Part shown: one piece after another, positions 1 to 64,000 of the stretch
Position numbering within the stretch: the stretch's first letter is position 1
Layout of the letters: every line of letters starts with the position of its first letter
Source: a virus
IMG/VR virus record: IMGVR_UViG_3300029288_006769
Span: 250,367-314,366 of that record
Direction: 5' to 3' (one strand)
DNA: 64,000 nucleotides
Made by a program: the position numbers and the translations under genes
The notes under the pieces: generated by a model
Seen by the model: only the letters and a program-made list of their open reading frames with translations
Told to the model about the DNA's origin: nothing
Databases searched by the model: none

Positions 1-3000
1 CTCCAGGAATATAAATTTTATCGCCAGCCTTAAACTCTTCCCAATGTCCGACATTCCATTTATAGTATATTTTTTCTACACCCGAAAGATTATCCGTTGC
101 TTCTAAAGTTATTTCAGGACCACCTTGCTGACCTGGTTCGGGTGGAGTAACATACCAACCATTTGTACCATCAGGATCATAGCTAGATGATACTGTCGTT
201 ATTGGCGGTTCGCTATCAAGTTTGTAATTTTTTGTTCCTGTCGGACTTTGATTGTTTTCATTATCTACAGAATAATACTCAAGATTCCAATAATTATCAG
301 ATGGAAGTATAAAAGGTGCTACATAAGGAATAAAAACAACTGTTTCAGTGAAGGTATGAGGATATGCAGTTTCATCAAGCCCAAAAACTTCATTTGTGGC
401 ATCATTGCTCAGAACAGCCAAAAATTTTATCTCAGAACTTGCATTTGCTGTTCCTGCTGTCGGAGAAGTAAGTGTTATATAACTATTACCTGTTTCACCT
501 GATGAATTTGTTTCTGTAGCTATTGTTTGACCAGTAATTGCATTTATTGCAGAAATTATTTCCGTTATAGTAGTTTGAGAGGGTATTACCCCTGCAATAT
601 CAACTTCTAGAGGATTTCCGCTTTGATCTATTTCTAGTTTAACATAATGATTGACCGAAAGATCTACTGTCGATGAGATGTCTACAGTACTTGTATATTT
701 CGCTGTTGTTGTCTTGCCTACCTCACTAAGCTTGTATTGTATTTCTTTAACTCCAGATGGGTCAATTGCAACAATACTAATGTCAGGTGATTCTGTATAC
801 CAACCACTTTTTCCATTGATATGAAAACTCTCAAAAACATAAGTTCCTGGGCCTTCTGTATCTATGAAAACTTCTATTTGATTTGACCTTACAATTTCAG
901 CATTTCCAGCAACATCCACAGAGAAATATCTTACTGTATAAGTGCCTGATGTGGAAATAACAACTGATGAGCCTGACGGAGATGAAGTTGTGGGCGTCGA
1001 ACCGTCCAAAGTAAAATATGTCTTATCTGTTCCAGAATGAAGATCTGACGTATAGAAATTTATTGTTACAGGTTCAGTATGTAGACCCAGAATAATATCA
1101 TCCTGAGTAAAAGGAGGTTCAGCATCACACTTGAAAAAGAATGTTTTTACATCTTCTACATTTCCAGCATTGTCTTCTGAAAAACATTGTAAAGTATGAA
1201 CACCTTGCTCTGGTAACATAAATGGTGTTGTATATTCTTGGAAAGTACCCGAATTCAATCTATAAAAAGTTCTATACACACCAGAAGATTCATCTGTCGC
1301 AATTAAAGTTATTGTCGGATTTGTTTTGTACCACCCATTAGAACCATCAGGTGGTGCAGCCGAATATGTTGTTATGGGTGGTACATCATCTAATCTTAAA
1401 ATATCAGTTTTTGTTCGTTCTGTATATCCAAGACCCTCGGCTTGTCTAATAAGGTCTACAGAGAAATATTTGATTGTTATTGGACCTTGACGGTTCAAAA
1501 TTTCAAAACGTGTTGTTTTATTATCAGGTTCAGTTGGTCCATAAGAAGATAATGTCGTTGGTTCAGAGCCATCAGTAGTATAATAGGTTCTCAACAATCC
1601 CGCTGGTATATCATGTTCTGTATTTGCAAAATCATTTGCAACAAGTTCAACAACAAAATTCTTATGTCTATTCCATTCTACAGGAATATCGCTTATTGTG
1701 ATCGGAGGAATTCTATCGTTTGGAGGTTTTGTTAAATCTGTTATATATATTGTCACTGGGAATTGCGGGACACTGATATCACCTCTATTGTCTGTAGCTA
1801 TAGCTGTCAAGATATGTGTGCCAACTTCAAGATTGTGAATGACATGCGTATATGGAAGAAGCGTGTCTTCACCTACTTTGATGCCATCAGCAAAAAATTC
1901 GACTTTGACTATAGTGCCATCAGTATCAGTTGCTACTGCTCTTACAAAAATACTTGAATCTTTGGCAAAAGTCATTCCAGTTGTTGGCTCTGTTATTTCA
2001 CAAACAGGTGGAACATTTCCTCTCACTTCAAAATTAACTGGTAATGACGTAAAAGATAGAGCATAACTATTTGTTGCTCTTGCTGTAAGCGTATAATTAC
2101 CATTTACAACATCTTCAACAACAAACCTGTATATAGTTCCAGTATGAGGTGTTGTTTGTTCACCTACTTTTACAGGACCTGAACCCGAATCCATGAAAAA
2201 TTCGACTAATGTTATAGTCCCCGACAATGTTTGAGCATCAACAAGGATTTCTACATCAGTCGGTGATGTGTCAAAAACATGTCCTTCTTCAGGTTCTATA
2301 ATTTCACAAGTAGGATAAACAGCTCCTATAACTTCTATTGTTATTGGTTCTGACACACCCGTAATATTTAATTCATTTGTTGCTCTTACAGTTAAAATAT
2401 AACTGCCTGAAGCTGTAATAGTTGCTACACAACTATAAGGTGCTGTAAAATCTTCTCCTACTTTTACTGGACCTGATCCGTCATCTACAAAAAATTCCAC
2501 ATACTGTACGTCAGTAACATTTGAAGATGCTATCGCATTTATTTGCAAACCAAAAGGTGGTATTTGGATGAAAACTTGACCATCAGTAGGTAAAGTGATA
2601 CTACATTCAGGTACCATCCATTGAAAGACAGGGTAATCGCCTTCAGAACTTAACCACTGTGCATAAAGGGAAGTGTTCCCTGCAATTAGTAAAGGAAATA
2701 AAGGAGAATAACTCGTTCCTGTTCCATCAGGCAAAGTGTTCCAAACATTGAAGATATAACCCGTACGAGAAAGACTCCCTGAACTAAGTACTATTGTTTC
2801 TTCTCCAATTGCATACGTATTTGAATCTACTGGTACTGTTCCACCTGTGCTACCATTACCAAAATATTGCACAGAAAAGACAGCTATCCATTCAGCATAT
2901 AGTGTCAAATTCAGAGTAGTTATAAACTCTTGGCCTAATTCATAATGTGTTCCCTGACCATTCGCTTGAGTATTCCATCCATTAAATCTATAGCCAGTTC

Positions 3001-5326
3001 TCGATAAAGAACCAGTGTTATTCAATGTCGTTATAACACCATAGGGCAGATAATAATTAACATCTATTGGTGCTGTCCCACCAGTGTTGTCATTTCCATT
3101 GTATGTTACTTGAAGTCTCCATTCGGCATAAAGTGTCAGACTTGTTGCTGGCATCAAAAAAGTGCCTGATGGGTCATAATGGATTCCTGCACCACTTGCT
3201 TGTGTATTCCATCCTGAAAATATTAAATCTGTTTTCGAAAGGCTGCCTGTATTTCCAAGAACTGTTACTGCGTCTCCTTCTTGATAAACATTAGAATCTA
3301 CAGGTACAGTCCCAGATACATTGCCATTTCCGTCATATAAAACTTGGAGAGCAGGTGATGCTACTTCATAAGCTCCAATACTTGGAGGGTTAGCAAAAGC
3401 AATTCCCAACAGATCTGTTAAGGGTGAAGTGCTCCTTGTTATACCAGCATGATATGCTGGGCTTGTATTGTCAATTGCTAATTCATTTGGCGAAATCTCT
3501 AAATATAACGGATCCGAAGTAGTTTCTGTAACATCTGGACTAAATGTTATATAATTAAATCCTCCAGTGCAGATATTATGATCGTGGACAAAATTAGTAA
3601 TTATAGCATCATAGGAAATATCTATAGTAAATACGCCATTTCTCATGGTGTTATTATAAATCTCAACAACATCTATTGTAGTGTCATAAAACTCCAAGTA
3701 GAGATTGCAGTTTTCAAATGAATTGTTTATTATTAAAACTTCTTCAAACAAACCATTGTCAGAAGTATAAATGGCATAAGCATCATCAAAAAAGTTCCTA
3801 AAACTATTCCCTACAAATTTAATAGGTTTTCCTGAATAAATTGTTATTGCACTGTATGCGTAGCCACCACCATTAAATTTGCAATTTATTACTTCATCTG
3901 GATCATAACAAATTGTTGTCCATTCAGCATCAGAATCCGAAACATTAAAAGTAATGTTGTACAATGATACTTCTTCAAAATAACAAGAACTAATTTCAAC
4001 TATTGTCGTCTGTGGATTTTCACCAATTATTTTTACACCAGTTGCAGTAAAATTATTCCAGTCATTTGGTTCATATACAGTTCCAAACACATAAACTATC
4101 CAGTTAGGTTGCCATGCTTCACTTGGAACTGTATAAAAAAGATTTGTAAGATTGGTAGCAGCTTTTTGTCTTGTGTCATAAGGATAAACACCATCTCCTG
4201 TTGCTTCTACATAAAAAATTCCGCTTAAGGGATAGAGCGTCCATTGAGCATATAAAGTGTGCAATGTTGTAATTGCAAATGTGTCACCAGGGTTATATGT
4301 CGTACCTGTACCATTAGCAACGGTATTCCAGTTATTGAAAGTATACGCGAATCGAGCAAGACTTCCGGGCTCCATAACTGTTGCTGTGTCTCCTGGATTG
4401 TAAAAATTAGAATCAACAGGAGCTGGACTTCCTCCATTACCATTATATGTTACTGTATATGTTTCTTTCCAGACATCATTATAATACACAGCGCCTAGAA
4501 GGCCTCCTATTAAATGAGCATTATCGTGAAAATTCACTAATGCAAATTCTGAACGTGCCGATCTAGCCGCTATTTGCGTAACCTGTGTAAAATTTATACC
4601 ATCAGGTGATGTCCATACGCTACTAATCTGTAACACAACAAGTTGATTTCCAGCATTATTTACAATCGCTCTATCTGTTGTATCTGAAAATGGTGCATTT
4701 CCCAAAGAACTCCATGTTGTTCCATTATCCTGAGAACATCTGATAACGAAATTACCACTATGACTTCCTGCTGAACCTGCTTGCCCATCATATAACCACA
4801 AATCCCCTAAAAATGATATGAGAAAACATTGTCTTAATGTCGTGCCAAAATTAGCAGTTTCTAATGTCCAATTAAGTCCATCTGATGAACTGTAAACATC
4901 AGAATAAAAACTAGAACCTCCTCCATTATATCCACCAGCTATATACATTCTATTGTTATGAATACAATAACCAAATTGATGTCTGATACCCCATGATGCC
5001 GATGCTGTAACCTGTGTCCATGTAACTGCATCATCAGAACTCCAGACATCATTATAGGGAATACCTGAATCTGGAGAACCTCCAAATATCCAAAACTTGT
5101 TATCATAAAAAAGAAATCCAGGACCATACCTACTTGACCAAGCAGCTGAATTTGTCACTACTTCCCAATTGATTCCATCTGCAGATCTCCAAACATCATT
5201 CACTCTTACGCCAGCAACAACACCTCCAGCGATATATATATAACCATTAGCTACGGTAGCTGAATGTCCATATCTATCCGACCAAGCTGCAGAATCTACG
5301 ATCTTTGACCATCTGTTAAGATTCAT
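1..5326 (-). CDS. Giant virion/tail-fiber-like protein, partial; the C-terminus runs past position 1 (>=1775 codons in window). N-terminal BNR/Kelch-like beta-propeller followed by tandem Ig-like and CHB_HEX_C-like domains
   Basis: I translated the minus strand by hand from the ATG at 5326 (MNLNRWSKIVDSAAWSDRYGHSATVANGYIYIAGG...DVWRSADGINWE...) through about 4380 with no stop. Spot checks near 2040-2100 and 1-60 stay open in the same frame. An in-frame TGA sits upstream at 5351-5353. The ORF is missing from the track only because it has no stop inside the window. Recurring 'NDVW(S/R)S.DG.NW' propeller blades, and later 'YFTLDGSTPT' / 'VKVEFFADG' Ig-like modules. Confidence 0.7.
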   Translation of the reverse strand, partial: MNLNRWSKIVDSAAWSDRYGHSATVANGYIYIAGGVVAGVRVNDVWRSADGINWEVVTNSAAWSSRYGPGFLFYDNKFWIFGGSPDSGIPYNDVWSSDDAVTWTQVTASASWGIRHQFGYCIHNNRMYIAGGYNGGGSSFYSDVYSSSDGLNWTLETANFGTTLRQCFLISFLGDLWLYDGQAGSAGSHSGNFVIRCSQDNGTTWSSLGNAPFSDTTDRAIVNNAGNQLVVLQISSVWTSPDGINFTQVTQIAARSARSEFALVNFHDNAHLIGGLLGAVYYNDVWKETYTVTYNGNGGSPAPVDSNFYNPGDTATVMEPGSLARFAYTFNNWNTVANGTGTTYNPGDTFAITTLHTLYAQWTLYPLSGIFYVEATGDGVYPYDTRQKAATNLTNLFYTVPSEAWQPNWIVYVFGTVYEPNDWNNFTATGVKIIGENPQTTIVEISSCYFEEVSLYNITFNVSDSDAEWTTICYDPDEVINCKFNGGGYAYSAITIYSGKPIKFVGNSFRNFFDDAYAIYTSDNGLFEEVLIINNSFENCNLYLEFYDTTIDVVEIYNNTMRNGVFTIDISYDAIITNFVHDHNICTGGFNYITFSPDVTETTSDPLYLEISPNELAIDNTSPAYHAGITRSTSPLTDLLGIAFANPPSIGAYEVASPALQVLYDGNGNVSGTVPVDSNVYQEGDAVTVLGNTGSLSKTDLIFSGWNTQASGAGIHYDPSGTFLMPATSLTLYAEWRLQVTYNGNDNTGGTAPIDVNYYLPYGVITTLNNTGSLSRTGYRFNGWNTQANGQGTHYELGQEFITTLNLTLYAEWIAVFSVQYFGNGSTGGTVPVDSNTYAIGEETIVLSSGSLSRTGYIFNVWNTLPDGTGTSYSPLFPLLIAGNTSLYAQWLSSEGDYPVFQWMVPECSITLPTDGQVFIQIPPFGLQINAIASSNVTDVQYVEFFVDDGSGPVKVGEDFTAPYSCVATITASGSYILTVRATNELNITGVSEPITIEVIGAVYPTCEIIEPEEGHVFDTSPTDVEILVDAQTLSGTITLVEFFMDSGSGPVKVGEQTTPHTGTIYRFVVEDVVNGNYTLTARATNSYALSFTSLPVNFEVRGNVPPVCEITEPTTGMTFAKDSSIFVRAVATDTDGTIVKVEFFADGIKVGEDTLLPYTHVIHNLEVGTHILTAIATDNRGDISVPQFPVTIYITDLTKPPNDRIPPITISDIPVEWNRHKNFVVELVANDFANTEHDIPAGLLRTYYTTDGSEPTTLSSYGPTEPDNKTTRFEILNRQGPITIKYFSVDLIRQAEGLGYTERTKTDILRLDDVPPITTYSAAPPDGSNGWYKTNPTITLIATDESSGVYRTFYRLNSGTFQEYTTPFMLPEQGVHTLQCFSEDNAGNVEDVKTFFFKCDAEPPFTQDDIILGLHTEPVTINFYTSDLHSGTDKTYFTLDGSTPTTSSPSGSSVVISTSGTYTVRYFSVDVAGNAEIVRSNQIEVFIDTEGPGTYVFESFHINGKSGWYTESPDISIVAIDPSGVKEIQYKLSEVGKTTTAKYTSTVDISSTVDLSVNHYVKLEIDQSGNPLEVDIAGVIPSQTTITEIISAINAITGQTIATETNSSGETGNSYITLTSPTAGTANASSEIKFLAVLSNDATNEVFGLDETAYPHTFTETVVFIPYVAPFILPSDNYWNLEYYSVDNENNQSPTGTKNYKLDSEPPITTVSSSYDPDGTNGWYVTPPEPGQQGGPEITLEATDNLSGVEKIYYKWNVGHWEEFKAGDKIYIPG

Positions 5327-5360
5327 AATTGACCTTTTATATCTCGTTTCTCATGGGTTC

Positions 5361-8300
5361 TTAAATCCCAATTTTTAGAATTTTACCTGCGCTATAACAG
5401 TTAGCTATTCTTGTATCTGCATTATGCGATTTATTACCCCAAAATCCACCTACATAATTTGTCTGATTAATTGGCGATGACGTACATTCATCGCCAATTC
5501 TGTTTATTTCCCATCTACTTGCATGTGTCAAATCTACTTGGCCAGAAAGAAATAAACTTGTCGTATAAAGATTGGTACTCATATTTTCGCCATCAAGCTG
5601 CCCTACATTCACATTATTTACATACACATTAGTTCTACAACCAAGATTCTCACAAATGATAGAAAATTTCTTATAAAAAATATGCGATTCACTATATACT
5701 AGAACATCAGAATTATTGTTTTGATAAGCAAAAATATTTATGCCCTCAGGATAAGTCGGATGATCAGCACCATAAATTACAGCTCTAAATCCATAAACAA
5801 ATTGATTAGAATAATCTAAATATCCGTATGTAATGGTAGAACTTCCCCCTGGAACTTCATTGCCTTTCGGTATAAAATCAAAATACAATTTTGTTCTTCT
5901 GATAGAAGAATCAATATTCCATTCTGAATTAAAATATTCACTGGTACTAGAATTTGCAACAATATCAATACCTGTATTAGAGTATGTACTTGTAAAATTA
6001 CTAGAACCTGAAATCAATGAACAGAAAGGTTCTGAAGAAGATCGACAATATGTATTTCTTGTAACCAAATGGACTTTGGGAAATGTATAGTTAATATTAA
6101 TTCTAGAAAAACAATCAACACTATTGCTCTCTCCATAACCGATGAATCCTCCCACGCCCCAATATCCCGAAAAACTTGTCGATAATTCTCCCCATGAAAA
6201 ACATTGTTCTATACGATCTCTTGTGAACATATTTCCTGCAAAACCACCAATGTGCCCAGCACCTGTAGGTACTGTCATCGACATTATGCTAAAACATTTT
6301 TTGATATTTCCAGCATTGTATAGACTACCTATAAAACCACCTATGTCGCTTGTAGAATAAGCAACAGAATTTGTACATGTCAAAGATCCACGTGCATAGC
6401 AATTAAAAATTCTTCCGCTATTTACACCAACATCACCACCAAATCCCCCAACTTTGTTAGAGCTAACATAACTTCGCACATCACCCTTGAAATAGCAATT
6501 TTCAATTCTTTCAATTTGAGCATTAAGATAACCAGCAAAACCACCAGTACTTGAAGCTCCTTCGACATCACCAATAATATAACAATCCAATATATGAGAC
6601 ATGGGACCTGAAGCATAACCCAAAAAACCACCAATACCATAGGTACCTGGTTGACCTGAAACTTGTGAAACTACATTCCCAATTACATGACATCTATTCA
6701 TACTACAGCTACCATAACCAATGAATCCACCCATGCCAAAAGACCCGTAATTAACACGAACATCACCTTCAAAATAACAATCTGAAATTTCTTGCCCTGA
6801 ATTAGGCGTCCATATATTACCTATAAAACCTGATACGCCATAAGTACCATAGATAGTACAAAGAGCATGGGAATTACGTATTGTTCCAACTAAAGAACAA
6901 TATCCTATGAGTCCTCCAACATAAGAACCACCAGAAACTGTACCCTCAGCAACACAATTTTCCATACTCAACAGATCGTATACATATCCAAGCAAACCCC
7001 CTGCATTACTCGAGCTATTTATCATGCTTTCAGCTGTCGTTATAAAAGCTTGACATGTTGACACTGTTATTGAACTTGAGTATGCAGCTAATGAACCATA
7101 TTGACCCGAAGAATTGACATCAAAAATCACGGAACATCTAGAAATATCACCATAATTGAAAGTACATACAAGACCTCCACAATTAGTGCCAGTAGCTTGA
7201 ACATCAGCAGAACAATCTACAATATCTGTATAATATGATTCTCGGATCAAACCTCCACAAAGATCTCCATTAAATATTCCAGAAACATGACAGGTATCAA
7301 TTAAACCATGAGGGCTCACATATTCTAGATTAAAACTGCCGACTAAACCTGCTACATAACGTCCTGTTATGTTGACATCTTCTAAATTGACATTTCTAAA
7401 TGTAGAATTCCTACAACGACAAAATAAAGCTGCAAAACCAAGTGTTTCTGGCTCTGGTGCAGGAGGTGCCGGTCTGTTTATGTAAAGATTTGAAATTTGA
7501 AAATTGCCCCCATCATAAGTTCCAGAAAAATGATTATAACCATCATAACGTGAAATGGGATCAAATCCTAGACCTGCATTCCAGTTTATTGTATCGGCTG
7601 CATCTATGTCCACTGTTTGTAAATAATTATCATGTAATGCATATCCTGGTACACTTGTTAAAGCATTACCAGGGGAACCGATAAGTTGTAATTTTTCGAG
7701 TGTATCTACAGCAAACGTTGTCCCTGCATAAGCATCTATATAATTGTTTTTTGTTACTGAACCCGTGTCTATTCCATTGTCTACAGATAGAGAAATATTG
7801 TAAGTCCCTCTTATGAAAGTGTGAGATGGGTCTTGAGCTATGCTTGTGTATCCATCATTAAATGTCCACAAATATGATTGTATTGGAAAATCAGATTCAG
7901 CTGTCAAAAAAGAAAAATTTATTGTAGCAGGTGCTAAATCAAATAATTTGTCGCTTGTGAAATCAACGACACCCATTGTATCGTATCTAAAAAGACAAGT
8001 TTGACAATCTGTTACAAAATACAATTTATTTTCGGCGATCTCAAGAGAAACTATCCAATGAGACACACTACCATTCTGAAACATATTTTCAAATTCGGTT
8101 TCTTGCGTGTTAAGGCGATATACATATCCATCTGTACTCCCAAGATATAATCTGTTATAATAAACGAGAAAAACTTCACCAGTGATATGACTAGGAATAC
8201 TAGAAGCTAATGTGTCCCATGCTGTCTCTGTTCCATTTAGACGAAGCAAGTCATATGCAGAACTATAAGCAGTGCTATATAATTGATTATTGTATACGCA

Positions 8301-8888
8301 GAGGTTATAGAAATCATTACCACTTACTACAACTTCCCAAGCATTTTCCGCTTGATTCACTTTAACTAACCCATAATTAGCCATATTTCCATAAATAGTA
8401 TTATTGAAAATTGCTAGACTAAGCACGTGATCACCCAAATAACTAAGACGCGGACAAACAGTTTCCCAAGCATCCCCCGCTAAATTCAGACGAAGTAATT
8501 CGCCTGTTGTTGTACTAGAATACAATCTGTTGTTAAAAACTAAAAGTTTGTGAATACCAGCAGATGTTGAAATGACTTGTATAACAGCATCTCCGGTGTC
8601 ATTTAATCTCCATAAACCCCCAGTATTGGTTGTCGCCATATAAAGTTTATTGTCAAACTCAATTGTTCTGAATTGATACGGAATTTCTCCAGTATATGGT
8701 ATTTCAAGTCTTTGATCCCAGGTGTCAAGAGAACTATTCGCTCTATACAAATAAGCACCAATAATGCCATCCGAACAAGAACCGCCCCCATGCCAAGATG
8801 TCGCCAAATAAACTCTTCCTTGAAAATAGCGCAGACTGTGCCCTGTTTTCGAATCATTCATTGGAGTCAAAGTTCTATAAAAACCCAT
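5361..8888 (-). CDS. Tail fiber/receptor-binding-like protein (1175 aa): N-terminal beta-propeller repeats, a PKD-like domain, a long array of GLUG-type 'GGF(I/A/G)GY' repeats, and a distinct C-terminal domain
   Basis: Repeats 'NN(R/Q)LY...(L/Y)LRLN' (propeller blades). 'YLWTFNDGYTSIAQDPSHTF..GTYNISLSV' (PKD-like). More than 10 copies of 'GGF.GY / GGLIGY / GGFAGN' (GLUG-like). GGAG SD upstream. Confidence 0.8.
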   Translation of the reverse strand: MGFYRTLTPMNDSKTGHSLRYFQGRVYLATSWHGGGSCSDGIIGAYLYRANSSLDTWDQRLEIPYTGEIPYQFRTIEFDNKLYMATTNTGGLWRLNDTGDAVIQVISTSAGIHKLLVFNNRLYSSTTTGELLRLNLAGDAWETVCPRLSYLGDHVLSLAIFNNTIYGNMANYGLVKVNQAENAWEVVVSGNDFYNLCVYNNQLYSTAYSSAYDLLRLNGTETAWDTLASSIPSHITGEVFLVYYNRLYLGSTDGYVYRLNTQETEFENMFQNGSVSHWIVSLEIAENKLYFVTDCQTCLFRYDTMGVVDFTSDKLFDLAPATINFSFLTAESDFPIQSYLWTFNDGYTSIAQDPSHTFIRGTYNISLSVDNGIDTGSVTKNNYIDAYAGTTFAVDTLEKLQLIGSPGNALTSVPGYALHDNYLQTVDIDAADTINWNAGLGFDPISRYDGYNHFSGTYDGGNFQISNLYINRPAPPAPEPETLGFAALFCRCRNSTFRNVNLEDVNITGRYVAGLVGSFNLEYVSPHGLIDTCHVSGIFNGDLCGGLIRESYYTDIVDCSADVQATGTNCGGLVCTFNYGDISRCSVIFDVNSSGQYGSLAAYSSSITVSTCQAFITTAESMINSSSNAGGLLGYVYDLLSMENCVAEGTVSGGSYVGGLIGYCSLVGTIRNSHALCTIYGTYGVSGFIGNIWTPNSGQEISDCYFEGDVRVNYGSFGMGGFIGYGSCSMNRCHVIGNVVSQVSGQPGTYGIGGFLGYASGPMSHILDCYIIGDVEGASSTGGFAGYLNAQIERIENCYFKGDVRSYVSSNKVGGFGGDVGVNSGRIFNCYARGSLTCTNSVAYSTSDIGGFIGSLYNAGNIKKCFSIMSMTVPTGAGHIGGFAGNMFTRDRIEQCFSWGELSTSFSGYWGVGGFIGYGESNSVDCFSRININYTFPKVHLVTRNTYCRSSSEPFCSLISGSSNFTSTYSNTGIDIVANSSTSEYFNSEWNIDSSIRRTKLYFDFIPKGNEVPGGSSTITYGYLDYSNQFVYGFRAVIYGADHPTYPEGINIFAYQNNNSDVLVYSESHIFYKKFSIICENLGCRTNVYVNNVNVGQLDGENMSTNLYTTSLFLSGQVDLTHASRWEINRIGDECTSSPINQTNYVGGFWGNKSHNADTRIANCYSAGKILKIGI

Positions 8889-8891
8889 TGT

Positions 8892-9098
8892 TTACTCCAC
8901 TATTTCGATTTTTTCTAATAGATCTACAGCTGGTAAAAGATTTGACGTGACAAACATGTCATATGTACCATTATTTTCTCTAGATTTATTCATATTTAAC
9001 ATCACTGGACCATCTACAGGCGGACTTGGTACAATGTTGATACGATTCAAATTGAATTCTCGTATTTTTCCACCAGATAATGTCACCTTGAGCTTCAT
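8892..9098 (-). CDS. Small hypothetical protein (68 aa), possibly a fiber-associated or chaperone protein
   Basis: ATG preceded by a perfect AAGGAG SD (rc of 9099-9120). Packed 3 nt upstream of the next gene. Confidence 0.5.
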   Translation of the reverse strand: MKLKVTLSGGKIREFNLNRINIVPSPPVDGPVMLNMNKSRENNGTYDMFVTSNLLPAVDLLEKIEIVE

Positions 9099-9108
9099 AA
9101 TTTACTCC

Positions 9109-9486
9109 TTATAATGTTTCGTCTAAATGCCAGACAGTTTCGAAATCCCACCCTACATAGGTACTCTGTATACCCATTTCTGTTGTAGTTTTTCCTTCAC
9201 CTAAAGCTGACGTAGAAATTCCAGAAAGAATAATATCCCAATATGATTGGTTCACAACAAACCATTGGGCATAAAGTGTAGTATCTTCAGTTATATAAAA
9301 ACCATCACCTGATCTATAACTTAAACCGGAACCATCAATTGAAGTATTCCAACATGAAAAAAATTCAGTATCTTTAACAAGATCCCCTTTGTCAAGTACT
9401 GTTACAAAACTGCCCTCAGAATAATCAACAAGATCAACTGGTGAAGTTCCTCCAGTATTTCCATTACCATCGTAAAAAACTCTCAT
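9109..9486 (-). CDS. Small protein with a Listeria-Bacteroides repeat (Flg_new / InlB B-repeat-like) domain
   Basis: 'VFYDGNGNTGGTSP...G....L.KGD....F..WNTS.DGSG.SYRSGD......TTLYAQW' matches the Flg_new consensus pattern. Confidence 0.65.
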   Translation of the reverse strand: MRVFYDGNGNTGGTSPVDLVDYSEGSFVTVLDKGDLVKDTEFFSCWNTSIDGSGLSYRSGDGFYITEDTTLYAQWFVVNQSYWDIILSGISTSALGEGKTTTEMGIQSTYVGWDFETVWHLDETL

Positions 9487-9502
9487 GATGAACCCTTCAA
9501 TA

Positions 9503-12500
9503 TTATGCCGTCGTAATCACAACTTCACCTAATGTCAGATATTCTAAACTTGTCGCATTTATATCAGATGCTCCTGTCTCACCGTTAACAACATAAGAAA
9601 CCGTGTATCTATGCAAAGAAGGTAGATCATTTTCAAGAGTAGAAATAACTATTTCACCATCAGAACCGATGTAAGCTTGTCCTGCTGCATTATCGACAGT
9701 GTTTTTATCCGTCACTAGAACTAATGGTCTATCGCTTTCAAATACAGCATAGAATCCATCGCCTGCACCATAACCAAGAGTTCTATGCAGTAATGCTCCT
9801 GATCCAGTAGAATATGAATAAACGACATTATGTTGAAATACTTGAAATGTAGAATTAATAATTTCTCTATTTATTTGCGTGTTATCAGCTTTTACCATTT
9901 TAGCCAAAGGCACTACTACTGATTTGACATTTGCAACTTCTTCTATTGTTCTTATGACATCACTTTGCGCAATTCCTTCACCAAGTTTTAATTTATTAAA
10001 TTCATTTGACAAAGCTGTTCTAATATCTGAAGTGGTCTGCAATACACTCGCTGTAGGTTTCAAAACAACAGAAATATCAAAATCGACTTTTGTTTCTAAA
10101 ACACCTTTTACAAGTGCATCTGCTGTCACATGTCTTGAAACATCTATTGCATCCTGTGCTATTTTTATCAGTGGATTTGTTTGATATGAAATAGTAAGAA
10201 TCTCACCATAAGAATATTCAACTTCAACTGTACTTCCATTTGGTATTGTCGAAGTCTTAGATCTGGCAAGTTGAACTTTTTTCCCATCTTCTTCTGGTGT
10301 CACTAGATAATCATTGTTTTTAAAAAAAGTTGTCGTACCTTGTCTCACTATTATAGATTCTGTATCTATGCCATATCTGCTCAATTCTCTATATTCATTA
10401 TTGACCATCACTAGATTTTCTGTGCCACTTGCTAAAGTACCTACCGGTATACCATTAGCATAATTAATCTTTACTGATCTTGTTGCTTTACTTGAATTTC
10501 CTTCTAACAGTATATCGTCGACTTTGTTAAGCGAATAATTGATATCAGGTTGTAATGTTCCACTCACAGAACCTACGACAGACAAAATTTCGTCTACAGG
10601 TTGTGTTGCAAGTATTATTGGTGCACTGTCTCTGTATCTATAAGTACTAGAAATCAAATCTCCTATAGCCATTGAAATACTTGAATTTATTTCATTTGTA
10701 GATTCTAAATCTATTGTCAATCCATCATCCCCAATAAGCATGCTTTCAACAAGATTGCCATGAGCAAGATTAGCTATTGTCTCCCCACCTGTAGAAGTCA
10801 GTACTAATTCATTCAGCACATGCACTATATATTGATAACTTGCTGTCAAACTGTCTCCGGGTTCCAAACCAGAACCATAAAGATGAAGTGCTCCATTTAA
10901 AACATTTAAAGTATAGTCAACTCCATCTTCAAGAGCAACACCATTTTTGCTAATCAAATAAGATTTTTTAGCAACAGGAATGTGGTCCAAAGCAAAATCG
11001 ACTTCTCCACCTAATGCTGGATCTATTATGATTTCATCATCAATTTGTATTTTATAGTCGTATGTAGCTGTTATCACATCACCAACAATTAATGCATGTT
11101 CAAAAGCAATTGCTCCTGTTTCCAGATTAACTGTTACTTCTGTCTCTTTTTCTAAATCAGTTCCATTTTTCTTTATTGTCCAATTGCCAAGCAAATCATA
11201 ATTTCTACCTTTTGTGATATTTCGAATATTTGAAACTTCATAAATAGGAGTGTTCTCAGTTACAGCTGAATTAGTTGTTCTAATAATCATTTCGCTTGCA
11301 TCAACAACATCAAAATTATCATTAACAACTTGTGTATAAAGAAAACCTACCTGATCTTGTGTTTGAGCATTCTCTCCACCACGTATATAAATATCAACTT
11401 TACCATATACATGTTTTTTACGAACTTCATCATAATCTCTTTGCATCATTGAGTCACCAGCTGTAACTACAATGACATCTCTGATTCCTGGGATTTGAGC
11501 ACAGGTCTTTTTATACCCATAAACTGTGCCTACATCGAGCCCAAGAAAAGCTAATTGTGCTCTATCAGCTAAATCTGAGTTTGATTCCTCATCTTCACCT
11601 CCAAAGGCCGATTCTGTATTGGTAACTGACACGCCAGCAATGTTAGAATTTATGATTGTATTGGCATTAACATTACCCGTTGCACCTGGCTCGACGGCCT
11701 CTATCGGAATCGTAAGTTCATATTGACGGGTTATTGAATTGTAATATTCTTCTATTCTTGCAACTTCCATTATACCACTCGACAATGTGCTAAACTGTAT
11801 AGCAGCTTGTGTTTCTGTCGGAGTCGTACTTACAACTTCACCAAGCGGTATATTGATATCAGCTGTCGGTGCTGTTGGCGTATAGAAAATTATATGTGTC
11901 GTAGAATTGGTTGCACCCTGTCTTATAAATCCATAATTAGAAGCTAATGCATCAAAAGCATCATCAATAAGTTCTTGTACTTGACTATCATCTGCGAAAA
12001 AATATGCTTGTTTTAATATAGTTTTATATGTCGAATCTGCAACGGAATCTGAAACTCCATCACTATCAGCATCGTCTAAAGCTCTTAAAGCTAGAAACGA
12101 CTGAGATCGCATTGCAAAATCTTCTCTGATATATGCCCAAGACATTTCTCTACTATTTGGATCTACATGCAATTGTCTTATTGTACTTCCTGGTTTTACA
12201 TCAAGTAGAGGGTCACGCTCAAGAAGTTCTGTTATGTAATCCAAACTTATATCATTTTGTGACCTTGTCGGTGTTTCTACAACTTCAGTTGGAATAACAA
12301 GGGGTGTTGCTTCAACCTCAATCGAAAGTACACTTTCTTCTCCAACATTATTGACAGCAGTTACGATATAGTATTGTTTTTTCTTTTCAGTTATATTTTC
12401 ATGGGTATATTTATAGACATAGACTTCGACAATTTGGTCGACTGTAGTTGTCGTTCTTGTTGCGCCGCTAATTACAACAGATTGTTGTGAACTTAAAACT

Positions 12501-12694
12501 TCTTGTCTTACTTCACTATATGTCTCTATTAAAGAATTATTTAATTTGACATAACCACTTAACCCACCACCTGATGTTGTCGAATTATAAACATTGTAAC
12601 CTTTTACATCAGGTTCAGAGTTCTTTACCCAACTTATTTCGACTTTATTGCTAAAAGCAACGACAGATAAACCAGTAGGAGGAGAAGGATACAT
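9503..12694 (-). CDS. Large virion structural protein (1063 aa) with an N-terminal fibronectin type III-like domain
   Basis: N-terminus 'PPTGLSVVAFSNKVEISWVKNSEPDVKGYNVYNST' is FN3-like. Long beta-rich remainder. 2-nt gap to the downstream gene. Confidence 0.75.
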   Translation of the reverse strand: MYPSPPTGLSVVAFSNKVEISWVKNSEPDVKGYNVYNSTTSGGGLSGYVKLNNSLIETYSEVRQEVLSSQQSVVISGATRTTTTVDQIVEVYVYKYTHENITEKKKQYYIVTAVNNVGEESVLSIEVEATPLVIPTEVVETPTRSQNDISLDYITELLERDPLLDVKPGSTIRQLHVDPNSREMSWAYIREDFAMRSQSFLALRALDDADSDGVSDSVADSTYKTILKQAYFFADDSQVQELIDDAFDALASNYGFIRQGATNSTTHIIFYTPTAPTADINIPLGEVVSTTPTETQAAIQFSTLSSGIMEVARIEEYYNSITRQYELTIPIEAVEPGATGNVNANTIINSNIAGVSVTNTESAFGGEDEESNSDLADRAQLAFLGLDVGTVYGYKKTCAQIPGIRDVIVVTAGDSMMQRDYDEVRKKHVYGKVDIYIRGGENAQTQDQVGFLYTQVVNDNFDVVDASEMIIRTTNSAVTENTPIYEVSNIRNITKGRNYDLLGNWTIKKNGTDLEKETEVTVNLETGAIAFEHALIVGDVITATYDYKIQIDDEIIIDPALGGEVDFALDHIPVAKKSYLISKNGVALEDGVDYTLNVLNGALHLYGSGLEPGDSLTASYQYIVHVLNELVLTSTGGETIANLAHGNLVESMLIGDDGLTIDLESTNEINSSISMAIGDLISSTYRYRDSAPIILATQPVDEILSVVGSVSGTLQPDINYSLNKVDDILLEGNSSKATRSVKINYANGIPVGTLASGTENLVMVNNEYRELSRYGIDTESIIVRQGTTTFFKNNDYLVTPEEDGKKVQLARSKTSTIPNGSTVEVEYSYGEILTISYQTNPLIKIAQDAIDVSRHVTADALVKGVLETKVDFDISVVLKPTASVLQTTSDIRTALSNEFNKLKLGEGIAQSDVIRTIEEVANVKSVVVPLAKMVKADNTQINREIINSTFQVFQHNVVYSYSTGSGALLHRTLGYGAGDGFYAVFESDRPLVLVTDKNTVDNAAGQAYIGSDGEIVISTLENDLPSLHRYTVSYVVNGETGASDINATSLEYLTLGEVVITTA

Positions 12695-12696
12695 CT

Positions 12697-14187
12697 TTAA
12701 CCCTTTGTCTGTATTGATTCGACTGCAGGTACCAACCTGCCTGCTTGTGTTACTACATTGACATTTGCGATAAAAAGAGTAGGAACTGTAATATTTTCTT
12801 GAACATCTATTTTTTCTATGATGTCTATAAATTCATTTCCTGTCATTTTTTGATACTCTTCCTGTTGAATCTGTAAAGACTTCAACTTTGAAAGAGCAGT
12901 CACAATTTCATCTGTTATTTTTGTCTTAGTTATTTCAGGAAACATTTTACTACCAATAAGATTATTAAAAGTAGTCCCATACCATGGTGCAACAGGATCA
13001 GAGCCTAAAGTCGTTTTTATTATCTTTTTAAGATCTTGTAGAAGTTTCTGTTCGTCTCTTACTTTGATGTAATTACCTAATTTATCAACTACATAATCTA
13101 TCATGTCAGAGTAAACAGAACATTTATCGCAGTATGTGGATGATACATAATAATCTACAGAAATTCTATCGGGCTCATAACTAGCTTGATAATAATAAGA
13201 TACCGTTACAACATCCGTCGTTTTTGGAATCTGATATAATGTAATTTCACCATCTTCACTTGATATTTTAGCTATAGGAATTCTTACACCATTGATATAG
13301 ACAAGTGCTGCATTGTTTAATGTCTCATCTGGTGTTGTACTAAAATTTTGAAATATTGGCAAAAGCGGATAATGCAATGTTTGAAAAATTTTCTCGACAC
13401 CTGTAAATTGTGATGAAACATTTTCATTTTGAACAAAAAATCTATCTGTATTCATTTCTTTATAAAACACAATATCTTGCGATCTTTCAATCATTGCTCT
13501 TTGTGAGTTTTCAATATGCCAACCGCAATCTTGCATGCTATAATAAGCTATGTAAACCTGTTGTCCTGTTTTAGGTGTTTCTTTAATTATTATTCTTGCT
13601 TGAGTCGCATCCAAAAAAACTACTTTGGCCCTATAATAGTATGTTATTGTTACTACATCAGTAATTTCAGGAATTAAAGTAAGAGTAATTTTACCTGTTG
13701 TTGCATCTACACTTGTTATCTGTTCCGTCAACAATTGTAATCCATTGATCTTTACTTGCACATCGCTAGTCTGTACAAAACTGTTAAAATCAAATTCATC
13801 AAATCTTAGAATCGGACGTGCTTGCGTATAAAAAAAGTTATCAACTCCTGTAAATTGTCCAGAAACATCTTCATCTTCTACTTTGATTCTTACTACTACA
13901 TCGTCAAATCTTGTTGCTCTCTGATTGGCTTTAAGTCCATTGAAAATAGGTCCATGTGCTACATAGAAACTTTTATTTGTTCCATTTACTTGACTACTTA
14001 CATTTTCACGTAAAAGTATTTCAGTTTGTTGTTCTTTCTCGAGTTTAAAATCATTTACCCTGACAACAACATTTGAACTCGTTATAGGTACGCCCAAAAT
14101 GACGGTTTTAAGATCATCTTCAACTATATGGTCATCCCAAACAACCTTATTGTCACAAGTACCTGTCAGTCTAAAATCATACGACAT
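12697..14187 (-). CDS. Structural protein (496 aa) built from about 3 copies of the 'N(E)DVSxQFTG...P(I/L)' beta-sandwich module that also occurs in the sheath
   Basis: Repeats 'ENVSSQVNGTNKSFYVAHGPIFNG', 'DEDVSGQFTGVDNFFYTQARPILRF', 'NENVSSQFTGVEKIFQTLHYPLLPIF'. Confidence 0.7.
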   Translation of the reverse strand: MSYDFRLTGTCDNKVVWDDHIVEDDLKTVILGVPITSSNVVVRVNDFKLEKEQQTEILLRENVSSQVNGTNKSFYVAHGPIFNGLKANQRATRFDDVVVRIKVEDEDVSGQFTGVDNFFYTQARPILRFDEFDFNSFVQTSDVQVKINGLQLLTEQITSVDATTGKITLTLIPEITDVVTITYYYRAKVVFLDATQARIIIKETPKTGQQVYIAYYSMQDCGWHIENSQRAMIERSQDIVFYKEMNTDRFFVQNENVSSQFTGVEKIFQTLHYPLLPIFQNFSTTPDETLNNAALVYINGVRIPIAKISSEDGEITLYQIPKTTDVVTVSYYYQASYEPDRISVDYYVSSTYCDKCSVYSDMIDYVVDKLGNYIKVRDEQKLLQDLKKIIKTTLGSDPVAPWYGTTFNNLIGSKMFPEITKTKITDEIVTALSKLKSLQIQQEEYQKMTGNEFIDIIEKIDVQENITVPTLFIANVNVVTQAGRLVPAVESIQTKG

Positions 14188-14740
14188 TTATGATACCCTG
14201 CATATAATTGTTAAGATCTTCAGTAGTCTTGAATAAAACAGTAGAATGCTGATTTGTAAATAATGATTCAATCTCGTTTATCAAAGCTGTTGTCTGACTT
14301 TTTGCTATAGATTTTCTGTCTATGCTCTCTTTTGCCTGTTCTATTGCATCAAGTAGTTTCTTCATCTTGTATTCATTACGTTCAAGTTTATACTTTATAG
14401 TTGAGATAAATGGTTTCTTGACTTTTGCCATGATTTCAGCTGATAAACTGTCATCTTGTTTTGGTACCTTAATTACATCGGGCAAATTTGTCGTATAAAG
14501 TGAATTTAAAGCATCACCACCAAAATATGAATCAGCTTCGCTAAACCTCATTAGTGTTTGTTTAAGATTATCCATTTCAACATACAAATAATTTATCTCG
14601 TCATCTATGTCATTTATTTGGGCTTCAAGAAAATTTCTAAGTTCTTGAAGTTGTGGTGAACTCAATGTGCCCAAAAAGTTAAATGCCATGCAAATACCAA
14701 TCAGATAAAAAGTGTAGAAAATAAGTTTTCTGTTATACAA
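14177..14740 (-). CDS. Signal-peptide/TM-anchored coiled-coil protein (187 aa); the start codon appears to be TTG
   Basis: Hydrophobic N-terminus 'LIFYTFYLIGICMAFNFLG' followed by a charged helical region. The codon at 14740 reads TTG, preceded by a GGGGAG SD. The next in-frame ATG would remove the TM segment. Confidence 0.55.
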   Translation of the reverse strand: MYNRKLIFYTFYLIGICMAFNFLGTLSSPQLQELRNFLEAQINDIDDEINYLYVEMDNLKQTLMRFSEADSYFGGDALNSLYTTNLPDVIKVPKQDDSLSAEIMAKVKKPFISTIKYKLERNEYKMKKLLDAIEQAKESIDRKSIAKSQTTALINEIESLFTNQHSTVLFKTTEDLNNYMQGIINVV

Positions 14741-14830
14741 TGCTCTCCCCGACTACAAAGGTCAATGAGCATTTTGAAGAGAATGTAGTCTTGCGTGTTA
14801 TAATAGAATGGGTAATAAAAACATTAGAAA

Positions 14831-17800
14831 TTAACCAAAAAACAACTTAAGAGCATCACCTAGACCTGGTGTTCCATAAGCAAACATTGCACCAGCCGTA
14901 TAAGCTGTAGAATCACTTTCTGGTCCATTTGTTGCATTTGAAATACTTGTCTTCAAATACTCATTACCACCACGACCATACGGAATTCGAAGGAAATAGA
15001 GGTCAGGTAAAGCAAAATCTTCGGTGATAACAGTTAAAAAGGATTTTATAGTCAATAAAAGATTTTTTAGAGAATCGATTTTTTTCTGCAACAAATCAAT
15101 AAAAGATGTTATTGCTGTGCTCATTTTTTCAGTTCCTGCAAGTAATGAATCCATTAAATTTTGCATGATCTTCATTATTTCTTCGATTTTTGGAAATAGC
15201 CCAAGAGCAGAAAGCCTTATAGATGACCAGTCGGGCCATACCTTGGGTGAATATCGAGGAAATGTTTTTGAATATCCATCGCATCTCTGTTGCATCATTC
15301 CATTTTGACAGGAAATAGGATCCCAAAAATCTTTAAAAGCAATATCTTCTGGTTGGAAATCTTTAATTCCCCCGGAAATCGTCAATTGTCTACGTTGAGA
15401 TTTATCAGGGTTGGTACATTCTCTCCCATTATTGTAATAACAATTTGCATTGTCATAACCTGGGCATAAAGTTTCCCCTGCATCACATTTCGCTATATCA
15501 AAAAAATACCTGCTATACTCAGGTCTGACACATTTGAAATAGTCTTCATTTTCGAAGTCAGGATAAAAATTATACGTCGCTTTAAGTTTTGTTCCTGGAC
15601 GTCTATTAACTTTAATTCTTCCATCTTTATCATTAAGAACCATAACATCTTTACTTGGAACTAGACTTGTTCCTTCATAAATTTCCGCACTTGACGAATC
15701 GATTGGTTTTTTGCTTGTAAGAAATGTCTGATCTGAAAGATCCGTTCCTCCCAAAATGACAGGTTCTTCGAAATATTCTGTTTTTAAATCTTTTTTATAT
15801 TTGTATGTAATTTTCAATGAATCTTCAGATTTAAAATAATAACGTGATTTTATATAAATCATACTAGTAGTTGATTCATATGATTTTACATCTGGATTTT
15901 CTGGGTTGCTTTTAGGCTTATAATCAACACGATATGATGAAGGATTTGCAGTAAATTCGTTTCCATTTCTTGTAATTTTTATTTTTACTGTTCCTGCAAT
16001 AGGAGTGTTACCTATGATGATAAATTCAGGTGCTGTTATTGAAGTGATTCTATGAAATTCTATTGCATCTTTTTCAAATCCACATCTGAAATTTCTACAA
16101 CGAGCAAGTCCCCCTTTGACTTCTAATGACACACTCAAAGGCATGGCAGAAGCTTCATTGCTAAGCAAACCCATAGCCACAATTCCTGTTTCAGACATTG
16201 TTCTTGGGTTTATTTCGGTTTCTACTGGTTTTAATGTTTTGGGATCTACAGTAGAAACAATTTTCTTATCAAAATCTGTTGTCAAAATTTTCTTACTAAT
16301 AATAGATTGATAATTGCTAACTGTGTTTGTATAACCGGCAGCAACTACATAATAATAAGACTTACCATTTTCAACTTGTTTATCCTCATACGCGAAACGT
16401 AAAGGGTCTCCATTTAAAGCTGTTTTTGAAAGTTCTTTTACTGCATAACCTAATTCACCCAACAAAGTTTTTGCATTGTCTTCATCTACTCCAAGGATTG
16501 TACCAATCTGTTTTAATACATTAGTAATTCCTATGAGTTCATAGCTTCTCAAAGGATTTCCATTTTCATCATGACATGGATAAACTCCAGTATCATCTTT
16601 ATAGGTAACAAAATCTCCTCCCTGAGTTTCACTTCTAAAGATAAAATATTCTTTAGGTAATGTTGATGTACTCGGAGTAAATGTAACTCTAACTTGTTTG
16701 TTTCCAGCAAAACAAGAAGTATTAGAGGGTGGCTCAAATGCTACTTTAAAAGGACTCTTAAATAATTTCATGAGTTTTTGAATCGATCTTATAAAAGTAG
16801 CTATGTCATCTGGTCCTATTGTTCCAGAATCAAACATCATAACGTAACCGCCAACCATAGCATTATCTGAAAACTGAGGTCTATTACCATCTCCGGGATC
16901 ATCAAAAGAACCAACAAGTTTTGAAACAAAAGATGAATATCCTCCCTTAACACAATCAAACCAACTTGGATGACTTACGTCAAAAATATTGTATTTCTCC
17001 TTGGGCATATTCCTGAAATATTGAGGATATGCAAAAGGATTAACGCCAAGTTGCCCAGGCATTATATAAATTGCATAAAGTCCAGTAGAAGACAGATCAT
17101 TAATAAAATCATCAATTGTCTTTTTTATCTGATCAAGCAATATCTTCATAGGATCTTGAATATCGATTATGAACATTTTTATGATATTCAAAACTTCAGT
17201 TACAAATTCAAGACCAGATACCAAAGGATCTATTATTGTAGTAAGTGATGTAGCTATTGTATAAATCTCTTTGGGTATCCAAGACTCAGTATTAATTTTA
17301 TCCCAAGATAGAACAGCTGGAATCACTGTTCCCTGTAAAGAAACTTCTACAAGCGGATTTAAAACATCATTAGAAAGAACTCTCAGTGTTCCTGTTAGAG
17401 TTTCAAGATCATGTGGTGCAAATGTTATGTCCAATGAGGTATACCCCTGTATATCTACATGTCCTGATTCCGGTTGTACAGAAAAACTTGGGGGTCTTCC
17501 AGGCCTTAATGGGTTTCTTACAGAAGCTGTAAAAGAAAGAATTTGAGTCCCTGAATTAGAAACAATAGCTGACAATATCTGAGAACCACCTACTGGTACT
17601 TCGCTAAATTGCAATGTTGTAGGTGAAATTGTAATTTTAGGCGAATTAATCCCTGTACCTGTTTCTTGTATTAAAATTACAGGTTTATCTGGATCATTAG
17701 TGTTTAAAGTTATTGTTCCAAGATATTGTTGCAATGCTTCAGGTCTAAACAAGACAGTAAAATAAGAAGATGTATTTGGATTTACAGTAAGACTATCTTG

Positions 17801-19471
17801 CAAAGCTTGAAATATTGTTGAATTTGATGAAATAGAAAGCTCTAAATTTGCTCTTCCCGTATTTCTAACTGTTACATTACCTGTTTTAGAATCTCCTATG
17901 ACAGTCGACCCAAAATCTTGTGCTACTGGAGTATATTCAATAGAAGGATATGCTCCAAAACCAGAAAGTAAAATAGAAATATCAGGTGAATCAGGATCAT
18001 TATTAATAAGATGTACATGACCTGTTTTTAATCCTGTCGTATCAGGAATGAATGTGACCTGTAAATTGCCACTACTCTTAGGTTCTACTTCTAAATTAGT
18101 TTGATCTACAATAAATAGAGAACTCGTCGACGTAATGCTAGAAATAACAAGTTTCCCGAGTCCTAAATTTGTTATAGAAACTGAAAGATTTGAAGGCGTT
18201 GCAACAGCTGTATTGCCAAATTCTAAAGATGTTGGTTGAACAGATATATCAGGATTTACTCCCACGCCTTGAGCAAAAATTTCTACAAGAGGATGTTCCA
18301 AATCATTAGAAACTATTCTAAGTAGACCTTCTTTTCCCCCTATAACCGTTGGCAAAAAAGTAACATCTATAGTTTTAGATGATGTAACTAATATAGGAAA
18401 GATTTCGTTTATAGAGAAAACAGAATCTGTAATTTGTATATCATAAATAACAAGAGTAGTTAATGAGGTCAAATTTTGAATAGTCATTGATAATGTTTTA
18501 TGTTGATCTACAGCTGAATTTCCAAAATCAAGAACCGATGGAGAAACTCTAATTGAAGGAATAACAGCTGTCCCTTGTAAGTCTACATTTTTAATTTGAG
18601 TAACAGGATCATTACTTGTTATAGACAAACATGCTGTGATTATGCCATTAATTATAGGTTGATAAGATATATTTATGCTTAAAAATTCACCTGGTGCAAC
18701 TATACCACCAGCAGGTGACGCTGAAAAAACAGCATTATTGGACGATATTCCAGTAACATTCAAATCGACAACGCCTTCATTGAAGATTTGAAAATTCTTT
18801 GAAAGAACCTGGCCAACCGAAACACTTCCAAAATCAATTAAATTTGTTGATGTTAAAATAATGGGACTAGCGATACCAGAACCAGTAAGATTGATAGTAA
18901 TTATAGGTTGCGTCTCATCATTGCATGAGATAGTAAGTTGTCCTGTTTGTAAAGAAATATCTAACGGCGTAAATGTTGTAAGTATTTGTAAAGCTCTTTC
19001 TTTTGTAAGTTTATATTCAGTTATTGCTTCAGAAAAAACTGGATTTGAAGTTGTTACTGAACTTAATATGAGATTGACATCTACCGGGCTTATGTTAGAT
19101 ACTAACACAGTTTGTTGACCTGAACTATGCAATGCAATATTGCCAAAATTTAAACTTATTTTGTCAACATAAATTCCTGCTGAAATAGAAATGCCATTCA
19201 ATTGGACATTAACATTGCCCTCAGAACTAACTAAAAATAATGTCTCTACAAATGTGTCTATTGTTGTCGGCATAAAGGACACATAAAGCATTACACTTTC
19301 ATTAGGGATTAGCGTTATGCTGCTTGACGAGACACTAAAACTTGGACTTGATGTAGTTATAGATACAACAGTAGAAACCACCCCTGTGTTTGTAACTATT
19401 AAAGAATCTTGTTTTGTGTCATTATATGATAAGACACCAAAGTCAATTATTGACTTGTTCGTTATTATCAT
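14831..19471 (-). CDS. Giant protein (1546 aa): about 700 aa of tandem Ig-like (ASH/PapD-like) repeats, then a large globular C-terminal region
   Basis: Repeated pattern '..LDFG.V.VG......F.I.N.G...L.V..I..S...F......' about 7-8 times. Long uninterrupted ORF. Confidence 0.75.
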   Translation of the reverse strand: MIITNKSIIDFGVLSYNDTKQDSLIVTNTGVVSTVVSITTSSPSFSVSSSSITLIPNESVMLYVSFMPTTIDTFVETLFLVSSEGNVNVQLNGISISAGIYVDKISLNFGNIALHSSGQQTVLVSNISPVDVNLILSSVTTSNPVFSEAITEYKLTKERALQILTTFTPLDISLQTGQLTISCNDETQPIITINLTGSGIASPIILTSTNLIDFGSVSVGQVLSKNFQIFNEGVVDLNVTGISSNNAVFSASPAGGIVAPGEFLSINISYQPIINGIITACLSITSNDPVTQIKNVDLQGTAVIPSIRVSPSVLDFGNSAVDQHKTLSMTIQNLTSLTTLVIYDIQITDSVFSINEIFPILVTSSKTIDVTFLPTVIGGKEGLLRIVSNDLEHPLVEIFAQGVGVNPDISVQPTSLEFGNTAVATPSNLSVSITNLGLGKLVISSITSTSSLFIVDQTNLEVEPKSSGNLQVTFIPDTTGLKTGHVHLINNDPDSPDISILLSGFGAYPSIEYTPVAQDFGSTVIGDSKTGNVTVRNTGRANLELSISSNSTIFQALQDSLTVNPNTSSYFTVLFRPEALQQYLGTITLNTNDPDKPVILIQETGTGINSPKITISPTTLQFSEVPVGGSQILSAIVSNSGTQILSFTASVRNPLRPGRPPSFSVQPESGHVDIQGYTSLDITFAPHDLETLTGTLRVLSNDVLNPLVEVSLQGTVIPAVLSWDKINTESWIPKEIYTIATSLTTIIDPLVSGLEFVTEVLNIIKMFIIDIQDPMKILLDQIKKTIDDFINDLSSTGLYAIYIMPGQLGVNPFAYPQYFRNMPKEKYNIFDVSHPSWFDCVKGGYSSFVSKLVGSFDDPGDGNRPQFSDNAMVGGYVMMFDSGTIGPDDIATFIRSIQKLMKLFKSPFKVAFEPPSNTSCFAGNKQVRVTFTPSTSTLPKEYFIFRSETQGGDFVTYKDDTGVYPCHDENGNPLRSYELIGITNVLKQIGTILGVDEDNAKTLLGELGYAVKELSKTALNGDPLRFAYEDKQVENGKSYYYVVAAGYTNTVSNYQSIISKKILTTDFDKKIVSTVDPKTLKPVETEINPRTMSETGIVAMGLLSNEASAMPLSVSLEVKGGLARCRNFRCGFEKDAIEFHRITSITAPEFIIIGNTPIAGTVKIKITRNGNEFTANPSSYRVDYKPKSNPENPDVKSYESTTSMIYIKSRYYFKSEDSLKITYKYKKDLKTEYFEEPVILGGTDLSDQTFLTSKKPIDSSSAEIYEGTSLVPSKDVMVLNDKDGRIKVNRRPGTKLKATYNFYPDFENEDYFKCVRPEYSRYFFDIAKCDAGETLCPGYDNANCYYNNGRECTNPDKSQRRQLTISGGIKDFQPEDIAFKDFWDPISCQNGMMQQRCDGYSKTFPRYSPKVWPDWSSIRLSALGLFPKIEEIMKIMQNLMDSLLAGTEKMSTAITSFIDLLQKKIDSLKNLLLTIKSFLTVITEDFALPDLYFLRIPYGRGGNEYLKTSISNATNGPESDSTAYTAGAMFAYGTPGLGDALKLFFG

Positions 19472-19682
19472 GTTTAAGTCCCGTTTGTAATTGTTTCATT
19501 TTATTTCTGAGTTCTTCTAATTCTGGTCCTTGTTTCAAAACACCCATTGAACATAAACTTTCAATTTTAGAATTTATGTCCTGCAGTTCTGAAACTACAA
19601 CACCATTCACTAATGTCTCTAAACGCTCAGCAAGAGAGTTTTTCCCTTTCTCTCTTTTTTCCCATTGCAAATTTTCAGTCAT
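19443..19682 (-). CDS. Small coiled-coil protein (79 aa) filling the gap between two giant genes; it overlaps the 1546-aa gene start by 29 nt
   Basis: It occupies a 219-bp region that would otherwise be intergenic. Heptad-like sequence 'ELEELRNKMKQLQ'. Confidence 0.4.
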   Translation of the reverse strand: MTENLQWEKREKGKNSLAERLETLVNGVVVSELQDINSKIESLCSMGVLKQGPELEELRNKMKQLQTGLKHDNNEQVNN

Positions 19683-19690
19683 ACATATCC

Positions 19691-22600
19691 TTACTGAGGT
19701 AAAATAGCATTAATGTCGTTAATAAATTGAATGTTAGATGCAACAATACTTTGATTGTTATCGCTTTGATTTAATTTATCTCCAACTTTGACATATGTCC
19801 CTGTTTTCTTATTCAAACGAATATTCACCTGACTTTTCCTTGCATTATATAAAGCAGGGGTTAGAGCCGCTATTATTTCATTTGCACGAACACTAATTTG
19901 AGGTTTTCTTGCTGTTATTGTACTTTGTCTTGTTGTTAAAATAGAACGTCGAACACTTGTTTTTGTGTTATCAGCTGTAACATAGGTAATAGTTACATTT
20001 CCTTTTGTCGTGTCCCAACCTCGCATAACAGTATAAATTGTTGGAGATGTGATATTGTGATTGTTAATATTTATCAAAGAAGCACTTGCTATTGTCAATA
20101 AATCAACTGAAGGATATGCTTCACTGTTTATCCCTATATCGAAACCTATTTTTGCTGCAAGTGAACTTCCTACCTGTAGTCTTGATGTTGAATCTGTTGC
20201 AGTACTTATAAGTTTTACATAATAGGTATGGGCTACTTGAGCTTCGAATCCCGTATGTGTCTGGGACATTATATTTGTGACTATCTCATTTGCTGTTACA
20301 TTGCAATTGTCAGCAACATTACCAGAACCGGGTGTCTGTCCAGGTTGAGTGCTATCTTTATCAGCTAGACCTAGATCCCCTGCTATTCCATTATTAAGAA
20401 CATGAATATAAGAAGCAGAACCCCCTGTTCCTGAAAACAAAAAATATCTACCTTCATTATAATTCATTGGGTCCCTATAATAAACACATTCAAATAAAGC
20501 AAAACAAGCATGTCCCAAACTTTGAGCTCTAACTTCCTGTTGAATCTTTGCAGCTATATCTTCTGGTGAAAGTTGTGTTCCTAAAGAAATAGTTATTGTT
20601 TGTATATTATTCAAATTGATTTGTAAATTTCCACCATAAACCCTTGTATGTGGTCGTGAATCAGAAACTACACTTGCTCGAACAGCATTGAAAGTATATG
20701 TCTGATTGGGACCACTATTAGCTGAAATTACTAAAGTATCACCATCTGCAATTCTAAACAATTGCGGTATTCTACTAAGTAAGAATGCTGGACTATACCC
20801 TCCATTTGTTATGTAAAATCCATGTGTCAAAATTTCATCAATCAATCCTTTAATCGTATTTGTTGGAGGTACTAACATGTTTATATTCAAATCTAACCTA
20901 TTTCCTCCGCCATGATCTGCCCAATAAATTCTCACCATGAATATTGCATCTGAAATCGTAAGATTTGCTGAAATAAGAGTGTGTCCCGGTTCTGTAACCT
21001 GTCCATCAAATCCAAGTTCACCATCACAAGAACCCCATTTTACATTACCTACACCCGTATAAAAAACTTCACCTGTATAGACGATAGCATAGAATCCCAT
21101 AATACTTGCAATAGTTGCAGGACTGTTCAACAACAGATCTAAATATACACCATCCGACGATATCGTAAACTTACTAGAAGCATAGGTCACTGAATACGTG
21201 TTGTTTCCAACAGCGTTCATTTGAGTTTGAATTTCTTGAGCTAATATAATTGGATTATAAAAACCAGCAGTGATATATGCTGACAATGTTGTAGTTATAT
21301 TTTCTCTAAAATCTATTCTATCATTCTGTCCTGCAACAATTTTAATTGTAGCATCTGTCACATTTACAGTAGAACCTGCATCAAATGAGCCCGATATTAT
21401 CCTTAATTGATTTGTAAAAGTTTGCCAAGCAGTTGTTTCGTTAAAAGTACAAACAGCTTCAGTATAGCCGCCACCACCAAGTGCTCTTAATCCATTTTGG
21501 ATACTAGCAGCCATTGCAGGTCCCAATGTAACAGTTGAACTTGTTATAACTCCTATGGGATCTCTTAATAAATCACTATCTATATCTACTTTCAATTTAT
21601 TATTTTGATCTGCACCAAAATTTGTTGTCAAACTAAAACCAATTATAGTTCTACAAGTACCTCCAGTAATTTCTACAGAACTTGTTGTCCCTGTTGCCGA
21701 TAAAGTCGTAATTCTTACTCTATTAGAATCATTTGAAGCAGAAATTCCAGAAATTTCAGCATTCAAAACTGCAACAACTTCATCAACTGTAACATTATTA
21801 ATATCTAACACATCAGAACCACCATAAACTGGGGCATCTCCATCAAGAGCTACTGTTCTTAAAAAATCATAGGAACCTTCATAAACATCTATTCTAGAAC
21901 TATTTCCAAGCAGTGTTGATGTAATTCTAACTCTAGACCCAGGATTAGTAATTGTAAAATCAGAACTATCAAAATTGGGATCATTAGAAATTTGGGTTAC
22001 CATTTCAGCAATTAATGTTGAAATGGTATATCTGTTTTGAGGAATAATAATTAGATCGGCACTTAACTGTCCATCAATTGCTATTCTAAAAACATTGTTG
22101 ACATTATCGACAACAGGAAATATTGTATCGTTTTCAGAATAATAAACCATATTGCCAGTGTTATCCACAATATTAAAACCGATAGTATAAGCTATCGATG
22201 AAGATGCATTTGTACCTGTTGCCCATAATAGAGAAAAAATACCTGTACCACCAGCTCCATCTGAAATTATTGTAAATCTGTTTGGAACAGAAATGTTATA
22301 ATTCACAGAATAATTTGATGCTCCTACAGCATTAAGTCTTGTTTGAATTTGAGTCGCTAAAGTAGCACCTGTATAAGCACCTGCAGGAATTATAGTTGTA
22401 AGCTCAACACTTGGGCTTTCTCTAAAATCTATCCCATCATTTACGCTTGATCTTATAATAAATTGGTTACTTACTGCAATTCTGCTTTCAGTATACCCTG
22501 GCAATGCATTAAAAGTTGCTGTCTGATTAGATCCACCATCTATTCGCATTGACAATGTATCTCCAGCAGAAAAATCAAAAGGTCCGTAATTTGAACCAAT

Positions 22601-25321
22601 AATTGTAGCTGAAGTGTCTGCTGGAACAGTTACAAGATAACCATCAGGATCTGCTAATGAATATGAATAACCTTGAGTGCGTGGTTCAGCTGTAATAGAA
22701 AAAGCTGGTAATGGTTCTGGGCCAAAAGAAACATTATTTGACATTAGACCCTCAGGACTAAAACGCCCCGGAATATGTGTTGGAACTGTTTCATATCTCA
22801 CTAAAGGTGCAGGTTTATTATAAACTCTTAAATCATTTATCACAGGTAATGAAATATGTAGAGGTTCTGTCCCGCCATTGCTAAAATCAGTTCCTGCAAC
22901 ATACGTATTGAACATAGGTGTTATATTAAGCACACTGCCGTGTTGTGCTAGACAGTCTATTAGACTATCTCTATTAGGCGTTAGATTGTCGTATGCAGTT
23001 GTTTTTTGAATAATTACAGCATCTGACTCGCTTATATGATTTGCATAGGCTCCTCTATGATATCGAATTGCATTGTACTCTTGGTTCACCTTTGCAAGTT
23101 CTAGAGCTGCTAAATATTCCCAAGATTCTAATAATGTTTCGTTATCATATAGATGATTTTCAACTTGATCTAATAAATCCGGTTCGTCTTCAACATATTC
23201 TTCTTCTTTTAATAAAGCTGATTGTTCATCAACAGTTCTATCTATTACTCTTGGTGTCCCATCAAATTGATTACAAAATGTCGGGTAAAAGTAACTTAAC
23301 ATTTGAAATGAAACTTGAACATCTGATGTGTGTGATCCATTTAATGATCTATCTGTAATTAAAAATCCAATATAATTTGCTATGCTTGTTGTTGCATGTA
23401 CTCCTGTTGCCCAAAACAAACCGAAAGTACCACTATCCCTTGTAATAATAAATCTTTTTCTTGAAGAATATTCGCATGTATATCTATCTACAGCAGCCAC
23501 AGCAACATTAAGTGCATCTTGTATAGCTTCAGCTAAGCTAGATTCGCTATCATAGACACCATGTGTAATAAAAGCTGTTATTTCAGTATCTGTGCTTTCA
23601 AAAAAGTCAATTTTGTCGTTGGTGTCATCTATTGTTATTTTCCCGTTAGGATAAAGCCTTGGCAATCCTCTTGAACCATCGTCATAAATTTTTGTTGTTG
23701 TTGCATCAAAATCCTGAAAATTGGATTGAATATTTACTCCATCTAGCCTTTGAAATTCAATTTCAGGATAAGTATAAAGAATTGAATGACTCAAAGTGTC
23801 AGGATTTACAACAGAAGAAACTGTAATATTAGGAACTGTTGCAAGTCTATCATGCAATTTTTGTAACGTTTCAAAAAACTCTTCATGGCCAATTTCTTCT
23901 TGGGGTGTCGTAAAACCAATCAAACTTCGAGCATCTCTATCAGGATCACTTGCTGGAAGAACATGAACTGAAGAACTAGTACCAAAAGTGCCACTATAGA
24001 TAATAAATGTGTCACTATCAGTGAAATAGTGAACAGCTGCATTTTTAAAACCACCAGTGCCCTTAATTCTTAATTGTGCTTCTATTGATTTGGCAACATC
24101 TTTTCCATTGTCAAGTCCTGAACAAAACAATGGTCCAAGCCTGTCATATCCTATATATCCAAGTGGTACAGATTGACTACCTGTCCAATCAAAACCAATA
24201 TCATCATTATTGTATCCACGTTCTACATCAGAAAAACAAAGCCTGAAATCTGCTATTTTTATTTCGACAGCTTCACTATCAATTTCGACATTCAACAAAT
24301 TATTTTGATATTTTCCTTGAATCATATATTGATCCGTAAAACCAAGCATAGATCTTAAATCTTGACCCGAAGCATTTCTAACTTCCACGCTAGATGTTGG
24401 ACCACCATGAGCAGCAATAATAGTAAAAGTTTGTATAGTAATATTAAATGCACAAGTAGCAGCTTCTAAAGCAGGATCAGCTTGTTGTAATAAAAGCTGT
24501 ATTGTTGATGCAAGAGCCGAGCCCTCTACTTGCACTATATTGTTGTAAGAAGCTAGCAATTCACTGTCTACAGGTAATGGCGTAATGAGATGTACTACAC
24601 CTGTCGTATAATCATCAATTGTATAGTCTGTTCCTCTTACCAATGGAATCTCTAGTTCACCAGATAGAACTTTTAAAACATCTGACAATGGCGTAATAGG
24701 AATTTGTGTCAAATTTACGTCTGTTTCTGTTCCACTTGCTAATGGTACGACAGATTCATCCGTCTGTATAATATTCGTGATGTCTGACACATCGACTTCA
24801 ACATCCAATGTACCATCAAAACGAACAGCTAAATTCCTGTGATTAATATCAATAGTAAAGATAGAAGAACTATGTTTTATTGACGTTGTCGATCCAAAAC
24901 GATCTCTTGACCAAATATCAAAATTTATTCCACAAGGTTGTGATCTAGAATAACCTCTCACAGGAAATAAAGGTACATTTACAATTTCAATGCTATTCTC
25001 TACAATTCTTAATCTTCCATTATTAATATAAAGTCTTGCTGGCAATCCAGAAGTATTTGAAATAGTAAAACCAGCTTCTTGCAATGGTTGTATTATAGAA
25101 GTTCCATTTAAACGTCGTAACTCTTCTTCAAATTCAAATATGTCAATATGAAAAGGATCAAGTTGTTTTTTAAAAGGTGTATCAATTAAAAGAAATCTTG
25201 CTATTTCAGTAGTTATAGTTACAGAAGATTCATTAATTTGTTGATTTTGAGCTTCTGTGTTTTCTCTTGTGTCTTTTAGATAATTAATATCATCCTGAGT
25301 CAAAGGCAAATTGAACGCCAT
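19691..25321 (-). CDS. Giant virion protein (1876 aa) containing about 8-10 divergent copies of a roughly 100-aa module ending in '...S(I/L)A.(Y/I)(I/M)GF'
   Basis: For example 'AQEIQTQMNAVGNNTYSVTYASSKFTISSDG...ATIASIMGFY', 'ATQIQTRLNAVGASNYSVNYNISVPNRFTIISDG...SSIAYTIGF', 'AEAIQDALNVAVAAVDRYTCEYSS..FIITRDSG...TSIANYIGF'. AAGGGAGAG SD upstream. Confidence 0.8.
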   Translation of the reverse strand: MAFNLPLTQDDINYLKDTRENTEAQNQQINESSVTITTEIARFLLIDTPFKKQLDPFHIDIFEFEEELRRLNGTSIIQPLQEAGFTISNTSGLPARLYINNGRLRIVENSIEIVNVPLFPVRGYSRSQPCGINFDIWSRDRFGSTTSIKHSSSIFTIDINHRNLAVRFDGTLDVEVDVSDITNIIQTDESVVPLASGTETDVNLTQIPITPLSDVLKVLSGELEIPLVRGTDYTIDDYTTGVVHLITPLPVDSELLASYNNIVQVEGSALASTIQLLLQQADPALEAATCAFNITIQTFTIIAAHGGPTSSVEVRNASGQDLRSMLGFTDQYMIQGKYQNNLLNVEIDSEAVEIKIADFRLCFSDVERGYNNDDIGFDWTGSQSVPLGYIGYDRLGPLFCSGLDNGKDVAKSIEAQLRIKGTGGFKNAAVHYFTDSDTFIIYSGTFGTSSSVHVLPASDPDRDARSLIGFTTPQEEIGHEEFFETLQKLHDRLATVPNITVSSVVNPDTLSHSILYTYPEIEFQRLDGVNIQSNFQDFDATTTKIYDDGSRGLPRLYPNGKITIDDTNDKIDFFESTDTEITAFITHGVYDSESSLAEAIQDALNVAVAAVDRYTCEYSSRKRFIITRDSGTFGLFWATGVHATTSIANYIGFLITDRSLNGSHTSDVQVSFQMLSYFYPTFCNQFDGTPRVIDRTVDEQSALLKEEEYVEDEPDLLDQVENHLYDNETLLESWEYLAALELAKVNQEYNAIRYHRGAYANHISESDAVIIQKTTAYDNLTPNRDSLIDCLAQHGSVLNITPMFNTYVAGTDFSNGGTEPLHISLPVINDLRVYNKPAPLVRYETVPTHIPGRFSPEGLMSNNVSFGPEPLPAFSITAEPRTQGYSYSLADPDGYLVTVPADTSATIIGSNYGPFDFSAGDTLSMRIDGGSNQTATFNALPGYTESRIAVSNQFIIRSSVNDGIDFRESPSVELTTIIPAGAYTGATLATQIQTRLNAVGASNYSVNYNISVPNRFTIISDGAGGTGIFSLLWATGTNASSSIAYTIGFNIVDNTGNMVYYSENDTIFPVVDNVNNVFRIAIDGQLSADLIIIPQNRYTISTLIAEMVTQISNDPNFDSSDFTITNPGSRVRITSTLLGNSSRIDVYEGSYDFLRTVALDGDAPVYGGSDVLDINNVTVDEVVAVLNAEISGISASNDSNRVRITTLSATGTTSSVEITGGTCRTIIGFSLTTNFGADQNNKLKVDIDSDLLRDPIGVITSSTVTLGPAMAASIQNGLRALGGGGYTEAVCTFNETTAWQTFTNQLRIISGSFDAGSTVNVTDATIKIVAGQNDRIDFRENITTTLSAYITAGFYNPIILAQEIQTQMNAVGNNTYSVTYASSKFTISSDGVYLDLLLNSPATIASIMGFYAIVYTGEVFYTGVGNVKWGSCDGELGFDGQVTEPGHTLISANLTISDAIFMVRIYWADHGGGNRLDLNINMLVPPTNTIKGLIDEILTHGFYITNGGYSPAFLLSRIPQLFRIADGDTLVISANSGPNQTYTFNAVRASVVSDSRPHTRVYGGNLQINLNNIQTITISLGTQLSPEDIAAKIQQEVRAQSLGHACFALFECVYYRDPMNYNEGRYFLFSGTGGSASYIHVLNNGIAGDLGLADKDSTQPGQTPGSGNVADNCNVTANEIVTNIMSQTHTGFEAQVAHTYYVKLISTATDSTSRLQVGSSLAAKIGFDIGINSEAYPSVDLLTIASASLININNHNITSPTIYTVMRGWDTTKGNVTITYVTADNTKTSVRRSILTTRQSTITARKPQISVRANEIIAALTPALYNARKSQVNIRLNKKTGTYVKVGDKLNQSDNNQSIVASNIQFINDINAILPQ

Positions 25322-25333
25322 TAAAACTCTCCC

Positions 25334-25924
25334 TTATGTAAGTTTTCCCATATCAATACCAGTCATTGGATTTGGAGGATACCCAGCACCAACAATAGTA
25401 GTCATTACAATTCCTGATGACAGAATTGTATTACAAATTCCATTACCAATTGCATTTGCTAATTGCGGCGCCTTTGAACCAGTAAAACCAACTGCAGTAA
25501 ACATTCCCATTATGCTAGATCCCATTGCTGGTCCTGCAATACCAACTATTTTTCCAGTACCTGTTCCAACTGCCATACCTACGCTTGATGAATTAACAAT
25601 TCCCATTGCAATAAAAGAGGCAAAAGCATTCCCAATTGCATTAGATAATTGTAATGCTTTTGAACCAGTGAAACCAACTGCAGTCATCATCCCCATAATA
25701 TTTGTTGCAGTTACCGGACCAACAATACCTTGCACAAAACCAGTACCTACACCTGCACCTGTACCAACCCCTACACTTACGCCTTGATAAAAAGCTGATG
25801 CAAGTAAATAATTAGCGACGCCATTACCAATTGCATTTGCTAATTGTGGTAATTTAGAGCCAGTAAATCCTACAGCAGAGAACTGTGTCATAAGTAATCC
25901 AGTGAATACGGGCCCTGCTAACAT
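25334..25924 (-). CDS. Glycine-zipper-rich protein (196 aa) made of three tandem ~64-aa repeats ('TAVGFTGSKAPQLANAIGNG...'); predicted membrane-active or structural
   Basis: Three near-identical repeats are also visible at DNA level (period ~190 bp at ~25440, ~25630 and ~25820). Minus orientation matches the operon, and the gene is translationally coupled to the upstream gene. The antisense plus ORF 25311..25787 is a Gly-codon mirror artefact. Confidence 0.55.
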   Translation of the reverse strand: MLAGPVFTGLLMTQFSAVGFTGSKLPQLANAIGNGVANYLLASAFYQGVSVGVGTGAGVGTGFVQGIVGPVTATNIMGMMTAVGFTGSKALQLSNAIGNAFASFIAMGIVNSSSVGMAVGTGTGKIVGIAGPAMGSSIMGMFTAVGFTGSKAPQLANAIGNGICNTILSSGIVMTTIVGAGYPPNPMTGIDMGKLT

Positions 25925-27174
25925 AATGTTTCTTCACGATAAGGAATATTATGTTTTGCTTTATAATGACTCCCAAAACCTTGATAGTGTATGTATTCAC
26001 CACATCTAATACATTTTTTATGTTTTCTTGACTTTGATTTATCTAAATTAAGAGCTTTTATGTAACTTTCAATACAAAGAACAGGTACTTTAAAAAATTC
26101 TGATAATTTATCATTTGGCTCACCATTATAAAACTTTTTTATAAAAATCTCTTTTTGATTCTCTAATTTTTGTATTATTAAACTACCTCTTCTTTTTCTA
26201 TTTCTTTCTTTTTTTCTTAAAGATGTTTTCTCTTGTTCTTCTTGCATTGTTCTAAGATTGTTAGAATCTATCAAGATTTGTTTGACTATATCTCTTGGTA
26301 TATGTAATTTTTTTGCAATAGATGAGTATGCTTGATTATCTTTGTAAAGTTTGCAAACAATATACTTGAACTTATTTTTTTGCTCTTCAATAAGTTTTAC
26401 ATTTTTCTTTCTTTTTGATTTTAACCCTAATCTCAAAAAAATCTTAGATGCTAAACCTTTAGGTAAATCATATTTATGCTTTATATCAATCTGATTAAGA
26501 CTTAGAATTTTTACGTCATCTTCAATATTTTTTCCTAACTTGTTAATATAATAATCGAGTCTATATTTTAAATATTCTTTAGACCCGACTTTAGGTATTT
26601 TATATATTCCATACAATATATTTACTAAGTGTTTGCTGACATTTAATTCGTTAGCTATTTTTTCGATGCTCTTTGATTCTCCTATATTTTCTTTAATGAA
26701 TTGTTCTTTAGAAATTTTATTTTTTAACTCACTGATATAATATTTTTTGTTTTTTAAATCGTATCTAAACTCTTCAATATTAATTTTTAATTGTCGATCA
26801 ATGTCCCAAACTGACATGTCTTCAAGAATATTTTTCGTATAGATATTAAGTTTTAAATTCGGATATGTTTCTTTTATAATTGCAAGTTTCTCTTTTGCTT
26901 CCTCTGGAAAATAACCTTTGATTTCTATAAACTCATCAAATTCTGGTAAATAAAAATCTGGATGATAATATGTTATTCTTCCACTTTTTGTAACATATTT
27001 AAAATTTTCAACACCAGTATGACATAAAAATTTTATATTTTTACTTTCTAACCATAACCCAAATTTAAACTCAAACGAACCCTGAAAATGATATCCTTTA
27101 TAAAAATACCAATGAGTATTAGAATAGTTTGCAATTTTATTTTGTGAAAAACTATGGTGCTTTGTGTTTTGCAT
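25918..27174 (-). CDS. Free-standing homing-endonuclease-like protein (418 aa): N-terminal PD-(D/E)XK-like nuclease motif, NUMOD-like HTH repeats, C-terminal zinc ribbon
   Basis: 'YHPDFYLPEFDEFIEIKG' (PD...E.K). Three HTH-like segments ('IEKIANELNVSKHLVNILYG', 'YSSIAKKLHIPRDIVKQIL', 'LSEFFKVPVLCIESYIKAL'). 'CIRCGEYIHYQGFGSHYKAKH'. Paralogous nuclease core to 62906..63886. Confidence 0.6.
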   Translation of the reverse strand: MQNTKHHSFSQNKIANYSNTHWYFYKGYHFQGSFEFKFGLWLESKNIKFLCHTGVENFKYVTKSGRITYYHPDFYLPEFDEFIEIKGYFPEEAKEKLAIIKETYPNLKLNIYTKNILEDMSVWDIDRQLKINIEEFRYDLKNKKYYISELKNKISKEQFIKENIGESKSIEKIANELNVSKHLVNILYGIYKIPKVGSKEYLKYRLDYYINKLGKNIEDDVKILSLNQIDIKHKYDLPKGLASKIFLRLGLKSKRKKNVKLIEEQKNKFKYIVCKLYKDNQAYSSIAKKLHIPRDIVKQILIDSNNLRTMQEEQEKTSLRKKERNRKRRGSLIIQKLENQKEIFIKKFYNGEPNDKLSEFFKVPVLCIESYIKALNLDKSKSRKHKKCIRCGEYIHYQGFGSHYKAKHNIPYREETLC

Positions 27175-27177
27175 AAT

Positions 27178-29319
27178 TTATATAGATGCTTTTACTGTTT
27201 TACTCCCAATCAATGGGACTCCGCAAATAAAATCAAGATGAGAAATTCCAGAACCCGGACTTCCTGTGATTACTCCGCCCTTTGTAGGCATTTGCCCGAT
27301 TTCTACTTGTGGTGCTACAAGTTTCAATTTTGTGCCACCTTTAACTGTCACTGTTGTCATACCATTTATATCAACTGTTTGAGATGTAGAGTCAACTTTG
27401 ACTTTTCCTGCTTTTGTCTTTATCGTAATATTGCCAGTTGTCACATCAACAATGTTATCCCCAGCCTTTATAGTTATTTTCTTGTTTCCTTTCGTAAGAT
27501 TTTCTAAAGAATCTCCAGCTTTAATTGTTTCTTTTTTACTGCCAGTCGTAATATTAGTTACATGATCTCCGATTTTTATTTTATCTTCAAAACCTACATC
27601 TTTTTTAGTTATTATTTCGCGTTTAATATCGCCAAGTGTTACTTTTTCTTCAATATTACCATTCAACAAAGAAGTCTTCTTGTTGCCATTCATAAAACTT
27701 TCAACTCTAGAACCAGTAGTCAAATCATATTGGTCTGTAGTTTCATTTGGTAGAGCTGGAGTAAAAACACCCGGTGATCTTTCTAAATTACCGGTAATTT
27801 TCTGAACATTATTGTAACCTATTTGCTCTTGTTTATCTTTAACTACGACTTTCTTATATGAACCGCCATACGTATTATTCTTGTCATTGACATAACTTTC
27901 TTCTCTTGTGCCAAGTGACTCAACTTTGAATTTACCATGGACAGTCAATGTATAATTGCCAGAAACTTCCATTCCATAGTTACCATCAACATATCCTATC
28001 TGATCGCCCTTTGTTTTTAATAAATAAGCGACACCATCTTTTGCAGGAGCCATAACCTCTATATGTATACCATTATTTGACATTACATAAGCGCTCTTAC
28101 CAGTTATATCCGAGCCAAGTGTTGCTCTTATACCCCCTTTTGTGTCCAGAAACAAAGATCTGTTATCAATATTTTCAGCACCAATTACAAATTTTACAGA
28201 ACCTTTGAATCCTGCTTCCCAACTTCTACCAGGGCCCAAAGGATGACGACCGGAAGAAGCTGGAAAATAAGTAAAAAGATGTCCTTCTTTATCTATATCA
28301 ATTTGAGCAGTAGACATATGTCTAAAATGTAAAGTCGAAGCTAAAGTCGAATATTCTTCAGGCATGCACTCTATATAATCTAAAGCAAATTCTGTCGCAA
28401 CTGGTGTTCCAAAAATTTGAGAGCGTAGAACTTTAGCATATTTTGAAGAATCTGTTTTGTCATTTCCTACCAAAGTACCCATGACAAAGGAAATATATGG
28501 AGAAAGGGGATCAACATCATAACCAGCATTTACTTCAGTAGCTCTCATTATACCGTCAGCCATTTCATAGAGCTCTGTTCTATGCTCTGTGAATGCTTTG
28601 CCACCAAGATGTATTGGGTTGTTTGAATTCGTTACAAATTGGATTTTTTGACCATTGGGAAGTGTTGTAGGTTGAAACGAAAAATCACTTTCTCCAGGCT
28701 CTCTTGCTATCATCCCATTCCAAGTTCGTGATGCCTGTGTATTGGTGTATATTTGATTTGAAGAAAGGCGAATTGATTTATCAGCTGATCGAATTTCTAT
28801 TTCATTAAGTTTTGAATCCGACAAATAAACATCTTCATCAAGATATAATTCTGCGCCTTGTGTAGATTCAAACTGGATCTCTCCAGGATAAATTTTACGT
28901 CTTTTTCCACGTACAACATTATACCCAATTTTTTCTCTAATCGTCTTGATTTCTTTAAGTATTTGTGGTGTTTTATCGTTTCTTAAAAGACGATATTCTA
29001 ACAATTGTTTTAAATTTCCATCTACAAAACCAAGAACTACAGGATCTTCCCAAGTATGCGATTGTCTAGCCCAGCCGCACAAAACCAAACTACCTTCTTC
29101 TGGCATAGCTCTAATCGACGATCTTGCTGAAGCAAAAGTAGTGGGTAATCTGACTAATTGATTATTTCCGGGTCCTTCTTCTAACCAGATTATATCAATA
29201 TAACCTGTTTCATAATCAACTCTAGAAACATAGCCAAGACGAACAAATTTTGTTCTATCGACAAGTTTACCTCTATAAGGGCTCTCACCCTTACCTATTG
29301 GCTTTAGAGCATCATTCAT
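27178..29319 (-). CDS. Baseplate central spike/hub protein (gp5/gpV/VgrG-like, 713 aa) with a C-terminal beta-helix repeat needle
   Basis: N-terminal OB-like region ('GKLVDRTKFVRLGYVSRVDYETGYIDIIWLEEG'). C-terminal repeats 'GDSLENLTKGNKKITIKAGDNIVDVTTGNITIKTKAGKVKVDS...VKGGTKLKLVAP'. Confidence 0.7.
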   Translation of the reverse strand: MNDALKPIGKGESPYRGKLVDRTKFVRLGYVSRVDYETGYIDIIWLEEGPGNNQLVRLPTTFASARSSIRAMPEEGSLVLCGWARQSHTWEDPVVLGFVDGNLKQLLEYRLLRNDKTPQILKEIKTIREKIGYNVVRGKRRKIYPGEIQFESTQGAELYLDEDVYLSDSKLNEIEIRSADKSIRLSSNQIYTNTQASRTWNGMIAREPGESDFSFQPTTLPNGQKIQFVTNSNNPIHLGGKAFTEHRTELYEMADGIMRATEVNAGYDVDPLSPYISFVMGTLVGNDKTDSSKYAKVLRSQIFGTPVATEFALDYIECMPEEYSTLASTLHFRHMSTAQIDIDKEGHLFTYFPASSGRHPLGPGRSWEAGFKGSVKFVIGAENIDNRSLFLDTKGGIRATLGSDITGKSAYVMSNNGIHIEVMAPAKDGVAYLLKTKGDQIGYVDGNYGMEVSGNYTLTVHGKFKVESLGTREESYVNDKNNTYGGSYKKVVVKDKQEQIGYNNVQKITGNLERSPGVFTPALPNETTDQYDLTTGSRVESFMNGNKKTSLLNGNIEEKVTLGDIKREIITKKDVGFEDKIKIGDHVTNITTGSKKETIKAGDSLENLTKGNKKITIKAGDNIVDVTTGNITIKTKAGKVKVDSTSQTVDINGMTTVTVKGGTKLKLVAPQVEIGQMPTKGGVITGSPGSGISHLDFICGVPLIGSKTVKASI

Positions 29320-29322
29320 TTA

Positions 29323-31449
29323 TTATTCTTTCTCTATCGTAAAACCAAGATTTTCAAGACTGACATTAGGTTTCATGTTTGCTGGCAATTCAGGAATACT
29401 TTTACTTGTGCCATAAACAATCATTCTCCCATTTTCTGAATCTAATGTGTACATAACATTGTTTGGATCGACTTCAAGTTGCATTCGTTGTACATTCATT
29501 TCTAATGCTTTTGCTGCATTATCTTTTGTCGGGTCTGTTTTTTCTGGGGTTTTTATAGTACCTATAGGGTCATATTGCAAACCATACCCATAGGTAATGT
29601 ATGGTTCAGCTCCTACCTGTCCTATAACTTCATACTGGTCGTAATCTGTTATCTGAAATTCACCGTCTTTATTAGGTGTCACAGATGTATTAGCATAGGT
29701 TTGCCATGTTCCAAATTTTTCTTTTGATTTTAAATCTGTAGTAAAAATAGGTTCGACAATAGTCACATGTTCTTTTGCTCTTGGTGTACAAATAGAAGGC
29801 ATAGAAACTTGTTTTACGAAATTATTTGTATCATTAGGCTCTGCTATAGAATCCCCAACAATAACAACTTGTTCATCTTTTATCTCGCCTACATTTCTAA
29901 AAATTGAGTTCTTATTTTGTTTTTTTGTTCTTTCAGCTACAAGAGTTAATGTTGTCGTAAAAGTTCCACCAAATGTGAATCTATTTTCGATTCCTTTTAT
30001 ATAATAAAAAGCATCTCTTGAAGGTATGAAAACAGGGTACCCTAGCCGTAATTCTGGGCGTCCCATTATTGTTACAGAACCTTGTCTGATAAGCGCATTT
30101 TGTCTAGCTAATTCAGCTCTTCCCCAAAACACACATTGTTCTGCAGAATGTAACCAGTTCATGCTTCTCTGCACCATTCTTTCTCCAAATTGTAGAGAAA
30201 GATACGGATCTCTAGCTGTTCCATTAGTGATTTCTTGATATCCCGAAACATTCGCCAGAGTACCTGTAACATCAACACGTGTTATTACTTCAGATTCGCT
30301 TTGTATAAAATTCCAATTTATAATGTCCAAATCATGTATAATTGAGTTCATATTTTTTCTAACATCAAGATTATAAAATGGGAGCTTGAAAACAAGTTCG
30401 CCATTTACATCCATAAAAAATTCATAATGTATAGTCTCCTTCAATTCATTTGCTATTTCTAATTGACTTTTCTTTTCACTCTTTGCAATGGAAGGAGCTT
30501 GAGGAAAGCTTTGATAGACAATAGTATTAGATCCGAACATTCCTTGTAATTTCTCATTTTTTGTTTTGTCATCATAAGTCAATAGTTTAAAAACATCAAT
30601 ATCCATACGTTTTGTTTCAGGCCGAACTTGCAAAGCATAAATTTTTAAATGAGCACCAACTTCATTTAAACGTTTTGACCAATAGTACATCATTTCTTTT
30701 GTTGCAGCACTATCTCTTGCTTCACCCGAAACTTGAACTGTCTGATCTTTAGAATACAAATAATCACTAATAGGAGCCATTTGCAACATTGATGCTGTTG
30801 ACAAAGCATTAAGAATCTCGGGTATGGTTTGTCCAGAAAAAAGATTACTAAATATAGTTAGATATCTACCATTTGCTTTTACAGTTTTTCCTTCAAGAAA
30901 TTTTCTAATATCTTCATCGTTCATACCCATCTGACCTAATTGTGCTTTCAGATCTGTTTGTGTGCCCATAATTGACGGGTTGATTGATGCTAATGTTATT
31001 TGCCACCATCGCAAAATATCAGCACAAGAAACTGAAATTGTATGTACACCATCACCATAATTTTCTGTCAAAGCTGTCACAACACCCCAGAAAGCTCTAT
31101 AATAAGGAAATTTTTTCTCTCCATTGACTTCTTTCAAAAATCTGCCTCTGAAATAAATCTCTACTTCAGACATAATTTTCAAATTTGAATATTTTGAAAC
31201 ACCAGAAGTCAATGTTCTATATCTTCCGCCTCTATGTTCAGGATAAGAAATCGTAAAACTTGCTGTTCCTGGGACAGAATCTGTGCTCAAACTCGTATTT
31301 ATTTCAGTAATGTCTTGACGAATATCGAATTTCCCGCCCGAAGGATCTGTCAATAAATTAGAACCATTTATAAAAACTAAAGCATCAGGAGCAAGTTGTA
31401 CAGTTTCAGGTTGCCTGTAAAAATCATTAAGAGAGCTTTGTGAACTCAT
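29323..31449 (-). CDS. Baseplate hub-like protein (708 aa)
   Basis: Sits between the tube-initiator-like paralogs and the spike. No diagnostic motif recognised. Confidence 0.45.
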   Translation of the reverse strand: MSSQSSLNDFYRQPETVQLAPDALVFINGSNLLTDPSGGKFDIRQDITEINTSLSTDSVPGTASFTISYPEHRGGRYRTLTSGVSKYSNLKIMSEVEIYFRGRFLKEVNGEKKFPYYRAFWGVVTALTENYGDGVHTISVSCADILRWWQITLASINPSIMGTQTDLKAQLGQMGMNDEDIRKFLEGKTVKANGRYLTIFSNLFSGQTIPEILNALSTASMLQMAPISDYLYSKDQTVQVSGEARDSAATKEMMYYWSKRLNEVGAHLKIYALQVRPETKRMDIDVFKLLTYDDKTKNEKLQGMFGSNTIVYQSFPQAPSIAKSEKKSQLEIANELKETIHYEFFMDVNGELVFKLPFYNLDVRKNMNSIIHDLDIINWNFIQSESEVITRVDVTGTLANVSGYQEITNGTARDPYLSLQFGERMVQRSMNWLHSAEQCVFWGRAELARQNALIRQGSVTIMGRPELRLGYPVFIPSRDAFYYIKGIENRFTFGGTFTTTLTLVAERTKKQNKNSIFRNVGEIKDEQVVIVGDSIAEPNDTNNFVKQVSMPSICTPRAKEHVTIVEPIFTTDLKSKEKFGTWQTYANTSVTPNKDGEFQITDYDQYEVIGQVGAEPYITYGYGLQYDPIGTIKTPEKTDPTKDNAAKALEMNVQRMQLEVDPNNVMYTLDSENGRMIVYGTSKSIPELPANMKPNVSLENLGFTIEKE

Positions 31450-31457
31450 AATTGCCT

Positions 31458-32000
31458 TTATCTTATTTGTTCAACGTTAAAAGTCTTAGTCACTTTAAAT
31501 TCAAAAGTAAAATCTAAATTGAAAGGCATTGCGTCGTTCTCTGATAAAGAAAAAGCGATAAAATGTCCTCTATACAAAAAACCATTATAATTCAAGACAA
31601 CCCTACCAACCGACTCTATTGTACAAGGATTTATTGCACCATCTGGTTTTGAATTTCTATTAGTACCATTATTCCTATAAATAGCTAAAAGTTTTGCAAT
31701 ATTTTCATAAGCTAATGTTTTTGTTCTATCAATTCTTGTAATACCTTTTTCTTCTGAAATAAACATGGCTGTCTTACCAGAAGCTGAAAGAACATCAAGT
31801 TCATCATGTTGTCCTTGAAAAATATAAGGTATATTAGTACCTGTCCATCGCACTCGTTGTTCAGTAACCTTTGGAACATATCTTATTTCTAAAGACGTAG
31901 GATTAATAAGCAATGTCAATGGAGGAGGAGGATCATTGATATCAAGTTCAAAAACCATAGGTTTTACATTAAGTCGTCTTACTGTTGTTCTTCTAGACAT
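31458..32000 (-). CDS. Tail tube initiator/baseplate-tube-like protein, paralog A (180 aa)
   Basis: Tandem paralog of 31993..32535 (shared 'L(T)(M/L)LINP(T/S)(S/N)L(E/D)I.Y.P...E.R......SASGKTAMF...MPFNL(D/E)(F/Y).F.FK'). Lies immediately downstream of the tape measure gene, as T4 gp48/gp54-type proteins do. Confidence 0.55.
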   Translation of the reverse strand: MSRRTTVRRLNVKPMVFELDINDPPPPLTLLINPTSLEIRYVPKVTEQRVRWTGTNIPYIFQGQHDELDVLSASGKTAMFISEEKGITRIDRTKTLAYENIAKLLAIYRNNGTNRNSKPDGAINPCTIESVGRVVLNYNGFLYRGHFIAFSLSENDAMPFNLDFTFEFKVTKTFNVEQIR

Positions 32001-32535
32001 AAGCGTTTTTCGTCACTGATAATTGTCCTAAAATTTTCATTGCTTTAAAACTAAAAGAATATTCAAGATTAAAAGGCATCGATGCATCTTCAGTATATGT
32101 AAAAGATTCAAAATAACCATCATATTGATTGCCGTCATATATCATTATTACAATTCCTAAACTTGCTATTTTTGAAGGATTTGCTCTTGCGGCTGCATTC
32201 AAATTTATACCTGAAAAGTATCCTTTGCCATTATTTTTGTAGATGTTTAATAATGACATGAAATATTGGTAAGCTTCTGTTTGTCTTGATTTTTGTGTTG
32301 TCAAACCCTCTTCACTATCTACAAACATTGCAGTTTTACCCGAGGCTGACAATGTAGTTAAACTTTCACCCCAGTACTCATGTGCAAAACCTCCAAGTGT
32401 TCTTGTTTCCGTAATAAGTGGTGAATAAGTGATATCAAGATTTGATGGATTTATAAGCATTGTCAAAGAAGGAATTTTAGCATCACCTCTGATACTCCAT
32501 GAAATGGGAACAGGTACCTGTTTTGCAGTTTTCAT
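31993..32535 (-). CDS. Tail tube initiator/baseplate-tube-like protein, paralog B (180 aa)
   Basis: See paralog A. Overlaps the tape measure stop by 4 nt. Confidence 0.55.
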   Translation of the reverse strand: MKTAKQVPVPISWSIRGDAKIPSLTMLINPSNLDITYSPLITETRTLGGFAHEYWGESLTTLSASGKTAMFVDSEEGLTTQKSRQTEAYQYFMSLLNIYKNNGKGYFSGINLNAAARANPSKIASLGIVIMIYDGNQYDGYFESFTYTEDASMPFNLEYSFSFKAMKILGQLSVTKNAYV

Positions 32536-35500
32536 TTGAGTTTATCCGAATAAAGTGCGTTCAAAACAATTTGTTCTACTTGACGTCTATCATTCTGATT
32601 GACATAGATATTGATAACTCTATTATCATTTACTGTTTGACCAGATCCTGCACCTTTCCAGACATTTTCTGGGATAACCATTTCACCAGAATTGAGCCCT
32701 GCTAAAACTTTATCCCCAGTATAATTGTTGCCTGGAACTATACCTCCCTTTGCCATACCCATCATTGATGCAGTAGCTATGGTTTCAGTTTGGCTTAAAG
32801 GAACAGGTTTAGGAGCACCAGTAGTTTGAAATGTAACACCAAGTCCTGCTTTATTTTTAGATAAACCAGCAGCTAAAGCATCACCAATATTTGTAAGATT
32901 TGCACTTACTTTACCTTTTGTTTCTAATTCTTTTCTTTGTGCTTCTTGATTTTCTTGATATCTTTGCAATGTATTTGAAGATTTATTTAAAAAATCAAGT
33001 TCTTTTGAAATTTCTTCCATTCTAGCTTTTTCTTCGGGCGTCTTGTCTTTCTTCTCATTAAGAACTTCTAATTCATAAGTCAAATCGCTTTGTTGTTTTT
33101 CTACATTAGCACTAAATTGTCCAATTGCTTCAGAATTTTTTGAAAGTACATCAAATTGTTTTTCAGTATTTCCCAATTGGCCTTTAAAAGCTATGCTAAA
33201 CAAACTTGTCAATTTTTCAATTGTAACAAAAATATTTCTCAATAATTTTGATACAGTATTATTTAAAGCATCTTCCATATTTTTTGTTTGTCTCATTGCT
33301 TCAATACCAGCACGTTTTGCTTGTCTTTTTTGTTCGTCTTTTGCTGCTTGCTTTTGGGCATCAGTCATTGATTTGAAATTAACATCCAAAGAAGAAAGAA
33401 TATCGCCAAGAGCAGCAGCTACAATATTGTTGTCTTCACCAAAATCTTTTCCCAAATCAGTAGCAAGAGTTGGAAACTGTTGTTTCAAAATTGCTTGTAT
33501 CTTTTTAAGGTCTCGCCCTTTTCCTTGAATTTTCTTAAGTTCTTCTGTCAACTTGGATGCTCTATCTTGTTGATTCTCAGTGTTTGTGAGAATCTCAATA
33601 ATACCTTTTGAATCGAATTGATCTCTTGTGTCGAAAGCTTGTTTAAGTTTCTTACTATTATCTGCCATGTTCGATGCAAGACTTCTCATTGTCTCTACGA
33701 CTTCAGGGTCAAATCCAAATTGAGCTCCAATGATTTTCATGCTAAGGGCACCTTGTTCTATAGCTTTTCTGACTTGTTCTATAGGACCAGTAATATTTGC
33801 ACCTGTAGCCTTTTTAATTAAAAAACCCATTTGCATTTGAAATTGCTCTTTTGCATCCATCATCAAAGCACGTTCCATCTCAGCATTGTATCCTTTGAGA
33901 GCATCAGTGTTCTGCAACATTCTCTTTTGAGATTCAAGTAAGTCTCTTTGTTTTCGTTTTTCATTAAGTTCTTCTACTTTAGCGTCTTTATCAGCTCCCT
34001 CTTTCATTCCTTTTGTTTGTGTCTCTAATGATGCTTCTTCATCTCTTAATCTCTTTATTCTAGAATCTGCATCTCTTATTCGTTTTTCATAGAATTTTGC
34101 CCAAATTTCGTTACCTTTTCCCATACGATAAATTGTTATCTGAGATGCTGCATCTAAATCTTTAAAACTTTTAATAATTTTTCCTGCAGCACTTGTAGCA
34201 GCAGCTTCTGGAAGTTTCATATTCTTTACTAAACCAGAAAATAAACTGCTTACTTCATCAATTCTTCTACCATACAAACCTAAACCGGTCCCTGCATTGA
34301 GCACTTTATCAAAGAAAATAGATGTTGTAATTCCTGCTTTCGCAGCATCTTTCTGCATCTGTACAAAACTTGTACCTATTTCAGACAAACTCATACCGAA
34401 TTCAGCTCTTAAATTACCAGCACTACTAGCAACCTCAGTAATCTCCATACCTAAAGTTGTTGCTATACCCATGAAATCTTCAAGATTTCTCAATGATGAT
34501 GTCAGTCTAAATCCAGCCTTTGAAAAATCATTCAGATATCCAATAGCTTGATCCATAGAAATACCAAGAGACCAAGCCCATTTTTCTGTTTGTTTTCTCA
34601 TATGCTCTATATTGCTATCAGCAAGTTCTTTTGTCCCTTTTCTCACATCATCAAATGCTCGTCCTGCTGTATTAGTATTAGCAGCCATAGCAAGAACTTG
34701 TTTTCTTGCTGTTTTTATTTGTTTTTCCACAGCCATAATTGTTTGAAGTACACCAACGAATGTGAACAAACCAGCCAAAGGAGCAAGAACCGCGCCCAAC
34801 AACTTAAAAGCAGCCCCCATACCTTTAGCAGCAACCACACCAGTCTCCCCAAATGTAGCTACAGCTTTTGTTGGTATTCCTTTTTTGAATACTTTAAATG
34901 CATCAACAAGGCCGCCTAAGTTTTTCCGTTGTTGTAAAGTTTGTCGTATATAAGCTTTGTTTATTTCATTTTGTTCTTTTGCTCTTCTCACTGTCATCGA
35001 AATAGATTCGCTTTCAAGCCTCTTGATCTCTTCTTGTCTATTTGCTATCATTCGTAACTTGTCACCTTCAAGTTTCAGCAGACCCATCTTCGCTCGTATT
35101 TCTTCATTTGAAGCTTGCTCATCCAAAACTAATTTTTCAAGTTCACTTCTTATCTTCATCACTTGTTGTGCTTGTCTATTGAACATAGATGAAATTGCTT
35201 TGTTCCAATTTTGCATGTCCCCTTGTTCTTCTAGAATTTCTCCCATTACTCTGTTCATCAGGTTGACAGCATCATTTTCAGTTTTTGTTTCAGCAACAAG
35301 TTTATTTTCAAGACCAAGAATTTCATTTAATCTAGTACTTCTCTCATCTAATCTTGTTTTAATGTCATCCAATTGACTTAACATTGTAGAATTATCTTTT
35401 TCTGTATTCTCCGAAATTATTTCGAATTGATCTCGTAAGTCTTCTATCTGACTTACAGTCTCTTCAAAACTAGTTCTTGCAGCAGTACCTAATGAACCAG

Positions 35501-36233
35501 ATATTTCATTGGATGATCTCAAGATTTCATCAAAGTTCTTAGCCACTCCTCTTGTTGTGTCATCAATTTTCTTATAGTCATCATTCATTTTTTGAACTGT
35601 CTGACGTATCTCTTCTATTTTGTCAGCTGTCTTAGTCATGAATGGAACAGACAATGTACCATCTTTAGGAGCAGATTTCAATTGGTTGGTTACTCTTGTC
35701 AAATCTCCCTTAATTTTTGTCCAAGATTTTGATAATTCTAATGTAGAATTCTTCATCTTGTCTTTATCTGCAACAAGCTTTTTCTCAATAGAAGATGCTT
35801 CAGCAAGTAAATTGTTATATGCTTTTGATCTATCAAGAATCGTATCATGTCTATTTTCCATTGCATCAAGTTCAGAAACTACATTCCCGAATTCTTTCAC
35901 TAAATTGCTAATTTCTCCCGAATCAAAACCTGAAATACTTTTAGAAGCACTTTCAATAAGCTGAACAGCATTTGAAAGCCTTTCCATTTCTTTTCTCGGG
36001 AACAATTCGATCTTTGCAAGTGTAGACAATTTTTGCATTGTCTTAGGAATGGCAGACATCATTTCAAAATATTGTTTTTCAAGTACTGTATTTTTTTTCA
36101 ATGACTTATTGAAATCTTCAACAGTCCCTGGCAATTTAGACATTTCAACAAAATATTTTTGAAGCTTTTTTAGAGCTTCATCTATATTCGATTGAATCTC
36201 AAACTGACTTACATATTTTCTCTTGTCTGCCAT
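32532..36233 (-). CDS. Tail tape measure protein (1233 aa)
   Basis: Extremely coiled-coil and charged (E/K/Q-rich heptads) with internal hydrophobic/Gly-rich segments ('VVAAKGMGAAFKLLGAVLAPLAGLFTFVGVL'). Located between the chaperone-like ORFs and the baseplate genes. Confidence 0.8.
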   Translation of the reverse strand: MADKRKYVSQFEIQSNIDEALKKLQKYFVEMSKLPGTVEDFNKSLKKNTVLEKQYFEMMSAIPKTMQKLSTLAKIELFPRKEMERLSNAVQLIESASKSISGFDSGEISNLVKEFGNVVSELDAMENRHDTILDRSKAYNNLLAEASSIEKKLVADKDKMKNSTLELSKSWTKIKGDLTRVTNQLKSAPKDGTLSVPFMTKTADKIEEIRQTVQKMNDDYKKIDDTTRGVAKNFDEILRSSNEISGSLGTAARTSFEETVSQIEDLRDQFEIISENTEKDNSTMLSQLDDIKTRLDERSTRLNEILGLENKLVAETKTENDAVNLMNRVMGEILEEQGDMQNWNKAISSMFNRQAQQVMKIRSELEKLVLDEQASNEEIRAKMGLLKLEGDKLRMIANRQEEIKRLESESISMTVRRAKEQNEINKAYIRQTLQQRKNLGGLVDAFKVFKKGIPTKAVATFGETGVVAAKGMGAAFKLLGAVLAPLAGLFTFVGVLQTIMAVEKQIKTARKQVLAMAANTNTAGRAFDDVRKGTKELADSNIEHMRKQTEKWAWSLGISMDQAIGYLNDFSKAGFRLTSSLRNLEDFMGIATTLGMEITEVASSAGNLRAEFGMSLSEIGTSFVQMQKDAAKAGITTSIFFDKVLNAGTGLGLYGRRIDEVSSLFSGLVKNMKLPEAAATSAAGKIIKSFKDLDAASQITIYRMGKGNEIWAKFYEKRIRDADSRIKRLRDEEASLETQTKGMKEGADKDAKVEELNEKRKQRDLLESQKRMLQNTDALKGYNAEMERALMMDAKEQFQMQMGFLIKKATGANITGPIEQVRKAIEQGALSMKIIGAQFGFDPEVVETMRSLASNMADNSKKLKQAFDTRDQFDSKGIIEILTNTENQQDRASKLTEELKKIQGKGRDLKKIQAILKQQFPTLATDLGKDFGEDNNIVAAALGDILSSLDVNFKSMTDAQKQAAKDEQKRQAKRAGIEAMRQTKNMEDALNNTVSKLLRNIFVTIEKLTSLFSIAFKGQLGNTEKQFDVLSKNSEAIGQFSANVEKQQSDLTYELEVLNEKKDKTPEEKARMEEISKELDFLNKSSNTLQRYQENQEAQRKELETKGKVSANLTNIGDALAAGLSKNKAGLGVTFQTTGAPKPVPLSQTETIATASMMGMAKGGIVPGNNYTGDKVLAGLNSGEMVIPENVWKGAGSGQTVNDNRVINIYVNQNDRRQVEQIVLNALYSDKLK

Positions 36234-36244
36234 TCTTCAACCCT

Positions 36245-36646
36245 TTATTCGATTAAACCTTTTTCTTTCAATTCTTTTTCAGCTACTTTTGTCAATGCTG
36301 ACCATTTTGAATACAAGAATGAAATGACATTTTCATCCCATGTACCAATGATTTTCTCAAGTTTAGACAATGTCTCGTTCTTTACTTGCTCTCTTTTGTC
36401 AGCATCAATCAAAGTCTCATACTCATCTAATCTTTGTTCATTGACAGCTCTAATCGCATATTTCAAAGTTTCAGATTTTAACTTCAAAAAATATGCATTA
36501 CCTACCATCTCCGCACAGGCTGCAAAAACATAGCCTTCTTGTTCAGAATCTAAGGTAGATAATAAAAGTTTAAGACTATTGATGTCAACAATTTCAGTTT
36601 TTTTCCCTAGTTTAGAAAGTTCACTCAGTGCTGCAAATGCATCCAT
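36245..36646 (-). CDS. Tail assembly chaperone-like protein (133 aa)
   Basis: Immediately upstream of the tape measure gene. AGGAGA SD. Helical acidic protein. The assignment is positional only. Confidence 0.4.
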   Translation of the reverse strand: MDAFAALSELSKLGKKTEIVDINSLKLLLSTLDSEQEGYVFAACAEMVGNAYFLKLKSETLKYAIRAVNEQRLDEYETLIDADKREQVKNETLSKLEKIIGTWDENVISFLYSKWSALTKVAEKELKEKGLIE

Positions 36647-36660
36647 TTTTTAAATCTCCT

Positions 36661-36894
36661 TTAATCTTTTTGATGTATTTCAGTTTCAAAAAAACTCTTC
36701 TCAGTTTCTAGTTCTGTAGGTATACCGGTTCTGTCTTGATAATCATAAATGGTTTGTAATGCAGCATCTCTATCTTTCAAAGTTTGTCGCATTCTGTCTT
36801 TTGTACTTTGTTCATCTTCTGTTTTTTTCTTCTCTCCAATACTCTGTCTAAGAACATTTGATTTTTCACCAACAATTAAATCTAGTTCATCCAT
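36661..36894 (-). CDS. Small acidic protein (77 aa), possible chaperone partner
   Basis: Its stop is directly followed by the SD and ATG of the next ORF. No frameshift signal found. Confidence 0.4.
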   Translation of the reverse strand: MDELDLIVGEKSNVLRQSIGEKKKTEDEQSTKDRMRQTLKDRDAALQTIYDYQDRTGIPTELETEKSFFETEIHQKD

Positions 36895-36921
36895 ACTTGC
36901 TCCTTTTAGTTAATATTAATC

Positions 36922-38376
36922 TTACTCAAACTTCATTACGTCTAAGTCTGGTTCTATATTTCTACGTTGTATTGTCTGTCTTACTCTTTCATTTTTTTCT
37001 TTTTTTTGCTTCATCAAATCTACACCTTGGATATTCACATTCATTACAGCAGCCTTCTCGGCTGCTGTTTTAATAGGTTCTATTTCACTATTAGAATCAG
37101 CTAGACCTTGGCTAGCATCATTTAGTTGTTCATCTATAGTATCAGGTTCATGAACAATTTCTTGGTCACTAGTACTATCTTGTCCCGATAAACTTTTTAG
37201 AAAACGATCAGCCTCGCCTTCAACGTCTATTTGTTCTGCCATTACTTCATCAAATGCATCTTCTTTTTCTTTTCGAGAAACAGCTGCAAAATCCTTCATA
37301 TTGATTACATCAAGATAACTAAATTCATCATGAAAGAATCCTTGCTTCTTATCTTCTTCAAGTTGTATTTTCATGGCTTCATTTTCGATCAATGATAGTT
37401 GTTCAAATTCTATACCCCTTCTTGCACTTACTTCTCTTTGAACTAAAACTTCTTTGCGCTTCTCGCGCAAAAAGTTTTTTAAAGACTCTATTTCGCTTTT
37501 TCGAACAATACGATCATGTTCATCTACAATTTCACCATTTAGAGTTCTTTCCATCAAAATATTTATTCTTGCTTCATATTCATCATCAGTCTCTTCTTGT
37601 TGTCTTTCCATAGCTGAAAAAACATCATTTGAATCTACAAATTGTTGCACAACAGTTCCTTCAAGCTCTTCAACAATTCTTTGTTTTATTTTATCTTCAT
37701 TTTCTTCAAGCTGTTCGACAACAGTTTTTCTACTTCTTGCTTTTTTGTACCCTTTAGGATTTATAAAAGCGCATATCGAATTCGTCATATATTCAGTTTT
37801 TGTCCATTGTTTCTTTTCTTCTTCAAATGAATCTTTGAAAACATTTGTGACAATCCAGTAAAATTGATATTGATTAAGTAAACGTATCGAAAAGGGATCA
37901 GTTATACGACTACAAGTCTTAAAAATCGCCCACATGTTTCTAGATTCTTTTGACTCAACATAAAAATCAATAAATTTAGATGATTCGGCTATTTCTTCAT
38001 CAATCTTTTGATATTCATCATATAGTTTTAGAATTATTCTTGAATTCAATTTACGGAATAATTGATCATGTTTTTGTTGTTTGAACTCGAGACCATTGAC
38101 ATACTGAATAGAATAAGACAGAATATCAAGCATAAGAATCATATTGTACTTATTAGAAAGATATCTGTATTTTCTTGAAATACCTTCTCTTTCTTTTGCT
38201 GTCAAAGAACGTATCGTAAAATGATATCCTGCTGTTTCTACTTCTCGAACTATAAAAGAATCGAAAATTAGATTTGCAATAATCTCAAAATCATGCTTAG
38301 TTACTTTTCTAGCAGCACTCACTAGCATAACTCCCAAAAAAAATTTTTTTAAAAAACTAGAAGATGACTTCAACAC
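36922..38376 (-). CDS. Highly charged coiled-coil protein (484 aa); tail assembly/scaffold-like; apparent GTG start
   Basis: E/K-rich with acidic tracts. Positioned between the tube and chaperone ORFs. The codon at 38376 is GTG, preceded by AGAGGAGA. Confidence 0.5.
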   Translation of the reverse strand: MLKSSSSFLKKFFLGVMLVSAARKVTKHDFEIIANLIFDSFIVREVETAGYHFTIRSLTAKEREGISRKYRYLSNKYNMILMLDILSYSIQYVNGLEFKQQKHDQLFRKLNSRIILKLYDEYQKIDEEIAESSKFIDFYVESKESRNMWAIFKTCSRITDPFSIRLLNQYQFYWIVTNVFKDSFEEEKKQWTKTEYMTNSICAFINPKGYKKARSRKTVVEQLEENEDKIKQRIVEELEGTVVQQFVDSNDVFSAMERQQEETDDEYEARINILMERTLNGEIVDEHDRIVRKSEIESLKNFLREKRKEVLVQREVSARRGIEFEQLSLIENEAMKIQLEEDKKQGFFHDEFSYLDVINMKDFAAVSRKEKEDAFDEVMAEQIDVEGEADRFLKSLSGQDSTSDQEIVHEPDTIDEQLNDASQGLADSNSEIEPIKTAAEKAAVMNVNIQGVDLMKQKKEKNERVRQTIQRRNIEPDLDVMKFE

Positions 38377-38429
38377 TCTCCTCTGAACTGCACAGAGTCA
38401 ATGAGTATTGTGAAGAAATGCAGTTGAAG

Positions 38430-38448
38430 GCGGGGGAGTAGCCCCCGC
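38430..38448 (-). terminator. Perfect 7-bp GC stem-loop (GCGGGGG-AGTAG-CCCCCGC) just downstream of the tube gene; it lacks a U-tract (attenuator or processing site?)
   Basis: Read directly from the sequence. Lies in the 78-bp intergenic region between the tube stop (38455) and the next start (38376). Confidence 0.4.
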
Positions 38449-38454
38449 ACAAAC

Positions 38455-39072
38455 TTATACTACTTGACCAGAAGCATTACCTCTCATCGAGCCTTTATTA
38501 CTTTCATAGAAATCTGTCGACTTATATGCATCTTTATTTGCATATACATCAGAAATCTGGCAAGTCATATCCTGTGTAACTGATGTTGCACCAATATCAA
38601 AAGTCTTTGCAAAATCTGACATCCAGCAACCTTCATACCATGTTTTGATAACTTTTACATCACCGTCATCGGTTGCTCCAGCCTTTGCTTGTCCTTTGAT
38701 ATAATCAGGAATAAGAATCGTCTCATAGACATCAAACGGCCATTGATGATGTTTTAGAGAGCGAATCATACCTGAACTTCCAGCTTTATAACCAAAAAGC
38801 TGTTGAATATCTCTGAGATACATCATCATGACTGTTGCTGTGGCTGAAAGATCAGTTACACCAACTGCAAGTTCAGCTATCTGATCCCCAAAACCGATGC
38901 CACGTACTGGTTCGACAGCTCTTGTGTCAGTCGGGTTCCAAGTCTGAATCAATCCTATTGGTTGAACAGCTTGGTCATCTGCATCAATGCTAAATACACG
39001 TACTCTTTGGGGATTCAAGAGCCGAGTATTTGGCGACACACCTTCTCTATAAATATACGCTTGTCTTGCCAT
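38455..39072 (-). CDS. Tail tube protein (205 aa)
   Basis: Immediately downstream of the sheath gene, with the size and beta-rich composition typical of contractile-tail tube proteins. AAGGAG SD. Confidence 0.6.
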   Translation of the reverse strand: MARQAYIYREGVSPNTRLLNPQRVRVFSIDADDQAVQPIGLIQTWNPTDTRAVEPVRGIGFGDQIAELAVGVTDLSATATVMMMYLRDIQQLFGYKAGSSGMIRSLKHHQWPFDVYETILIPDYIKGQAKAGATDDGDVKVIKTWYEGCWMSDFAKTFDIGATSVTQDMTCQISDVYANKDAYKSTDFYESNKGSMRGNASGQVV

Positions 39073-39127
39073 AACTTATACTCCTTAGATTAGATTTCCT
39101 ATTTCTTCATTCTATAAACACTTTATT

Positions 39128-39159
39128 AAATTGAGCGCCCAGTATTGAGCGCTCAATTT
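39128..39159. promoter_or_regulatory. Palindromic element between the sheath and tube genes: 11-bp stem 'AAATTGAGCGC'/'GCGCTCAATTT' with a 10-nt loop, containing a 14-bp perfect palindrome ATTGAGCGCTCAAT (39144-39157) plus an upstream direct half-site copy
   Basis: Read directly from the sequence. Could be an attenuating hairpin, an RNase III site or an operator. Confidence 0.45.
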
Positions 39160-39167
39160 ACATCAAC

Positions 39168-41885
39168 TTAGAAACGAACTCTTATCTGGTATTCTACATC
39201 GACCCAGTTCAATCCCATGATCGGGATATAGAAAGCAGTAACTTTGATGTAATCAGGTTGAACCGAATCTCTAACCGCAGTAACGCCCTTGTAATCAACA
39301 ATGATTTGTGCATCAACTGCGGACGCTAACATGGATCCTACTGCAGCTCCAACTTCTCCAGGAAGACTTGAAGTCATCTTTCTTCCGATATAAGGTTCTA
39401 CAACTCTACGAGTTTCTTGTTGGATGAAGTCTCTGATTGTGATAACCATAACTTCTCTTGTAAGAGCACTTGTCATATTCGTTGTCATTGCATGACGAAT
39501 AACCATTGTCGAACTTACCTTCATGATCACCGTCAAACCTCTAACAGCAACCAGGTCCATAGTTGTTTCATCCAGAGAGCGTACAAGCTGTTTGAAACCA
39601 AGCAATGTTTTGCGTGTCATCGGTGTTGCAACATCCCATATCGGACTTACATTCAAGCCACAAAGTGCTGCAGCTACAAATGTTCCATCAACAACATGTT
39701 CTGTTACGCTCCCGTCAGCTTCTACCATCTCAATAACAGCACCATCAGGATAGACGCCAATCATACGTTCTGTATTCAAAGCAAGAGCGTAGTTTCCTGC
39801 TTCCATAGGCTCTGTACCAACTGCAAAGCCAAAGAAACTGATTCTCTCTCTTCTGTTTCTCTTTGAAGACATACTTGCACAATGTGATGCTGTATAATTT
39901 ATAACAGCAGCCGATGCTGTAACAGGGAAAACTACAGCTGGATTAATACCATCTACATCCTGTTCAAGTCTCTTTATCACATCCATGTAAGACTGATCAG
40001 GTGCAAGATCGCTGCCCTCTGCTTTACGAACTTGACAAAGAATAAGAGCAGTTGCTCCATTCAAAAACATCAGATAAGCAGTAAGAACTAACGGATTCGA
40101 TGCGGTAAGATCACCGTACTCTGTCGTAATGTCTTTAAATTTCGTATAAAGAGCACAATCAAAATTGTCTTTTTCATAGTAATACGAAACATAATAAACA
40201 TCACCGACATTTGGCTCTTTACCCGATTTATCGAAAGCAATCAGATCTGTAATATCCCCTGCAGCAACATCCGTTGTGTTATTGACATTCAAATTCAAAC
40301 CAGGAATGCTTGTAACCATAAGAACGCTCGTAACAAATATTGCTTCAGCTGTAATATCTATCTGAAGAGTATCACCAGAAGCATAGGCGACATCAGATTC
40401 AAGCGTGAAAATTAATCCTGTTTGACTGTCAACGTAAGTTGAATTTGTTATTCCAAAACCAGCGGAACCTCCAACAACATTCGAACTTACAACAAAATGT
40501 GTATTTGAGGTAAAAGTAAGTGTTACAGTTTCATCAATGGTATAACCCTTAGAAACCGTAGGCCCTGTAAGATAATTTGCTCCAGTAAAACTTGGATTTG
40601 CAACAGACTCAAGCCCTGGAACTGCAATACCAAGTCTTCCATCTTCAAGTGAAGAAATAGTATATGTCCCTACTCCTACACCACCTGATGTTGCAACTTC
40701 TATGCTATAAGTATCATCTTCCATTCTTGAGCGCCAGTATGTAACTCTAACAGTGCTTCCTACAGCAGGAGGAGTTGCAAGATAAATAGTACCTAATTCT
40801 CCATTAACTCTTGTAACATCTCCTTCGACTGCTGGACCAACTAAAGGAGTTATTGTTACGGTAACATTTGTAGGATCATTTGTTACAATATCACGACCTG
40901 TTCCATCGACAATAGGTACGAATCTTACCGTACAAGATGTTTCGATCCCATGAAATTGGCTTGAAACATCTTCATTATAGATTCTGTCGTCAATCAGAGT
41001 TGCTTGGATTTGATTGTCATTGAAAAACTCACTACCTGATGTGTGAACAATTTCTGACAATTTGTAGCCTGTTCCCCATTCAATCTGTTCTCCAATAATA
41101 GCGTAATCGACGTTTTCGACAAAATCTGTTGTCTCGGGAGAAACACCAACTCTAATCATCCTTGTCAAACCAGTGAAAGGAAGATCATCAGCAGTGTTCA
41201 AATGCATATTGTAATAGTAAGTAACAGTAAGAGTTTGTCCAGGTGCCGGTGGCTCTGTCAGAGTAAACTCTCCATTTACACCATCAAGATGTGAAACTTC
41301 AACAATTGCATTATTGACTTTCACTGTAATGTTACTTATTGTCGTAGTCGCTTTTCCGGCATTTGTACCATCAACAATTGGTTTGTGATGAGTATAAAAA
41401 GTCACTGCTGATACTGTAATTTGATCTGAGATGTCTTCATCAACAACTCTTGTGTCAGTCTTTTTATAGAAGTAAGTGCAAGTTACTTCATCGGTACTTC
41501 TTGGTGCAAGTGCTAGATAAATTCTTCCATTAGCACCTTCAACTTTAGCAACAATTACTTTTGTACCATTGACTTTTACTTCGACATCATTTGTGTTGTT
41601 CGTTACACGGCCAAGTCCATCACCCACAACGATAGGATAATTAAGAACGGTAAAATCACGATTTGTGCCAGTAAAACCTGCTGACACATCTTCATTGACT
41701 TTTCTGTTGTCAAGATTTGGACTCGAACCACGAACAAGTTCATACCCTTCAACTCTTTTAACTTCTTCTGCTGTTCCAACAAGAGCAGGTATTCTCTGAT
41801 TAGCGAGCAAACCCCCGATAGCGGTGTCGAGATTTGTCGATGTGTATACAGCAGGCGGCGCATACCCTGTAAAAGGTCCAGCCAT
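39168..41885 (-). CDS. Contractile tail sheath protein (905 aa), enlarged by about 3 inserted 'NEDVSxQFxG...PIVDG' beta-sandwich domains
   Basis: Gene order sheath > tube. C-terminal region has the character of a conserved sheath fold. Internal repeats 'NEDVSAGFTG..PIVVGDG', 'DEDISDQITV..PIVDGTN', 'NEDVSSQFHG..PIVDGTG'. GGAG SD. Confidence 0.65.
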   Translation of the reverse strand: MAGPFTGYAPPAVYTSTNLDTAIGGLLANQRIPALVGTAEEVKRVEGYELVRGSSPNLDNRKVNEDVSAGFTGTNRDFTVLNYPIVVGDGLGRVTNNTNDVEVKVNGTKVIVAKVEGANGRIYLALAPRSTDEVTCTYFYKKTDTRVVDEDISDQITVSAVTFYTHHKPIVDGTNAGKATTTISNITVKVNNAIVEVSHLDGVNGEFTLTEPPAPGQTLTVTYYYNMHLNTADDLPFTGLTRMIRVGVSPETTDFVENVDYAIIGEQIEWGTGYKLSEIVHTSGSEFFNDNQIQATLIDDRIYNEDVSSQFHGIETSCTVRFVPIVDGTGRDIVTNDPTNVTVTITPLVGPAVEGDVTRVNGELGTIYLATPPAVGSTVRVTYWRSRMEDDTYSIEVATSGGVGVGTYTISSLEDGRLGIAVPGLESVANPSFTGANYLTGPTVSKGYTIDETVTLTFTSNTHFVVSSNVVGGSAGFGITNSTYVDSQTGLIFTLESDVAYASGDTLQIDITAEAIFVTSVLMVTSIPGLNLNVNNTTDVAAGDITDLIAFDKSGKEPNVGDVYYVSYYYEKDNFDCALYTKFKDITTEYGDLTASNPLVLTAYLMFLNGATALILCQVRKAEGSDLAPDQSYMDVIKRLEQDVDGINPAVVFPVTASAAVINYTASHCASMSSKRNRRERISFFGFAVGTEPMEAGNYALALNTERMIGVYPDGAVIEMVEADGSVTEHVVDGTFVAAALCGLNVSPIWDVATPMTRKTLLGFKQLVRSLDETTMDLVAVRGLTVIMKVSSTMVIRHAMTTNMTSALTREVMVITIRDFIQQETRRVVEPYIGRKMTSSLPGEVGAAVGSMLASAVDAQIIVDYKGVTAVRDSVQPDYIKVTAFYIPIMGLNWVDVEYQIRVRF

Positions 41886-41990
41886 GGTAAACTCCTTATG
41901 ATATAATGTTGATAATCTTAAAACTAGCAGGTAAGTTTAGCTTTTACGCAATTCATCTAAATTCTGTATTTAATAAAACCACTAGAAAGG

Positions 41991-42410
41991 TTATTTCTGT
42001 TCATATTCAATGATTTTTCGATTACACTTACAATTAAAATTTTTATCAGGAATATCATCTTTTTTTGAAAATTTATGTTCTAAGCCACAATGACATTTTA
42101 TGTACATATAAGATTCGACACCATTGGGAACTGGCAAAGAATCTATAAAATCAATTAATTCATTTTTATTAAGCCAGTTTCGATATGTGTTTGATTCTCG
42201 TTTTTGAACAATAGAATTATTGAGCTGAAAAGGATTATTTGATGCTATATAACTAACAATAGACTTTGGCATAAAAAACTCCAATGGGCGAGTTCTACTC
42301 GCCCACAAATCATGCTGGTGTAGCAAGTTTCTTTTTGGTCTCTTCTTCGATCTGAGCTTTGATAACACGTTCTTTATGTACCATAACAATTTGCTGAACA
42401 TTTTGGTCAT
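41991..42410 (-). CDS. Small basic protein with a C-terminal zinc ribbon (139 aa; the true start may be internal)
   Basis: 'CHCG...x...CKCN'. Basic N-terminus 'SKKRPKRNLLHQH'. Overlaps the 42310..42585 ORF by 100 nt unless it starts at an internal Met. Confidence 0.4.
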   Translation of the reverse strand: MTKMFSKLLWYIKNVLSKLRSKKRPKRNLLHQHDLWASRTRPLEFFMPKSIVSYIASNNPFQLNNSIVQKRESNTYRNWLNKNELIDFIDSLPVPNGVESYMYIKCHCGLEHKFSKKDDIPDKNFNCKCNRKIIEYEQK

Positions 42411-42585
42411 AAATAAAACTTGCTTTTTCTTTCTTCAAAGTCGCAACAGCTAACTCGGCTTCAGCTATTTTTTTGTCAAATTCTTGAAGTTTCAAATTGA
42501 ATGCGGTTCCTGTATCAATCGAAATCTCTTGTTTTTGTTGTTCGGGCTGTTTCGTTTCTTCTTGTTTTGTAAGTTGTTCTGACAT
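42310..42585 (-). CDS. Small coiled-coil protein (91 aa)
   Basis: Charged helical sequence, operon-consistent orientation, located between the fiber and sheath genes. Confidence 0.4.
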   Translation of the reverse strand: MSEQLTKQEETKQPEQQKQEISIDTGTAFNLKLQEFDKKIAEAELAVATLKKEKASFIYDQNVQQIVMVHKERVIKAQIEEETKKKLATPA

Positions 42586-42629
42586 AGTAACTCCTTTTAA
42601 TTGTTATTTAATCTAAGAGCAAAGCTCTT

Positions 42630-45600
42630 TTAAAGTCTCACTTCAATCAAACCGACATCAGTTGAATCATAAGACTGACGTGCTATTGCAAATGAATTTA
42701 TTGTTTCTTCTATTGTTTTTGCGGCTCTTGCAACACCTGGGTATGGAGATGTGCATGCGCAAAGCGTCAGACGATCTCCTCTTTTAATAGTTCCAACAAC
42801 TTTACAAAGCACATGTCCTGTCATAGCAATTCGTTTTGCATTGTATTTTTTCTCAAGATCTTCGATTGACAAATTTTTGAAATCATGCTTTACAGTTTCA
42901 GGATCAGCATCGCTTACAGCAAAACCACCACAAAAAGTTGCACGGTCTGTAACAATACCATAAGCAATTTTTCCTGTTCCAATTTCGACTTTCATGTCTT
43001 CGTCTGTCGATTGTTGGACAATAGTTCCAACACAATAATTAGCAAGATCACCTGTAACAGCAGCCCATTCAGCAAAGTCGGCAGCAGGAGAAGAAATTGT
43101 TGTTCCTGCATCAGAATAAATTTGTCCATTTGAAGCAATTTCAGCAACAGTAGCATTACTGTTCTTGAATCTAATTGCATGGCCATTTGCATCCAAAGAC
43201 AAATCCTGATATGATTGTATTATTACCGCACCATGTGTCAAACCACTACCAGCTGAAAGCGTTAGGTCAGAACCTGCACCATCACCCTCAACAAGCACAT
43301 AAGCTCCATTTGTTGAACTAGGTGCTCCATGATCTACGCCATGACAAATCTGAATAATTCCTGCATCAGAAGCAAAACTTGCATTGATGTCCAAAACTTC
43401 TGAATAAGAAGTAGCATGGAAATAAGTTCCACTTGAATTAAAATCCAAATTATCAGAAAGAATTGTTCTCCCTTGATGGATAATTGCACCACTTGATGTA
43501 TTCCCAGCACTTATATAAACATTACCACCCGCACCAACACTACCATAATCATTTCCATCACATCTTATATAGCCACCGTAACTAATACTTGGGAATCGTC
43601 CACCAGCTAAAGAAAGATTACCCGCATTAGAAGTACCACTTGGATCAATACCTGATGTTATCGAACTTTCAACTCCATAAAAATTTATTCCGCTCTGACC
43701 ATTGAAACCTGCAGGGACTATATTCAAAGCAGCAAAAGTCGCAGGAGTAGACCCTATTGCAACTCCATGAGTATAGAAAGTGAACGTACCATCAACTCCA
43801 GTATTAATATGCGACTCTCCTGTTGCAGCATCTAATTTTAAAATTCCACTATAGTTACCATTAGTTGCTGTTGCGACCTGCAATATTTGTCCTGCCGACG
43901 TATACATACTTGTATTGGACATACCCCAGAATTGATGCTGAGCACCATCAGTCGTATCAATGTGTATAACATTACCATACATACTAAATGTGCCATCAAC
44001 ACCGACATCGACGTAAGAACCCCCTGTTGCAGCATTTAATTGCAAAATTCCACTATAATTGCCATTGGTTGTTGTTGCAACTTGTAACACATAACCTGAT
44101 GTTGTATACATACTAGTATTAGGCATGCCCCAGAATTGATGCTGAGGTCCACCAGTAGTATTAAAATTAATTTGAGTAGCATTTAAATCAATTTTTTGGT
44201 CTACTTCATAACCTTGTACATAAATAGATGAATCTCCACCAATTATGTTTACAGAACCAGTAGAAGCACTTATACTTATACTTGCTGATGAGTCAGCTGC
44301 ACCTGGAAAATCAGGTTCCAAAACAAGTACATAGCCTCCAGTTCTAACTCTATCTGTCATTACATTGTCACCAACAAGATAAATGCCTGCGCCTGTTATA
44401 GTATTAAAATATGCTTGACCTTCACAATGGAGTTTATATTGTGGGTCAGTAGTACCAATACCAAAATTTCCACCGTATGCCATTCTAAAAAGTTCTGTGC
44501 TATCGAAAATGAAAGCAAGATCACTAGCTGGCCTGTAAATATCTCCAGTAAGATTAATATTTCCTGCCACATCTAGTTTTTGTAATGGGGATGATGAACC
44601 GATACCTACTCGATTTGAACTCAAAAATATATTGTCAGAACCACTATCTGTCGAAATTTGCATTCCGTAAGATGGGTCCCAATTAACAATACCTTTTCTT
44701 GCACCTACATTATCGTAAAAACCTACGCCAGTAATGTTAGAAGGTTCATTACTTTGAATTTTAACAGTTGAATGGCTAGAAGACCAGGGACCTATAATGT
44801 GTGCTTTTGAATTGTTTGCCGTTGTTGTCCCAACACCAAGGTTTCCAGTAATATTAAAATCACCACCTGCACTCAAATTCCCAGAAAAAGCTCCTGTTCC
44901 TATGACATCAAGAGCACTTGTTGGTGTTGCCGTTCCGATACCAACTCTACCATTGTCAATCAATAATGCATAACCTGTGCCTGCGTTATGCAATGTCATA
45001 ACTGTTGCAGAATTTCCAACTTCGGTTTGATTTATTGAAAGAGCAACCTGATTATCATTTTGATTTATTTCTAACATATCTGCTGTTGTTACTTCTGTAT
45101 TGATAACTGTTGTTGTTCCATTGACAGTCAAATTATTGTCAACAAGAACATTTCCACTTACATGTAATGTTGCACTAGGGTTTGTTGTACCAATACCAAC
45201 TCTACCAGAATTGACTATTAATGAGGGACCGATACCAGCATTTGTAATTTGAACGACAGCAGTATCATTTACGGCACCTGTTTGACTTACTACAAGTCCG
45301 TTGTCATTAGCAGCTTGGGTAATTGTAAGTTTTCCAGCAACACCCATATCTGTAAAATTCGAACTTCCATTAATAAACAAATCATTATTGATTAGACAAC
45401 TTCCTTGAACATGAAGGAGTTGAGATGGATTTGTAGTTCCTATGCCAAGTCTTCCTGTTGATGTAAAACAGGCACTTTCACTTCCGTTCGTATGAAATCT
45501 TATTTTTCTAGCACCTTGAGCAACAAGATCTATTCCCTCAGAACCTGAATCATCATTCCCACTCAAATAACCCAAATATGTTCCTGTTCTATAAAAATCA

Positions 45601-46709
45601 ATTTGAGGGTATGTAGATTCTATTCGTTCATGACCCACAATATGTACAGCCTCTTGAGGATCTGTCGTTCCTACACCAATTCTTCCATTTGTTTTAAAAC
45701 GAATTCTCTCGATACCTGGAATCATTTCAGTTTCTGATGTACCATCTAAAAATCTCAAATCATTCGAATAATCTACAATGCTTGCCATGAAAATCGTACC
45801 AATACGATGATTTATATCACCAATATTTTGTCCATCGGCAAGTAAAAGATCTGTTCCTGGACCAAGTTCTACATCTTTAATCGTTGTTCCCATACAGTAA
45901 CTACTAAGAGAATTGATTAAAATTCTATTATCTTCAATCATTGATGTAGTAATATTACTTGAGGTATCACGGGTAATTGTGGCAATCTTTACAAACCTGT
46001 GATAGATACCATTAGCATCAGGTTCGTCTTCTGGTATTGCAGGAACAACTGGAGTAACACTTTCGACACCTTCCATCACACATATATCTTGCACCATTCT
46101 TACTCTATTTGCCGTAGAAAACCCTATGCCTGGGACAATCAAAGATGTGTCTTTATATTCAGGAGGTTCTGTTCCAATACCTACACCAGTAGCAGAAACT
46201 TCAGCAAAATAGAAATCAATATAAACTACATCAATTCTTGGATTTGTTACAGGGGCATGTAAAGCTGGTGCCGCTGGCCAGGTTTTTGTATAACGATCAT
46301 CAACAAGTGTTCCTGTACTATAACCTTGATTTTTGTATTCAAGATCATTTTTTAAAAACAAAATATAACCATCAACAATTAGAATACCTGCACCTTCAAC
46401 AGTTCCATCACCACCCCTAATCAAAAAGTTATTCACCGTGTCAGTGCTTTGAACAACTTGAAAACCATTATTTAAAGAGTAACACCTGCAATTTACATCA
46501 ACTGGATTTTCTTTTGAAGGGAAGTTTGCCGTAATTAACTGTCGAATATAAGAATCAGAAACTTCTTGTATTTCATCAAGCTCATTTGATGATAGAGGTA
46601 CACCTTTTTGAAAATGCATTCTATAACGTTTTTGAGCCCCTATAGCATTCGGAATTCCATCGGGATTATACATGCTGGGTTCATAATTGCCTGAATAAGC
46701 AACACTCAT
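42630..46709 (-). CDS. Tail fiber protein (1359 aa) with an array of '(R/N)(V/I/L)G(I/V)GTT.P...L(H/D)V.G' beta-repeats, an internal 68-aa tandem duplication and a distinct C-terminal domain (possible intramolecular chaperone)
   Basis: At least 7 copies of the GIGTTNP..LHV.G repeat. Duplicated segment 'QHQFWGM(P/S)NTSMYT..G..LQVAT.TNGNYSGIL.L.AATG'. GGGAG SD. Confidence 0.8.
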   Translation of the reverse strand: MSVAYSGNYEPSMYNPDGIPNAIGAQKRYRMHFQKGVPLSSNELDEIQEVSDSYIRQLITANFPSKENPVDVNCRCYSLNNGFQVVQSTDTVNNFLIRGGDGTVEGAGILIVDGYILFLKNDLEYKNQGYSTGTLVDDRYTKTWPAAPALHAPVTNPRIDVVYIDFYFAEVSATGVGIGTEPPEYKDTSLIVPGIGFSTANRVRMVQDICVMEGVESVTPVVPAIPEDEPDANGIYHRFVKIATITRDTSSNITTSMIEDNRILINSLSSYCMGTTIKDVELGPGTDLLLADGQNIGDINHRIGTIFMASIVDYSNDLRFLDGTSETEMIPGIERIRFKTNGRIGVGTTDPQEAVHIVGHERIESTYPQIDFYRTGTYLGYLSGNDDSGSEGIDLVAQGARKIRFHTNGSESACFTSTGRLGIGTTNPSQLLHVQGSCLINNDLFINGSSNFTDMGVAGKLTITQAANDNGLVVSQTGAVNDTAVVQITNAGIGPSLIVNSGRVGIGTTNPSATLHVSGNVLVDNNLTVNGTTTVINTEVTTADMLEINQNDNQVALSINQTEVGNSATVMTLHNAGTGYALLIDNGRVGIGTATPTSALDVIGTGAFSGNLSAGGDFNITGNLGVGTTTANNSKAHIIGPWSSSHSTVKIQSNEPSNITGVGFYDNVGARKGIVNWDPSYGMQISTDSGSDNIFLSSNRVGIGSSSPLQKLDVAGNINLTGDIYRPASDLAFIFDSTELFRMAYGGNFGIGTTDPQYKLHCEGQAYFNTITGAGIYLVGDNVMTDRVRTGGYVLVLEPDFPGAADSSASISISASTGSVNIIGGDSSIYVQGYEVDQKIDLNATQINFNTTGGPQHQFWGMPNTSMYTTSGYVLQVATTTNGNYSGILQLNAATGGSYVDVGVDGTFSMYGNVIHIDTTDGAQHQFWGMSNTSMYTSAGQILQVATATNGNYSGILKLDAATGESHINTGVDGTFTFYTHGVAIGSTPATFAALNIVPAGFNGQSGINFYGVESSITSGIDPSGTSNAGNLSLAGGRFPSISYGGYIRCDGNDYGSVGAGGNVYISAGNTSSGAIIHQGRTILSDNLDFNSSGTYFHATSYSEVLDINASFASDAGIIQICHGVDHGAPSSTNGAYVLVEGDGAGSDLTLSAGSGLTHGAVIIQSYQDLSLDANGHAIRFKNSNATVAEIASNGQIYSDAGTTISSPAADFAEWAAVTGDLANYCVGTIVQQSTDEDMKVEIGTGKIAYGIVTDRATFCGGFAVSDADPETVKHDFKNLSIEDLEKKYNAKRIAMTGHVLCKVVGTIKRGDRLTLCACTSPYPGVARAAKTIEETINSFAIARQSYDSTDVGLIEVRL
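43739..44146. repeat. Two tandem copies of a ~204-bp unit (~80% identical) inside the tail fiber gene
   Basis: 'ccccagaattgatgctgag' occurs at ~43924 and ~44128. The flanking ~180 bp align. The period is 204 bp, equal to 68 codons, so it is in-frame. Confidence 0.7.
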
Positions 46710-46800
46710 AAATTCTCCCTTTAAAAGAGACCTTTAAGAAATCAAAAACCAGACTTTAATAAAAATTTTAATAAAGAAGAAAATAAAAGGAGTAGAAAAC

Positions 46801-48030
46801 TTATTCTTGTTGGTATTTACGAGTCACACGTGGCCATGCACTTGGATAAACTTGATAAGCATCCATTGTAGGAACTATTTGCAAACCCTTTTGATGTCTA
46901 CTATTCATTTGACGTTCATCATATTGATTTGTTTCATAAGCTTGCTCTTTTAAATAATCAATACCATTCTTAAAACTATCTTCACCGTAACCATAATTGA
47001 TTCTACGAACTGTAGCAATCAAAGGGATATAAATTTCCCAATCTGTTTCGACAGTAAAACTAATTCCGCCCGTGAAATTATATTCTTCAGGAACTTCCAC
47101 TTCTAAATCTTCAGCCTCGCCTGACAAGGCAAACTCGCTAATTGCAATTCCTTCGTTTGCTAGGGCATCTTGATAATCTGCCCACAATGATGTAACTACA
47201 TAATCTATAACACGTTCTTGTTGATCAGCATCCTGAGCTACACCAAGAATATCGACATTAAGTATCCAGCGCCCACCAAAAACTTTAGCAGTTGTAGTAT
47301 TTTCTTCTTCTACAACAACAACTTGTTCATCTCCAACTTTTAGTCTATCACCAAAAGCAAGCACTACACCTGGGATAGCTGTATTATTAAGCCCATAATA
47401 TTCTGCTACAAAAGGGCCTTGTTGAGCAGATCGAACTTGATAATCAATAACAATTGGTTCGTGATCAGTTACTGGATTTGTGAAAAGAATCTCTCCTGTC
47501 TCATAATCTATAGCATAATCAATATCTTTTTTAAACTCGAATTGCCCATGTTCTGAAAAAACAATTTCTGAGCCTGGATTGACAGGTATGTTTTTTAGAA
47601 TAGCACCTTGGTGTGTTCTTATAACAACAAGATCTAGTTTTTCATTCGTGCAAGTCAAGTACGGGTCAACAGTAAAACTAAAAACATTTGTGTTGAGATC
47701 ATGTTCAGTAATTTTCACAATATAAAAACCTTGAGAAACTAATTTATCAAGGTTTTCTTGATCATCTCTTACCCATTCAATAGAATTACCAGGAACATCT
47801 TTTAGATTTGCTAATGAACAATAACCTCTATGAGTTCCAATAAAATTGTCAAGACCTAATTTTTGAGAAGAACCTGAAACAGATCTTACAAGAATAGCCG
47901 TTTTTGGACGCTCTTCTTGTGGGAATTTTGTATAGACTTTAACTTTTTCAAAAATAGGATGTCTAGCCAAAATATCTTGGAATATTGAAACAAATCTTTT
48001 TTTGAGCGAATTTGAAATTATATAAAACAT
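46801..48030 (-). CDS. Hypothetical protein (409 aa)
   Basis: Long ORF with operon orientation. No motif recognised. Confidence 0.55.
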   Translation of the reverse strand: MFYIISNSLKKRFVSIFQDILARHPIFEKVKVYTKFPQEERPKTAILVRSVSGSSQKLGLDNFIGTHRGYCSLANLKDVPGNSIEWVRDDQENLDKLVSQGFYIVKITEHDLNTNVFSFTVDPYLTCTNEKLDLVVIRTHQGAILKNIPVNPGSEIVFSEHGQFEFKKDIDYAIDYETGEILFTNPVTDHEPIVIDYQVRSAQQGPFVAEYYGLNNTAIPGVVLAFGDRLKVGDEQVVVVEEENTTTAKVFGGRWILNVDILGVAQDADQQERVIDYVVTSLWADYQDALANEGIAISEFALSGEAEDLEVEVPEEYNFTGGISFTVETDWEIYIPLIATVRRINYGYGEDSFKNGIDYLKEQAYETNQYDERQMNSRHQKGLQIVPTMDAYQVYPSAWPRVTRKYQQE

Positions 48031-48299
48031 TCATTAAACTCGCTTTTTGAAACTTTCATTTTCAAAAATTTCTTGCCTTGTAGTTGAACAAGTACTTTGT
48101 CCCCTTCATCTTTTACTACAACAAATTTATCTTTTTCACCAGAAAGAATCGCACCTGGCTGAACAGTTTTAAATTGTGGCTTAGGCTTAGTATTAAGAGA
48201 TTCTACATATTTCTTATGTTCTTCATCATTCTTAATTTGACGAGCAAGATGGATTTTTAAGTTTTGAAACTCTTTATTGCAAACTGGACAGAGAGTCAT
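48018..48299 (-). CDS. Small protein with an N-terminal C2H2-like zinc finger (93 aa)
   Basis: 'CPVCNKEFQNLKIHLARQIKNDEEH'. Confidence 0.5.
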   Translation of the reverse strand: MTLCPVCNKEFQNLKIHLARQIKNDEEHKKYVESLNTKPKPQFKTVQPGAILSGEKDKFVVVKDEGDKVLVQLQGKKFLKMKVSKSEFNECFI

Positions 48300-48311
48300 T
48301 GCTTTCTCTCC

Positions 48312-48674
48312 TTATTGTTCGTTATTATCTAACACAAATCTATTAATTGCAAAAACACCTACATCTTCACCTGTATCTTCTTGAACACAAAGATACCCTG
48401 GCATTGATGCATCAGACACTATATAACGACGCCCTTTAAAAAGGGGACCAAAATTATCTACACAAATAACAATATCACCCCCGTTAATGAGTTTTGCTTC
48501 TTTTTCTTGAGCAGCTTTTTTCTCGACAGTATCAACAATAGAATCAAGTTCTTCATCACTTAATATAGATGCAACTTGTTTTGCAATTCTATCAAGATCT
48601 TCAGACATTGCTGGATTAATCTGCTTTGTCTGAGAAGCTACTTTTGTCAAATTACCTACCATTGTCTGTTTCAT
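48312..48674 (-). CDS. Hypothetical protein (120 aa) immediately downstream of the actin-like gene
   Basis: Tight 12-nt spacing. No motif recognised. Confidence 0.5.
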   Translation of the reverse strand: MKQTMVGNLTKVASQTKQINPAMSEDLDRIAKQVASILSDEELDSIVDTVEKKAAQEKEAKLINGGDIVICVDNFGPLFKGRRYIVSDASMPGYLCVQEDTGEDVGVFAINRFVLDNNEQ

Positions 48675-48686
48675 ATTCTCTCTCCT

Positions 48687-49763
48687 TTATGCATAAAACT
48701 GTAAAGCATTCAATAAGCACCCTTTTGCAACTGCATTGAGTGGATCTGATGCCTTTTTTACTTGTTTAATTGAGAATGGTAATTTTTTCGTCTTTATTTC
48801 TTGCTCAAAAAGTTTATCAAAATTAACAGCTTTAGATGTTCCACCACTAACGACAACAGATATAGATTCTGGAAAATTAGGAATATCTGTCATAGAAGCA
48901 AATTTCTTTTCGATAGCATCACAAGTATAATTAATCAAATTTTCATAATAAATCTTTATTGCAGTCTCTTCTCTATTCTTTGAGTTCAATAAATCAACAC
49001 CAGCTTCTTTAAGCATAGTAATTCTTGAACTCTTAACTCCAACAGCTTGAGCAGCATTTTGATCAATCCAATCCCCTGAACGTGCAAGACAAAATTGATA
49101 TTTTTTATCAGAGACACCGTATAAAGAAAGAGCAAGATTGATTGAACCCGCACCAAATGATAAAGCTAACCCTGTAAATTGTTCTTCCTCAAGTTCTGAC
49201 CACACGATAGCAAATGCTTCATTGAGTGGCTCAGCATTATATCCAAATGATTTCAAAAATGACATAAGTACATTGCCATGATAAACATTATTGAAATCAC
49301 TGTCAATAGGATCAGCAGGAATCGAGAAATAAAGCTTCTCATTTTCTTCTATAGGGTCTCCCACAAGATTCTTCAAAATAATCTTTATAATTGACAAAGC
49401 TTCCGTTTCTCTAGAAGAAAGTACACCTTTAGAAAAGGGTCGACGTGATTCTTTGCTAAAGAAATTTGCTACATGCAAAGCTTCATCACCAAGAACATAG
49501 AGATTTCGTTTGTCAGAACTTTCAGCAAAACTGGCACCAAGTTTTGTAAGCATATTTTTTGAAATCGCATTGTTTTCTAGATCTAGAAAAGCATTTCTTT
49601 GACTCTTGAATATAATACCATTATCTGAGTAAAAAGAACTAACAGCAAAACCTGTACCACAATCTAGGCCTACACCTTTTTTTCTAGCAATTTTTGTGTC
49701 TTCCATTATTCGTCTTTTTCTTCTTTCTGGCTCTGAACCTTCTTTTTCAAGTTGGACATCCAT
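48687..49763 (-). CDS. Actin-like ATPase (ASKHA superfamily; MreB/ParM/FtsA-like, 358 aa)
   Basis: Phosphate-1 'VGLDCGTGFAVSS'. MreB-like 'VLGDEALHV...RPFSKGVLSS' (compare 'vGeeA...RPlkdGVIaD'). Phosphate-2 'LSFGAGSINLAL'. Adenosine motif 'VVVSGGTSKAVNFDKLFEQEI'. Confidence 0.75.
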   Translation of the reverse strand: MDVQLEKEGSEPERRKRRIMEDTKIARKKGVGLDCGTGFAVSSFYSDNGIIFKSQRNAFLDLENNAISKNMLTKLGASFAESSDKRNLYVLGDEALHVANFFSKESRRPFSKGVLSSRETEALSIIKIILKNLVGDPIEENEKLYFSIPADPIDSDFNNVYHGNVLMSFLKSFGYNAEPLNEAFAIVWSELEEEQFTGLALSFGAGSINLALSLYGVSDKKYQFCLARSGDWIDQNAAQAVGVKSSRITMLKEAGVDLLNSKNREETAIKIYYENLINYTCDAIEKKFASMTDIPNFPESISVVVSGGTSKAVNFDKLFEQEIKTKKLPFSIKQVKKASDPLNAVAKGCLLNALQFYA

Positions 49764-49765
49764 AA

Positions 49766-49984
49766 TTAATCTCCTTTAATTTTATATTGCTGTTGTCTAT
49801 TGAAATCGTCTTTTACATCCACAGGGTTGCCTCCGGACCATTGTTTGCCACGATTTTTTAGACCAGCAGGTATTTCTCCTTTATCGAAAAAACCTTGTTC
49901 TAATAAAGCTCGTGATACATCACCTTTTTGTGATAATGAACGTGATGCAGCAAGAACATCTCTTATGATATTTTCAGTATTCAT
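49766..49984 (-). CDS. Small protein (72 aa) immediately upstream of the actin-like gene
   Basis: ATGA-type coupling with the neighbours. No motif recognised. Confidence 0.45.
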   Translation of the reverse strand: MNTENIIRDVLAASRSLSQKGDVSRALLEQGFFDKGEIPAGLKNRGKQWSGGNPVDVKDDFNRQQQYKIKGD

Positions 49985-50634
49985 TTGTTTTCTCTTTGTT
50001 GTTTAATCCGCTTCATCTTTTCAAGCGAATTTGTAAGATCATTTTTTTGAACTTCTACATTACCTGTTTTACTCATATTCGCTGTCATTCCCACTTCTTC
50101 GTCTTTGAATTCGACAAAGATATTATCTGAACTATTAATATCTATCCTTTTTTCAGATACTTGTGGTACAATTAGTTGTTCTACTTTAATATTGTCTTTT
50201 ATTTCGGCAACCATTTCCTTCGCAAGTTCTCTAGCAATATCTTTTACGATAGTGCTGTTTTTTATCATTTCTTCAGCCATTGCTTTAGCCATATTTTTTG
50301 CAATTTCTAACACATCTGACTCTAGCACTTTTTCATTTCCTGTTTTATTATTTTGAGCTGATATAGCTCTCTTAAGCATGGCTCTATCATACACGATCTC
50401 GACCCAATTTCGATTTATTGCATTTTGCAAATCTTTTGAACGATTAACTTCATATTCATTAAGAATTACTTCTTTACCACATTCAACGACTTTACCAATA
50501 TCATTAAGTCGAACAGCAGTAAGTATTTTCCCTTTAATTATCATGATGATCTCGGGTTCCCGTTTTATAACTGGTTTCCATATATGTCTCATTAAATGTT
50601 GCTGAAAGCTCATGAACCATCTTTTCAAACACAT
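49981..50634 (-). CDS. Hypothetical coiled-coil protein (217 aa)
   Basis: Operon context. K/E-rich helical C-terminus. Confidence 0.5.
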   Translation of the reverse strand: MCLKRWFMSFQQHLMRHIWKPVIKREPEIIMIIKGKILTAVRLNDIGKVVECGKEVILNEYEVNRSKDLQNAINRNWVEIVYDRAMLKRAISAQNNKTGNEKVLESDVLEIAKNMAKAMAEEMIKNSTIVKDIARELAKEMVAEIKDNIKVEQLIVPQVSEKRIDINSSDNIFVEFKDEEVGMTANMSKTGNVEVQKNDLTNSLEKMKRIKQQRENK

Positions 50635-50646
50635 GTTCTAGCACTT

Positions 50647-51009
50647 TTAGATTAGTTTGCTTATCGAATCTTGAATCTTTTTCCCAGCTTGTTCTTGTGT
50701 TCTCTCCATAGCTTTCTCTATTCCTGTTGTAGAGAACTGTTGAGCTGTAATTTCTTCATTCAACAATTCTACAGGAATATTTTCAAGACCTTTGAGAACT
50801 TGCTTATTTGCAATATCTTCAGTTTTTAAATTTTCTATTTTAGGTTCTACAACAAAATTGATAGTATTATTTTTAATACTATAAGACACATCAGCTTCTT
50901 GCCCTCGTTTCTTTAACTCTGATCTTATATTGTCTGCGCCCTTGATTGCAATAGAGCGTATTTTAAAATCAAATTTCTTTTTTAAGAGTTTTTTGCTCGG
51001 GCTTAACAT
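50647..51009 (-). CDS. Hypothetical protein (120 aa)
   Basis: Operon context. Confidence 0.5.
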   Translation of the reverse strand: MLSPSKKLLKKKFDFKIRSIAIKGADNIRSELKKRGQEADVSYSIKNNTINFVVEPKIENLKTEDIANKQVLKGLENIPVELLNEEITAQQFSTTGIEKAMERTQEQAGKKIQDSISKLI

Positions 51010-51016
51010 TTACTTC

Positions 51017-54000
51017 TTATTTTATAAATTTTTTAGAAAACTGCCTTGTTTCAAGCAATTTATTTACAATAGATAGATTAGATTTTGCTATATCAAAATT
51101 TGGATTAACAGATAATGCGCTCTTAAACATAAAAATAGCTTTTTGAAAACTATTTTTATTTGCAAGATCTATACCTTTGTCATTGTAAGCAACTTCTAAT
51201 AAACCCCAAGACTTTGTTTCTTCTGTATTTATTCTCAAGCATTTTTCTAAAATACTAATAGCTTCATCGTTTTTTTTGAGAACATTACAACAATGACTAA
51301 AATCGGCCATAGTTTTTAAATCATCAGTCTTATAAACAATCTTTCTAAAAGCAAAATATGCATCTTCAATACGATTTTGTTTTGCATAGCAGATACCAAG
51401 ATGTTTAACAGCATACTCTGTTTCTTTTATCTTTATAGATTCTAAAAAATATTTTTCAGCTTGTTCATAATCTTCTATGAGATTATAGGTTGTTCCCAAA
51501 TGCGCAAGAACATCTTCATTCTCAGGTTCAAGTTCTAATAATCTGCGCCAAGTCACTAGAGCTTCATCGGGATTATTCAAAACTAAATATTGGGTCCCAA
51601 GTTCAAAAAGAGCTTTCGTGTCATTAAATGTTTCAGCCTTTTTCTTGCTAAGTTTTAAATATGTTTCGTTTTTTGAAGAATTAAGCTTTGAATAATGGTG
51701 AATTGGAATAGCAGACATTTCGATATCAATTCCGAGTTCTTCAATAGATTTTTCTACCAATTCATGTATTTCACCCCTAAACTTTATATTTTTATTCGTA
51801 GGAAATAAACGAATTTTATCTGATCTACACCAACCTATGTAACCTTTTTCTTCTTGCTCATATTCTCCGGTATTTGTATTGATTCCTTCAACATTTTTTG
51901 AATTCACATAATTTCTCGTAATGAATCCATAAGCTTTAGATGATGCTTGTAAATTTTTTCTCAATTCATCAATATCTTTCTCACTAATCATTTCGTCAGC
52001 ATCCAAAACTAATGTCCAGGGTTGTGTTGCTTTTTCAAGTGAAAAATTTCGAGCAGCTGAAAAATCATCAATCCATGCAAAATGATAAATCTTAGCTCCG
52101 TATTGTTTTGCAATTTTTATTGTGTTGTCTGTAGATCCTGTATCAACTATTATAATCTCATTTGCTACATTTTTTATAGACTCTAAACACCTTCCCAGGC
52201 AATCTTGTTCATTTTTGACAATCATACAAACAGAAAGTTGCTCTTTTCCCTGGCACAAATAGTTTGAATAGAGCCTATGTAGAACGGTCTCTAGTTTGTC
52301 AATGCTTTTATACCATAGGAATTCATTAGCAGTTTTTAAACCTTCTTCTATTAAACGAGAATAAATAGTCTCATTTAAAAAAAGCAATTTTAAAGAACTA
52401 CAAATAGCCCCAGAATTTTTAGGTGGAACAATTAATGCGTTTTGACCATGTACAGCATAATCATTCACTCCTCCGCAATCTGTAGTTATGACAGGGGTTC
52501 CACTTGCCATTGCTTCTAATGGAGGAAGACTGAACCCTTCGACTTCAAATGGTGCATTTACAACTACATCACAAGAAGCGTATACATTTGCAATTTCAAT
52601 CTGCGTCATATTCGACATATTATAAAATTCGTAAGGCTCATCTTTAGAACATTTTTCAGAAGCTAAACGAACTATTGCACATTTAGAAATCTTCAAATAA
52701 TTTGTTGCACCTTCTAATGCGATTTTTACTCCCTTAAACACTAAATTATAATTGCCCACAATAAGAATTCTTGGGAGTTTATTTCTTTCATGTTTTCTCA
52801 AAGAAAAAACATACTGATCAATTCCATTAGGTATGTAATGTGATTCTGTTTCAAATTTTTTATCAATAATAGATTTCAAATATTTAGAAATAACAATTTT
52901 CTCTTTTATCTTCAAATAATTGTTATTCACAGCATCAACTATTGTTGCGTCCAAATCTTTATCATATATCAAAGCTTCATAACCTTGACAAAAATGAATC
53001 TTTATTTTTGCTTTAATTTTTTGTAATATGTCTAATGTAGAAAAATAAGTACCAATTGCTATATCTACTTCTGGAATTTCTGTATATTCTTTAAAACAAG
53101 AAACTGATACGTCTAAATCAAACCAGGGCTTTGATGTATTAGAATAACACCAGATAGATACATCATATCCTCTTGATTTTAAACGATTTGCATACTCAAA
53201 TACGACTTTGACTCCGCCACTGGGTTGATTTGAAGCTAAAATGTATATGATGGAAAATTTATCTTTTTTCTCATTTATTTTCTGTATTCTTGAAGAATCA
53301 TACCATTTTTGAAGATACAGTTTTTTGCTTTGTTCTAAAGTTTCTTCGAAAAAACCTTCTTTTTCTTGAAAAGATTTACTACCAAAATGGTAAATAAAAA
53401 CGCCTTTAGAACATATTAATTTATAACCATTCTCTATGAAACGATTACAAAGATCATCATCTTCAAAATTGAAAATAAATCTATCATCAAAAAAACCTAC
53501 CTGATTTAAGAGCTCTCTTTTTGTTACAAAACAAAATCCGATAAGTTTATTTGCTTCTACTACATCATCTCCAAAATTTGCATATTGTTTTTGAGAAAAC
53601 AGACGAATTTCGTTATCATTTACCTCAGCTTTAAAATTATAATTTTGTCCAACTTTTTGAATTTCTGATGATGTATAATTAGTGACTGGCCCAATAATAC
53701 CTGCATTATTTTCTTCAAGCAAATTTATTAATCTTAACAACCAATTTGATGTAACAACAGTATCGCTGTTCAAAAAACAGACATATTTAGAATTTGATTT
53801 TCTAAGAGCTTGATTATTTGCATAACCGAACCCAAAATTTTTAGAATTGTATATTATTTCAATATTTTTTAAAGACATTAAATACATTTTTGTAGCATTA
53901 TCGGAGCAATTATCTACTATGATAAGTCTATAATTTGCTGTATTTCTTATTATGCTTTCAACACATTTTTGCAAGTAAGGAAGAGCATTATGTGTAATTA

Positions 54001-54838
54001 AGACAATATCACAATCATAAGTAACTTGAGCTTCATTATACTCAAGACTTAAAATTTTTGATCTTAGATAATCTAAAGCTTTTGCAGCTATTACACCATT
54101 TTGTTGTATAAGTCTTTGTCCCCATTTTTTCAAAAGCGTAGGATACGAATATTTGACGAGAACATCTCTTTTCCCTTTATATGATTGATTCGAGCGATGA
54201 TAAACATAAACATCATCAGCTATTGCAAGTTTATAACCTCTTTGTCTTATTTTCAAGACATAATCGTCTTCACTACCATAATGTGGAAAAACTCTTGTAT
54301 CTAATAAACCTATGACTTTTATAATGTTATATGAAATAAAAAAACAAAATCCATTTACGAAAGCTGTTTCTGGGTATCTTCTTTCTGATAACGATGTCAC
54401 CCAATTGCCATAAGTATCTATTTCTGTATCATTGACACAAGATTTACCTACAGATTGTGTTGTTGCACAATTTGACAAAACACCCATACAACCAATCTGT
54501 TTATGACTTGCCCAATAAGTCGTAATCTTTTCTAACCAATTTTGTGTAACAATTTGAGTATCAGAATTTAACAAACATACATATTCGAAATTCTTGCTTT
54601 CTAAAATCCCTTGATTACAACTCTCTGTGAATCCCTTTGAAACAGGATTTTTAATGTATTTTTGTACTATTTTGCTATCAAAAAGTAACTGACAAAAATT
54701 AGAAGTTTCAAGATCAGAACCATCGTTAATTAAGACTATTTGAAAATCTTTGGTGTTAGACTTTTCGAGAATTGTTTTGACACATTTTTCAAGCAATTCC
54801 CACTGATTGTGTACTGGTATGATGATTGAGACAGCCAT
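51017..54838 (-). CDS. Multidomain glycosyltransferase (1273 aa): GT2 - GT2 - GT4 - GT2 followed by C-terminal TPR repeats
   Basis: GT2 #1 'SIIIPVHN...IVLINDGSD...GSEDDYVLKIRQRGYKL'. GT2 #2 'DIVLITHN...LIIVDNCSDNA...NFEDDDLCNRFIENGYKL'. GT4 'EGFSLPPLEAMASGTPVITTDCGG'. GT2 #3 'LSVCMIVKNEQDCLGRCLESI...EIIIVDTGSTDNT...DDFSAARN...LVLDADE'. The tail region matches the TPR 34-mer pattern. Confidence 0.85.
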   Translation of the reverse strand: MAVSIIIPVHNQWELLEKCVKTILEKSNTKDFQIVLINDGSDLETSNFCQLLFDSKIVQKYIKNPVSKGFTESCNQGILESKNFEYVCLLNSDTQIVTQNWLEKITTYWASHKQIGCMGVLSNCATTQSVGKSCVNDTEIDTYGNWVTSLSERRYPETAFVNGFCFFISYNIIKVIGLLDTRVFPHYGSEDDYVLKIRQRGYKLAIADDVYVYHRSNQSYKGKRDVLVKYSYPTLLKKWGQRLIQQNGVIAAKALDYLRSKILSLEYNEAQVTYDCDIVLITHNALPYLQKCVESIIRNTANYRLIIVDNCSDNATKMYLMSLKNIEIIYNSKNFGFGYANNQALRKSNSKYVCFLNSDTVVTSNWLLRLINLLEENNAGIIGPVTNYTSSEIQKVGQNYNFKAEVNDNEIRLFSQKQYANFGDDVVEANKLIGFCFVTKRELLNQVGFFDDRFIFNFEDDDLCNRFIENGYKLICSKGVFIYHFGSKSFQEKEGFFEETLEQSKKLYLQKWYDSSRIQKINEKKDKFSIIYILASNQPSGGVKVVFEYANRLKSRGYDVSIWCYSNTSKPWFDLDVSVSCFKEYTEIPEVDIAIGTYFSTLDILQKIKAKIKIHFCQGYEALIYDKDLDATIVDAVNNNYLKIKEKIVISKYLKSIIDKKFETESHYIPNGIDQYVFSLRKHERNKLPRILIVGNYNLVFKGVKIALEGATNYLKISKCAIVRLASEKCSKDEPYEFYNMSNMTQIEIANVYASCDVVVNAPFEVEGFSLPPLEAMASGTPVITTDCGGVNDYAVHGQNALIVPPKNSGAICSSLKLLFLNETIYSRLIEEGLKTANEFLWYKSIDKLETVLHRLYSNYLCQGKEQLSVCMIVKNEQDCLGRCLESIKNVANEIIIVDTGSTDNTIKIAKQYGAKIYHFAWIDDFSAARNFSLEKATQPWTLVLDADEMISEKDIDELRKNLQASSKAYGFITRNYVNSKNVEGINTNTGEYEQEEKGYIGWCRSDKIRLFPTNKNIKFRGEIHELVEKSIEELGIDIEMSAIPIHHYSKLNSSKNETYLKLSKKKAETFNDTKALFELGTQYLVLNNPDEALVTWRRLLELEPENEDVLAHLGTTYNLIEDYEQAEKYFLESIKIKETEYAVKHLGICYAKQNRIEDAYFAFRKIVYKTDDLKTMADFSHCCNVLKKNDEAISILEKCLRINTEETKSWGLLEVAYNDKGIDLANKNSFQKAIFMFKSALSVNPNFDIAKSNLSIVNKLLETRQFSKKFIK

Positions 54839-54845
54839 GATGTGT

Positions 54846-55907
54846 TTAAAAAAGCCTTTCTATATTTTCAATTGTTTTTTCCCAAGTGTAATTTGAAATC
54901 ACCTCTTCTATATTTCTTTGAAACATAGTTGCAAACTCTGTATTATTTAAAAGCTCTTTAGATTTTCTTAAAATATCTTGTTTATTTTTCTTTTCAGCTA
55001 TAAGACAAGTTTTTTTATCAAAAAAAACATCATCAAAAGCTCCATCACAAATGACAGAAGGGCATCCACATAATGTCGATTCTATAGGGGTTAAATTAAG
55101 ACCCTCGGAAATCGATGGCATAATAAAAATAGAACACTTATTAAAAATTTCTCTTATTGTATCTTTATTTGCATCTACATATTTGGCTATAAGTTTTTCA
55201 GGATGTTTTGCGTTTTCAAACCCCGAACTTGTACCAAAAACTATTGTTCCATCAATTAAACCTTGGTTGCACAAATCATTACAGATTTCAACACCAAGTG
55301 CATATTGTTTATCTGGAGCATAATGATACAGTAATGAAGCATATCTTTGTCTTTTAATCGCCTTATCTCTGAAAAAATAATTTTGCGAATCCGATCCAAA
55401 ACCTACACAAGCACATTTTCCTCCTTCTGCTTCTATAGCTTTTTTGATTTTTAAAGTGCTTGACATGACAGTTAATTTCGGGTTGAATACATTTTTTCTT
55501 TCTCTTTCGAAACACATACCATAACTTAGCATATAAATCAAAACTTTTTTGACTTGAGGAAGATTTGTAAGATACTCTGTGTAAGGATTGTCTGAATATG
55601 TGATCACTACATCAGATGCAGGAAATGTTTGGTCAGGTAATCCCACTGTGTATGGAAGAGGCAACACTTTCGAGTAGTCTAAATTAGGATTTAAAGTTTG
55701 AATCCTAAGTTGCACTTGATATTTTTTTTTTAATCCCCTTGACAATGCCATTGACAACTGTTTCATATGTTGAATCCCTCCACTTGTTTCCACATATTTA
55801 GGGATTTCAACGACAAACAGATTGCTAAATTTTCTAGCTAAAGTTGTCTGCCGCATTATGCCACCGCTCTCATTATTGAACACAGGAAGTTCTACTACAA
55901 TCGTCAT
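54846..55907 (-). CDS. GT4-family (GT-B, retaining-type) glycosyltransferase (353 aa)
   Basis: 'MPSISEGLNLTPIESTLCGCPSVICD' (E-x7-E motif). Confidence 0.7.
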   Translation of the reverse strand: MTIVVELPVFNNESGGIMRQTTLARKFSNLFVVEIPKYVETSGGIQHMKQLSMALSRGLKKKYQVQLRIQTLNPNLDYSKVLPLPYTVGLPDQTFPASDVVITYSDNPYTEYLTNLPQVKKVLIYMLSYGMCFERERKNVFNPKLTVMSSTLKIKKAIEAEGGKCACVGFGSDSQNYFFRDKAIKRQRYASLLYHYAPDKQYALGVEICNDLCNQGLIDGTIVFGTSSGFENAKHPEKLIAKYVDANKDTIREIFNKCSIFIMPSISEGLNLTPIESTLCGCPSVICDGAFDDVFFDKKTCLIAEKKNKQDILRKSKELLNNTEFATMFQRNIEEVISNYTWEKTIENIERLF

Positions 55908-56467
55908 TCTTTTTTCCTACAAGTTATTGCAACATTTTCAAAATCTAAAAAATCTTTTTTTAAATTATTTTCTAAACAAGTTGCATCTATATCCTTGTCG
56001 GTTATTTCAATCCAATTCCAGATTTTTCCTATCATGACATTTTCAAAATACTCCATATCCTTTGCATAATCATGTGCCAAAATATAATCGCCTGGTTTTA
56101 AAAATTTTGAAAAAATGCTAAATTCTTTAATTTTGTTTCCACCATCACAAAAAACAACACTTGTTCCTTCATTCTTTATCAAGTTTTGGATTACATCAAT
56201 ACTCTCAAAAACATCAGCAATTCTATGATCAATATTTAAACGTACAAACAGTTTATTGTTTTCAGTTAGTTTTTTAATGTCAAATGTAACAAACTGACAA
56301 TCATAAGCAATTGCATACATTTGAAACAATATAGAAAGGCCTCCATAATATGTTCCAATTTCTATGATAGTCTTTGGCTTTACAGCAAGTAAAAATTCAT
56401 TTAGAACTTTTGGAATATTTTCATTCTGTGCAAGATTAAAGCCTAAAAATTCGAAACTCACATTCAT
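55904..56467 (-). CDS. SAM-dependent O-methyltransferase (TylF/MycF/CmcI-like class I MTase, 187 aa)
   Basis: 'TIIEIGTYYGGLSILF' (motif I) ... 'VVFCDGGNKIKEF'. Confidence 0.6.
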   Translation of the reverse strand: MNVSFEFLGFNLAQNENIPKVLNEFLLAVKPKTIIEIGTYYGGLSILFQMYAIAYDCQFVTFDIKKLTENNKLFVRLNIDHRIADVFESIDVIQNLIKNEGTSVVFCDGGNKIKEFSIFSKFLKPGDYILAHDYAKDMEYFENVMIGKIWNWIEITDKDIDATCLENNLKKDFLDFENVAITCRKKE

Positions 56468-56510
56468 AGCTACTCCTTGTCAAAGCAATCAAAGCAATGT
56501 TCGAATTAAA

Positions 56511-57068
56511 TTAATCTTTTCTCAAAACCCAACAATTTCCTCTAACAATATATTTTTTATTTAATTTTTCACAAAATTCATCAATCGCTTGTTTTACAGG
56601 AGGGTGTGAAAAATCATGCCCTGCCATAGTTCCACCTACACAAATCTTAGGCCACCAACAATTTAGATCTCTTCTAACGGCATCCAAACTATGATCGGCA
56701 TCAATAAAAACAAAATCTATTGTATTGTCTAAGAAATAACTTGCTCCTAAATGACTGAGTGATTTTATAACAATTAGATCTTTCCAAATTGGTTCTAGAT
56801 TTTTTCGAAATAAATCTAATTGTGGATATGTAGTGATTTCATTACCATTATGAGCATTCCCTATGAAAGCATCAATGCTTATTACAGTTAGATTTTTTTG
56901 CGAATTTATAGCTTCAACAGCTAAAAATGCTATACTTTGGCCTATCCATGAACCTACTTCTATAAGAATGCCATTTTGTCTGCTCTGTTTTATTGCATCT
57001 TCATAAACATCTTGGAAATTAAACATAGTTTGTTGAGGAGAACAAATTGTTTCATAAAAATGTTTCAT
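56511..57068 (-). CDS. Class I SAM-dependent methyltransferase (sugar O-MTase-like, 185 aa)
   Basis: 'ILIEVGSWIGQSIAFLA' ... 'FVFIDADHSLDAVRRDL'. Confidence 0.7.
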   Translation of the reverse strand: MKHFYETICSPQQTMFNFQDVYEDAIKQSRQNGILIEVGSWIGQSIAFLAVEAINSQKNLTVISIDAFIGNAHNGNEITTYPQLDLFRKNLEPIWKDLIVIKSLSHLGASYFLDNTIDFVFIDADHSLDAVRRDLNCWWPKICVGGTMAGHDFSHPPVKQAIDEFCEKLNKKYIVRGNCWVLRKD

Positions 57069-57075
57069 ACTTGTT

Positions 57076-57852
57076 TCACACCTTGTAAGTTGTTTTTATT
57101 GTTGTTGGACTACAATTAGGTCCTCGAGTGTCTTTACCAGCAAAAACATCAAATACAGAACCAATGTCTACTGCTACACCACCTTGATTTTTCCAAAACA
57201 GACCATATATTTTTCCGACAAAACCTGAGCCATATAATAACAACTTTCCCTTTAGATCTCCCAAATTTTTTATAATTTGTTGTATTTCAAGAAATCTATC
57301 AGGATAATGTTTACTTCTATATCTTTTTTCTTCAAACATCATTTCCGGAGGTACTGGAATAAATTGTACATTAGTTATATTGAATCTCTTTGAAAATTGT
57401 CGAGCTAAATCTCTACAACTTATAATGTATAAATCTTGTCTATTTAAAAGCAATTTATCATAACAAGATTCTCTTGATTCCCAATTTCTCAAAAATTCAT
57501 AATGAAAATCTATCGACCCAAAATCTGTAGTTTTAATATTGCAATAAATTTTTAGAATATTTAAACTTTCGGTCCAGCAACTTCCAAGACTAAGATGATA
57601 TTCTGTAGGAATTCCTAACAAATCGGCATTGTTTATAGTCTCAATTAAATTTTTTCTTATTTCTTCTATAGATTCTTTTTTTAGAATCTCATTTAATTGT
57701 CTACTAAAAATATGTTCAACAATATTTTTTTCATTGTTCTTTAAAAGTATTGCTTCACCATCACCATATCTTAATGCTAGAAATGATCTATTTTCATTTA
57801 AGCTAGTTATTATTTTTAAAAATACTTGATTGAAATCATTATTGATATTCAT
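57076..57852 (-). CDS. Possible GT-D (DUF1792-like) glycosyltransferase (258 aa)
   Basis: 'LALRYGDGE' near the N-terminus resembles the R-x-GDGE motif I recall from DUF1792/GT-D enzymes. Embedded among GT and MTase genes. Low certainty. Confidence 0.4.
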   Translation of the reverse strand: MNINNDFNQVFLKIITSLNENRSFLALRYGDGEAILLKNNEKNIVEHIFSRQLNEILKKESIEEIRKNLIETINNADLLGIPTEYHLSLGSCWTESLNILKIYCNIKTTDFGSIDFHYEFLRNWESRESCYDKLLLNRQDLYIISCRDLARQFSKRFNITNVQFIPVPPEMMFEEKRYRSKHYPDRFLEIQQIIKNLGDLKGKLLLYGSGFVGKIYGLFWKNQGGVAVDIGSVFDVFAGKDTRGPNCSPTTIKTTYKV

Positions 57853-58507
57853 ATCTCGACAATTCTTGAAAATTCTGACAATTTACATTAATAAGACAAT
57901 ATGTTTCTCTATATACATCTTTAAATTGAATTAATTCTTTTGCTCCCAATTTTTCACTATAAACAATAGTATCTACAGGTGAACAAATCGGAACTATTTC
58001 ATTAGAACTTGAATCATTTATTTTATATAAGCTCCCTATCTTTGCTTCAAATTTTAATTCTTCAGTAATTTTTTTTAACATTTCCGTTGTTACATTTGTA
58101 GGATGTCCTATCCAATCTGTCCATGTCAACTTAAACCCTAAAGAAGCAAGGTATTTAATTTTATCGAAACATGGGACTTTAATAAAGATGAATTCTGTAG
58201 CAGCTTTAACAGATTTTTCTAATACGTTTTTAACTTGTGCTTCATTTTTTAAATGTTCAAGAAAATGAAGCATTGTTATAAATCTACATTTAGGAATTTC
58301 ACAACTTACATCAGTAATATCAGCAAAAACTACATTATAACCTTTTTCTCTTGCTCTTTCAAGTTCGCTTTTCCTATTGTCAATACCTAAAAATGTTTCT
58401 CCACCAAATCTAGATTTTGCCCATCCTATAGACCCACCCACACCACAACCCAAATCGACACAATCTAGCATTATATTTCCTTTAGCAAAAATTAAACAAA
58501 TTTTCAA
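57839..58507 (-). CDS. Class I SAM-dependent methyltransferase (222 aa)
   Basis: 'LDCVDLGCGVGGSIGWA' (motif I) followed by acidic motif II/III positions. Confidence 0.65.
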   Translation of the reverse strand: MKICLIFAKGNIMLDCVDLGCGVGGSIGWAKSRFGGETFLGIDNRKSELERAREKGYNVVFADITDVSCEIPKCRFITMLHFLEHLKNEAQVKNVLEKSVKAATEFIFIKVPCFDKIKYLASLGFKLTWTDWIGHPTNVTTEMLKKITEELKFEAKIGSLYKINDSSSNEIVPICSPVDTIVYSEKLGAKELIQFKDVYRETYCLINVNCQNFQELSRYEYQ

Positions 58508-58827
58508 ATATTATGATGTAGCTGTTTTGACATATCTGGTAAAGAAATATTGTACATTGGGCGTCTAGAATACAAATCATCCATCTCAAAAACATACAAA
58601 TCTCTTGCTCTATTTCTAGCATGCAAATGTCTCATAGGTCTGAAATCTTCATAAATCCTGTTTTCAACAGGTTGTCCCTCGCTTTTATCAGAACCTCTAG
58701 GTACAATACTATCTACTTTTTGCTGAATTCGAACGGCATCGGGAGAATCTTTCGACAATTCAACAAATTCTTTACGAAGAGGACCACGTCTATAAGTAGC
58801 TGTTGGAGCAATTACTAAATTATCCAT
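58504..58827 (-). CDS. Hypothetical protein (107 aa)
   Basis: Operon context. 4-nt overlap with the downstream MTase gene. Confidence 0.45.
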   Translation of the reverse strand: MDNLVIAPTATYRRGPLRKEFVELSKDSPDAVRIQQKVDSIVPRGSDKSEGQPVENRIYEDFRPMRHLHARNRARDLYVFEMDDLYSRRPMYNISLPDMSKQLHHNI

Positions 58828-58868
58828 AAATTCCTTTAGTCAATTTGGGGACTTGCTCCCTCAAATAA

Positions 58869-59456
58869 TTAAGCCCAAATTCTTGTAAAAGGTCGATCAA
58901 ATAAATGTATTCTTCCTTTTGAATCTTTTCTCGGATTATCTTTATAATAAACATCTTGAAAAGTTCCTGATGTCTGCTTGTAAAGATAATGAATGAATTT
59001 CGCATAAGTATGAGCATTTGCATACCTGCTTGCAGGGTCTCTTATAGTTCTCAACATGGGTCTTACTGTAGACTTAAATGTTGCTTCTGGATTTACTGCC
59101 TTAGGGTCAAACCAAGCACCCAAATTCATTCCTTGATCAACAAGGTATTTGTCAGCTTCTAATTGAGGTTTCTCCACATCAGCCAAAAGATTCCTTTTCC
59201 TTGTACGCCATAAATTCAACATGTCATTGTTGAGAGTTAAAGTCATAGGAATTGTGGTTTCATTAATAGTATAGCCGCCTCTAACCGTAGGGTATTCTCT
59301 TTGAAAATTATTGAAAGTATCTTGTTCAGAAACAAATTGTGGAAGCGGCACTCCAGGATACTTTCTTGTAACATCAAACTGATCTCTTTCGACATTAGAA
59401 AATCTTTGACTTTTTCTTGCTGGATCAGCTATTACAATACCATGTAAAGTTGCCAT
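58869..59456 (-). CDS. Hypothetical protein (195 aa)
   Basis: Long ORF. Candidate promoter and AAAGGAA SD upstream. Confidence 0.5.
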   Translation of the reverse strand: MATLHGIVIADPARKSQRFSNVERDQFDVTRKYPGVPLPQFVSEQDTFNNFQREYPTVRGGYTINETTIPMTLTLNNDMLNLWRTRKRNLLADVEKPQLEADKYLVDQGMNLGAWFDPKAVNPEATFKSTVRPMLRTIRDPASRYANAHTYAKFIHYLYKQTSGTFQDVYYKDNPRKDSKGRIHLFDRPFTRIWA

Positions 59457-59485
59457 AATGATATTCCTTTCATTTCAATTTCGAA

Positions 59486-59515
59486 ATTATAAACATATAA
59501 CAAAAAATGTCACAA
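59486..59515 (-). promoter_or_regulatory. Candidate sigma-A-type promoter (TTGTGA - 18 nt - TATAAT) in the 61-bp intergenic region upstream of 58869..59456
   Basis: rc of 59457-59517 reads tgTTGTGAcattttttgttatatgtt TATAAT ttcg. The -10 hexamer is perfect. Confidence 0.35.
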
Positions 59516-59517
59516 CA

Positions 59518-62259
59518 TCAATAATTTATGTTCTCGAAAACTATACTTCTACCTTTTACTATATGATCTACATTTGAATTTTCATGCGAAACAAAATCCT
59601 CACTTGTATGCAACTCTTCTCTTTCTTTAGGGCTATCTACTGTCGCAACATTCGGGCCACCATGCAGAACATGCTTACTGCTCTTGTCGATCCCAGGTTG
59701 CATGATCTGATTAGGTAATATCACTTTAAATTTATGCCTTACATCAGTTCCATCAAGAACTTCAACAACAAAATGTTGTTGTGCTCTTACTCCACCAGGA
59801 CCTTCTACTGGAGTTATCGGCCCTATCAAACATCTATCACCATTTCTTCGAATTATCATGTCTCTTTGATTGACTATAGGACTTGGTCCTGTCCATGTTT
59901 CGATCTGATATGCTAATTTTAAGCCCCTATCAGTTTGTTGCACTCTTTGTTCTGTTGTCAAGGGACCTATAAGTATTGGGAATGGTCCATCAAATCCACC
60001 AACGAAACCCGAACCAAAACAAATTTCGCAATCTTGATCCGGTTGTTTATGAGTTCTTTCTTTAACATCTCTATAAGTACAAGCACATTTTACCCCTGCT
60101 TTTTTCTTTAAATAAAGCAAAACACGTTCTCCACCCTGTTCAAGCATCCATGCGTTTCTACGCACACACTCTTCTAAAATATACGTCATCTTGTCAGGCT
60201 GCAAAACCATTGGCGTTAATAAATCTAAATCAGTCTCGTCCTCGCTCGTTACGCACGTTACCTTATAAAAATAGTTCTTCCTTAACCGTATATCAATTGT
60301 GTTAGAAGGTACTCTATATGACACGAGCACTATTGAATATTCATTTGGTACAGGTGGCTCGAACCATTGTTTTTTTACTTCATCATATTGTCTTTTTGTT
60401 TCAAGTTCTATCACGCCTTCTAAACCTTGAAGTAAACGTACATAAGCTTGCCGTCCATCAATTGTTACGTTTACGAACTCTGATTTATCCGTAGGTGTAT
60501 TTTTACCTGAATCATCTATCACAGGTCGTTGGGACAAATAGATCAAATATTCTTTTTTAGGGTTCAAAGGTTGTATAATAATTGGATTTCCAGAAACCAC
60601 AACAAATTCTGAAAATCTAAACTCAATTTGCTTGTCACCTGAGACACCACAAAGTTCTATGTGTAATTCATCAGAATATCTATCAAACACACCAAGTTGT
60701 ATAAAATTCTGAGTCAAATGGTCAAAGAAATATGTTGTAATTATCTCTCCAACTCTTATGATTCTAAATTCTCCTGTTACATCACTAGAAGGAATTGTAG
60801 TTGGTATCTCTTGATTACCATTAACGTATTGAACAGAACTATATACTTCAGATAATCTCGACATTGCTCTAGAAATTTCGACACTATTCTGTTCGTCTTT
60901 TCGAACAATGAATTTGCAAGCTTGTATTCCAATATCGGGTGCAATCCAAGTAGAAAAATCAAACTTTATCTTTATTTCAAAATTTCCTCTAAGTTTATAT
61001 TTTGACACAAGTCTTGATGTCTGTTTCAAACCCACACTATCTTTGAAAATCACACCATCATACTGAAACAACATTTCGGCAGGATCTATTTCATCCCATT
61101 TTGCAGCATCAAATATTTCAGTAGAACTAAAATCATCATTCACATCATTACTAATGCTTACAGTTCTTCTAAACTGTTCACTCACATCTTCATTTACAAT
61201 CCGACTATCAAGATTTTTGTCAAGATATTGAGTAATTGCTATAGTGCTAGAATTAAGTTTTTGAAACGGGCCTATTTCTGAATCAGCTCTATAGATGTTA
61301 TATCCAATTACTTGATTATAAACCGGATACATATCGTCCCAACGAATATGTAGTTCACTTTGATTGAAAGGGCAGGACACAAAAACATTTGTAGGAATAT
61401 AATTGTTTTTAGCTATTTCAACATTATAGATTTCGGTATGAGTTGTCTCGACATTACCGATTTCATCAATAGCAAAAAATTTTATTGTTGTTCTTCTATT
61501 ATCTCTTACTCTTATTGGTGTTGCATAAACCAATGATGCTGTTGTCGGCTCAGTACCATTAATTGTATAGTAGATAATCGCTTTTGGATCGTCTACAGAA
61601 AGTACTATTTCTTGAGAAGTAAAAAATGAACCACCAGAAGGTGCAGCACTTGAAATTGGAGCAATCGAATCTATCTCGTAATTTTCTATTATTATTTCGG
61701 AATATGAATTGGAAACAAATGCAATTGCTTTTAATGTTGTTGTTCCTTGATTTGTTATAGAGAGTGGAGCGACATAAGTATCGGAATATAATGTAGGTGT
61801 TGAGCCATCTAAAGTAAAAAAAACTACAGCTGTCACATCTGTCGTAAGTGTTACAGATATAGCAGAATTAAAAAGACGTCCATGAGGAGCAGCTGTAACT
61901 ATAGGTGGCTGAATACTTGGATCTGGTATTGTTAAAAACTCGTAATCACTTTCACCTGTTGCTCCATGTAGATCATTAATTTCAACATGAACAGAAACAA
62001 TCTGACTATAATTAAAGTGAGCGATCTGATAAATATTTATGCTGACTGAATTCGGTACAGAATTTTCGTTTATTATTGTACCTTCAAAACCCGTTTGAAA
62101 CACGCCATTTACTATTGCAGGAACCGTAGCAATAGAAACATTCAATGTTGCAACATCAACACCATGTATATCTTGTGCTCTTAAAAATATTGGGACATCT
62201 AATTTTGCTCCAATATAACCTTGAGCTGGGCTAAAATCTAAAAAAGTTGGATTAGACAT
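59518..62259 (-). CDS. Virion structural protein (913 aa) with two CHB_HEX_C-like Ig domains, an 'NEDVSEQF' module and a C-terminal Cys-rich zinc-binding region
   Basis: 'AVVFFTLDGSTPTLYSDTYVAPLSI...TLKAIAF' and 'AIIYYTINGTEPTTASLVYATPIRV'. 'NEDVSEQFRRT'. 'CACTYRD...DCEICFGSG'. Confidence 0.7.
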   Translation of the reverse strand: MSNPTFLDFSPAQGYIGAKLDVPIFLRAQDIHGVDVATLNVSIATVPAIVNGVFQTGFEGTIINENSVPNSVSINIYQIAHFNYSQIVSVHVEINDLHGATGESDYEFLTIPDPSIQPPIVTAAPHGRLFNSAISVTLTTDVTAVVFFTLDGSTPTLYSDTYVAPLSITNQGTTTLKAIAFVSNSYSEIIIENYEIDSIAPISSAAPSGGSFFTSQEIVLSVDDPKAIIYYTINGTEPTTASLVYATPIRVRDNRRTTIKFFAIDEIGNVETTHTEIYNVEIAKNNYIPTNVFVSCPFNQSELHIRWDDMYPVYNQVIGYNIYRADSEIGPFQKLNSSTIAITQYLDKNLDSRIVNEDVSEQFRRTVSISNDVNDDFSSTEIFDAAKWDEIDPAEMLFQYDGVIFKDSVGLKQTSRLVSKYKLRGNFEIKIKFDFSTWIAPDIGIQACKFIVRKDEQNSVEISRAMSRLSEVYSSVQYVNGNQEIPTTIPSSDVTGEFRIIRVGEIITTYFFDHLTQNFIQLGVFDRYSDELHIELCGVSGDKQIEFRFSEFVVVSGNPIIIQPLNPKKEYLIYLSQRPVIDDSGKNTPTDKSEFVNVTIDGRQAYVRLLQGLEGVIELETKRQYDEVKKQWFEPPVPNEYSIVLVSYRVPSNTIDIRLRKNYFYKVTCVTSEDETDLDLLTPMVLQPDKMTYILEECVRRNAWMLEQGGERVLLYLKKKAGVKCACTYRDVKERTHKQPDQDCEICFGSGFVGGFDGPFPILIGPLTTEQRVQQTDRGLKLAYQIETWTGPSPIVNQRDMIIRRNGDRCLIGPITPVEGPGGVRAQQHFVVEVLDGTDVRHKFKVILPNQIMQPGIDKSSKHVLHGGPNVATVDSPKEREELHTSEDFVSHENSNVDHIVKGRSIVFENINY

Positions 62260-62644
62260 ATTTTTCTTCTAATTCTTGTATTTCATCAGCAACTTTTGCA
62301 ACTAATTTCTTTGCAATTTCTTTTTTGATTTCTAGCCAATCAATTTTAAAACTATGGTCATCGATATAATAGTCAGCATACACCTTTGACGAAGTTTGAA
62401 AATCTATACTCGGTATATTCTGATTCGCAATATCATAATGGATCTCATTGTCTTTCAAAAAGCTTGTTGCTTGTTTAAACATCTCACCACTACGACAAGT
62501 CCAAAGAATTATATAGCAACCTTTTTCATGTGCCCATTTCAAAACTTCTTTTGCGTTTGGCATAAGTTCTCTGGGCACATAATCTTTTTCGTCTTTTATA
62601 ATTGTGCCGTCAAAATCGATTGCAAGTATGAGTTTCTTCTTCAT
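62252..62644 (-). CDS. HAD-superfamily phosphatase (130 aa)
   Basis: Motif I 'LILAIDFDGTI' (DxDGT). Motif II Thr in 'IILWTCRS'. Motif IV 'YYIDDHSF'. Confidence 0.65.
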   Translation of the reverse strand: MKKKLILAIDFDGTIIKDEKDYVPRELMPNAKEVLKWAHEKGCYIILWTCRSGEMFKQATSFLKDNEIHYDIANQNIPSIDFQTSSKVYADYYIDDHSFKIDWLEIKKEIAKKLVAKVADEIQELEEKYV

Positions 62645-62976
62645 AATTTCACAAATTCAGAAATAATAAGTTCAGCTTTGACTTTTGATTTTGCTGCAGC
62701 TAATGCGTTGCGAATATAATTGATTTTTCCGTCGTACAAATCATTTATTTCTTCAAGAACTTTTTTATATTTGCTCATGTCAAAAAAAGCATAAGACTTA
62801 GGGTTGTGTAAATTCACTTTGTCTGTCAATTCCAAAAATTTCTTTTTTTGACTTTCAGAAAGCGACTCTGCAATATCCATGATTTCTATCTTCATGTTTT
62901 CTCCTTTACAGCACTTTACATAACAAAGGCAAAACAATATTATCAAATTCATTAAAACATAAAAACTTATCTTCAA
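62641..62976 (-). CDS. Small hypothetical protein (111 aa; the start is likely an internal Met near 62898, which avoids a 71-nt overlap with the upstream gene)
   Basis: Operon context. Hydrophobic N-terminus if the full-length form is real. Confidence 0.4.
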   Translation of the reverse strand: MKISFYVLMNLIILFCLCYVKCCKGENMKIEIMDIAESLSESQKKKFLELTDKVNLHNPKSYAFFDMSKYKKVLEEINDLYDGKINYIRNALAAAKSKVKAELIISEFVKL

Positions 62977-63886
62977 TAAAATGTTTAGAAACTGGTTTTA
63001 AAATTAAAAAATCTATGTCTTTTTTCATTCCTAATTTTTCATATATAGACAGTTTTCCATACCAATCAATATCATCCTCTCGATCTAACCCATCAATTTC
63101 AATATGTTTTGAAAACTCTGGTAAAAAGAAATCAGAATGTCTATATGTGTGTGTCAATCTAGGATGAGGAATGTGCTTTATATTTTTCTCTAATAACCAT
63201 TCATCGAAATCTTGCTCATGTAATGATGTATATCTATGACCATCAGTGCAAAGCCCTTGGTAACCAAATTTATGTATTCTGATATTTGCATAGGGCTCTA
63301 CATGAGTACAATTTTTACAATATAATGGGTTCCAGAATCTTTCTTTTGTAGCTTCATATTTATCACCACATTTTATACACGTCTTAATATACTTACCATC
63401 TATATAACAACTCTTTTTAAATTCTTGCATTTTATCGCGACAATCAGCGCATACTATTGTTCTGTGTTTTTGTAACACATTAGGCGTATGTCGTTTGCAA
63501 ATTTGACAATAATCTGTCTTTATCTCGTTAATAATTTTTAATTTTGCTTGTTTTTTTATTTCTTTCTTATGCTCTCTGCATTCTTCACAATAAATTACAG
63601 TCGCTCTTGGCACTGTTGTAGTTACTTCAATTCCACAATCAGGACAAATTCGAACCCAAGATTTTTTCTTCTTCTTATCTGCTCTATCTTTTCTTCTCTT
63701 TTTTACGCAATCAAAACAGAAAAAACCCTTATAAGAAATTTCTTTACCAATCAACTTATATGTATTGCACTGGCCACATTTTCTATATGTCATGCAAAAA
63801 TCACAATCTCTATTATTTAATGTAAAAAATGATAAATCAAGTGATTTATGACATTTTTTACATTTTCTTGTAGTTTTCAAACTCAT
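62906..63886 (-). CDS. Free-standing Zn-finger nuclease / homing-endonuclease-like protein (326 aa): at least 8 CxxC pairs followed by a PD-(D/E)XK-like core paralogous to 25918..27174
   Basis: Multiple 'C..C' pairs ('CKKCHKS', 'CDFCMTY', 'CGQCNTY', 'CFDCVKK', 'CPDCGIE', 'CEECREH', 'CQICKRH', 'CADCRDK', 'CIKCGDK', 'CKNCTHV'). Nuclease-like 'HSDFFLPEFSKHIEIDG' (compare 'HPDFYLPEFDEFIEIKG'). Confidence 0.6.
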   Translation of the reverse strand: MSLKTTRKCKKCHKSLDLSFFTLNNRDCDFCMTYRKCGQCNTYKLIGKEISYKGFFCFDCVKKRRKDRADKKKKKSWVRICPDCGIEVTTTVPRATVIYCEECREHKKEIKKQAKLKIINEIKTDYCQICKRHTPNVLQKHRTIVCADCRDKMQEFKKSCYIDGKYIKTCIKCGDKYEATKERFWNPLYCKNCTHVEPYANIRIHKFGYQGLCTDGHRYTSLHEQDFDEWLLEKNIKHIPHPRLTHTYRHSDFFLPEFSKHIEIDGLDREDDIDWYGKLSIYEKLGMKKDIDFLILKPVSKHFIEDKFLCFNEFDNIVLPLLCKVL

Positions 63887-64000
63887 TGTCCAAAACCCTT
63901 ACCCGCTTGAGTACCAAAACCAAGTACCCATTTCTTAACGCTCATTCTACCTGCGCACCAGGGTCCGAAAAAGCCGCCATAACTCATCGTATATCTGGAT
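63883..64000 (-). CDS. 3' end of a CDS that begins beyond the window (C-terminus '...MSYGGFFGPWCAGRMSVKKWVLGFGTQAGKGFGQ*')
   Basis: Open frame running off the window at 64000. Its TGA stop overlaps the ATG of the next gene (ATGA coupling). Confidence 0.4.
   Translation of the reverse strand, partial: SRYTMSYGGFFGPWCAGRMSVKKWVLGFGTQAGKGFGQ

Follow-up and report, generated by a model that had tools for sequence, protein, structure and literature searches.

A triple-repeat protein from uncultured huge phages: a predicted pseudo-threefold ring and a possible cap or adaptor on the central tail spike

The stretch of viral DNA analysed here (the window; 64,000 nt, positions 250,367 to 314,366 of the IMG/VR record IMGVR_UViG_3300029288_006769) encodes a 196-residue protein made of three internal repeats, which quite possibly, though we would put it at somewhat less than an even chance, is a cap or adaptor of non-PAAR type that sits, as a monomer, where the threefold axis of the tail spike runs. 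On this reading the virion contains it as a soluble protein, and its three repeats, which are ancient, close as a pseudo-threefold ring, each repeat consisting of a helical hairpin and a beta-hairpin that pack via small residues; one copy would be placed at the symmetry axis of the contractile tail's central spike, a trimer, with every repeat in contact with a different one of its three identical chains, and the protein would there cap or sharpen the membrane-attacking end, as the tips of the PAAR/T4 gp5.4 kind do, though unrelated to them. Presence in the virion, a stoichiometry of one, the end of the spike that is bound and the position at the tip are points that we infer.

The large open reading frames of the window are all located on the minus strand. 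In the order of transcription, a tape-measure-sized gene (its counterpart at a homologous locus, L001, has a weak PhageMin_Tail match) is followed by two genes for proteins of about 180 aa and by genes for a 708-aa, a 713-aa, a 418-aa endonuclease-like, the 196-aa and an 1876-aa protein. The features referred to below are:

29323..31449, minus strand: conserved gene for a 708-aa protein, directly upstream of the spike gene; a hub candidate by position only, from synteny
27178..29319, minus strand: 713-aa central-spike candidate, gp5/VgrG-like beta-helix; conserved upstream partner of the triple-repeat gene
25918..27174, minus strand: 418-aa endonuclease-like ORF between the spike and the triple-repeat genes
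25334..25924, minus strand: triple-repeat protein gene, ATG-initiated, 196 aa, stop codon at 25334-25336
19691..25321, minus strand: giant, repeat-rich protein of 1876 aa, starting 12 nt past the triple-repeat gene; conserved downstream partner
12697-14187, minus strand: protein with a sheath-initiator (gp25-like) domain, by domain match
9503-12694, minus strand: Baseplate_J protein, by family match
25311..25787, plus strand: antisense shadow ORF of 158 aa, rich in Pro, Ile and Val; not a gene

The gp25-like and Baseplate_J proteins (9503..14187) identify the region as a contractile-tail baseplate module; the 708-aa protein has no family match.

A previous reading of this DNA, made from the letters alone (the sequence-only reading), had described an ORF of 196 aa with three internal units, situated between a giant gene and an endonuclease gene; the ORF is present on the minus strand at exactly 25334..25924 and is flanked by the 1876-aa and the 418-aa ORFs. 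The start codon, an ATG at 25924, lies within the end of the upstream endonuclease ORF, whose last codons and stop it overlaps (ATGTTAG). The gene is annotated at NCBI as PHF86_04070 in a shorter version of 185 aa, but homologues keep the N-terminus MPLxGP, which favours the start at 25924. The possibility, also raised in that reading, that the plus-strand ORF 25311..25787 is the actual product is ruled out because its open stretch shrinks in the homologous loci, to 131, 99 and 49-81 codons; the sense frame stays open along its whole length at each locus, and the minus-strand gene thus stands. The protein is composed of, among others, 37 G, 23 A, 18 V, 18 T and 15 S; R, E, H and W are absent and only six residues (5 K, 1 D) are charged. 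The units, with the secondary structure predicted for them by AlphaFold2, are:

25733..25924, minus strand: unit 1 (aa 1-64), helix 4-17, loop GFTGSK, helix 25-43, beta-hairpin 45-53/57-65
25547..25732, minus strand: unit 2 (aa 65-126), helix 69-82, loop GFTGSK, helix 90-106, beta-hairpin 109-115/119-127
25337..25546, minus strand: unit 3 (aa 127-196), helix 131-145, loop GFTGSK, helix 152-170, beta-hairpin 172-179/186-195

The hairpin of unit 3 carries a Pro-rich turn (YPPNP). A peptide quoted earlier as an example of the units does not exist as written; it joins residues 66-90 of unit 2 to residues 151-162 of unit 3.

The units had been called near-identical, at about 64 aa each. Their number is correct, but in pairwise comparison whole units share only 45-52% of their residues and 55-62% of their nucleotides; the best DNA repeat is 103 nt long (76% and 64% identical) and Tandem Repeats Finder does not report the array. 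Near-identity is confined to a core of about 20 aa (AVGFTGSKxxQLxNAIGN), the first part of which, AVGFTGSK, is the same in all three units and anchors each of them (residues 17, 82, 144). Codons for the same amino acid within this core are identical between units in 8/16, 10/19 and 13/17 cases. As the units have diverged in DNA and their synonymous codons differ, there is no sign of recent amplification or of recent gene conversion; the recent amplification previously deduced from DNA-level identity is thereby refuted, and a recent duplication was rejected on the same two grounds. The three-unit architecture is kept in relatives down to about 27% identity, and the triplication is ancient and tightly constrained.

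A word-indexed search identified 68 homologues of 169-209 aa (all but one of at least 185 aa), with identities down to 26%, which are known only from large viral metagenome contigs of up to 466 kb. With a profile, at least 578 clusters, counted at 50% identity, were found at E<=1e-3, of which 374 remain at E<=1e-10; among the matches listed, nearly all span residues 1-196, that is, end to end. Length is 180-209 aa in 210 of the 214 members retrieved, and one member reaches 271 aa because about 75 residues are inserted behind its first hairpin; charged residues make up 7% on average in these 214 sequences, and Cys, His and Trp less than 1% each. Repeat copy number, for which a comparison among related phages had been suggested, is thus three throughout at constant size, and a number fixed at three is more in keeping with a closed architecture than with an open solenoid.

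Searches of PHROGs gave no match to the 196-aa protein and a sequence search of the PDB returned noise only, and no family. The only Pfam signal is to the RP1-2 repeat of spider tubuliform silk (PF12042; 23.4 bits, E 6e-5), which stays below the gathering threshold of 25 and is seen in 8 of the 66 family members scanned; both are Ala/Ser/Gly-rich helical sequences, and the match was judged to be compositional. When three family members were compared by tblastn with 50,697 phage records nothing was found at E=1, a search in which the low-complexity filter may mask such queries, and megablast with 11 kb around the gene gave no match. For 13 close sequences no relatives were found in 185,579 species-representative genomes and three in IMG/VR, all in viral contigs, so that close relatives were not found as prophages. 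A search of the literature found no paper on the triple-repeat family, which has neither a curated name nor a solved relative.

Modelling of the 196-aa protein by AlphaFold2 on a 66-sequence alignment gave a confident fold (pLDDT 94.7, pTM 0.88; all five models at 91-95) in which the order helix, GFTGSK loop, helix, beta-hairpin is run through three times (H-H-E-E thrice). Foldseek found no structural relative of this model in the PDB, PAAR included; PAAR entries such as 4jiv are presumably contained in the structure libraries searched. One unnamed 207-aa protein was retrieved from BFVD. Mean-field DCA on 210 family sequences (Meff 197) supplied contacts within the helical hairpins of single units (G4-G33, T8-N30, G131-G160) and others between units: among the top 100 couplings 26 join units 1 and 3, 22 units 2 and 3, and 19 units 1 and 2. 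Two cyclic sets recur in equivalent registers, one comprising A31-F142 (helix 2 of unit 1 to helix 1 of unit 3), A96-F15 (unit 2 to unit 1) and A158-M80 (unit 3 to unit 2), the other, again helix 2 to helix 1, L40-M134, F104-F7 and T166-T72; the beta-strands of the three units are coupled as well (S50-S114, the top pair overall, S50-D191 and S114-I177). Units 1 and 3 are therefore coupled like adjacent units, which indicates a closed pseudo-threefold ring, and ring closure also explains the fixed copy number. By both the AlphaFold2 model and DCA, whose alignments overlap and which are thus not fully independent, the protein is predicted to close in this way. As for an elongated as opposed to a compact shape, the helix-strand couplings that bear on it are too noisy at scores below about 1.1. 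At the axis-facing positions 50/114/177/191 the residues D-H-I-G are found in 77 sequences, S-S-I-D in 31 (the window protein among them) and H-I-D-G in 8; a single buried Asp thus shifts among these positions from member to member, and in the commonest form His114 is its partner.

The repeats also change in parallel. Units within one protein are 33-39% identical, and different units taken from distant proteins 22-26%; even the corresponding unit of distant proteins, at 23-31%, stays below the value within a protein. This excess likeness is concentrated in the loop between the helices, where the triplet at positions 24/89/151 is KKK in 33 sequences, QQQ in 7, DDD in 6 and NNN in 6, and the neighbouring positions 23/88/150 read TTT, SSS or PPP. 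Three like charges are disfavoured in mutual contact, which suggests that each repeat faces an equivalent site on a homotrimer. Recent gene conversion is not the cause, since synonymous codons differ between units; older gene conversion, or contacts from loop to loop around the axis, could be. The switching between KKK, DDD, QQQ and NNN offers a compact natural case of symmetry-driven coevolution which can be tested against the sequence of the partner.

The trimeric partner proposed here is the 713-aa protein, taken to be the central spike from a set of matches that are individually weak (E about 1e-3). The top 14 matches of its family profile in the PDB are all to the T4 gp5 beta-helix (E 1.2e-3 to 0.045); Gp5_C and Gp5_trimer_C match weakly in five family members each and DUF2345 in six, phrog_694 matches too, and the orthologue at locus L007 has a match to the beta-helical trimerisation family PF21930 (30 bits, threshold 27). 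As a monomer, residues 360-713 were modelled by AlphaFold2 as an extended chain. As to an N-terminal OB-fold (Phage_base_V), the model has beta-strands at residues 27-99, and the family profile matches only 1 of 43 members, at E 0.074. No HxH was found near the C-terminus of this protein and its relatives; there, about 40 residues beyond the beta-helix form a conserved tail, GGV(V/I)TG.P..SHLD.I.G.PL.GS.TVKA, with a near-invariant His694. The isolated tails do not match PAAR, nor does any ORF of the window that was scanned.

Nine loci have usable flanks (the window, L001, L003, L005, L006, L007, L010, L011 and L012). In eight of them a homologous spike gene (680-749 aa) lies upstream of the triple-repeat gene with at most one variable gene inserted; it overlaps the triple-repeat gene or is 7-40 nt away in L003, L007, L011 and L012, and one gene intervenes in the window, L001, L005 and L010. 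The inserted gene is endonuclease-like in the window and L005; the insertion occurs in L010 as well and is missing in L003, L007, L011 and L012, and since L011 (70% identity) and L012 (63%) are among these, it behaves as a mobile insertion. The homing endonuclease named as a neighbour in the sequence-only reading is therefore plausible as a mobile endonuclease, present or absent at one site among close relatives; the 418-aa ORF matches phrog_945 (E 1.3e-8) and, below threshold, Phage_endo_I. The placement of the triple-repeat gene in a tail/baseplate module is supported as well; the gene adjoins that of the central spike, which makes a role in envelope penetration plausible. The cultured Tunturiibacter phage Tunturi_5 and LR745208 have distant relatives of the spike and no triple-repeat homologue within 9 kb.

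PAAR proteins (PF05488; T4 gp5.4 and the T6SS PAAR proteins) are about half the size of the triple-repeat protein, and in their structures a conserved His/Cys metal (Zn) site is located near the apex. The resemblance is that the gene for a small, separate protein comes directly behind the spike gene of a contractile system, that three internal pseudo-repeats close around an axis, which suits one monomer on a homotrimer, and that the associated spike is without HxH apex. The differences are that no PAAR HMM matches the window protein (E<=1) or the 66 family members (E<=0.1), that the family has no invariant His or Cys column that could form such a site, and that the predicted fold is alpha/beta (six helices, three hairpins), not an all-beta cone. 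[quoted passage not shown] In RB43 the proposed tip is an unrelated, non-PAAR protein from the same locus, orf205w, a proposal based on position and cryo-EM density (PMC12407873). Like the triple-repeat gene, orf205w follows a gp5-like spike gene; it is set apart by its description, with about 690 aa, a mostly alpha-helical make-up and no mention of a three-repeat architecture (PMC12407873). A tip is thus suggested by a stand-alone closed pseudo-trimer that is encoded after the spike, by a spike without HxH and by the lack of PAAR in the scanned ORFs of the window. The main objection is that the spike's own tail with His694 may form the apex, leaving no room for a further tip.

A position on the axis need not be the distal one. 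The triple-repeat protein could instead be an adaptor or assembly partner of the giant protein (1343-2164 aa in relatives), or some other on-axis component internal to the hub; it might, for example, hold the giant repeat protein on the spike or hub, much as Rhs-type cargo is attached through PAAR proteins. We consider this rather unlikely, though well worth keeping in view: pseudo-threefold closure suits any position on the axis, and the giant gene lies 0-12 nt downstream in seven loci (the window, L003, L005, L006, L010, L011 and L012), with stop and start overlapping in L003 and L006. At L006 no spike gene is found within 8 kb upstream and the giant gene still overlaps the stop of the triple-repeat gene, so that the giant protein could be the primary partner. 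Against this, the adjacency is broken in L001 and L007, the only loci where the giant gene is not directly downstream, and the giant proteins diverge much faster than the spikes; those of the window and L003 lack significant similarity (E 0.09), whereas the spike proteins of these genomes align over their full length (E 2e-63 and 1e-50). The two roles may also be combined, in that a pseudo-trimer on the spike could serve as anchor for the giant downstream protein, or be a membrane-wetting tip.

The sequence-only reading had favoured membrane-inserting helices, as pore, channel or holin-like effector, from units rich in GxxxG zipper motifs. The motifs are mildly enriched (11 observed, 6.7 +/- 2.1 in shuffles, p ~0.04), but they do not make zipper helices, as 10 of the 11 lie within predicted beta-hairpins, where the conserved pattern is GxGxGxG on one face of a strand. 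No transmembrane-grade segment was detected: the highest Kyte-Doolittle mean over 19 residues is 1.47 and no segment reaches the 1.6 level, and the summed free energy of insertion is at least +3 kcal/mol in all segments of 17-21 residues. The predicted helices, 14-19 residues long, combine conserved stripes of hydrophobic or small residues (L28, A31, I32, G35, L40) with variable polar ones (positions 14, 18, 27, 30, 34, 38), which are occupied by charged residues in relatives; the helices of the family are amphipathic in the way of soluble proteins, and Pfam Gly-zipper or holin families are not matched by any of the 66 members scanned. The evidence says that the 196-aa protein is not a membrane protein, at least not constitutively. 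Glycine-zipper proteins such as Tse4 and VacA are membrane-active. An ejection protein on or in the spike complex could refold after penetration, its small-xxx-small helices forming a pore or translocation channel, for which the glycine-zipper T6SS effectors, with Tde1, provide a precedent (PMC10240207); like the N-terminus of Tde1 (PMC10240207) the triple-repeat protein has many small residues, spaced as small-xxx-small, and very little charge, and delivery by the spike may apply to it too. What sets it apart, and makes such a pore improbable, is the lack of a family match and of a helix of transmembrane length, the predominance of GxxxG in strands, and a confidently predicted, compact and closed soluble domain of fixed three-unit size, which points to a structural role. 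That the gene encodes a holin-like lysis protein or another non-virion membrane protein and resides in the tail module by chance is very improbable indeed; small size and hydrophobic composition are all that speak for it, and the gene is syntenic with hub, spike and baseplate genes across distant relatives, with no endolysin or spanin gene nearby. Neither the pore nor the holin reading has much in its favour.

The findings on structure and evolution are solid, and it is the function, a cap or adaptor on the spike axis, that we infer from them. Somewhat more doubtful than that function itself, yet a serious prospect, is that the family represents a previously unrecognised class of non-PAAR spike tips or axis caps in a large clade of uncultured huge phages, in the form of a nearly charge-free alpha/beta pseudo-trimer. 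Spike tips have a bearing on the hosts that can be penetrated and also, in T6SS and eCIS, on the cargo that can be attached. If the triple-repeat protein is a tip, it would constitute a second, unrelated way in which a single pseudo-trimeric chain caps a spike trimer, would enlarge the set of parts for phage tails and engineered nanosyringes, and would give a function to at least 578 clusters that now are without Pfam, PHROG or PDB relative. The family is widespread among genomes of 200-470 kb, which are without a cultured representative; if its product is not a tip, huge phages would still have in it a widespread structural protein whose fold is novel.

The spike gene (encoding the 713-aa gp5/VgrG-like central-spike candidate) and the triple-repeat gene are separated by an endonuclease-like open reading frame, and the same site is occupied in two related viral loci:

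25918..27174, minus strand, window: endonuclease-like ORF, inserted precisely between these two genes
6695..7999, L005: endonuclease-like ORF at the same site
6559..8007, L010: endonuclease-like ORF at the same site

The deduced protein is Phage_endo_I-like at its N-terminus and rich in Cys and His at its C-terminus, and it also has helix-turn-helix-like repeats; the last codons of its reading frame overlap the start codon of the triple-repeat gene. While some relatives carry the insertion, the close relatives L011 and L012 do not; this distribution is as would be expected of a free-standing homing endonuclease.

The NCBI entry for the triple-repeat ORF, PHF86_04070, comprises 185 aa and covers 94% of it; its annotated start, we infer, is an internal methionine. 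Conservation of the family N-terminus (MPLxGP) shows that the ATG at 25924 is the true start of the gene.

Upstream of the insertion, the spike ends in a conserved element:

27178..27300, minus strand: C-terminal tail past the beta-helix, GGV(V/I)TG.P..SHLD.I.G.PL.GS.TVKA

All spikes associated with the triple-repeat family retain this tail, in which His694 is near-invariant, and AF2 confidence over it is below 50. This element may either dock the triple-repeat protein or form the apex of the spike itself.

Downstream, giant and repeat-rich proteins are encoded:

19691..25321, minus strand: 1876-aa protein
14831..19471, minus strand: 1546-aa protein with many HYDIN/ASH/Cep192-type Ig-like domains (E 1e-57)
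1..5349, minus strand: further giant gene, an open frame of at least 1783 codons that continues beyond the window start and is absent from the ORF tool's output

Judged by eye from the translation, the 1876-aa protein seems to contain about ten internal repeats of roughly 100–150 aa, each closing with an IGF, MGF or LGF motif. It has no family match in Pfam or PHROG; homologs are encoded in L001 (43% identity) and L005 (30%), and the positional equivalents in more distant phages have diverged beyond recognition. In L001 and L005, a gene similar to that for the 1546-aa protein is conserved after the giant gene.

Two further features were noted:

51017..57852, minus strand: glycosylation cluster adjoining virion genes
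48687..49763, minus strand: 358-aa ORF strongly matching Pfam Volactin (PF25216; E 2.9e-74, 250.9 bits)

In the glycosylation cluster, one gene encodes a protein of 1273 aa that combines several GT2 and GT1 domains with TPR repeats; the other products are two methyltransferases, a GT1 protein, and a GT-D-like protein. The Volactin-matching ORF is located within the huge-phage structural region, and the contig carrying it is labeled “Candidatus Nanoarchaeia archaeon” at NCBI. Volactin is an actin homolog described in archaea; the match poses the question whether a cytoskeletal protein is encoded by the virus, and which organism is its true host.

Follow-up and report, generated by a model that had tools for sequence, protein, structure and literature searches.

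Volactin of Haloferax volcanii forms dynamic filaments in vivo (PMC10869688), and a MamK-like actin of the Saltatorellota ('saltatorellin') makes filaments in E. coli (10.1101/817700). Actin systems are also encoded by phages, as illustrated by AlpC/AlpA of prophage CGP3 (PMC4446434, PMC5539076) and by the actin-like proteins of Bacillus plasmid prophages (PMC8026635). Among phage cytoskeletons, just PhuZ, the tubulin of nucleus-forming jumbo phages, has been well studied so far, and it is also the sole one mentioned in recent jumbo-phage reviews. To our knowledge, phage actins are otherwise known just as partition-like systems of prophages. Here we describe an actin of a different family, whose gene is conserved and holds a fixed position in the tail/neck module in most of the best 80 of at least 577 IMG/VR contigs.

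The window analyzed here, i.e. the whole stretch of DNA, covers 64 kb; the genome itself is at least 424 kb long. The actin gene lies in a single co-oriented and tightly packed string of genes (2-13 nt gaps) together with virion tail and neck genes. The order of the module is minor-tail-protein homolog, 217-aa protein, 72-aa protein, actin, 120-aa protein, tail-terminator-like 409-aa protein, fibre and sheath. The features concerned are, from upstream to downstream:

59518..62259, minus strand: protein of 913 aa, Fn3_assoc and CHB_HEX_C domains; bounds the conserved module on its upstream side
50647..51009, minus strand: basic protein of 120 aa; conserved in the low-GC clade of phages, at the upstream limit of the cassette
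49981..50634, minus strand: 217-aa protein; most widely conserved upstream neighbour of actin
49766..49984, minus strand: small basic protein of 72 aa, pI 9.2; directly upstream of actin, conserved
48687..49763, minus strand: Volactin-family actin homolog of 358 aa (Pfam PF25216, AF2, Foldseek)
48312..48674, minus strand: acidic protein of 120 aa, pI 4.5; directly downstream of actin, conserved
48018..48299, minus strand: 93-aa protein, C2H2-like zinc-finger motif at the N-terminus; between the 120-aa and 409-aa genes
46801..48030, minus strand: acidic 409-aa protein; most conserved downstream partner of actin across the viral family
39168..41885, minus strand: tail sheath (phrog_2839, E 2.5e-29); downstream end of the module

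The 72-aa, 358-aa and 120-aa ORFs of the preliminary description were all recovered on the minus strand with the coordinates listed here, and the two small ORFs said to flank actin turned out to be conserved neighbours. The spacers between the three ORFs measure 2 and 12 nt, and all three have an AAGGAG-type ribosome-binding site in front of them. A scan for sigma-70 promoters and terminators was at background (88 sites vs. 82 expected) and thus uninformative. The late gene block and adjacent glycan island in which the gene had been placed are both borne out by gene content: the block encodes a tail sheath, a baseplate wedge, a tape-measure-like protein and a fibre, while glycosyltransferase/methyltransferase genes occupy 51017..58507. 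One tail protein of the window carries DUF1573/ASH-type Ig domains.

The 358-aa protein matches the Pfam family Volactin (PF25216) with an E-value of 2.9e-74 (250.9 bits, for a cutoff of 35). The match is close to full-length, residues 31-353 aligning with profile positions 3-321 of 321, and the sole other family detected was a weak second match to MreB. The AF2 model (pLDDT 90.4, pTM 0.87) has the four-subdomain actin fold with two RNase-H-like domains, preceded by a disordered N-terminal tail (pLDDT < 50 for residues 1-23; basic, with a pI of 9.8 for the first 30 residues). In a Foldseek search of the PDB, 723 fold matches were obtained at E <= 1e-3. The best was the MamK filament (5ljv; E 2.3e-15, target-normalised TM 0.75), followed by MreB, BeeR and F-actin; BFVD contained no close viral structure. 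At the sequence level, a single-protein search of the PDB was marginal (MamK at E 0.43) and a family profile was required, which matched the MamK sequence with an E-value of 3.8e-10. NCBIfam returned just the MamK model NF040964, below threshold (34.4 bits vs. a cutoff of 400), and apart from this neither NCBIfam nor PHROGs gave anything useful for actin or the adjoining genes. The actin has 832 database homologs. ORF 48687..49763 is a real actin-fold gene, with a match far beyond chance, and MamK is its closest solved relative. The actin-like protein proposed from the sequence is thus confirmed by Pfam, AF2 and Foldseek, as one of MreB/MamK type.

The same searches bear on a second proposal of the preliminary description, that of an ASKHA sugar or metabolite kinase (ROK/BadF type) serving the adjoining glycosyltransferase island, to which the gene is indeed close. 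Neither ROK nor BadF gave a Pfam match at E-values up to 1, and no such kinase is found in the top 50 PDB fold matches, the top ones all being actins, MreB, MamK and FtsA. Moreover, the island is not kept beside actin in related phages: it is not next to the gene in LR745208, and other genes take its place in L003, while actin stays. A ROK/BadF kinase was rejected on these grounds, and the explanation is effectively refuted.

All of the ASKHA signature motifs had been reported for this protein. This holds for the phosphate-1 (D34-x-G36-T37) and adenosine (G307-G308-T-S) motifs, which are present and invariant, as is E182 of the catalytic region. It does not hold for phosphate 2, which reads S202-F-G-A-G-S: G204-x-G206 is kept, but the canonical Asp is replaced by Ser, and the DxGxG[TG] motif with a conserved Asp that marks actin-like filament proteins is not present in the phage actin. 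A Ser is found at this position in 166/166 phage and bacterial members compared, whereas the same column is Asp in MreB, Haloferax volactin and, in a separate profile alignment, MamK. Twelve residues (D34, G36, T37, E182, S202, G204, G206, N209, D231, D234, G307 and G308) do not vary across 86 viral and 80 cellular sequences, an alignment that indicates that the pocket is under purifying selection. In ParM, changing the corresponding Asp (D170 mutants) abolishes hydrolysis. The Ser suggests that ATP hydrolysis is slowed or altered, and the filaments would therefore be relatively stable; given the ParM mutants, the phage protein might also be a poor ATPase or have a different mode of action. 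If filaments do form, the invariant Asp-to-Ser variant would represent a natural experiment on the actin ATPase mechanism.

Several genes around actin have counterparts in the cultured jumbo phage Tunturi_5, of which gp322, gp324, gp326 and gp329 are homologous to neighbours in the module. The 913-aa protein matches gp322, a 'minor tail protein' (BLAST E 2e-29), as does a 462-aa homolog in LR745208 (E 1e-36) that is found upstream of actin in 53/80 viral loci. The tail sheath is homologous to gp326 (E 7e-58). The 409-aa family, for which no Pfam match, PDB sequence match or source annotation was found, has two functional leads: its profile scores 107.7 bits against gp324, whose label 'tail terminator' is the depositor's, and 3/51 members show a weak match to phrog_11431 ('virion structural protein'). 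The 409-aa protein is thus a probable tail terminator or neck protein. Tunturi_5 has these homologous tail genes and no actin gene, which makes the actin an extra gene of the tail module rather than a tail part that is indispensable.

To see how general this arrangement is, we can turn to the actin relatives present on at least 577 IMG/VR contigs (up to 406 kb, GC 29-66%), the neighbourhood counts being those of the best 80. A 409-aa homolog is encoded just downstream of actin on the same strand in 63/80 of these loci, and also in LR745208. The distance between the two genes is <= 15 nt, or the genes overlap, in 12 of the 63 loci, and it is <= 100 nt in 21; more than 700 nt of other genes intervene in 19. 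This tight, sometimes overlapping coupling would suit a dedicated assembly chaperone, or even a virion component, as well as it suits a filament-forming actin. On the upstream side, the 217-aa protein begins with a beta-rich domain, continues through helical low-complexity sequence and ends in a basic C-terminus; BLAST finds homologs at 10 low-GC-clade loci. The N-terminal domain has a remote homolog in the protein encoded just upstream of actin in LR745208-type phages (hhalign probability 94.6%, E 6.8e-8), whose gene ends <= 20 nt from the actin start in 19 of the 24 loci where it is detectable. The placement of actin after a 217-aa-type protein and before a tail-terminator-like protein is thus kept across a lineage of big uncultivated phages that is both large and diverse.

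The smaller genes are more restricted. The cassette is common to L003, L004 and L005. Homologs of the 72-aa protein, with conserved KGD-[VI]-S and GNP-[VI]-D motifs, occur at the same position in these three and in L090, L092 and L093, and those of the basic 120-aa protein (50647..51009) in L003, L004 and L092/L093. The first has no family match in Pfam, PHROGs or NCBIfam and belongs to no recognisable DNA-binding family; the second has none in Pfam or PHROGs, and no link was found between either protein and the LR745208-type neighbours. The acidic protein downstream of actin (48312..48674) is predicted to fold into three N-terminal helices and a C-terminal SH3/KOW-like barrel (AF2 pLDDT 75.5), with weak Foldseek matches to Spt5/NusG KOW and SH3 domains (E about 6e-3), and ends in a strongly conserved tail, NRFVLDNNEQ. 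It has 35 homologs, and all those with matchable contigs co-occur with actin, making it a candidate clade-specific partner. The 93-aa gene, with weak zinc-finger matches (Pfam E 0.004, phrog_9929 E 0.003), is missing from L003, L004 and L005 and is a lineage-specific insertion.

The location of actin between homologs of a minor tail protein and a tail terminator raises the question of whether it polymerises at all, since a non-filamentous ASKHA ATPase could act on the tail-terminator-like protein as a morphogenetic chaperone or as a tail/neck component. A precedent is the closterovirus Hsp70 homolog, which becomes part of the tail of the virion, and viral Hsp70 homologs are among the BFVD fold matches of the actin model. 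The loci in which the actin stop lies <= 15 nt from the 409-aa start, or overlaps it, suggest coupled translation, and the missing phosphate-2 Asp is also consistent with such a role. However, the 358-aa protein ends with the actin fold and has no Hsp70-type C-terminal substrate-binding domain, and Hsp70 entries come far below actins, MamK and MreB in the PDB fold list. Volactin and MamK, to which it is closest in sequence, both form filaments, the contractile tail of Tunturi_5 is built from homologous proteins without an actin gene, and in the 19 loci with intervening genes actin and the terminator gene are well apart. We therefore consider a chaperone of this kind unlikely.

The preliminary description had favoured a par/alp DNA-segregation system carried by a phage-plasmid. 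As a type II (ParMRC/Alp-like) partition system of a plasmid prophage, the locus would consist of an actin-like ATPase flanked by small conserved proteins, as is indeed seen, with the 72-aa protein, which is suitably basic, or the 120-aa protein serving as centromere-binding adaptor; the CGP3 and Bacillus systems cited above are precedents. The centromere-like iterons on which this reading could be checked were searched for at three settings, and no iterons or tandem arrays were found in 46000-52000 or in any intergenic DNA of the 64-kb window; the repeats that were found are chance pairs and intragenic domain repeats, all inside coding sequence. The 2-nt gap upstream of actin leaves no room for parC or a promoter. 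The family is Volactin, with no ParM/StbA-type Pfam match at E-values up to 1, and the 120-aa protein encoded downstream combines an acidic composition with an SH3-like barrel, rather than being a ribbon-helix-helix ParR. No integrase, ParB or replication gene was seen among the window ORFs scanned, and actin sits in a virion late operon, tied to the tail-terminator gene in most of the 80 contigs inspected. Taken together, these data run counter to the DNA-segregation proposal, and we regard partition as very improbable.

A scan of 185,579 species genomes, made with a pattern that biases detection toward this subfamily, found cellular relatives only in Planctomycetota and Omnitrophota (38-46% identity). 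These proteins resemble the window protein in having the Ser202/Met207/Asn209 pocket variant, and one of them is named 'disk-shape morphogenesis protein volactin' by NCBI. Their genes are chromosomal, with ordinary cellular neighbours and no phage cassette genes, and neither BLAST nor hhalign revealed any homolog of a phage cassette protein among the proteins encoded around them. In NJ trees, which are rough (short internal branches, an E. coli MreB sequence as outgroup) and from which no direction of transfer is drawn, they form one monophyletic clade separate from the viral clades, and the viral actins are as far from them as the viral clades are from one another. The clade is possibly related to saltatorellin. 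Its separation and the ~40-46% identity between viral and cellular proteins mean that the phage gene is not a recent host capture; conversely, the rough tree allows the cellular PVC clade to be nested among the viral clades, in which case the bacterial gene could be of viral origin.

These relatives suggest another scenario, in which the hosts are Planctomycetota, Omnitrophota or related bacteria that themselves encode a volactin-like actin. Late in infection, the host actin would be replaced by the phage copy or form mixed polymers with it, and the cell would be reshaped, enlarged or stabilised for very large virions or for lysis. Both are phyla with unusual cell biology, and we know of few phages that infect them. 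Besides the clade of cellular relatives standing beside the viral ones, the GC content of the viral contigs (29-66%) spans the PVC range, including a Planctomycetota MAG at 32% GC, and the DUF1573/ASH-type Ig domains in a tail protein of the window would fit such hosts. No CRISPR spacer, tRNA or prophage link to a host was found, however, the restriction to these phyla is subject to the bias of the scan pattern, and a takeover of the host actin would leave the conserved placement in the tail module unexplained. This scenario is accordingly a doubtful one in our view.

We tentatively propose, with a probability of about 0.45, that the gene encodes a late-expressed, filament-forming actin that organises virion/tail assembly or late intracellular architecture, and not a plasmid-partition motor. 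Given the short gaps, Shine-Dalgarno sites, single strand and surrounding tail genes, we infer that the actin would be made late, together with the structural proteins. By homology to volactin and MamK, it would bind ATP and polymerise into filaments, which could provide an intracellular scaffold or track for the assembly and placement of tails/necks or whole virions, by analogy an actin counterpart of the PhuZ spindle. The basic 72-aa and acidic, SH3-like 120-aa proteins may serve as lineage-specific regulators or adaptors. An actin cytoskeleton that positions DNA or virions had been envisaged at the outset; of the two, the positioning of virions is still the most plausible functional class, and the DNA half of the idea is not supported. 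A more specific possibility, which we think quite improbable, is that of an ancient phage-lineage actin built into virion morphogenesis, whose filament would template, measure or transport tails/necks; filament production would then be in step with that of the tail-terminator protein, and a slow hydrolysis would be tuned by the Asp-to-Ser change.

The number of contigs that encode a relative, and its usual placement on them, suggest a cytoskeletal or assembly protein of phages that is as yet undescribed, rather than a plasmid-partition cassette or a sugar kinase; no account of this family in phages was found in the literature searched (volactin, huge/jumbo phage actin, phage-encoded actin). 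Should the actin form filaments, a small and soluble-looking protein that is easily expressed would open actin-based organisation of phage assembly to direct tests, and the family would provide a marker for tracing the phage lineage and its hosts.

Among the known systems, volactin (VolA, HVO_2015, Haloferax volcanii) is the closest in family: it belongs to the same PF25216, to which the phage actin has its full-length match (251 bits), and the two have very similar signature motifs, FTG-L-x-x-[DS]-FGAG and VVV-[ST]-GGTS. Volactin is archaeal, chromosomal and involved in the rod-to-disk shape transition, whereas the phage actin is viral and encoded in a tail module; volactin also keeps the phosphate-2 Asp (DFGAGT), while the phage and bacterial members all have Ser (SFGAG[MS]). 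According to the supplement of the volactin paper, its gene neighbours are CetZ5 and HVO_2016-2020, unlike those of the phage actin. MamK (5ljv, 5jyg) is the closest relative in solved structure and sequence, at only about 18% identity. Its cytomotive filaments position large cargo and, unlike the phage actin, it has the canonical DIGAGT; magnetosome genes are absent from the phage locus. Its partner MamJ is an acidic adaptor.

ParMRC, Alp7ARC and CGP3 AlpAC resemble the phage cassette in combining an actin-fold ATPase with small neighbouring genes on a mobile element. The phage actin, however, is of another family and has no centromere repeat, no RHH/DNA-binding adaptor and no promoter of its own, and it lies in a late virion operon rather than a maintenance or early locus. 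Other viral ASKHA/actin-fold proteins are closterovirus Hsp70h, which is a virion-tail assembly factor, the viractins of giant viruses and gp506 of Bacillus phage G; the likeness is generic (TM <= 0.58, 11-15% identity) and they belong to other subfamilies. PhuZ provides the functional analogy for the role proposed here: very large phages encode this cytoskeletal polymer, and it organises their infection. PhuZ has a tubulin fold, uses GTP, belongs to the Chimalliviridae and works with chimallin, whereas the polymer that we propose would have an actin fold and is encoded within the tail module of an unrelated lineage.

All three ORFs of the cassette named in the preliminary description exist on the minus strand. 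Only 2 and 12 nt separate them, and an AAGGAG-type Shine-Dalgarno site precedes each one. A single strand is transcribed across the entire 64-kb window, whose content is that of a contractile-tail module:

9503..12694, baseplate wedge protein
12697..14187, 496-aa protein with weak baseplate-wedge matches and a weak sheath-initiator match
39168..41885, tail sheath
48312..48674, minus strand, 120-aa ORF downstream of the actin
48687..49763, minus strand, 358-aa ORF (the actin), Volactin
49766..49984, minus strand, 72-aa ORF upstream of the actin
51017-58507, glycosyltransferase and methyltransferase island directly upstream of the cassette
Tail-fibre-like protein, 1359 aa
Tape-measure-like protein, 1233 aa

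With these tail genes and the island in the window, the terms "late gene block" and "adjacent glycan island" were both well chosen. The island, which includes a 1273-aa protein with GT2, GT2, GT4, GT2 and TPR domains, interrupts an otherwise conserved module running from a minor-tail gene through the actin to a terminator gene. It is missing from that place in the huge phage LR745208 and different in L003, a related phage locus, and is thus a lineage-specific insertion; it may serve glycan modification of the virion or host. Elsewhere in the tail module, a 1546-aa protein (14831-19471) shows an unusual architecture reminiscent of adhesins, combining a DUF1573 domain with five or more Ig-like domains of the ASH/HYDIN/Cep192 type. 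Also amid the tail genes, a 196-aa ORF (25334-25924) carries three repeats about 190 nt apart and a weak silk RP1-2 match, and adjoins a 418-aa protein (25918-27174) that is similar to phage endonuclease I at its N-terminus. Within the window's first 5 kb, at 1863-3238, direct repeats of about 234-300 nt probably belong to a large repeat-domain ORF running past the window start.

The 358-aa protein matched the Pfam Volactin family (PF25216) across the whole profile (E 2.9e-74), compared with E 0.042 for MreB_Mbl and no match to the ParM, ROK or BadF models at E up to 1. An AlphaFold2 model built from 72 homologs (pLDDT 90.4, pTM 0.87), in which residues 1-23 are disordered, gave the MamK filament 5ljv as its best PDB fold match (E 2.3e-15, target-normalised TM 0.75), followed by MreB, the BeeR filament and eukaryotic actin; the top 50 contained no sugar kinase. 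The family profile likewise matched the MamK sequence at E 3.8e-10 vs. 0.008 for MreB. The Volactin match and these folds therefore confirm the description "actin-like" and lead us to reject its alternative, a ROK- or BadF-type sugar kinase, which has virtually no chance of being correct. The first 30 residues of the actin are basic (pI 9.8). Codon 261 (window 48981-48983) encodes Ser where the NCBI copy, like 161 of 166 relatives, has Pro; the difference at this conserved position reflects strain variation or else an error in the sequence.

The claim that all ASKHA motifs are present held only in part. Across the family, phosphate-1 (D34-x-G-T), E182 and the adenosine motif (G307-G308-T-S) do not vary. 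At the phosphate-2 Asp, however, every one of the 86 viral and 80 cellular sequences compared has Ser (S202), followed at the next two functional positions by Met (Ser in the window phage) and Asn. The equivalents of the three in MreB are D, T and E, and a separate profile alignment also sets S202 opposite the phosphate-2 Asp of MamK. To judge from this conservation, the pocket is clearly under selection, yet a distinct variant. The phosphate-2 Asp is required for hydrolysis, as seen in ParM D170 mutants; by analogy, it is reasonable to infer that nucleotide turnover would be slower in the Ser-bearing family. Haloferax volactin, in contrast to the phage and bacterial members compared, keeps this Asp (DFGAGT; Supplementary Fig. 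8b, PMC10869688).

A role in DNA segregation had also been proposed. The downstream 120-aa protein does occupy the position of ParR, and it has 35 homologs whose contigs, where matchable, also carry the actin. However, a type II partition (par/alp) system is very unlikely, because three defining features testable here fail: the ATPase belongs to the Volactin rather than the ParM family; neither the surroundings of the cassette nor intergenic DNA anywhere in the 64-kb window contains a centromere-like array, the repeats detected being protein-domain repeats that lie within ORFs, and the 2-nt gap upstream of the actin leaves no non-coding space for one; and the downstream protein is acidic (pI 4.5), with three helices and an SH3/KOW-like barrel predicted and weak matches to Spt5/NusG KOW and SH3 domains. 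This protein, whose C-terminal tail NRFVLDNNEQ is almost invariant, looks in the model like a protein-binding adaptor rather than a DNA binder of the ribbon-helix-helix type. No fold or family could be recognised for the 72-aa protein, which is basic (pI 9.2). The scanned ORFs of the window, which covers <20% of the genome, yielded no integrase, ParB or replication genes.

At 99.74% identity, the window matches a 98-kb contig in a MAG labelled Candidatus Nanoarchaeia (GCA_028717785.1). The archaeal label is most likely a binning artefact, given the tail genes, the bacterial type of the Shine-Dalgarno sites and a gene order shared with a bacterial jumbo phage, and the contig is probably a mis-binned huge phage. 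Identical copies of the neighbouring 120-aa and 409-aa proteins lie on a 424-kb contig, and contigs of 130-466 kb carry closer actin relatives (52-89% identity). Two uncultured huge phages, LR745208 (485 kb) and LR756511 (595 kb), are the only ones with the gene in the GenBank phage collection. At least 577 IMG/VR viral contigs (up to 406 kb, 29 to 66% GC) encode relatives. Three related huge-phage contigs share the order 120-aa, 217-aa, 72-aa, actin, 120-aa, 409-aa, giant fibre, small ORFs and sheath. Among the best 80 of the IMG/VR contigs, a 409-aa homolog lies just downstream of the actin on the same strand in 63, and a homolog of the LR745208 462-aa protein, itself equivalent to the C-terminal portion of the 913-aa protein in the window, lies upstream in 53. 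The actin stop and 409-aa start are within 15 nt, some overlapping, in 12 of the 63 loci and within 100 nt in 21. In its N-terminal domain, the 217-aa protein shows remote homology (hhalign 94.6%) to the protein encoded directly upstream of the actin in LR745208-type phages. The position is not universal among huge phages, since the most divergent phage copy (33% identity), in LR756511.1 (locus L089, 9995-11014), adjoins a 334-aa ORF outside a tail setting.

Tunturi_5, a cultured jumbo phage of an acidobacterium with a 309-kb genome (PMC11924767), has the same string of minor tail, terminator, sheath and tube-like genes (PP885688.1 259473-277919), but lacks the actin. The 913-aa, 409-aa, sheath and 205-aa proteins of the window are homologous, in the same order, to its gp322 "minor tail protein", gp324 "tail terminator", gp326 "tail sheath" and gp329, and take their functional names from its annotation. 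By this comparison, the actin and 217-aa-type genes are an addition between the minor-tail and terminator genes, kept in a large lineage yet not universally needed to build such tails. Tunturi_5 is a possible experimental comparator.

Among 185,579 species genomes, relatives (38-46% identity) were found almost only in Planctomycetota and Omnitrophota; the search pattern favours this subfamily, so haloarchaeal members are missing from the result. These genes have ordinary chromosomal neighbours, with no phage cassette proteins beside them. Rough NJ trees group the 80 cellular sequences in a single clade whose sister is a viral clade of 71 members, with the window's low-GC viral clade and LR756511 branching deeper; given short internal branches and a provisional E. 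coli MreB outgroup sequence, only the clade separation is considered reliable. An HMMER search run exhaustively over 1.84 billion representatives gave 310 clusters with E of 1e-30 or lower, many being proteins of about 700 aa with two actin stretches. Two Omnitrophota loci (L063, 6034-8647; L080, 5986-8433) carry tandem volactin-like paralogs of about 330 and 480 aa. With relatives in these two phyla in view, the phage protein might instead take over the host cytoskeleton in PVC-type hosts, a doubtful reading.

The protein has an actin fold and a conserved pocket, and its gene is co-oriented and tightly packed with late virion genes, beside a tail-terminator-like gene. Such a place could also be that of a non-filamentous assembly chaperone or virion component, although we think this unlikely. 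We favour, at a probability of roughly 45% and by analogy, a polymerising actin that organises tail/neck or whole-virion assembly and placement. It would be produced late and polymerise as MamK and volactin do, the latter forming dynamic filaments in vivo (PMC10869688); the filaments would act as a scaffold or track for these processes, and small lineage-specific proteins may modulate or couple them.

In the full texts searched, including jumbo-phage reviews from 2020 to 2026, the PhuZ tubulin was the only phage cytoskeleton mentioned and no volactin-type actin linked to phages was found; BFVD holds no close viral structure. The protein is not categorically new, since phage-encoded actins are already known (AlpC/AlpA of prophage CGP3) and Volactin is already a named family. 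What appears new is the combination of an Asp-to-Ser pocket in a Volactin-family actin with a fixed place in the tail module, across a widespread lineage of large uncultivated phages.

Follow-up and report, generated by a model that had tools for sequence, protein, structure and literature searches.

A variable glycosyltransferase and methyltransferase island among the virion genes of huge phages: a candidate flagellin-type protein glycosylation system

An accessory island at a fixed site in the virion block

A clade of huge tailed phages carries, at one and the same place among the genes for tail and virion, an exchangeable set of enzymes that add sugars or methylate them. It is best read as an accessory, hypervariable protein-glycosylation island of huge contractile-tailed phages, and it may well be a flagellin-type system of cytoplasmic O-glycosylation, domesticated by the phage, that puts a strain-variable methylated glycan on virion proteins.

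In the window (the whole 64,000-nucleotide stretch analysed, from IMG/VR record IMGVR_UViG_3300029288_006769), ORF and Pfam checks placed six closely spaced genes for soluble enzymes on the minus strand, from 51017 to 58471 or 58507 (Table 1); the gene caller starts the last one at 58471 (210 aa) and not at the TTG at 58507. From 51017 the order is GT2-GT2-GT4-GT2-TPR, GT4, CmcI-type methyltransferase (MT), Methyltransf_24, GT-D and class I MT, with overlaps or gaps of 7-43 nt between genes. The surrounding genes form the contractile-tail virion block of a huge myovirus, including a sheath gene (phrog_2839, 2.5e-29), a baseplate wedge gene (phrog_6/Baseplate_J), a sheath initiator, a tape-measure-like gene, tail-fibre phrogs and Ig-like giant proteins. 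The NCBI label of this myovirus, “Nanoarchaeia”, is a mis-labelling. The original prediction, made from the sequence alone, had described six carbohydrate-tailoring ORFs embedded in a virion/tail block and sharing its orientation; all six are present, and Pfam supports the glycosyltransferase (GT) and MT calls, the GT-D falling below the cut-off but being backed by its fold. Scans for promoters and terminators gave nothing above chance. From gene spacing, which leaves no room for control regions of its own inside the late block, we infer that the island is co-transcribed with the late virion/tail genes.

Table 1. Coordinates of the island, its domains and its flanking genes in the window
Feature	Position	Strand	Evidence or remark
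Backbone gene, 120 aa, downstream flank of insertion site	50647..51009	-	Homologue in L019; in all island-bearing loci
Core multi-domain glycosyltransferase, 1273 aa	51017..54838	-	GT2 / GT2 / GT4 / GmaR-like GT2 / TPR; Pfam
TPR array, residues 1075-1260	51059..51616	-	Pfam TPR_1/2/8/12; OGT/SPINDLY TPR matches
Domain 4, GmaR/SunS-like GT2, residues 868-1052	51683..52237	-	Pfam, PDB sequence search; DTGS and DADE motifs
Domain 3, GT-B/GT4, about residues 525-850	52289..53266	-	Pfam; EX7E motif VEGFSL..LE
Domain 2, GT2, residues 278-490	53369..54007	-	Pfam; NSDT and EDDD motifs
Domain 1, GT2, residues 3-219	54182..54832	-	Pfam; variable N-terminal add-on
Stand-alone GT4, 353 aa	54846..55907	-	Glycos_transf_1 42.7 bits vs cut-off 26.4; EX7E at E268-E276
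CmcI/rhamnosyl-O-methyltransferase-family MT, 187 aa	55904..56467	-	RMNT_CmcI 30.2 vs 23.2 bits; CmcI 2bm8 6.5e-3
Methyltransf_24 (TylF-like class I) MT, 185 aa	56511..57068	-	52.3 vs 26.3 bits; 6g7d 1e-4
GT-D (DUF1792-like) glycosyltransferase, 258 aa	57076..57852	-	PF22882 in homologues and predicted fold; R-x-G-D-G-E invariant
Generic class I SAM MT, 222 aa from TTG	57839..58507	-	Methyltransf_25/11 above cut-off; motif I VDLGCGVGG
Backbone gene, 107 aa, upstream flank of insertion site	58504..58827	-	Homologue in L019

The island sits exactly between the 107-aa and 120-aa backbone genes. In L019, an equally related phage without the island, the homologue of the former (8558-8848) is followed directly by that of the latter (8851-9339), with 2 nt between them. 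Eight distinct genomes share the order 913-aa Ig/CHB_HEX_C protein, then 107 aa, island, 120 aa, 217 aa and 72 aa, followed by actin-like, 409-aa, fibre and sheath genes. No island homologues were found in 63 more distant relatives, where the site holds a gap of 1.0-5.5 kb, and LR745208.1 is likewise without the island. Since the close relative L019 does without it, the island is dispensable for making the virion; it would decorate rather than build the particle. A HAD phosphatase gene at 62252-62644, which had been listed with the system, is real (Hydrolase_3, 24.8 vs 20.9 bits) but occurs in island-less relatives as well, so it is a backbone gene and not part of the island.

A conserved core with a GmaR-like domain and a TPR array

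Pfam resolves the 1273-aa enzyme into three GT2 domains (Glycos_transf_2, 7e-68, over domains 1, 2 and 4), one GT4 domain (Glycos_transf_1/Glyco_trans_1_4, 1e-16, residues 689-834) and a TPR array, in agreement with the four GT domains plus TPR originally proposed. Residues 276-1273 (about 1000 aa) constitute a conserved core that is present in every island-bearing phage, and the enzyme has 20 orthologues at 48-73% identity. The catalytic motifs NSDT, EDDD, EX7E, DTGS and DADE show no variation, or almost none, in 18-20 orthologues: those of domain 2 occur in all or nearly all (one has NPDT), while EX7E of domain 3 and both motifs of domain 4 are invariant. Domain 4 is the most conserved of all the domains (63%), and the TPR array shows 62.5% mean identity. 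Domain 1, on the other hand, is kept in only some orthologues and is elsewhere replaced by other GT domains or by none. Domain 3 of the L010 orthologue has a WsaF_C-like match.

Against PDB sequences, domain 4 matched the flagellin O-GlcNAc transferase GmaR (22ao, 2.3e-25), SunS (7msp, 1e-13) and ThuS (1e-13), which like SunS is a peptide S-glycosyltransferase; the TPR array resembles those of OGT and SPINDLY. We presume that domain 4 is the protein-initiating transferase and that the TPR array is the module that binds the acceptor protein. The TPR of GmaR has been proposed to help recognise the substrate (PMC9638930), and in FlmG a flagellin-binding domain confers specificity (PMC7591256). 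NCBIfam matches all fell far below the curated cut-offs (SunS-family, 81.8 vs 350; MftF, 101 vs 280; also rhamnosyltransferase, TuaG, EpsD and MftM). A tblastn search of 50,697 phage records with the core enzyme returned SPbeta YolJ (SunS) at 26.9% identity and no mycobacteriophage match.

The nearest cellular homologues of the core come from Desulfobacterota and Nitrospirota and are not specifically from Firmicutes, a setting that had been assumed rather than observed. All five of the closest non-phage (metagenomic) homologues whose context was read, 41-46% identical to the core, adjoin Flagellin_N, FlbT or FlaF genes in glycosylation clusters. Among relatives of the last GT2 plus TPR in GTDB species genomes, flagellin ORFs occur no further than 10 kb away at 38 of the 80 best-matching loci, and all ten such ORFs sampled carry both Flagellin_N and Flagellin_C. 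Homologues are thus not confined to CPS/LPS loci; exclusive occurrence there was what the original prediction had named as pointing to a recent bacterial insert with no virion role. Because the core is related to bacterial flagellin-glycosylating enzymes, the system most likely sugar-coats a protein and, judged by sequence relationship, appears to be directed at protein and not at polysaccharide.

Accessory enzymes vary around the core

The “possible GT-D” at 57076-57852 scored 24.9 against a Pfam cut-off of 27 when searched alone, yet PF22882 is present in most of its 38 homologues. Its AlphaFold model (pLDDT 95) matched solely 4pfx, 4phr and 5v4a, all DUF1792 GT-D structures, among Foldseek PDB matches with E ≤ 0.001 (E 3e-7 to 5e-6, TM 0.57); the predicted fold confirms it as a GT-D enzyme. 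Three class I SAM O-methyltransferases had also been proposed. Pfam bears out the three MT families, but the “O-” is an assumption.

The island occupies the same site in eight genomes, and its accessory enzymes differ around the conserved core. The stand-alone GT4 is common to L005, L010 and L096 but not to all island-bearing phages, and the L005 orthologue of the class I MT is fused to a longer protein. Related phages exchange their accessory enzymes but retain the initiating core, a pattern that resembles that of flagellin and serine-rich-adhesin glycosylation loci. Core identity tracks backbone identity, both for the 409-aa protein (core/backbone, %: L010 63/75, L005 59/66, L006 51/51, L012 51/51) and for the 913-aa protein (L098 59/67, L096 50/57, L097 54/53). 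The core thus appears to be long resident and under selection in the phage clade, having co-diverged with the backbone in at least eight genomes. A recent bacterial insert is ruled out by this co-divergence of cassette and backbone. Island GC is 1-6 points below that of the flanks in all eight genomes, which may reflect repeated horizontal exchange or merely the composition of enzymes as against structural proteins.

The island proteins have no transmembrane (TM) helices worth calling (the 19-residue Kyte-Doolittle mean peaks at 1.64, a value reached at one position). Wzx, Wzy, ABC transporter, polyprenyl-phosphate priming transferase and oligosaccharyltransferase genes are absent from the window's island and from the accessory genes scanned or listed at the other seven loci that bear an island. 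The window's island also lacks nucleotide-sugar genes.

The probable acceptor and the alternatives

How might such a cassette work? In the core, a flagellin-GT-type GT2 and a protein-binding TPR array are combined with two more GT domains (GT2 and GT4). By homology to GmaR, FlmG and OGT, the TPR array would bind a structural protein of the phage, folded or still nascent, in the cytoplasm. With a host nucleotide-sugar as donor, the GmaR-like domain would then attach the initial sugar to Ser/Thr. The remaining GT domains, together with the stand-alone GT4 and the GT-D enzyme, could extend the chain sugar by sugar, and the three SAM methyltransferases could cap or tailor it. Once built into the virion, the modified protein would give the particle a coat of methylated glycan specific to the strain. 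The position of the island, its presumed co-transcription, the cytoplasmic location of its enzymes and the lack of export machinery suggest that the acceptor is probably one of the phage's own proteins, although no obvious Ser/Thr-rich tail or flagellin-like domain was seen among the window's virion proteins.

A host protein or a host polysaccharide is also a possible acceptor, and a dispensable, polymorphic island fits superinfection-exclusion or host-modification cassettes too. Since the source family of the core acts on flagellin, a host protein, the natural alternative is that the island glycosylates flagellin, or possibly pilin or an S-layer protein, and so alters the surface of an infected or pseudolysogenic cell, for example by blocking flagellotropic or competing phages or by altering motility. 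We consider this unlikely. Cellular members of the initiating domain and TPR family are overwhelmingly tied to flagellin genes, the characterised member GmaR modifies flagellin, and exclusion functions are often accessory and polymorphic, as the island is. However, the genes lie in a late, apparently co-transcribed tail/virion block, which would leave newly made flagellin short of time for export, and the flagellar chaperones and regulators FlbT, FlaF and FliS accompany the island at none of the eight phage loci. The TPR array is moreover among the most conserved parts in phages about 50% identical, which suits a conserved phage partner better than diverse flagellins. Remodelling of a host envelope glycan (LPS O-antigen, teichoic acid or capsule) through lipid- or wall-linked intermediates, preventing superinfection, seems to us similarly doubtful. 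Jumbo cyanophage GT clusters offer a precedent with the same polymorphism argument (PMC7824862), pathways for O-antigen and S-layer glycans commonly contain GT2/GT4 enzymes and CmcI/TylF-type MTs, the WsaF_C match and the sub-cut-off rhamnosyltransferase, TuaG and EpsD matches point the same way, and peripheral GTs need no TM segment. Against this, the eight island versions contain no priming phosphoglycosyltransferase, flippase, polymerase, ligase, ABC component or Gtr-type membrane protein and no TM segment; the conserved part is a protein-type GT2-TPR module and not a polysaccharide-type enzyme; flagellin loci, not CPS/LPS loci, are the nearest cellular contexts; and the island lies in a late operon.

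Acceptors other than a protein or an envelope glycan are less probable still. The kinship of the core to SunS and ThuS, the sub-cut-off matches to SunS-family, MftF and MftM, and the radical-SAM/SPASM, ATP-grasp and aminotransferase genes in islands of relatives could indicate a glycosylated small molecule or peptide, such as a glycocin of the SunS type, a methylated oligosaccharide cofactor resembling mycofactocin or some other secondary metabolite. We find this improbable given how far the NCBIfam scores lie under their cut-offs; flagellin-locus enzymes are much closer to the core (41-49% identity) than SunS is, no Cys-motif precursor peptide, exporter or thiol-disulfide gene lies nearby, and the small ORFs on either side belong to the backbone and recur in island-less L019. 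Hypermodification of phage DNA with a methylated glycan, evading restriction, deserves very little credence. Phage GTs that place multi-sugar glycans on DNA are known (bioRxiv 10.1101/2023.12.21.572611; cited in PMC12619734), but no hydroxymethyl-pyrimidine-forming or DNA-metabolism gene lies in or beside the island, its location is structural and not in a replication module, and the TPR fusion and flagellin-locus ancestry indicate a protein acceptor.

Comparison with known glycosylation systems

Jumbo cyanophage clusters, which have been read as host LPS/capsule modification for superinfection exclusion (Iyer et al. 2021, PMC7824862), likewise combine several GT families with sugar-tailoring enzymes and O-methyltransferases, and their occurrence is sporadic and polymorphic even among closely related phages. 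Unlike the window's island, they carry nucleotide-sugar synthesis genes (PMC7824862). The conserved element of the huge-phage island is instead a protein-type GT2-TPR enzyme inside a structural block.

In chloroviruses, A064R includes a sugar methyltransferase and yields methylated rhamnose, the glycan differs between virus strains, and capsid N-glycans are attached without the usual sequon. Virion glycosylation in these viruses uses multi-domain GT enzymes, A064R and A111/114R of PBCV-1 being cytoplasmic proteins with several GT activities (PMC7826918, PMC9614988). These are, however, eukaryotic giant viruses with N-linked capsid glycans (PMC7826918). Their enzymes have no TPR module, and their likeness to the phage core is one of architecture.

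Virion glycosylation is demonstrated in mycobacteriophages, whereas for the huge-phage island it is inferred. In Che8, Corndog and Myrna, GTs encoded by the phage act in the cytoplasm on its structural proteins, and the trait is non-essential and restricted to a subset of related phages (Freeman et al. 2023, Cell Host Microbe, cited through PMC12619734 and PMC11256854). By tblastn these GTs have no detectable sequence relationship to the huge-phage core, whose island has a flagellin-type TPR-GT, a GT-D enzyme and three MTs. The GT genes of F1 mycobacteriophages lie near the genome end and not among virion genes (PMC11256854), so position is no established hallmark of virion glycosylation.

The streptococcal serine-rich repeat (SRR) adhesin system (GtfA/B plus DUF1792) also has a GT-D enzyme that works with GT-B and GT-A enzymes as an O-glycan is lengthened step by step on a protein in the cytoplasm; its GT-D shares only 15-16% sequence identity with that of the phage. 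The GtfA/GtfB pair, the accessory Sec system and the SRR substrate are absent from the phage island.

The Listeria GmaR/Caulobacter FlmG class differs in that the phage version occupies a fixed tail/virion site that has no neighbouring flagellin, FlbT, FlaF or chaperone gene, carries two or three additional GT domains on the same polypeptide as the initiating domain, and is without the antirepressor domain of GmaR. GmaR and FlmG act on flagellin, whereas the phage island would act on a putative virion acceptor. The TPR array is C-terminal to the GT in the phage core and in GmaR, whereas the flagellin-binding domain of FlmG is N-terminal. In both settings, however, a GT2 homologous to GmaR is fused to a TPR array. 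Flagellin glycosylation is soluble, cytoplasmic, sequential and independent of oligosaccharyltransferase (PMC7591256, PMC9638930), as the phage system would be. Flagellin islands, too, contain further GTs and methyltransferases, with a conserved initiator among variable elaborating enzymes, and the cellular relatives of the phage core are physically linked to flagellin genes.

The island is a cassette of soluble enzymes within a virion gene block

The window derives from a huge phage with a contractile tail. The minus strand carries all substantial ORFs of the 64-kb window. As the original prediction held, the island lies within a tail/virion gene block; sheath, baseplate, tape-measure-like and fibre-like genes make up its surroundings (see the table of features). 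Tail-fibre-like and Ig-domain giant proteins are also encoded. The order of transcription is 913-aa protein, island, actin-like (Volactin-family) protein, 409-aa protein, fibre and sheath. The fibre gene spans 42630-46709, and a putative tube protein of 205 aa is encoded at 38455-39072. Among ten flanking proteins searched against PHROGs, only a 1359-aa protein was matched, as a tail fibre. A promoter and terminator scan returned counts equal to the shuffled expectation; a single promoter-like site (GTGACA-16-TATAAT, 59513-59486) lies 5' of the gene for a 195-aa protein, and we did not rely upon it.

The six ORFs predicted as a glycosyltransferase (GT) and methyltransferase island follow one another from 58507 to 51017 with overlaps of 4-14 nt or otherwise gaps of 7-43 nt, and Pfam searches recovered the expected GT, methyltransferase and TPR families. 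No island protein exceeded curated cut-offs in NCBIfam, and none of the six has a transmembrane-like segment.

Features of the window and the evidence for their assignment
Feature	Coordinates	Strand	Evidence or remark
Baseplate_J	9503-12694	-
Sheath initiator	12697-14187	-
Tape-measure-like protein	32532-36233	-
Tail sheath	39168-41885	-	phrog_2839, 2.5e-29
Actin-like protein	48687-49763	-
120-aa protein	50647-51009		borders island
Core enzyme, 1273 aa	51017-54838	-	Pfam: GT2 3-219; GT2 278-490; GT1/GT4, best stretch residues 689-834; GT2 868-1052 (PF13704 stretch 875-956)
Core enzyme, TPR array	residues 1075-1260	-	Pfam TPR_1/2/8/12
GT4	54846-55907	-	Pfam; EX7E motif at 268-276
RMNT_CmcI methyltransferase	55904-56467	-	Pfam
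Methyltransf_24	56511-57068	-	Pfam
GT-D-like	57076-57852	-	Pfam, slightly below cut-off
Methyltransf_25/11	57839-58507	-	Pfam; motif I VDLGCGVGG; start at 58471 in the public gene call
107-aa protein	58504-58827		borders island
913-aa protein	59518-62259	-
HAD protein	62252-62644

The GT-D-like protein, which fell below the Pfam cut-off, was resolved by fold search alone. It scored 24.9 bits against PF22882 (cut-off 27) and 16 bits against NF040628 (cut-off 75); PF22882 was found in most of its 38 homologues, and PDB sequence searches with the single sequence and with a profile gave no match. Its alignment-based AlphaFold model (pLDDT 95) matched only 4pfx, 4phr and 5v4a by Foldseek against the PDB at E<=0.001 (E 3e-7 to 5e-6, probability 1.00, TM 0.57), all three DUF1792 GT-D structures. 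In the 38-sequence alignment, R28, G30, D31 and E33 do not vary, and conservation of G32 is at least 90%. Zhang et al. in 2014 reportedly described an acidic metal-binding D-x-E motif close to the GT-D N-terminus, and an N-terminal D-x-E motif (D31/E33) is present here. As modelled, the product has a GT-D fold.

AlphaFold was confident for residues 1-560 only of the 913-aa protein. This part contains an Ig-like domain, two CHB_HEX_C domains, Fn3 and a ConA-like beta-sandwich (lectin/glucanase fold). The strongly conserved C-terminal third (pLDDT <50) contains a Cys4 arrangement in the invariant motif C-x-C...C-x-x-C G-x-G-F-V-G-G and is the only part conserved across the whole phage clade; a PDB profile search with this protein returned nothing useful. 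One of its orthologues, P0183, carries intein/Hint domains.

Three other observations concern the virion block. The actin-like protein matches Volactin (PF25216, E 2.9e-74) and, weakly, MamK; LR745208.1 and at least 110 viral contigs of IMG/VR, many of them 200-497 kb long, have the gene at this position. Going by its titles, the volactin literature appears to concern haloarchaea, and, as far as those titles indicate, a phage actin within a structural module seems not to have been described before. A second low-GC trough (25001-28000; 0.28-0.30 vs ~0.35) lies among tail genes and may be another inserted element; it spans 25334-25924 and 25918-27174, the latter encoding a 418-aa protein that is very basic and weakly matches Phage_endo_I and sigma-70 region 4. 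Finally, the sheath, Baseplate_J and sheath-initiator proteins cross-match in tblastn and have in common a weak DUF2460-like segment (profile ~130-180), which suggests that several tail proteins share an inserted domain.

Phage relatives and the archaeal label

Megablast of window positions 50000-60000 matched none of 50,697 phage genomes; the window has no close cultured relative. The nearest deposited phage is the uncultured LR745208.1 (485 kb), and Tunturiibacter phage Tunturi_5 and Bacillus phage G are remoter relatives. Identical proteins occur on JAQUND010000005.1 (GCA_028717785.1) and also on a contig of 424 kb. At NCBI, the GCA_028717785.1 MAG and a second MAG with the orthologue P0007 are named 'Candidatus Nanoarchaeia archaeon'. 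This label is most likely a binning artefact: the contig encodes sheath, baseplate and tape measure, it matches huge phages, and its proteins recur on the 424-kb contig, so that a huge phage was probably binned in error with a DPANN archaeon. We rejected an archaeal host based on the label, as the Woesearchaeota and Methanosarcinales MAG loci have the GT-TPR gene only, without phage genes. Shine-Dalgarno-like AAGGAG motifs upstream of many window genes also counted against such a host.

The island occupies a fixed site that is empty in relatives

An IMG/VR search with the actin-like protein alignment gave 110 viral contigs, from which we retained 80 loci. The module of 913-aa C-terminal homologue, small genes, actin-like, 409-aa and sheath proteins was conserved throughout. 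The inter-marker gap in the 63 loci with both flank markers was 1.0-5.5 kb (median 1.96 kb), and none of the 63 held island homologues; it is 9.75 kb in the window as compared to 1.4 kb in LR745208.1. The island was found at the same site in eight distinct genomes.

The proteins of the related locus L019 are 59% (actin-like), 59% (sheath) and 49% (913-aa) identical to those of the window, a relatedness equal to that of several island-bearing phages, and the island is absent. There, only 2 nt separate the 107-aa homologue (8558-8848) from the 120-aa homologue downstream (8851-9339), the same two genes that bracket the island in the window. The L019 junction is an empty site. The original prediction had noted the HAD gene upstream of the island; because homologues are present in L019 and in L020, another island-less locus, we rejected it as part of the system and assigned it to the backbone. 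For the same reason we rejected the 195-, 107- and 120-aa flanking proteins as island-specific acceptors or chaperones (jackhmmer finds them in L019) and a link between the island and the CHB_HEX_C extension of the 913-aa protein (L019 retains the full-length protein).

The island has a GC content 1 to 6 points under that of its flanks in all eight genomes. Because identity of the core enzyme tracks that of the backbone genes, the island is a long-standing resident, with losses in some lineages, and not a recent bacterial insert. In L096, a TnpB/Cas12f-like (Cas12f1-like_TNB) gene at 6750-7841 and DUF4116 genes lie in the same hot spot just upstream of the island, an arrangement that hints at the way cargo is exchanged there.

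A conserved core enzyme related to flagellin glycosyltransferases

The sole gene common to all eight islands encodes a ~1000-aa GT2-GT4-GT2-TPR core with variable N-terminal additions. Full-length orthologues span 983-1832 aa in total; two shorter entries (810 and 877 aa) are on contigs of <5 kb and may be truncated. The core falls into at least 20 clusters with 48-73% identity. NSDT and EDDD (domain 2) and EX7E (domain 3) are invariant or nearly so across the orthologues, and DTGS and DADE (domain 4) are invariant in 20 of them. Conservation is highest in domain 4 and the TPR array (~63%; TPR array 62.5%).

GmaR is a flagellin O-GlcNAc transferase, and Listeria GmaR was the best match among solved structures for residues 868-1052 (22ao, 2.3e-25), followed by SunS and ThuS, both peptide S-glycosyltransferases. 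In a PDB sequence search, the TPR array resembles those of OGT and SPINDLY. Outside the phage clade, the nearest proteins to domain 4 are 41-46% identical. All five of the nearest non-phage homologues whose contexts we read directly adjoin flagellin, FlbT or FlaF genes, in gene clusters that also encode GTs, methyltransferases and enzymes of sugar synthesis. In a GTDB scan with one genome per species, we found >594 relatives; among the best 80 loci, 38 have a flagellin ORF within 10 kb. These loci belong to Nitrospirota, Desulfobacterota, Bacillota, Ignavibacteria, Verrucomicrobiota, Planctomycetota, Gemmatimonadota and Actinomycetota, and 10 of 10 flagellin ORFs sampled were confirmed to contain Flagellin_N and Flagellin_C. 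The original prediction had allowed for a recent insert with homologues exclusively in CPS/LPS loci; the flagellin-side contexts and the parallel divergence of core and backbone speak against this.

Matches labeled 'Listeria/Enterococcus phage' in tblastn were rejected as phage precedents, as the contigs are short and unannotated and the GmaR-like genes on them are probably those of the host. GmaR-like GT2-TPR proteins 34-39% identical to domain 4 were also seen in Woesearchaeota, Nanoarchaeota and Methanosarcinales MAGs (loci L112, L118, L121, L124, L127, L129, L135 and L156), with neither phage genes nor flagellins as neighbors.

The accessory enzymes, on the other hand, differ among all eight islands.

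Accessory genes of the eight island-bearing genomes (L-numbers denote related loci or contigs)
Genome	Accessory genes
Window	GT4, two sugar-type methyltransferases, GT-D, generic methyltransferase
L005/L009	L005: GT4, four methyltransferase-like genes, DegT fragment, ATP-grasp, radical-SAM/SPASM, GT11
L006/L021	L006: 273-aa GT2 only
L010/L011	L010: GT-D, GT4, second GT2-TPR, methyltransferase, kinase-like gene
L012	methyltransferase, radical SAM
L096	GT4; TnpB-like gene nearby
L097	hexapeptide acyltransferase, methyltransferase
L098	methyltransferase, radical SAM

A different phage-like contig with a holin, an M15 endolysin and PKD giants (L179; GCA_034680565.1 JAXOUH010021695.1) has its own glycan cluster at 10001-17533, which includes a GT-D homologue (36% identity), NUDIX, two Methyltransf_21, DegT, an RmlD-like epimerase, TOD1_MUCI70, Methyltransf_24 and Stealth. 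Methylated-glycan cassettes may thus be more widespread among large phages.

A possible cytoplasmic pathway and its alternatives

We give an even chance to a cytoplasmic O-glycosylation pathway that acts on a virion protein, with acceptor, sugars and timing all putative. The GmaR-like domain would initiate, the other GT domains, GT4 and GT-D would elongate, and the methyltransferases would tailor the sugars. What the analysis shows are the identities and solubility of the enzymes, where the island is inserted, how its parts are conserved and the ancestry. We favor a cytoplasmic pathway because the enzymes are soluble and export and lipid-carrier components are absent from all eight islands, because what is conserved is a transferase of the protein type joined to an array that binds proteins, and because the genes sit so tightly in the late virion block that separate control regions have no room. 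A virion protein is the candidate acceptor since the likely target is synthesized when and where the enzymes are. Flagellin glycosylation is cytoplasmic and sequential and needs no oligosaccharyltransferase, and FlmG specificity is set by a flagellin-binding domain (PMC7591256); a role in substrate recognition has been proposed for the GmaR TPR (PMC9638930).

The ancestry of the core could also be read as pointing to host flagellin or another host protein as the target; however, this is unlikely given that the genes lie in the late operon, that the TPR array is conserved and that flagellar partner genes are absent. No flagellin or flagellar Pfam family was found in the seven other island-bearing phage loci or in the scanned ORFs of the window (mostly those of ~90 aa or more; 62641-62976 had no match). 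Polymorphic GT clusters of jumbo cyanophages were interpreted by Iyer et al. as remodeling the host envelope glycan for superinfection exclusion (PMC7824862). The same role is doubtful here, as the island has no membrane or priming component (no Pfam family for GtrA/GtrB/Gtr-type proteins, Wzx/Wzy, an ABC exporter or a priming phosphoglycosyltransferase in the eight islands) and the contexts of its homologues are flagellin loci, not CPS/LPS loci.

The SunS resemblance raises the idea of a glycosylated peptide or metabolite, which we consider improbable: SunS, MftF and MftM matches were far under cut-off (81.8 bits for the core enzyme against TIGR04195, the SunS family, cut-off 350), neither an adjacent precursor peptide nor the exporter expected of a SunS-type glycocin system accompanies the island, and the small ORFs beside it are backbone genes present without it. 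DNA glycosylation is very improbable, as no enzymes that make hydroxymethylated bases were found among the scanned ORFs of the 64-kb window (genome ~424 kb). Weak Pfam 'GT4-conflict' matches were dismissed because PADLOC detected no defense-system family.

Returning to glycosylation of a virion protein, we consider it possible, at slightly less than an even chance, that this phage lineage domesticated a flagellin-glycosylation system at a virion hot spot, kept the initiating TPR-transferase and shuffled the elongating and methylating enzymes, giving each strain its own methylated O-glycan on a structural protein. The site would then be a viral 'serotype' locus, comparable to O-antigen or flagellin glycosylation islands. 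Such a glycan might help evade host or environmental recognition, or tune adsorption.

Phage virions have long been taken as unglycosylated and, to our knowledge, self-glycosylation of the virion by a phage's own enzymes has been demonstrated only in mycobacteriophages. If our reading is correct, self-glycosylation also occurs in environmentally widespread, uncultured huge phages, a concrete evolutionary route to it is the capture of a module for flagellin O-glycosylation, and viruses of bacteria possess a hypervariable 'glycotype' locus, with a bearing on adsorption, particle stability, recognition by defenses or grazers, and phage engineering. A phage-borne flagellin-type cassette would be new even if its target were host flagellin or a host glycan. 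The core, predicted to be a compact, soluble, TPR-targeted machine with four activities, is attractive for cytoplasmic glyco-engineering. The empty L019 and the filled window form a pair that makes the question directly testable.

Comparison with known systems

The island shares with GmaR/FlmG-like flagellin systems a GmaR-homologous GT domain with intact catalytic motifs and a TPR module fused to the transferase. It differs in that flagellin linkage is seen only among the cellular homologues; because no flagellin gene is nearby, the linkage typical of the flagellin family is missing from the phage island. By analogy, it would work like a flagellin glycosylation island on a putative acceptor.

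Mycobacteriophage virion glycosylation would be its counterpart in function, with which it shares phage-encoded GTs, confirmed here by Pfam on the contig of a huge myovirus. We detected no homology to the mycobacteriophage enzymes (tblastn of the core against 50,697 phage records matched 72, none of them from a Mycobacterium phage), and the genomic placement differs. Chloroviruses offer a parallel in their multi-domain GT enzymes.

The comparative evidence is strong and the hypothesis testable, with a virion acceptor as a candidate only. Virus-encoded protein glycosylation is already known, and self-glycosylating viruses have precedent. What is new is the capture of a flagellin-type TPR-transferase, the fusion of four transferases, the fixed hot spot in a virion module and the shuffling of tailoring enzymes from strain to strain.

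Follow-up and report, generated by a model that had tools for sequence, protein, structure and literature searches.

A four-glycosyltransferase protein with a C-terminal TPR array anchors a variable glycosylation island in the tail operon of a huge phage

The genome of a huge phage (roughly 400 kb, of which we analyzed a 64-kb stretch, here called the window) encodes four glycosyltransferase (GT) modules and a TPR array on one polypeptide of 1273 amino acids that, judging by its sequence, is apparently active. The protein is the fixed anchor of a glycosylation island of 7.5 kb (window positions 51017-58507), the content of which is otherwise variable. We give about an even chance to the joint explanation that this protein is a functional, soluble multi-enzyme, that the tail-operon island it anchors is carried by a lineage of contractile-tailed phages of about 130-470 kb, and that a virion protein is its most likely acceptor.

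The open reading frame (ORF) of the giant GT begins with an ATG at 54838 and runs down to 51017 on the minus strand with no internal stops. Given the local base composition, 1273 open codons are expected by chance with a probability of about 5e-52, and the longest stop-free stretch found in 20 shuffles of the window was 158 amino acids. The identical 1273-amino-acid protein occurs on four contigs from different assemblies (including NCBI GCA_028717785.1, Logan SRR18595300 and a 424-kb contig on record), and the fused core is kept in about 20 relatives at 50-73% identity. An earlier note on this DNA had proposed a single polypeptide with the order GT2-GT2-GT4-GT2-TPR, while allowing that an assembly error might have joined separate genes; the uninterrupted ORF and the order of the Pfam domains confirm the proposal, and the recurrence of the protein in independent assemblies indicates that the fusion is not an artefact. 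Transmembrane segments are predicted neither in the giant GT nor in the other island genes.

From the amino terminus, the protein comprises GT2a (amino acids 1-262; 54053-54838), GT2b (amino acids 270-525; 53264-54031), GT4 (amino acids 526-862; 52253-53263), GT2c (amino acids 863-1060; 51659-52252) and the TPR domain (amino acids 1061-1273; 51020-51658), all on the minus strand. The Pfam family Glycos_transf_2 matches three separate stretches (amino acids approximately 3-219, 278-490 and 868-1052; E 7e-68), with a PF00535 score of 228.3 bits against a cut-off of 23.3 that assigns the protein to CAZy family GT2; Glycos_transf_1/Glyco_trans_1_4 matches amino acids approximately 689-834 (E 8e-17; PF00534 score 61.7 bits, cut-off 26.4), and TPR families match amino acids approximately 1071-1260 (TPR_1, E 3e-19). 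Confident AlphaFold2 models (mean pLDDT 86.5 for amino acids 1-862 and 89.8 for amino acids 863-1273) contain, in order, GT-A, GT-A, GT-B and GT-A folds and then 13 helices, which make up about 6.5 TPR-like repeats. In Foldseek searches all three GT2 domains match GT-A enzymes, and the GT4 module matches MshA, BshA, PglA and PimA with TM scores of 0.65-0.77; its Glycos_transf_1 match, GT-B fold and E-x7-E motif together place this module in CAZy family GT4. The GT2 and GT4 folds are generic, and an NCBIfam search of the giant GT reached no equivalog threshold. By family assignment, the GT2 modules are predicted to be inverting and the GT4 module retaining.

The catalytic motifs had been described as intact in every module, and catalytic signatures are indeed found in all four, with one caveat. 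Those of GT2b (N357-S-D359 and E459-D-D-D462), GT4 (E767-x7-E775) and GT2c (D899 and a canonical D946-A-D948, together with the invariant H1025 and HH1047-1048) are invariant in 20 of 20 relatives (53-62% domain identity), but GT2a (N91-S-D93 and E190-D-D192) and GT2b have an N-x-D variant instead of the canonical DXD. This N-S-D falls exactly on the DSD/DAD motif when aligned with solved GT2 enzymes; in GT2b it is kept in all relatives, the middle position differing in two (one NND, one NPD), and in GT2a it is kept in four of the four relatives that have the domain, with the last Asp of the motif retained. Only 5 of the 21 family members have GT2a, which, on this distribution, is a variable amino-terminal add-on outside the conserved core, the first domain of which is GT2b. 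The GT2a-GT2b pair can be aligned with the tandem GT-A polymerases K4CP, PmHS2 and LARGE1, in which two GT-A domains take turns adding two sugars to a growing polymer, at TM scores of only 0.2-0.3, and the absence of GT2a from most relatives argues against an obligate two-domain polymerase. The best-conserved parts of the giant GT across the 20 relatives are GT2c and the TPR domain.

These two parts form a unit with recognizable kin. Both a sequence search (E 2.3e-25) and a profile search (E 2.6e-37 over GmaR residues 10-202) match GT2c to GmaR, the match spans the whole GT domain of about 200 amino acids, and the TPR helices begin directly after GT2c, as they do in the GmaR-type domain order. 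The best whole-module structural match of GT2c-TPR, TPR region included, is to the SunS/ThuS fold (Foldseek E 2.5e-16, approximately 435 aligned columns). Of the 80 cellular relatives closest to GT2c-TPR, 26 (14 among the top 30) have a flagellin, FlaF or FlbT gene within 8 kb, and many of these flagellin-adjacent relatives are themselves giant multi-GT/TPR proteins, GT/TPR giants of 1200-2200 amino acids being typical of the nearest flagellin loci. The best cellular match is a GT2/TPR giant of 1944 amino acids on the Nitrospirota contig CAWGYL010000009.1 (locus L009); its neighbors are a Maf-like gene in one direction and FlaF, FlbT and flagellin in the other.

A database search with the whole giant GT returned 535 relatives, and many bacterial phyla are represented among those listed. 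Most of the listed relatives are multi-GT fusions of 800-2200 amino acids, so 'assembly-line' fusions of this kind are not rare, contrary to what had been supposed. The accompanying statement that none was known to have been characterized in a phage fared better: we found no comparable multi-GT fusion in cultured or catalogued phage records, none of which covers at least 80% of the giant GT query. Modules combining GT2 with helical repeats recur in uncharacterized phage and giant-virus proteins.

Besides the giant GT, the island encodes another GT4, one GT-D-like protein and three methyltransferases, all on the minus strand. A class I S-adenosylmethionine (SAM) methyltransferase (57839-58507; 222 amino acids from a TTG start, 210 amino acids according to gene callers) forms the upstream end. 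It is followed by a GT-D-fold-like protein (57076-57852; 258 amino acids), the Pfam match of which is weak (24.9 bits against a cut-off of 27) and the homologue of which in L089 and L094 is fused to a GT2, with the GT-D-like match there unmarked (E <=1e-5). Then come a Methyltransf_24/CmcI-like methyltransferase (56511-57068; 185 amino acids), a CmcI/rhamnosyl-O-methyltransferase-like methyltransferase (55904-56467; 187 amino acids) and the separate GT4 (54846-55907; 353 amino acids, with an E-x7-E motif). The GC content of the island is 0.297, as compared with 0.347 in the rest of the window, and it contains no nucleotide-sugar synthesis genes. GT modules are interchangeable across relatives, fused in some and separate genes in others, and the tailoring cassette likewise differs from one relative to another.

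The island is inserted at a precise point, with u107 and u120a on either side, in a neck/tail structural operon. Conserved small minus-strand genes make up both borders (u107 and u195 upstream, 58504-59456; u120a, u217 and u72 downstream, 49766-51009) and persist in an island-minus relative. The island is absent from the 466-kb relative L093 and from LR745208; its dispensability in L093 indicates that assembly does not require it. The same gene order is seen in six loci, intergenic gaps are tiny, and no terminator signal above chance was found in the island region. The surroundings are a contractile-tail module with sheath, baseplate wedge, fibre and tape-measure-like proteins and with homologues of the 'minor tail' and 'tail terminator' proteins of phage Tunturi_5. 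Both homologues belong to the conserved frame and lie on the minus strand: a 913-amino-acid protein with two CHB_HEX_C_1/Fn3_assoc domains (59518-62259), a candidate acceptor, resembles in its carboxyl-terminal part the 'minor tail protein' gp322 of Tunturi_5 and gp175 of phage G, and a 409-amino-acid protein (46801-48030) resembles the Tunturi_5 'tail terminator'. From its position, the island is expected to be expressed late.

Homology to GmaR, the SunS/ThuS fold and the flagellin-locus relatives, along with the precedent of FlmG (see below), make protein glycosylation with GT2c-TPR as a TPR-guided priming module the best-supported reading of the sequences, models and analogies, in agreement with the idea of the earlier note that the TPRs recognize a protein target. 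The TPR superhelix, as acceptor-binding scaffold, would bind the protein, and GT2c, as protein-modifying module, would attach the first sugar to a side chain; the next sugars would come from GT4, GT2b and GT2a within the same polypeptide, and still more from the separate GT4 and the GT-D-like protein, the three SAM methyltransferases would O-methylate it, and the virion particle would thereby gain a variable glycan coat. A tetrasaccharide assembled processively, as first envisaged, goes beyond what the data support: given the additional GT4, GT-D-like protein and three methyltransferases of the island and the variability of GT2a, the product is probably larger than a tetrasaccharide, methylated and lineage-variable. 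Because relatives differ in their fused and separate modules and in their tailoring cassettes, the structure of the glycan is expected to vary from phage to phage. The location of the island among late structural genes, with no lipid-carrier, export or DNA-modification partners, makes a phage virion protein the most likely candidate acceptor; the earlier note had put forward Ig domains of capsid or fiber proteins as candidates. Counting against a virion acceptor, the conserved neighbors contain no Ser/Thr-rich tracts; those that occur are short and lie in three large tail proteins farther away.

Host molecules, flagellin or envelope glycans, are possible acceptors as well. The bacterial relatives point to flagellin, and not to phage proteins: the nearest cellular relatives of GT2c-TPR sit in flagellin loci, GmaR is its closest solved homologue and, given that the window encodes no flagellin-like sequence, the ancestral acceptor would have had to come from the host. 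TPR-guided protein O-glycosylation would then serve to remodel flagella or a surface protein during infection (for example, to block flagellotropic competitors or to alter motility). We nevertheless consider a host acceptor of this type quite unlikely, because the island lies inside the neck/tail structural operon in every relative that carries it, a setting that suggests late expression and so leaves little time for a modified, newly exported flagellin to matter, and because the phage TPR is only about 30-40% identical to the TPRs of flagellin-locus enzymes. Also unlikely is a role in making or altering glycans of the host surface, be it an envelope glycan (O-antigen, capsule or teichoic acid) or an exopolysaccharide, by which the cell surface would be changed for superinfection exclusion or serotype conversion. 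Iyer et al. read polymorphic GT clusters of jumbo phages as outer-polysaccharide modifiers (PMC7824862), polysaccharide GTs belong most often to GT2 and GT4, the PHROGs annotation of the GT domains is 'moron/host takeover', and Foldseek matches include the teichoic-acid GTs TarP, TarS and RmlT as well as the tandem polymerases K4CP and PmHS2. The TM scores of TarP and K4CP are low (0.2-0.43), however, as compared with the whole-module match to SunS/ThuS; the five island versions contain no membrane-spanning protein and no initiating phosphoglycosyltransferase, flippase, polymerase or ABC exporter families; the island is in a structural operon and not in an early or moron region; and conservation within it is highest in a GmaR-type GT with a fused TPR.

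Two further targets are much less probable. Phage GT-A and GT-B enzymes that build disaccharides and trisaccharides on 5hmC are known (bioRxiv 2023.12.21.572611), and the island has methyltransferases, so that the phage DNA might be hypermodified with glycans, through hydroxymethyl-pyrimidine glycosylation, to evade restriction. We regard this as highly improbable: known DNA-glycosylation clusters adjoin C5-cytosine methyltransferase/5mYOX genes or ThyS and replication genes (bioRxiv 2023.12.21.572611), all of which are absent from the island and its conserved neighbors, the island methyltransferases are CmcI/sugar-O-methyltransferase-like or generic class I enzymes, and GT2c is GmaR-like and TPR-fused in an island embedded in tail genes. 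Least probable of all, to the point of being barely credible, is a SunS-like role for GT2c-TPR, with a small ribosomal peptide (a glycocin-type bacteriocin) as its substrate and sugars added to it by the other domains. SunS, from prophage SPbeta, and ThuS do provide the best whole-module structural matches, but the SunS-family NCBIfam model TIGR04195 scores 81.8 bits on the giant GT, far short of its cut-off of 350, the surrounding genes include neither a Cys-containing precursor peptide nor an ABC transporter or thiol-disulfide oxidoreductase, and a neighbor of 72 amino acids has no cysteine and persists in the island-minus relative.

With glycosylation of a virion protein as the preferred reading, we tentatively raise the possibility that a huge-phage lineage took over a flagellin-glycosylation system from bacteria and turned it on its own particle, as a fixed-site virion 'serotype' locus open to gain and loss. 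If so, a GmaR-type GT-TPR primer, interchangeable extension modules and a hypervariable tailoring cassette would yield a phage-specific methylated glycan coat, from a locus that is for virions what an O-antigen locus is for cells and that comes and goes at a single position among the tail genes; the driving force would presumably be pressure from defence, adsorption or grazing.

The phage enzyme can be compared with several known systems. GmaR, the flagellin O-GlcNAc transferase and MogR anti-repressor of Listeria monocytogenes (PDB 22ao; PMC9638930), is a soluble, cytoplasmic protein glycosyltransferase in which, as in the phage unit, an amino-terminal GT2 domain of about 180-200 amino acids precedes a TPR domain, proposed by its authors to recognize flagellin. 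It has a single GT domain, whereas the phage protein has three more GT modules toward its amino terminus; its carboxyl-terminal part of about 460 amino acids includes a linker and MogR-binding anti-repressor domains, whereas the phage protein ends after a TPR of about 213 amino acids; and its acceptor gene, flagellin, is in the same organism, unlike anything in the 64-kb phage window. The flagellin-locus giants are the closest cellular kin of GT2c-TPR (37-49% identity), which they carry at the carboxyl terminus of multi-GT proteins of 1200-2200 amino acids or as a stand-alone protein of about 500 amino acids beside one. They differ in having several GT2 and several TPR blocks (with no GT4 in L009) and in adjoining FlaF, FlbT, flagellin and Maf-like genes, whereas the phage enzyme adjoins tail genes; we found no biochemical characterization of them in the literature.

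SunS, which is prophage-encoded (SPbeta), and ThuS (PDB 7msn, 7msp and 7msk) share with the phage unit a GT-A domain and a carboxyl-terminal helical repeat domain. Unlike the phage protein, they carry just one GT domain, and their reaction is the S-glycosylation of a Cys in a small peptide. The TPR-like domains of SunS-type enzymes perhaps serve oligomerization rather than acceptor capture. In FlmG of Caulobacter crescentus, a cytoplasmic TPR domain that is necessary and sufficient for flagellin binding hands flagellins to the fused GT (PMC7591256), much as we propose for the phage protein, but this TPR is amino-terminal and the GT is a GT-B enzyme, not homologous to GT2c, that transfers a single sugar, pseudaminic acid.

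Among viruses, A111/114R and A064R of Chlorovirus PBCV-1 each combine three domains, all GT or GT plus methyltransferase, in one polypeptide, and such multi-domain virus-encoded GTs, which have already been studied, are implicated in glycosylation of the PBCV-1 capsid protein (PMC7826918). As in our proposal, they are implicated in a complex, partly methylated virion-protein glycan made without host machinery; PBCV-1 differs in being a eukaryotic virus, with N-linked glycans on its major capsid protein, and in lacking a TPR domain. In mycobacteriophages, virion glycosylation relies on separate small GT genes, and those systems are not known to involve a giant fusion, a GmaR-type GT-TPR module or a huge-phage setting. 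Glycosylation of mycobacteriophage capsid and tail tube has been reported (Freeman et al. 2023, as cited in PMC12619734). Protein glycosylation of the TPR-guided type is already known, and the four-GT fusion of the phage would be an elaborate version of it.

The giant enzyme is encoded by one ATG-started open reading frame of 1273 codons (window 51017-54838, minus strand) with zero internal stops. At the local G+C content of about 30% a stop is expected approximately every 11 codons, giving a probability of about 5e-52 for such an open frame, and the longest open run in shuffled windows was 158 codons. Pfam recognizes three distinct GT2 stretches (amino acids 3-219, 278-490 and 868-1052, approximately; E 7e-68), which we call GT2a, GT2b and GT2c, together with a Glycos_transf_1 domain of GT4 type at about residues 689-834 and TPR repeats at about residues 1071-1260. 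PHROGs and PDB sequence searches concur, and the order GT2-GT2-GT4-GT2-TPR in a single frame, as proposed in an earlier note on this DNA, is exact. That note had also raised sequencing or assembly error as a possible source of the fusion. Contigs from different assemblies, four in all and up to 424 kb long, have the identical protein on record, so the fusion is not an accident of assembly; because it is also kept in about 20 relatives, both hidden stops between separate genes and a chimeric fusion are ruled out.

The candidate catalytic motifs read from the sequence are N91-S-D93 and E190-D-D192 in GT2a, N357-S-D359 and E459-D-D-D462 in GT2b, E767-x7-E775 in GT4, and D899 and D946-A-D948 in GT2c. 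The alignment of 21 family members has 185 invariant columns, among them every GT2b, GT4 and GT2c motif, at a mean domain identity to the query of just 53-62%; GT2c and the TPR region are the best-conserved parts. The catalytic signatures are thus in place and conserved, with the caveat that GT2a and GT2b carry N-x-D and not DXD. Their NSD aligns exactly on the DSD or DAD of solved GT2 enzymes, and EDDDL on EDKDL; a variant that retains the terminal Asp would be compatible with activity, a fit that falls short of proof. AlphaFold2 models, made with the family alignment in two pieces, give GT-A, GT-A and GT-B folds for residues 1-862 (mean pLDDT 86.5) and a GT-A fold followed by 13 helices, or about 6.5 TPR-like repeats, for residues 863-1273 (mean pLDDT 89.8, pTM 0.77). 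Zero membrane-spanning segments are predicted in the enzyme. GT2a-GT2b shows an architectural likeness to alternating polymerases of the K4CP/PmHS2 kind, with low TM scores; that GT2a is not conserved argues against this reading.

A core of about 1000 residues, GT2b-GT4-GT2c-TPR, is common to about 20 proteins that have 50-73% identity and lie on phage-like contigs, the longest of 398 kb. Five consist of the core only, and the N-terminus varies in the others: the query and four more proteins have GT2a in addition, three have two GT-A-type domains and a GT4, one has a GT2 and a GT4, and five have a region of about 325 residues and a second GT4. A precomputed Pfam list for P0016 shows two additional GT4-type domains here. 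In the core-only relatives the extra activities are separate genes directly upstream (GT32-like, GT2 plus GT-D-like, GT4, and a second stand-alone GT2-TPR), indicating that fused and separate forms are interchangeable. The stand-alone GT2-TPR protein, of 459 residues, lies in the same island as the core-only giant in two relatives (L089 6859-8238 and L094 1665-3044), which suggests two priming enzymes, possibly for two acceptors or sites; both loci also contain a 193-residue frame with a weak protein-kinase match. No close DNA or protein relatives of the query were found among 50,697 phage records, and every NCBIfam model scored below its cut-off, leaving the enzyme with no named orthologue there.

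Five co-oriented genes lie upstream of the giant gene, encoding a 353-residue GT4, two CmcI-type methyltransferases (resembling sugar O-methyltransferases), a GT-D-like protein and a class I SAM methyltransferase, and the genes of this group overlap or are 7-43 nt apart. Cassette contents differ in relatives, where radical-SAM/SPASM, ATP-grasp, a DegT fragment, GT11, DUF268 and other methyltransferases can occur. The order of the surrounding frame is kept: a CHB_HEX_C/Fn3 protein of about 913 residues (59518-62259, minus strand), the small genes u195 and u107, the cassette, the small genes u120a, u217 and u72, and then actin-like, terminator-like, fibre and sheath genes. In the 466-kb relative L093, u107 and u120a are neighbours about 100 bp apart with no glycosyltransferase present, and in the more distant 485-kb uncultured phage LR745208 only 1.4 kb separates the CHB-like gene from the actin-like gene. 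The variable cassette, the conserved frame and the relatives that lack the cassette together establish that 51017-58507 (7.5 kb) is an accessory island of variable content at one precise insertion site. Its G+C content is 0.297, versus 0.347 for the rest of the window. In L093 (JGI 3300081836 Ga0672870_0000001, locus about 7100-10000) the absence of glycosyltransferase genes extends from the CHB/Fn3 protein to the actin-like gene, and three other unannotated frames (120, 362 and 333 residues) are found upstream of u195 instead. All five small border genes persist in L093, which weakens the case for them as island-dependent acceptors or accessory factors.

Every gene in the window lies on the minus strand, including those for tail sheath, baseplate wedge subunits, and fibre-like and tape-measure-like proteins. 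Genes flanking the island region are similar to those annotated as 'minor tail protein' and 'tail terminator' in Tunturi_5, a cultured Tunturiibacter phage of 309 kb, and also to genes of Bacillus phage G and of the 485-kb uncultured phage. Tunturi_5 has neither the island nor the actin gene; a 192-kb relative is entered as a viral genome in IMG/VR. The source MAG at NCBI (GCA_028717785.1, contig JAQUND010000005.1) is labelled 'Candidatus Nanoarchaeia archaeon'. Given the contractile-tail phage gene content, this label most likely reflects an error of binning, and the window most likely derives from a huge contractile-tailed phage.

Several other genes of the window deserve mention. The actin-like ATPase (48687-49763, minus strand) is assigned to Volactin (PF25216, E 3e-74), a family otherwise described in work on the cell shape of Haloferax. 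It belongs to the conserved core of this lineage of huge phages, with about 60 orthologues (52-89% identity, contigs up to 466 kb) that always have the island site on one side and the terminator, fibre and sheath genes on the other. The island-less LR745208 has the ATPase too (41% identity), and the nearest cellular homologues (42-46%) are labelled Planctomycetota. Amid the baseplate and fibre genes, a 418-residue frame (25918-27174, minus strand) with endonuclease and Holliday-junction-resolvase PHROG matches overlaps the lowest-GC 2-kb bin of the window (26001-28000, GC 0.282) and may have entered the tail module as an insertion of homing-endonuclease type. Two large tail-module frames on the same strand, one of 1546 residues (14831-19471; PHROG 'hydrolase' match, E 2e-35; Ser/Thr-rich N-terminal tract at residues 19-66) and one of 1876 residues with zero family matches (19691-25321), could be fibre or depolymerase proteins, and each could also serve as a glycan acceptor. 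Directly upstream of the CHB/Fn3 protein, and conserved in the locus L004, a small HAD-like hydrolase of 130 residues (62252-62644, minus strand; Hydrolase_3, E 2e-5) could be a sugar-phosphate phosphatase.

Among solved proteins, GT2c is closest in sequence to the glycosyltransferase domain of GmaR, the flagellin O-GlcNAc transferase of Listeria (single-sequence E 2.3e-25; profile E 2.6e-37 over GmaR residues 10-202), in which that domain is likewise followed by a TPR domain (PMC9638930). For the whole GT2c-TPR module the best fold match is to the peptide S-glycosyltransferases SunS/ThuS (GT-A plus a helical repeat domain; E 2.5e-16, about 435 aligned columns). Using a trimmed alignment of GT2c-TPR, we scanned prokaryotic genomes, one for each species, and took the best 80 cellular loci (27-49% identity); in 26 of these 80, and in 14 of the top 30, the fetched flank (up to 8 kb) contains a flagellin, FlaF or FlbT gene. 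The top match is the C-terminus of a 1944-residue GT2/TPR giant in a Nitrospirota MAG (L009), with AMP-binding and Maf/MptE-like genes before it and FlaF, FlbT and flagellin after it; at other loci the module is a stand-alone protein of about 500 residues adjoining a giant glycosyltransferase. Multi-GT2/TPR giants of 1200-2340 residues recur beside FlaF-FlbT-flagellin sets in Nitrospirota and Desulfobacterota MAGs (L009-L033), whose flagellins are too divergent for Bacillus Hag or Salmonella FliC queries, and we found no characterization of this class in the literature. In FlmG, an unrelated flagellin glycosyltransferase of Caulobacter crescentus, flagellin binding requires the TPR domain, and that domain suffices for it (PMC7591256). 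The GmaR homology, the SunS/ThuS fold, the flagellin-locus relatives and the FlmG precedent support a model in which GT2c-TPR would act autonomously as the primer, binding a protein and adding the first sugar to it. The glycan would then be extended by GT4, GT2b and GT2a together with the separately encoded GT4 and GT-D-like proteins, and the methyltransferases would cap it. The GT4 domain is MshA/BshA/PglA/PimA-like. A weak similarity of GT2b to rhamnosyltransferase models and the CmcI-type methyltransferases only hint at a methylated, deoxyhexose-containing glycan.

In all relatives the island sits in the neck/tail operon, and it holds no membrane, export or lipid-carrier enzymes; no terminator signal divides it from its neighbours, in a promoter and terminator scan whose counts were at shuffle level and are uninformative. 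These features argue for soluble protein glycosylation and not for a lipid-linked polysaccharide. The position among late genes favours a virion protein, which is the most economical candidate acceptor; structural candidates are the 913-residue CHB/Fn3 protein, the terminator-like protein, sheath, tube, fibres and capsid. The conserved genes flanking the island contain no Ser/Thr-rich tracts, and no flagellin-like acceptor is encoded in the 64-kb window. Host flagellin, the ancestral acceptor of the GT2c-TPR module, is a live alternative, and so are host envelope glycans as the target, the reading given by earlier authors to jumbo-phage glycosyltransferase clusters (PMC7824862). In either of these cases the island would be an unusual host-remodelling module inside a tail operon. 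Glycosylation of DNA by the island enzymes and synthesis of a glycocin by GT2c-TPR are both unlikely, because the obligatory partner genes are missing.

With a virion protein as acceptor, the locus suggests that uncultured huge phages carry a fast-diversifying form of virion glycosylation far more elaborate than the few cases proven by experiment, in a system that appears to be built of parts from the bacterial flagellin-glycosylation toolkit. It is also a testable system, with a defined priming module (GT2c-TPR), extension modules, island-plus and island-minus genomes, and a short list of conserved candidate acceptors. We found no earlier record or paper on an enzyme with four GT modules and a TPR array that is the constant element of a hypervariable island among the tail genes of a huge phage. 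Nor did we find one that connects such a phage enzyme with flagellin glycosylation enzymes or that reports natural relatives with and without the island. To our knowledge, experimental proof of virion glycosylation by phage-encoded enzymes is confined to a few actinobacteriophages, with giant algal viruses in addition.

The fusion as such is not rare, contrary to what the earlier note had supposed. Multi-GT fusions are common: the search gave 535 relatives, most of those listed being multi-GT proteins of 800-2200 residues from many phyla, and multi-GT/TPR giants, themselves barely studied, are typical of many flagellin loci in bacteria. Modules of GT2 plus helical repeats also occur repeatedly in uncharacterized phage and giant-virus proteins. 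Multi-domain glycosyltransferases of its own are implicated in capsid glycosylation in PBCV-1 (PMC7826918), and virion glycosylation in mycobacteriophages is cited as established in PMC12619734. Strictly speaking, the giant enzyme falls outside the GmaR family, as it is without the anti-repressor domain and without a nearby flagellin gene; it also falls outside the SunS family, for which its score is below threshold. It most likely works like the GT-TPR units of GmaR and SunS, and we offer as a tentative proposal, with the odds somewhat against it, that a flagellin-glycosylation machine has been redirected to give virions a diversifying glycan coat.
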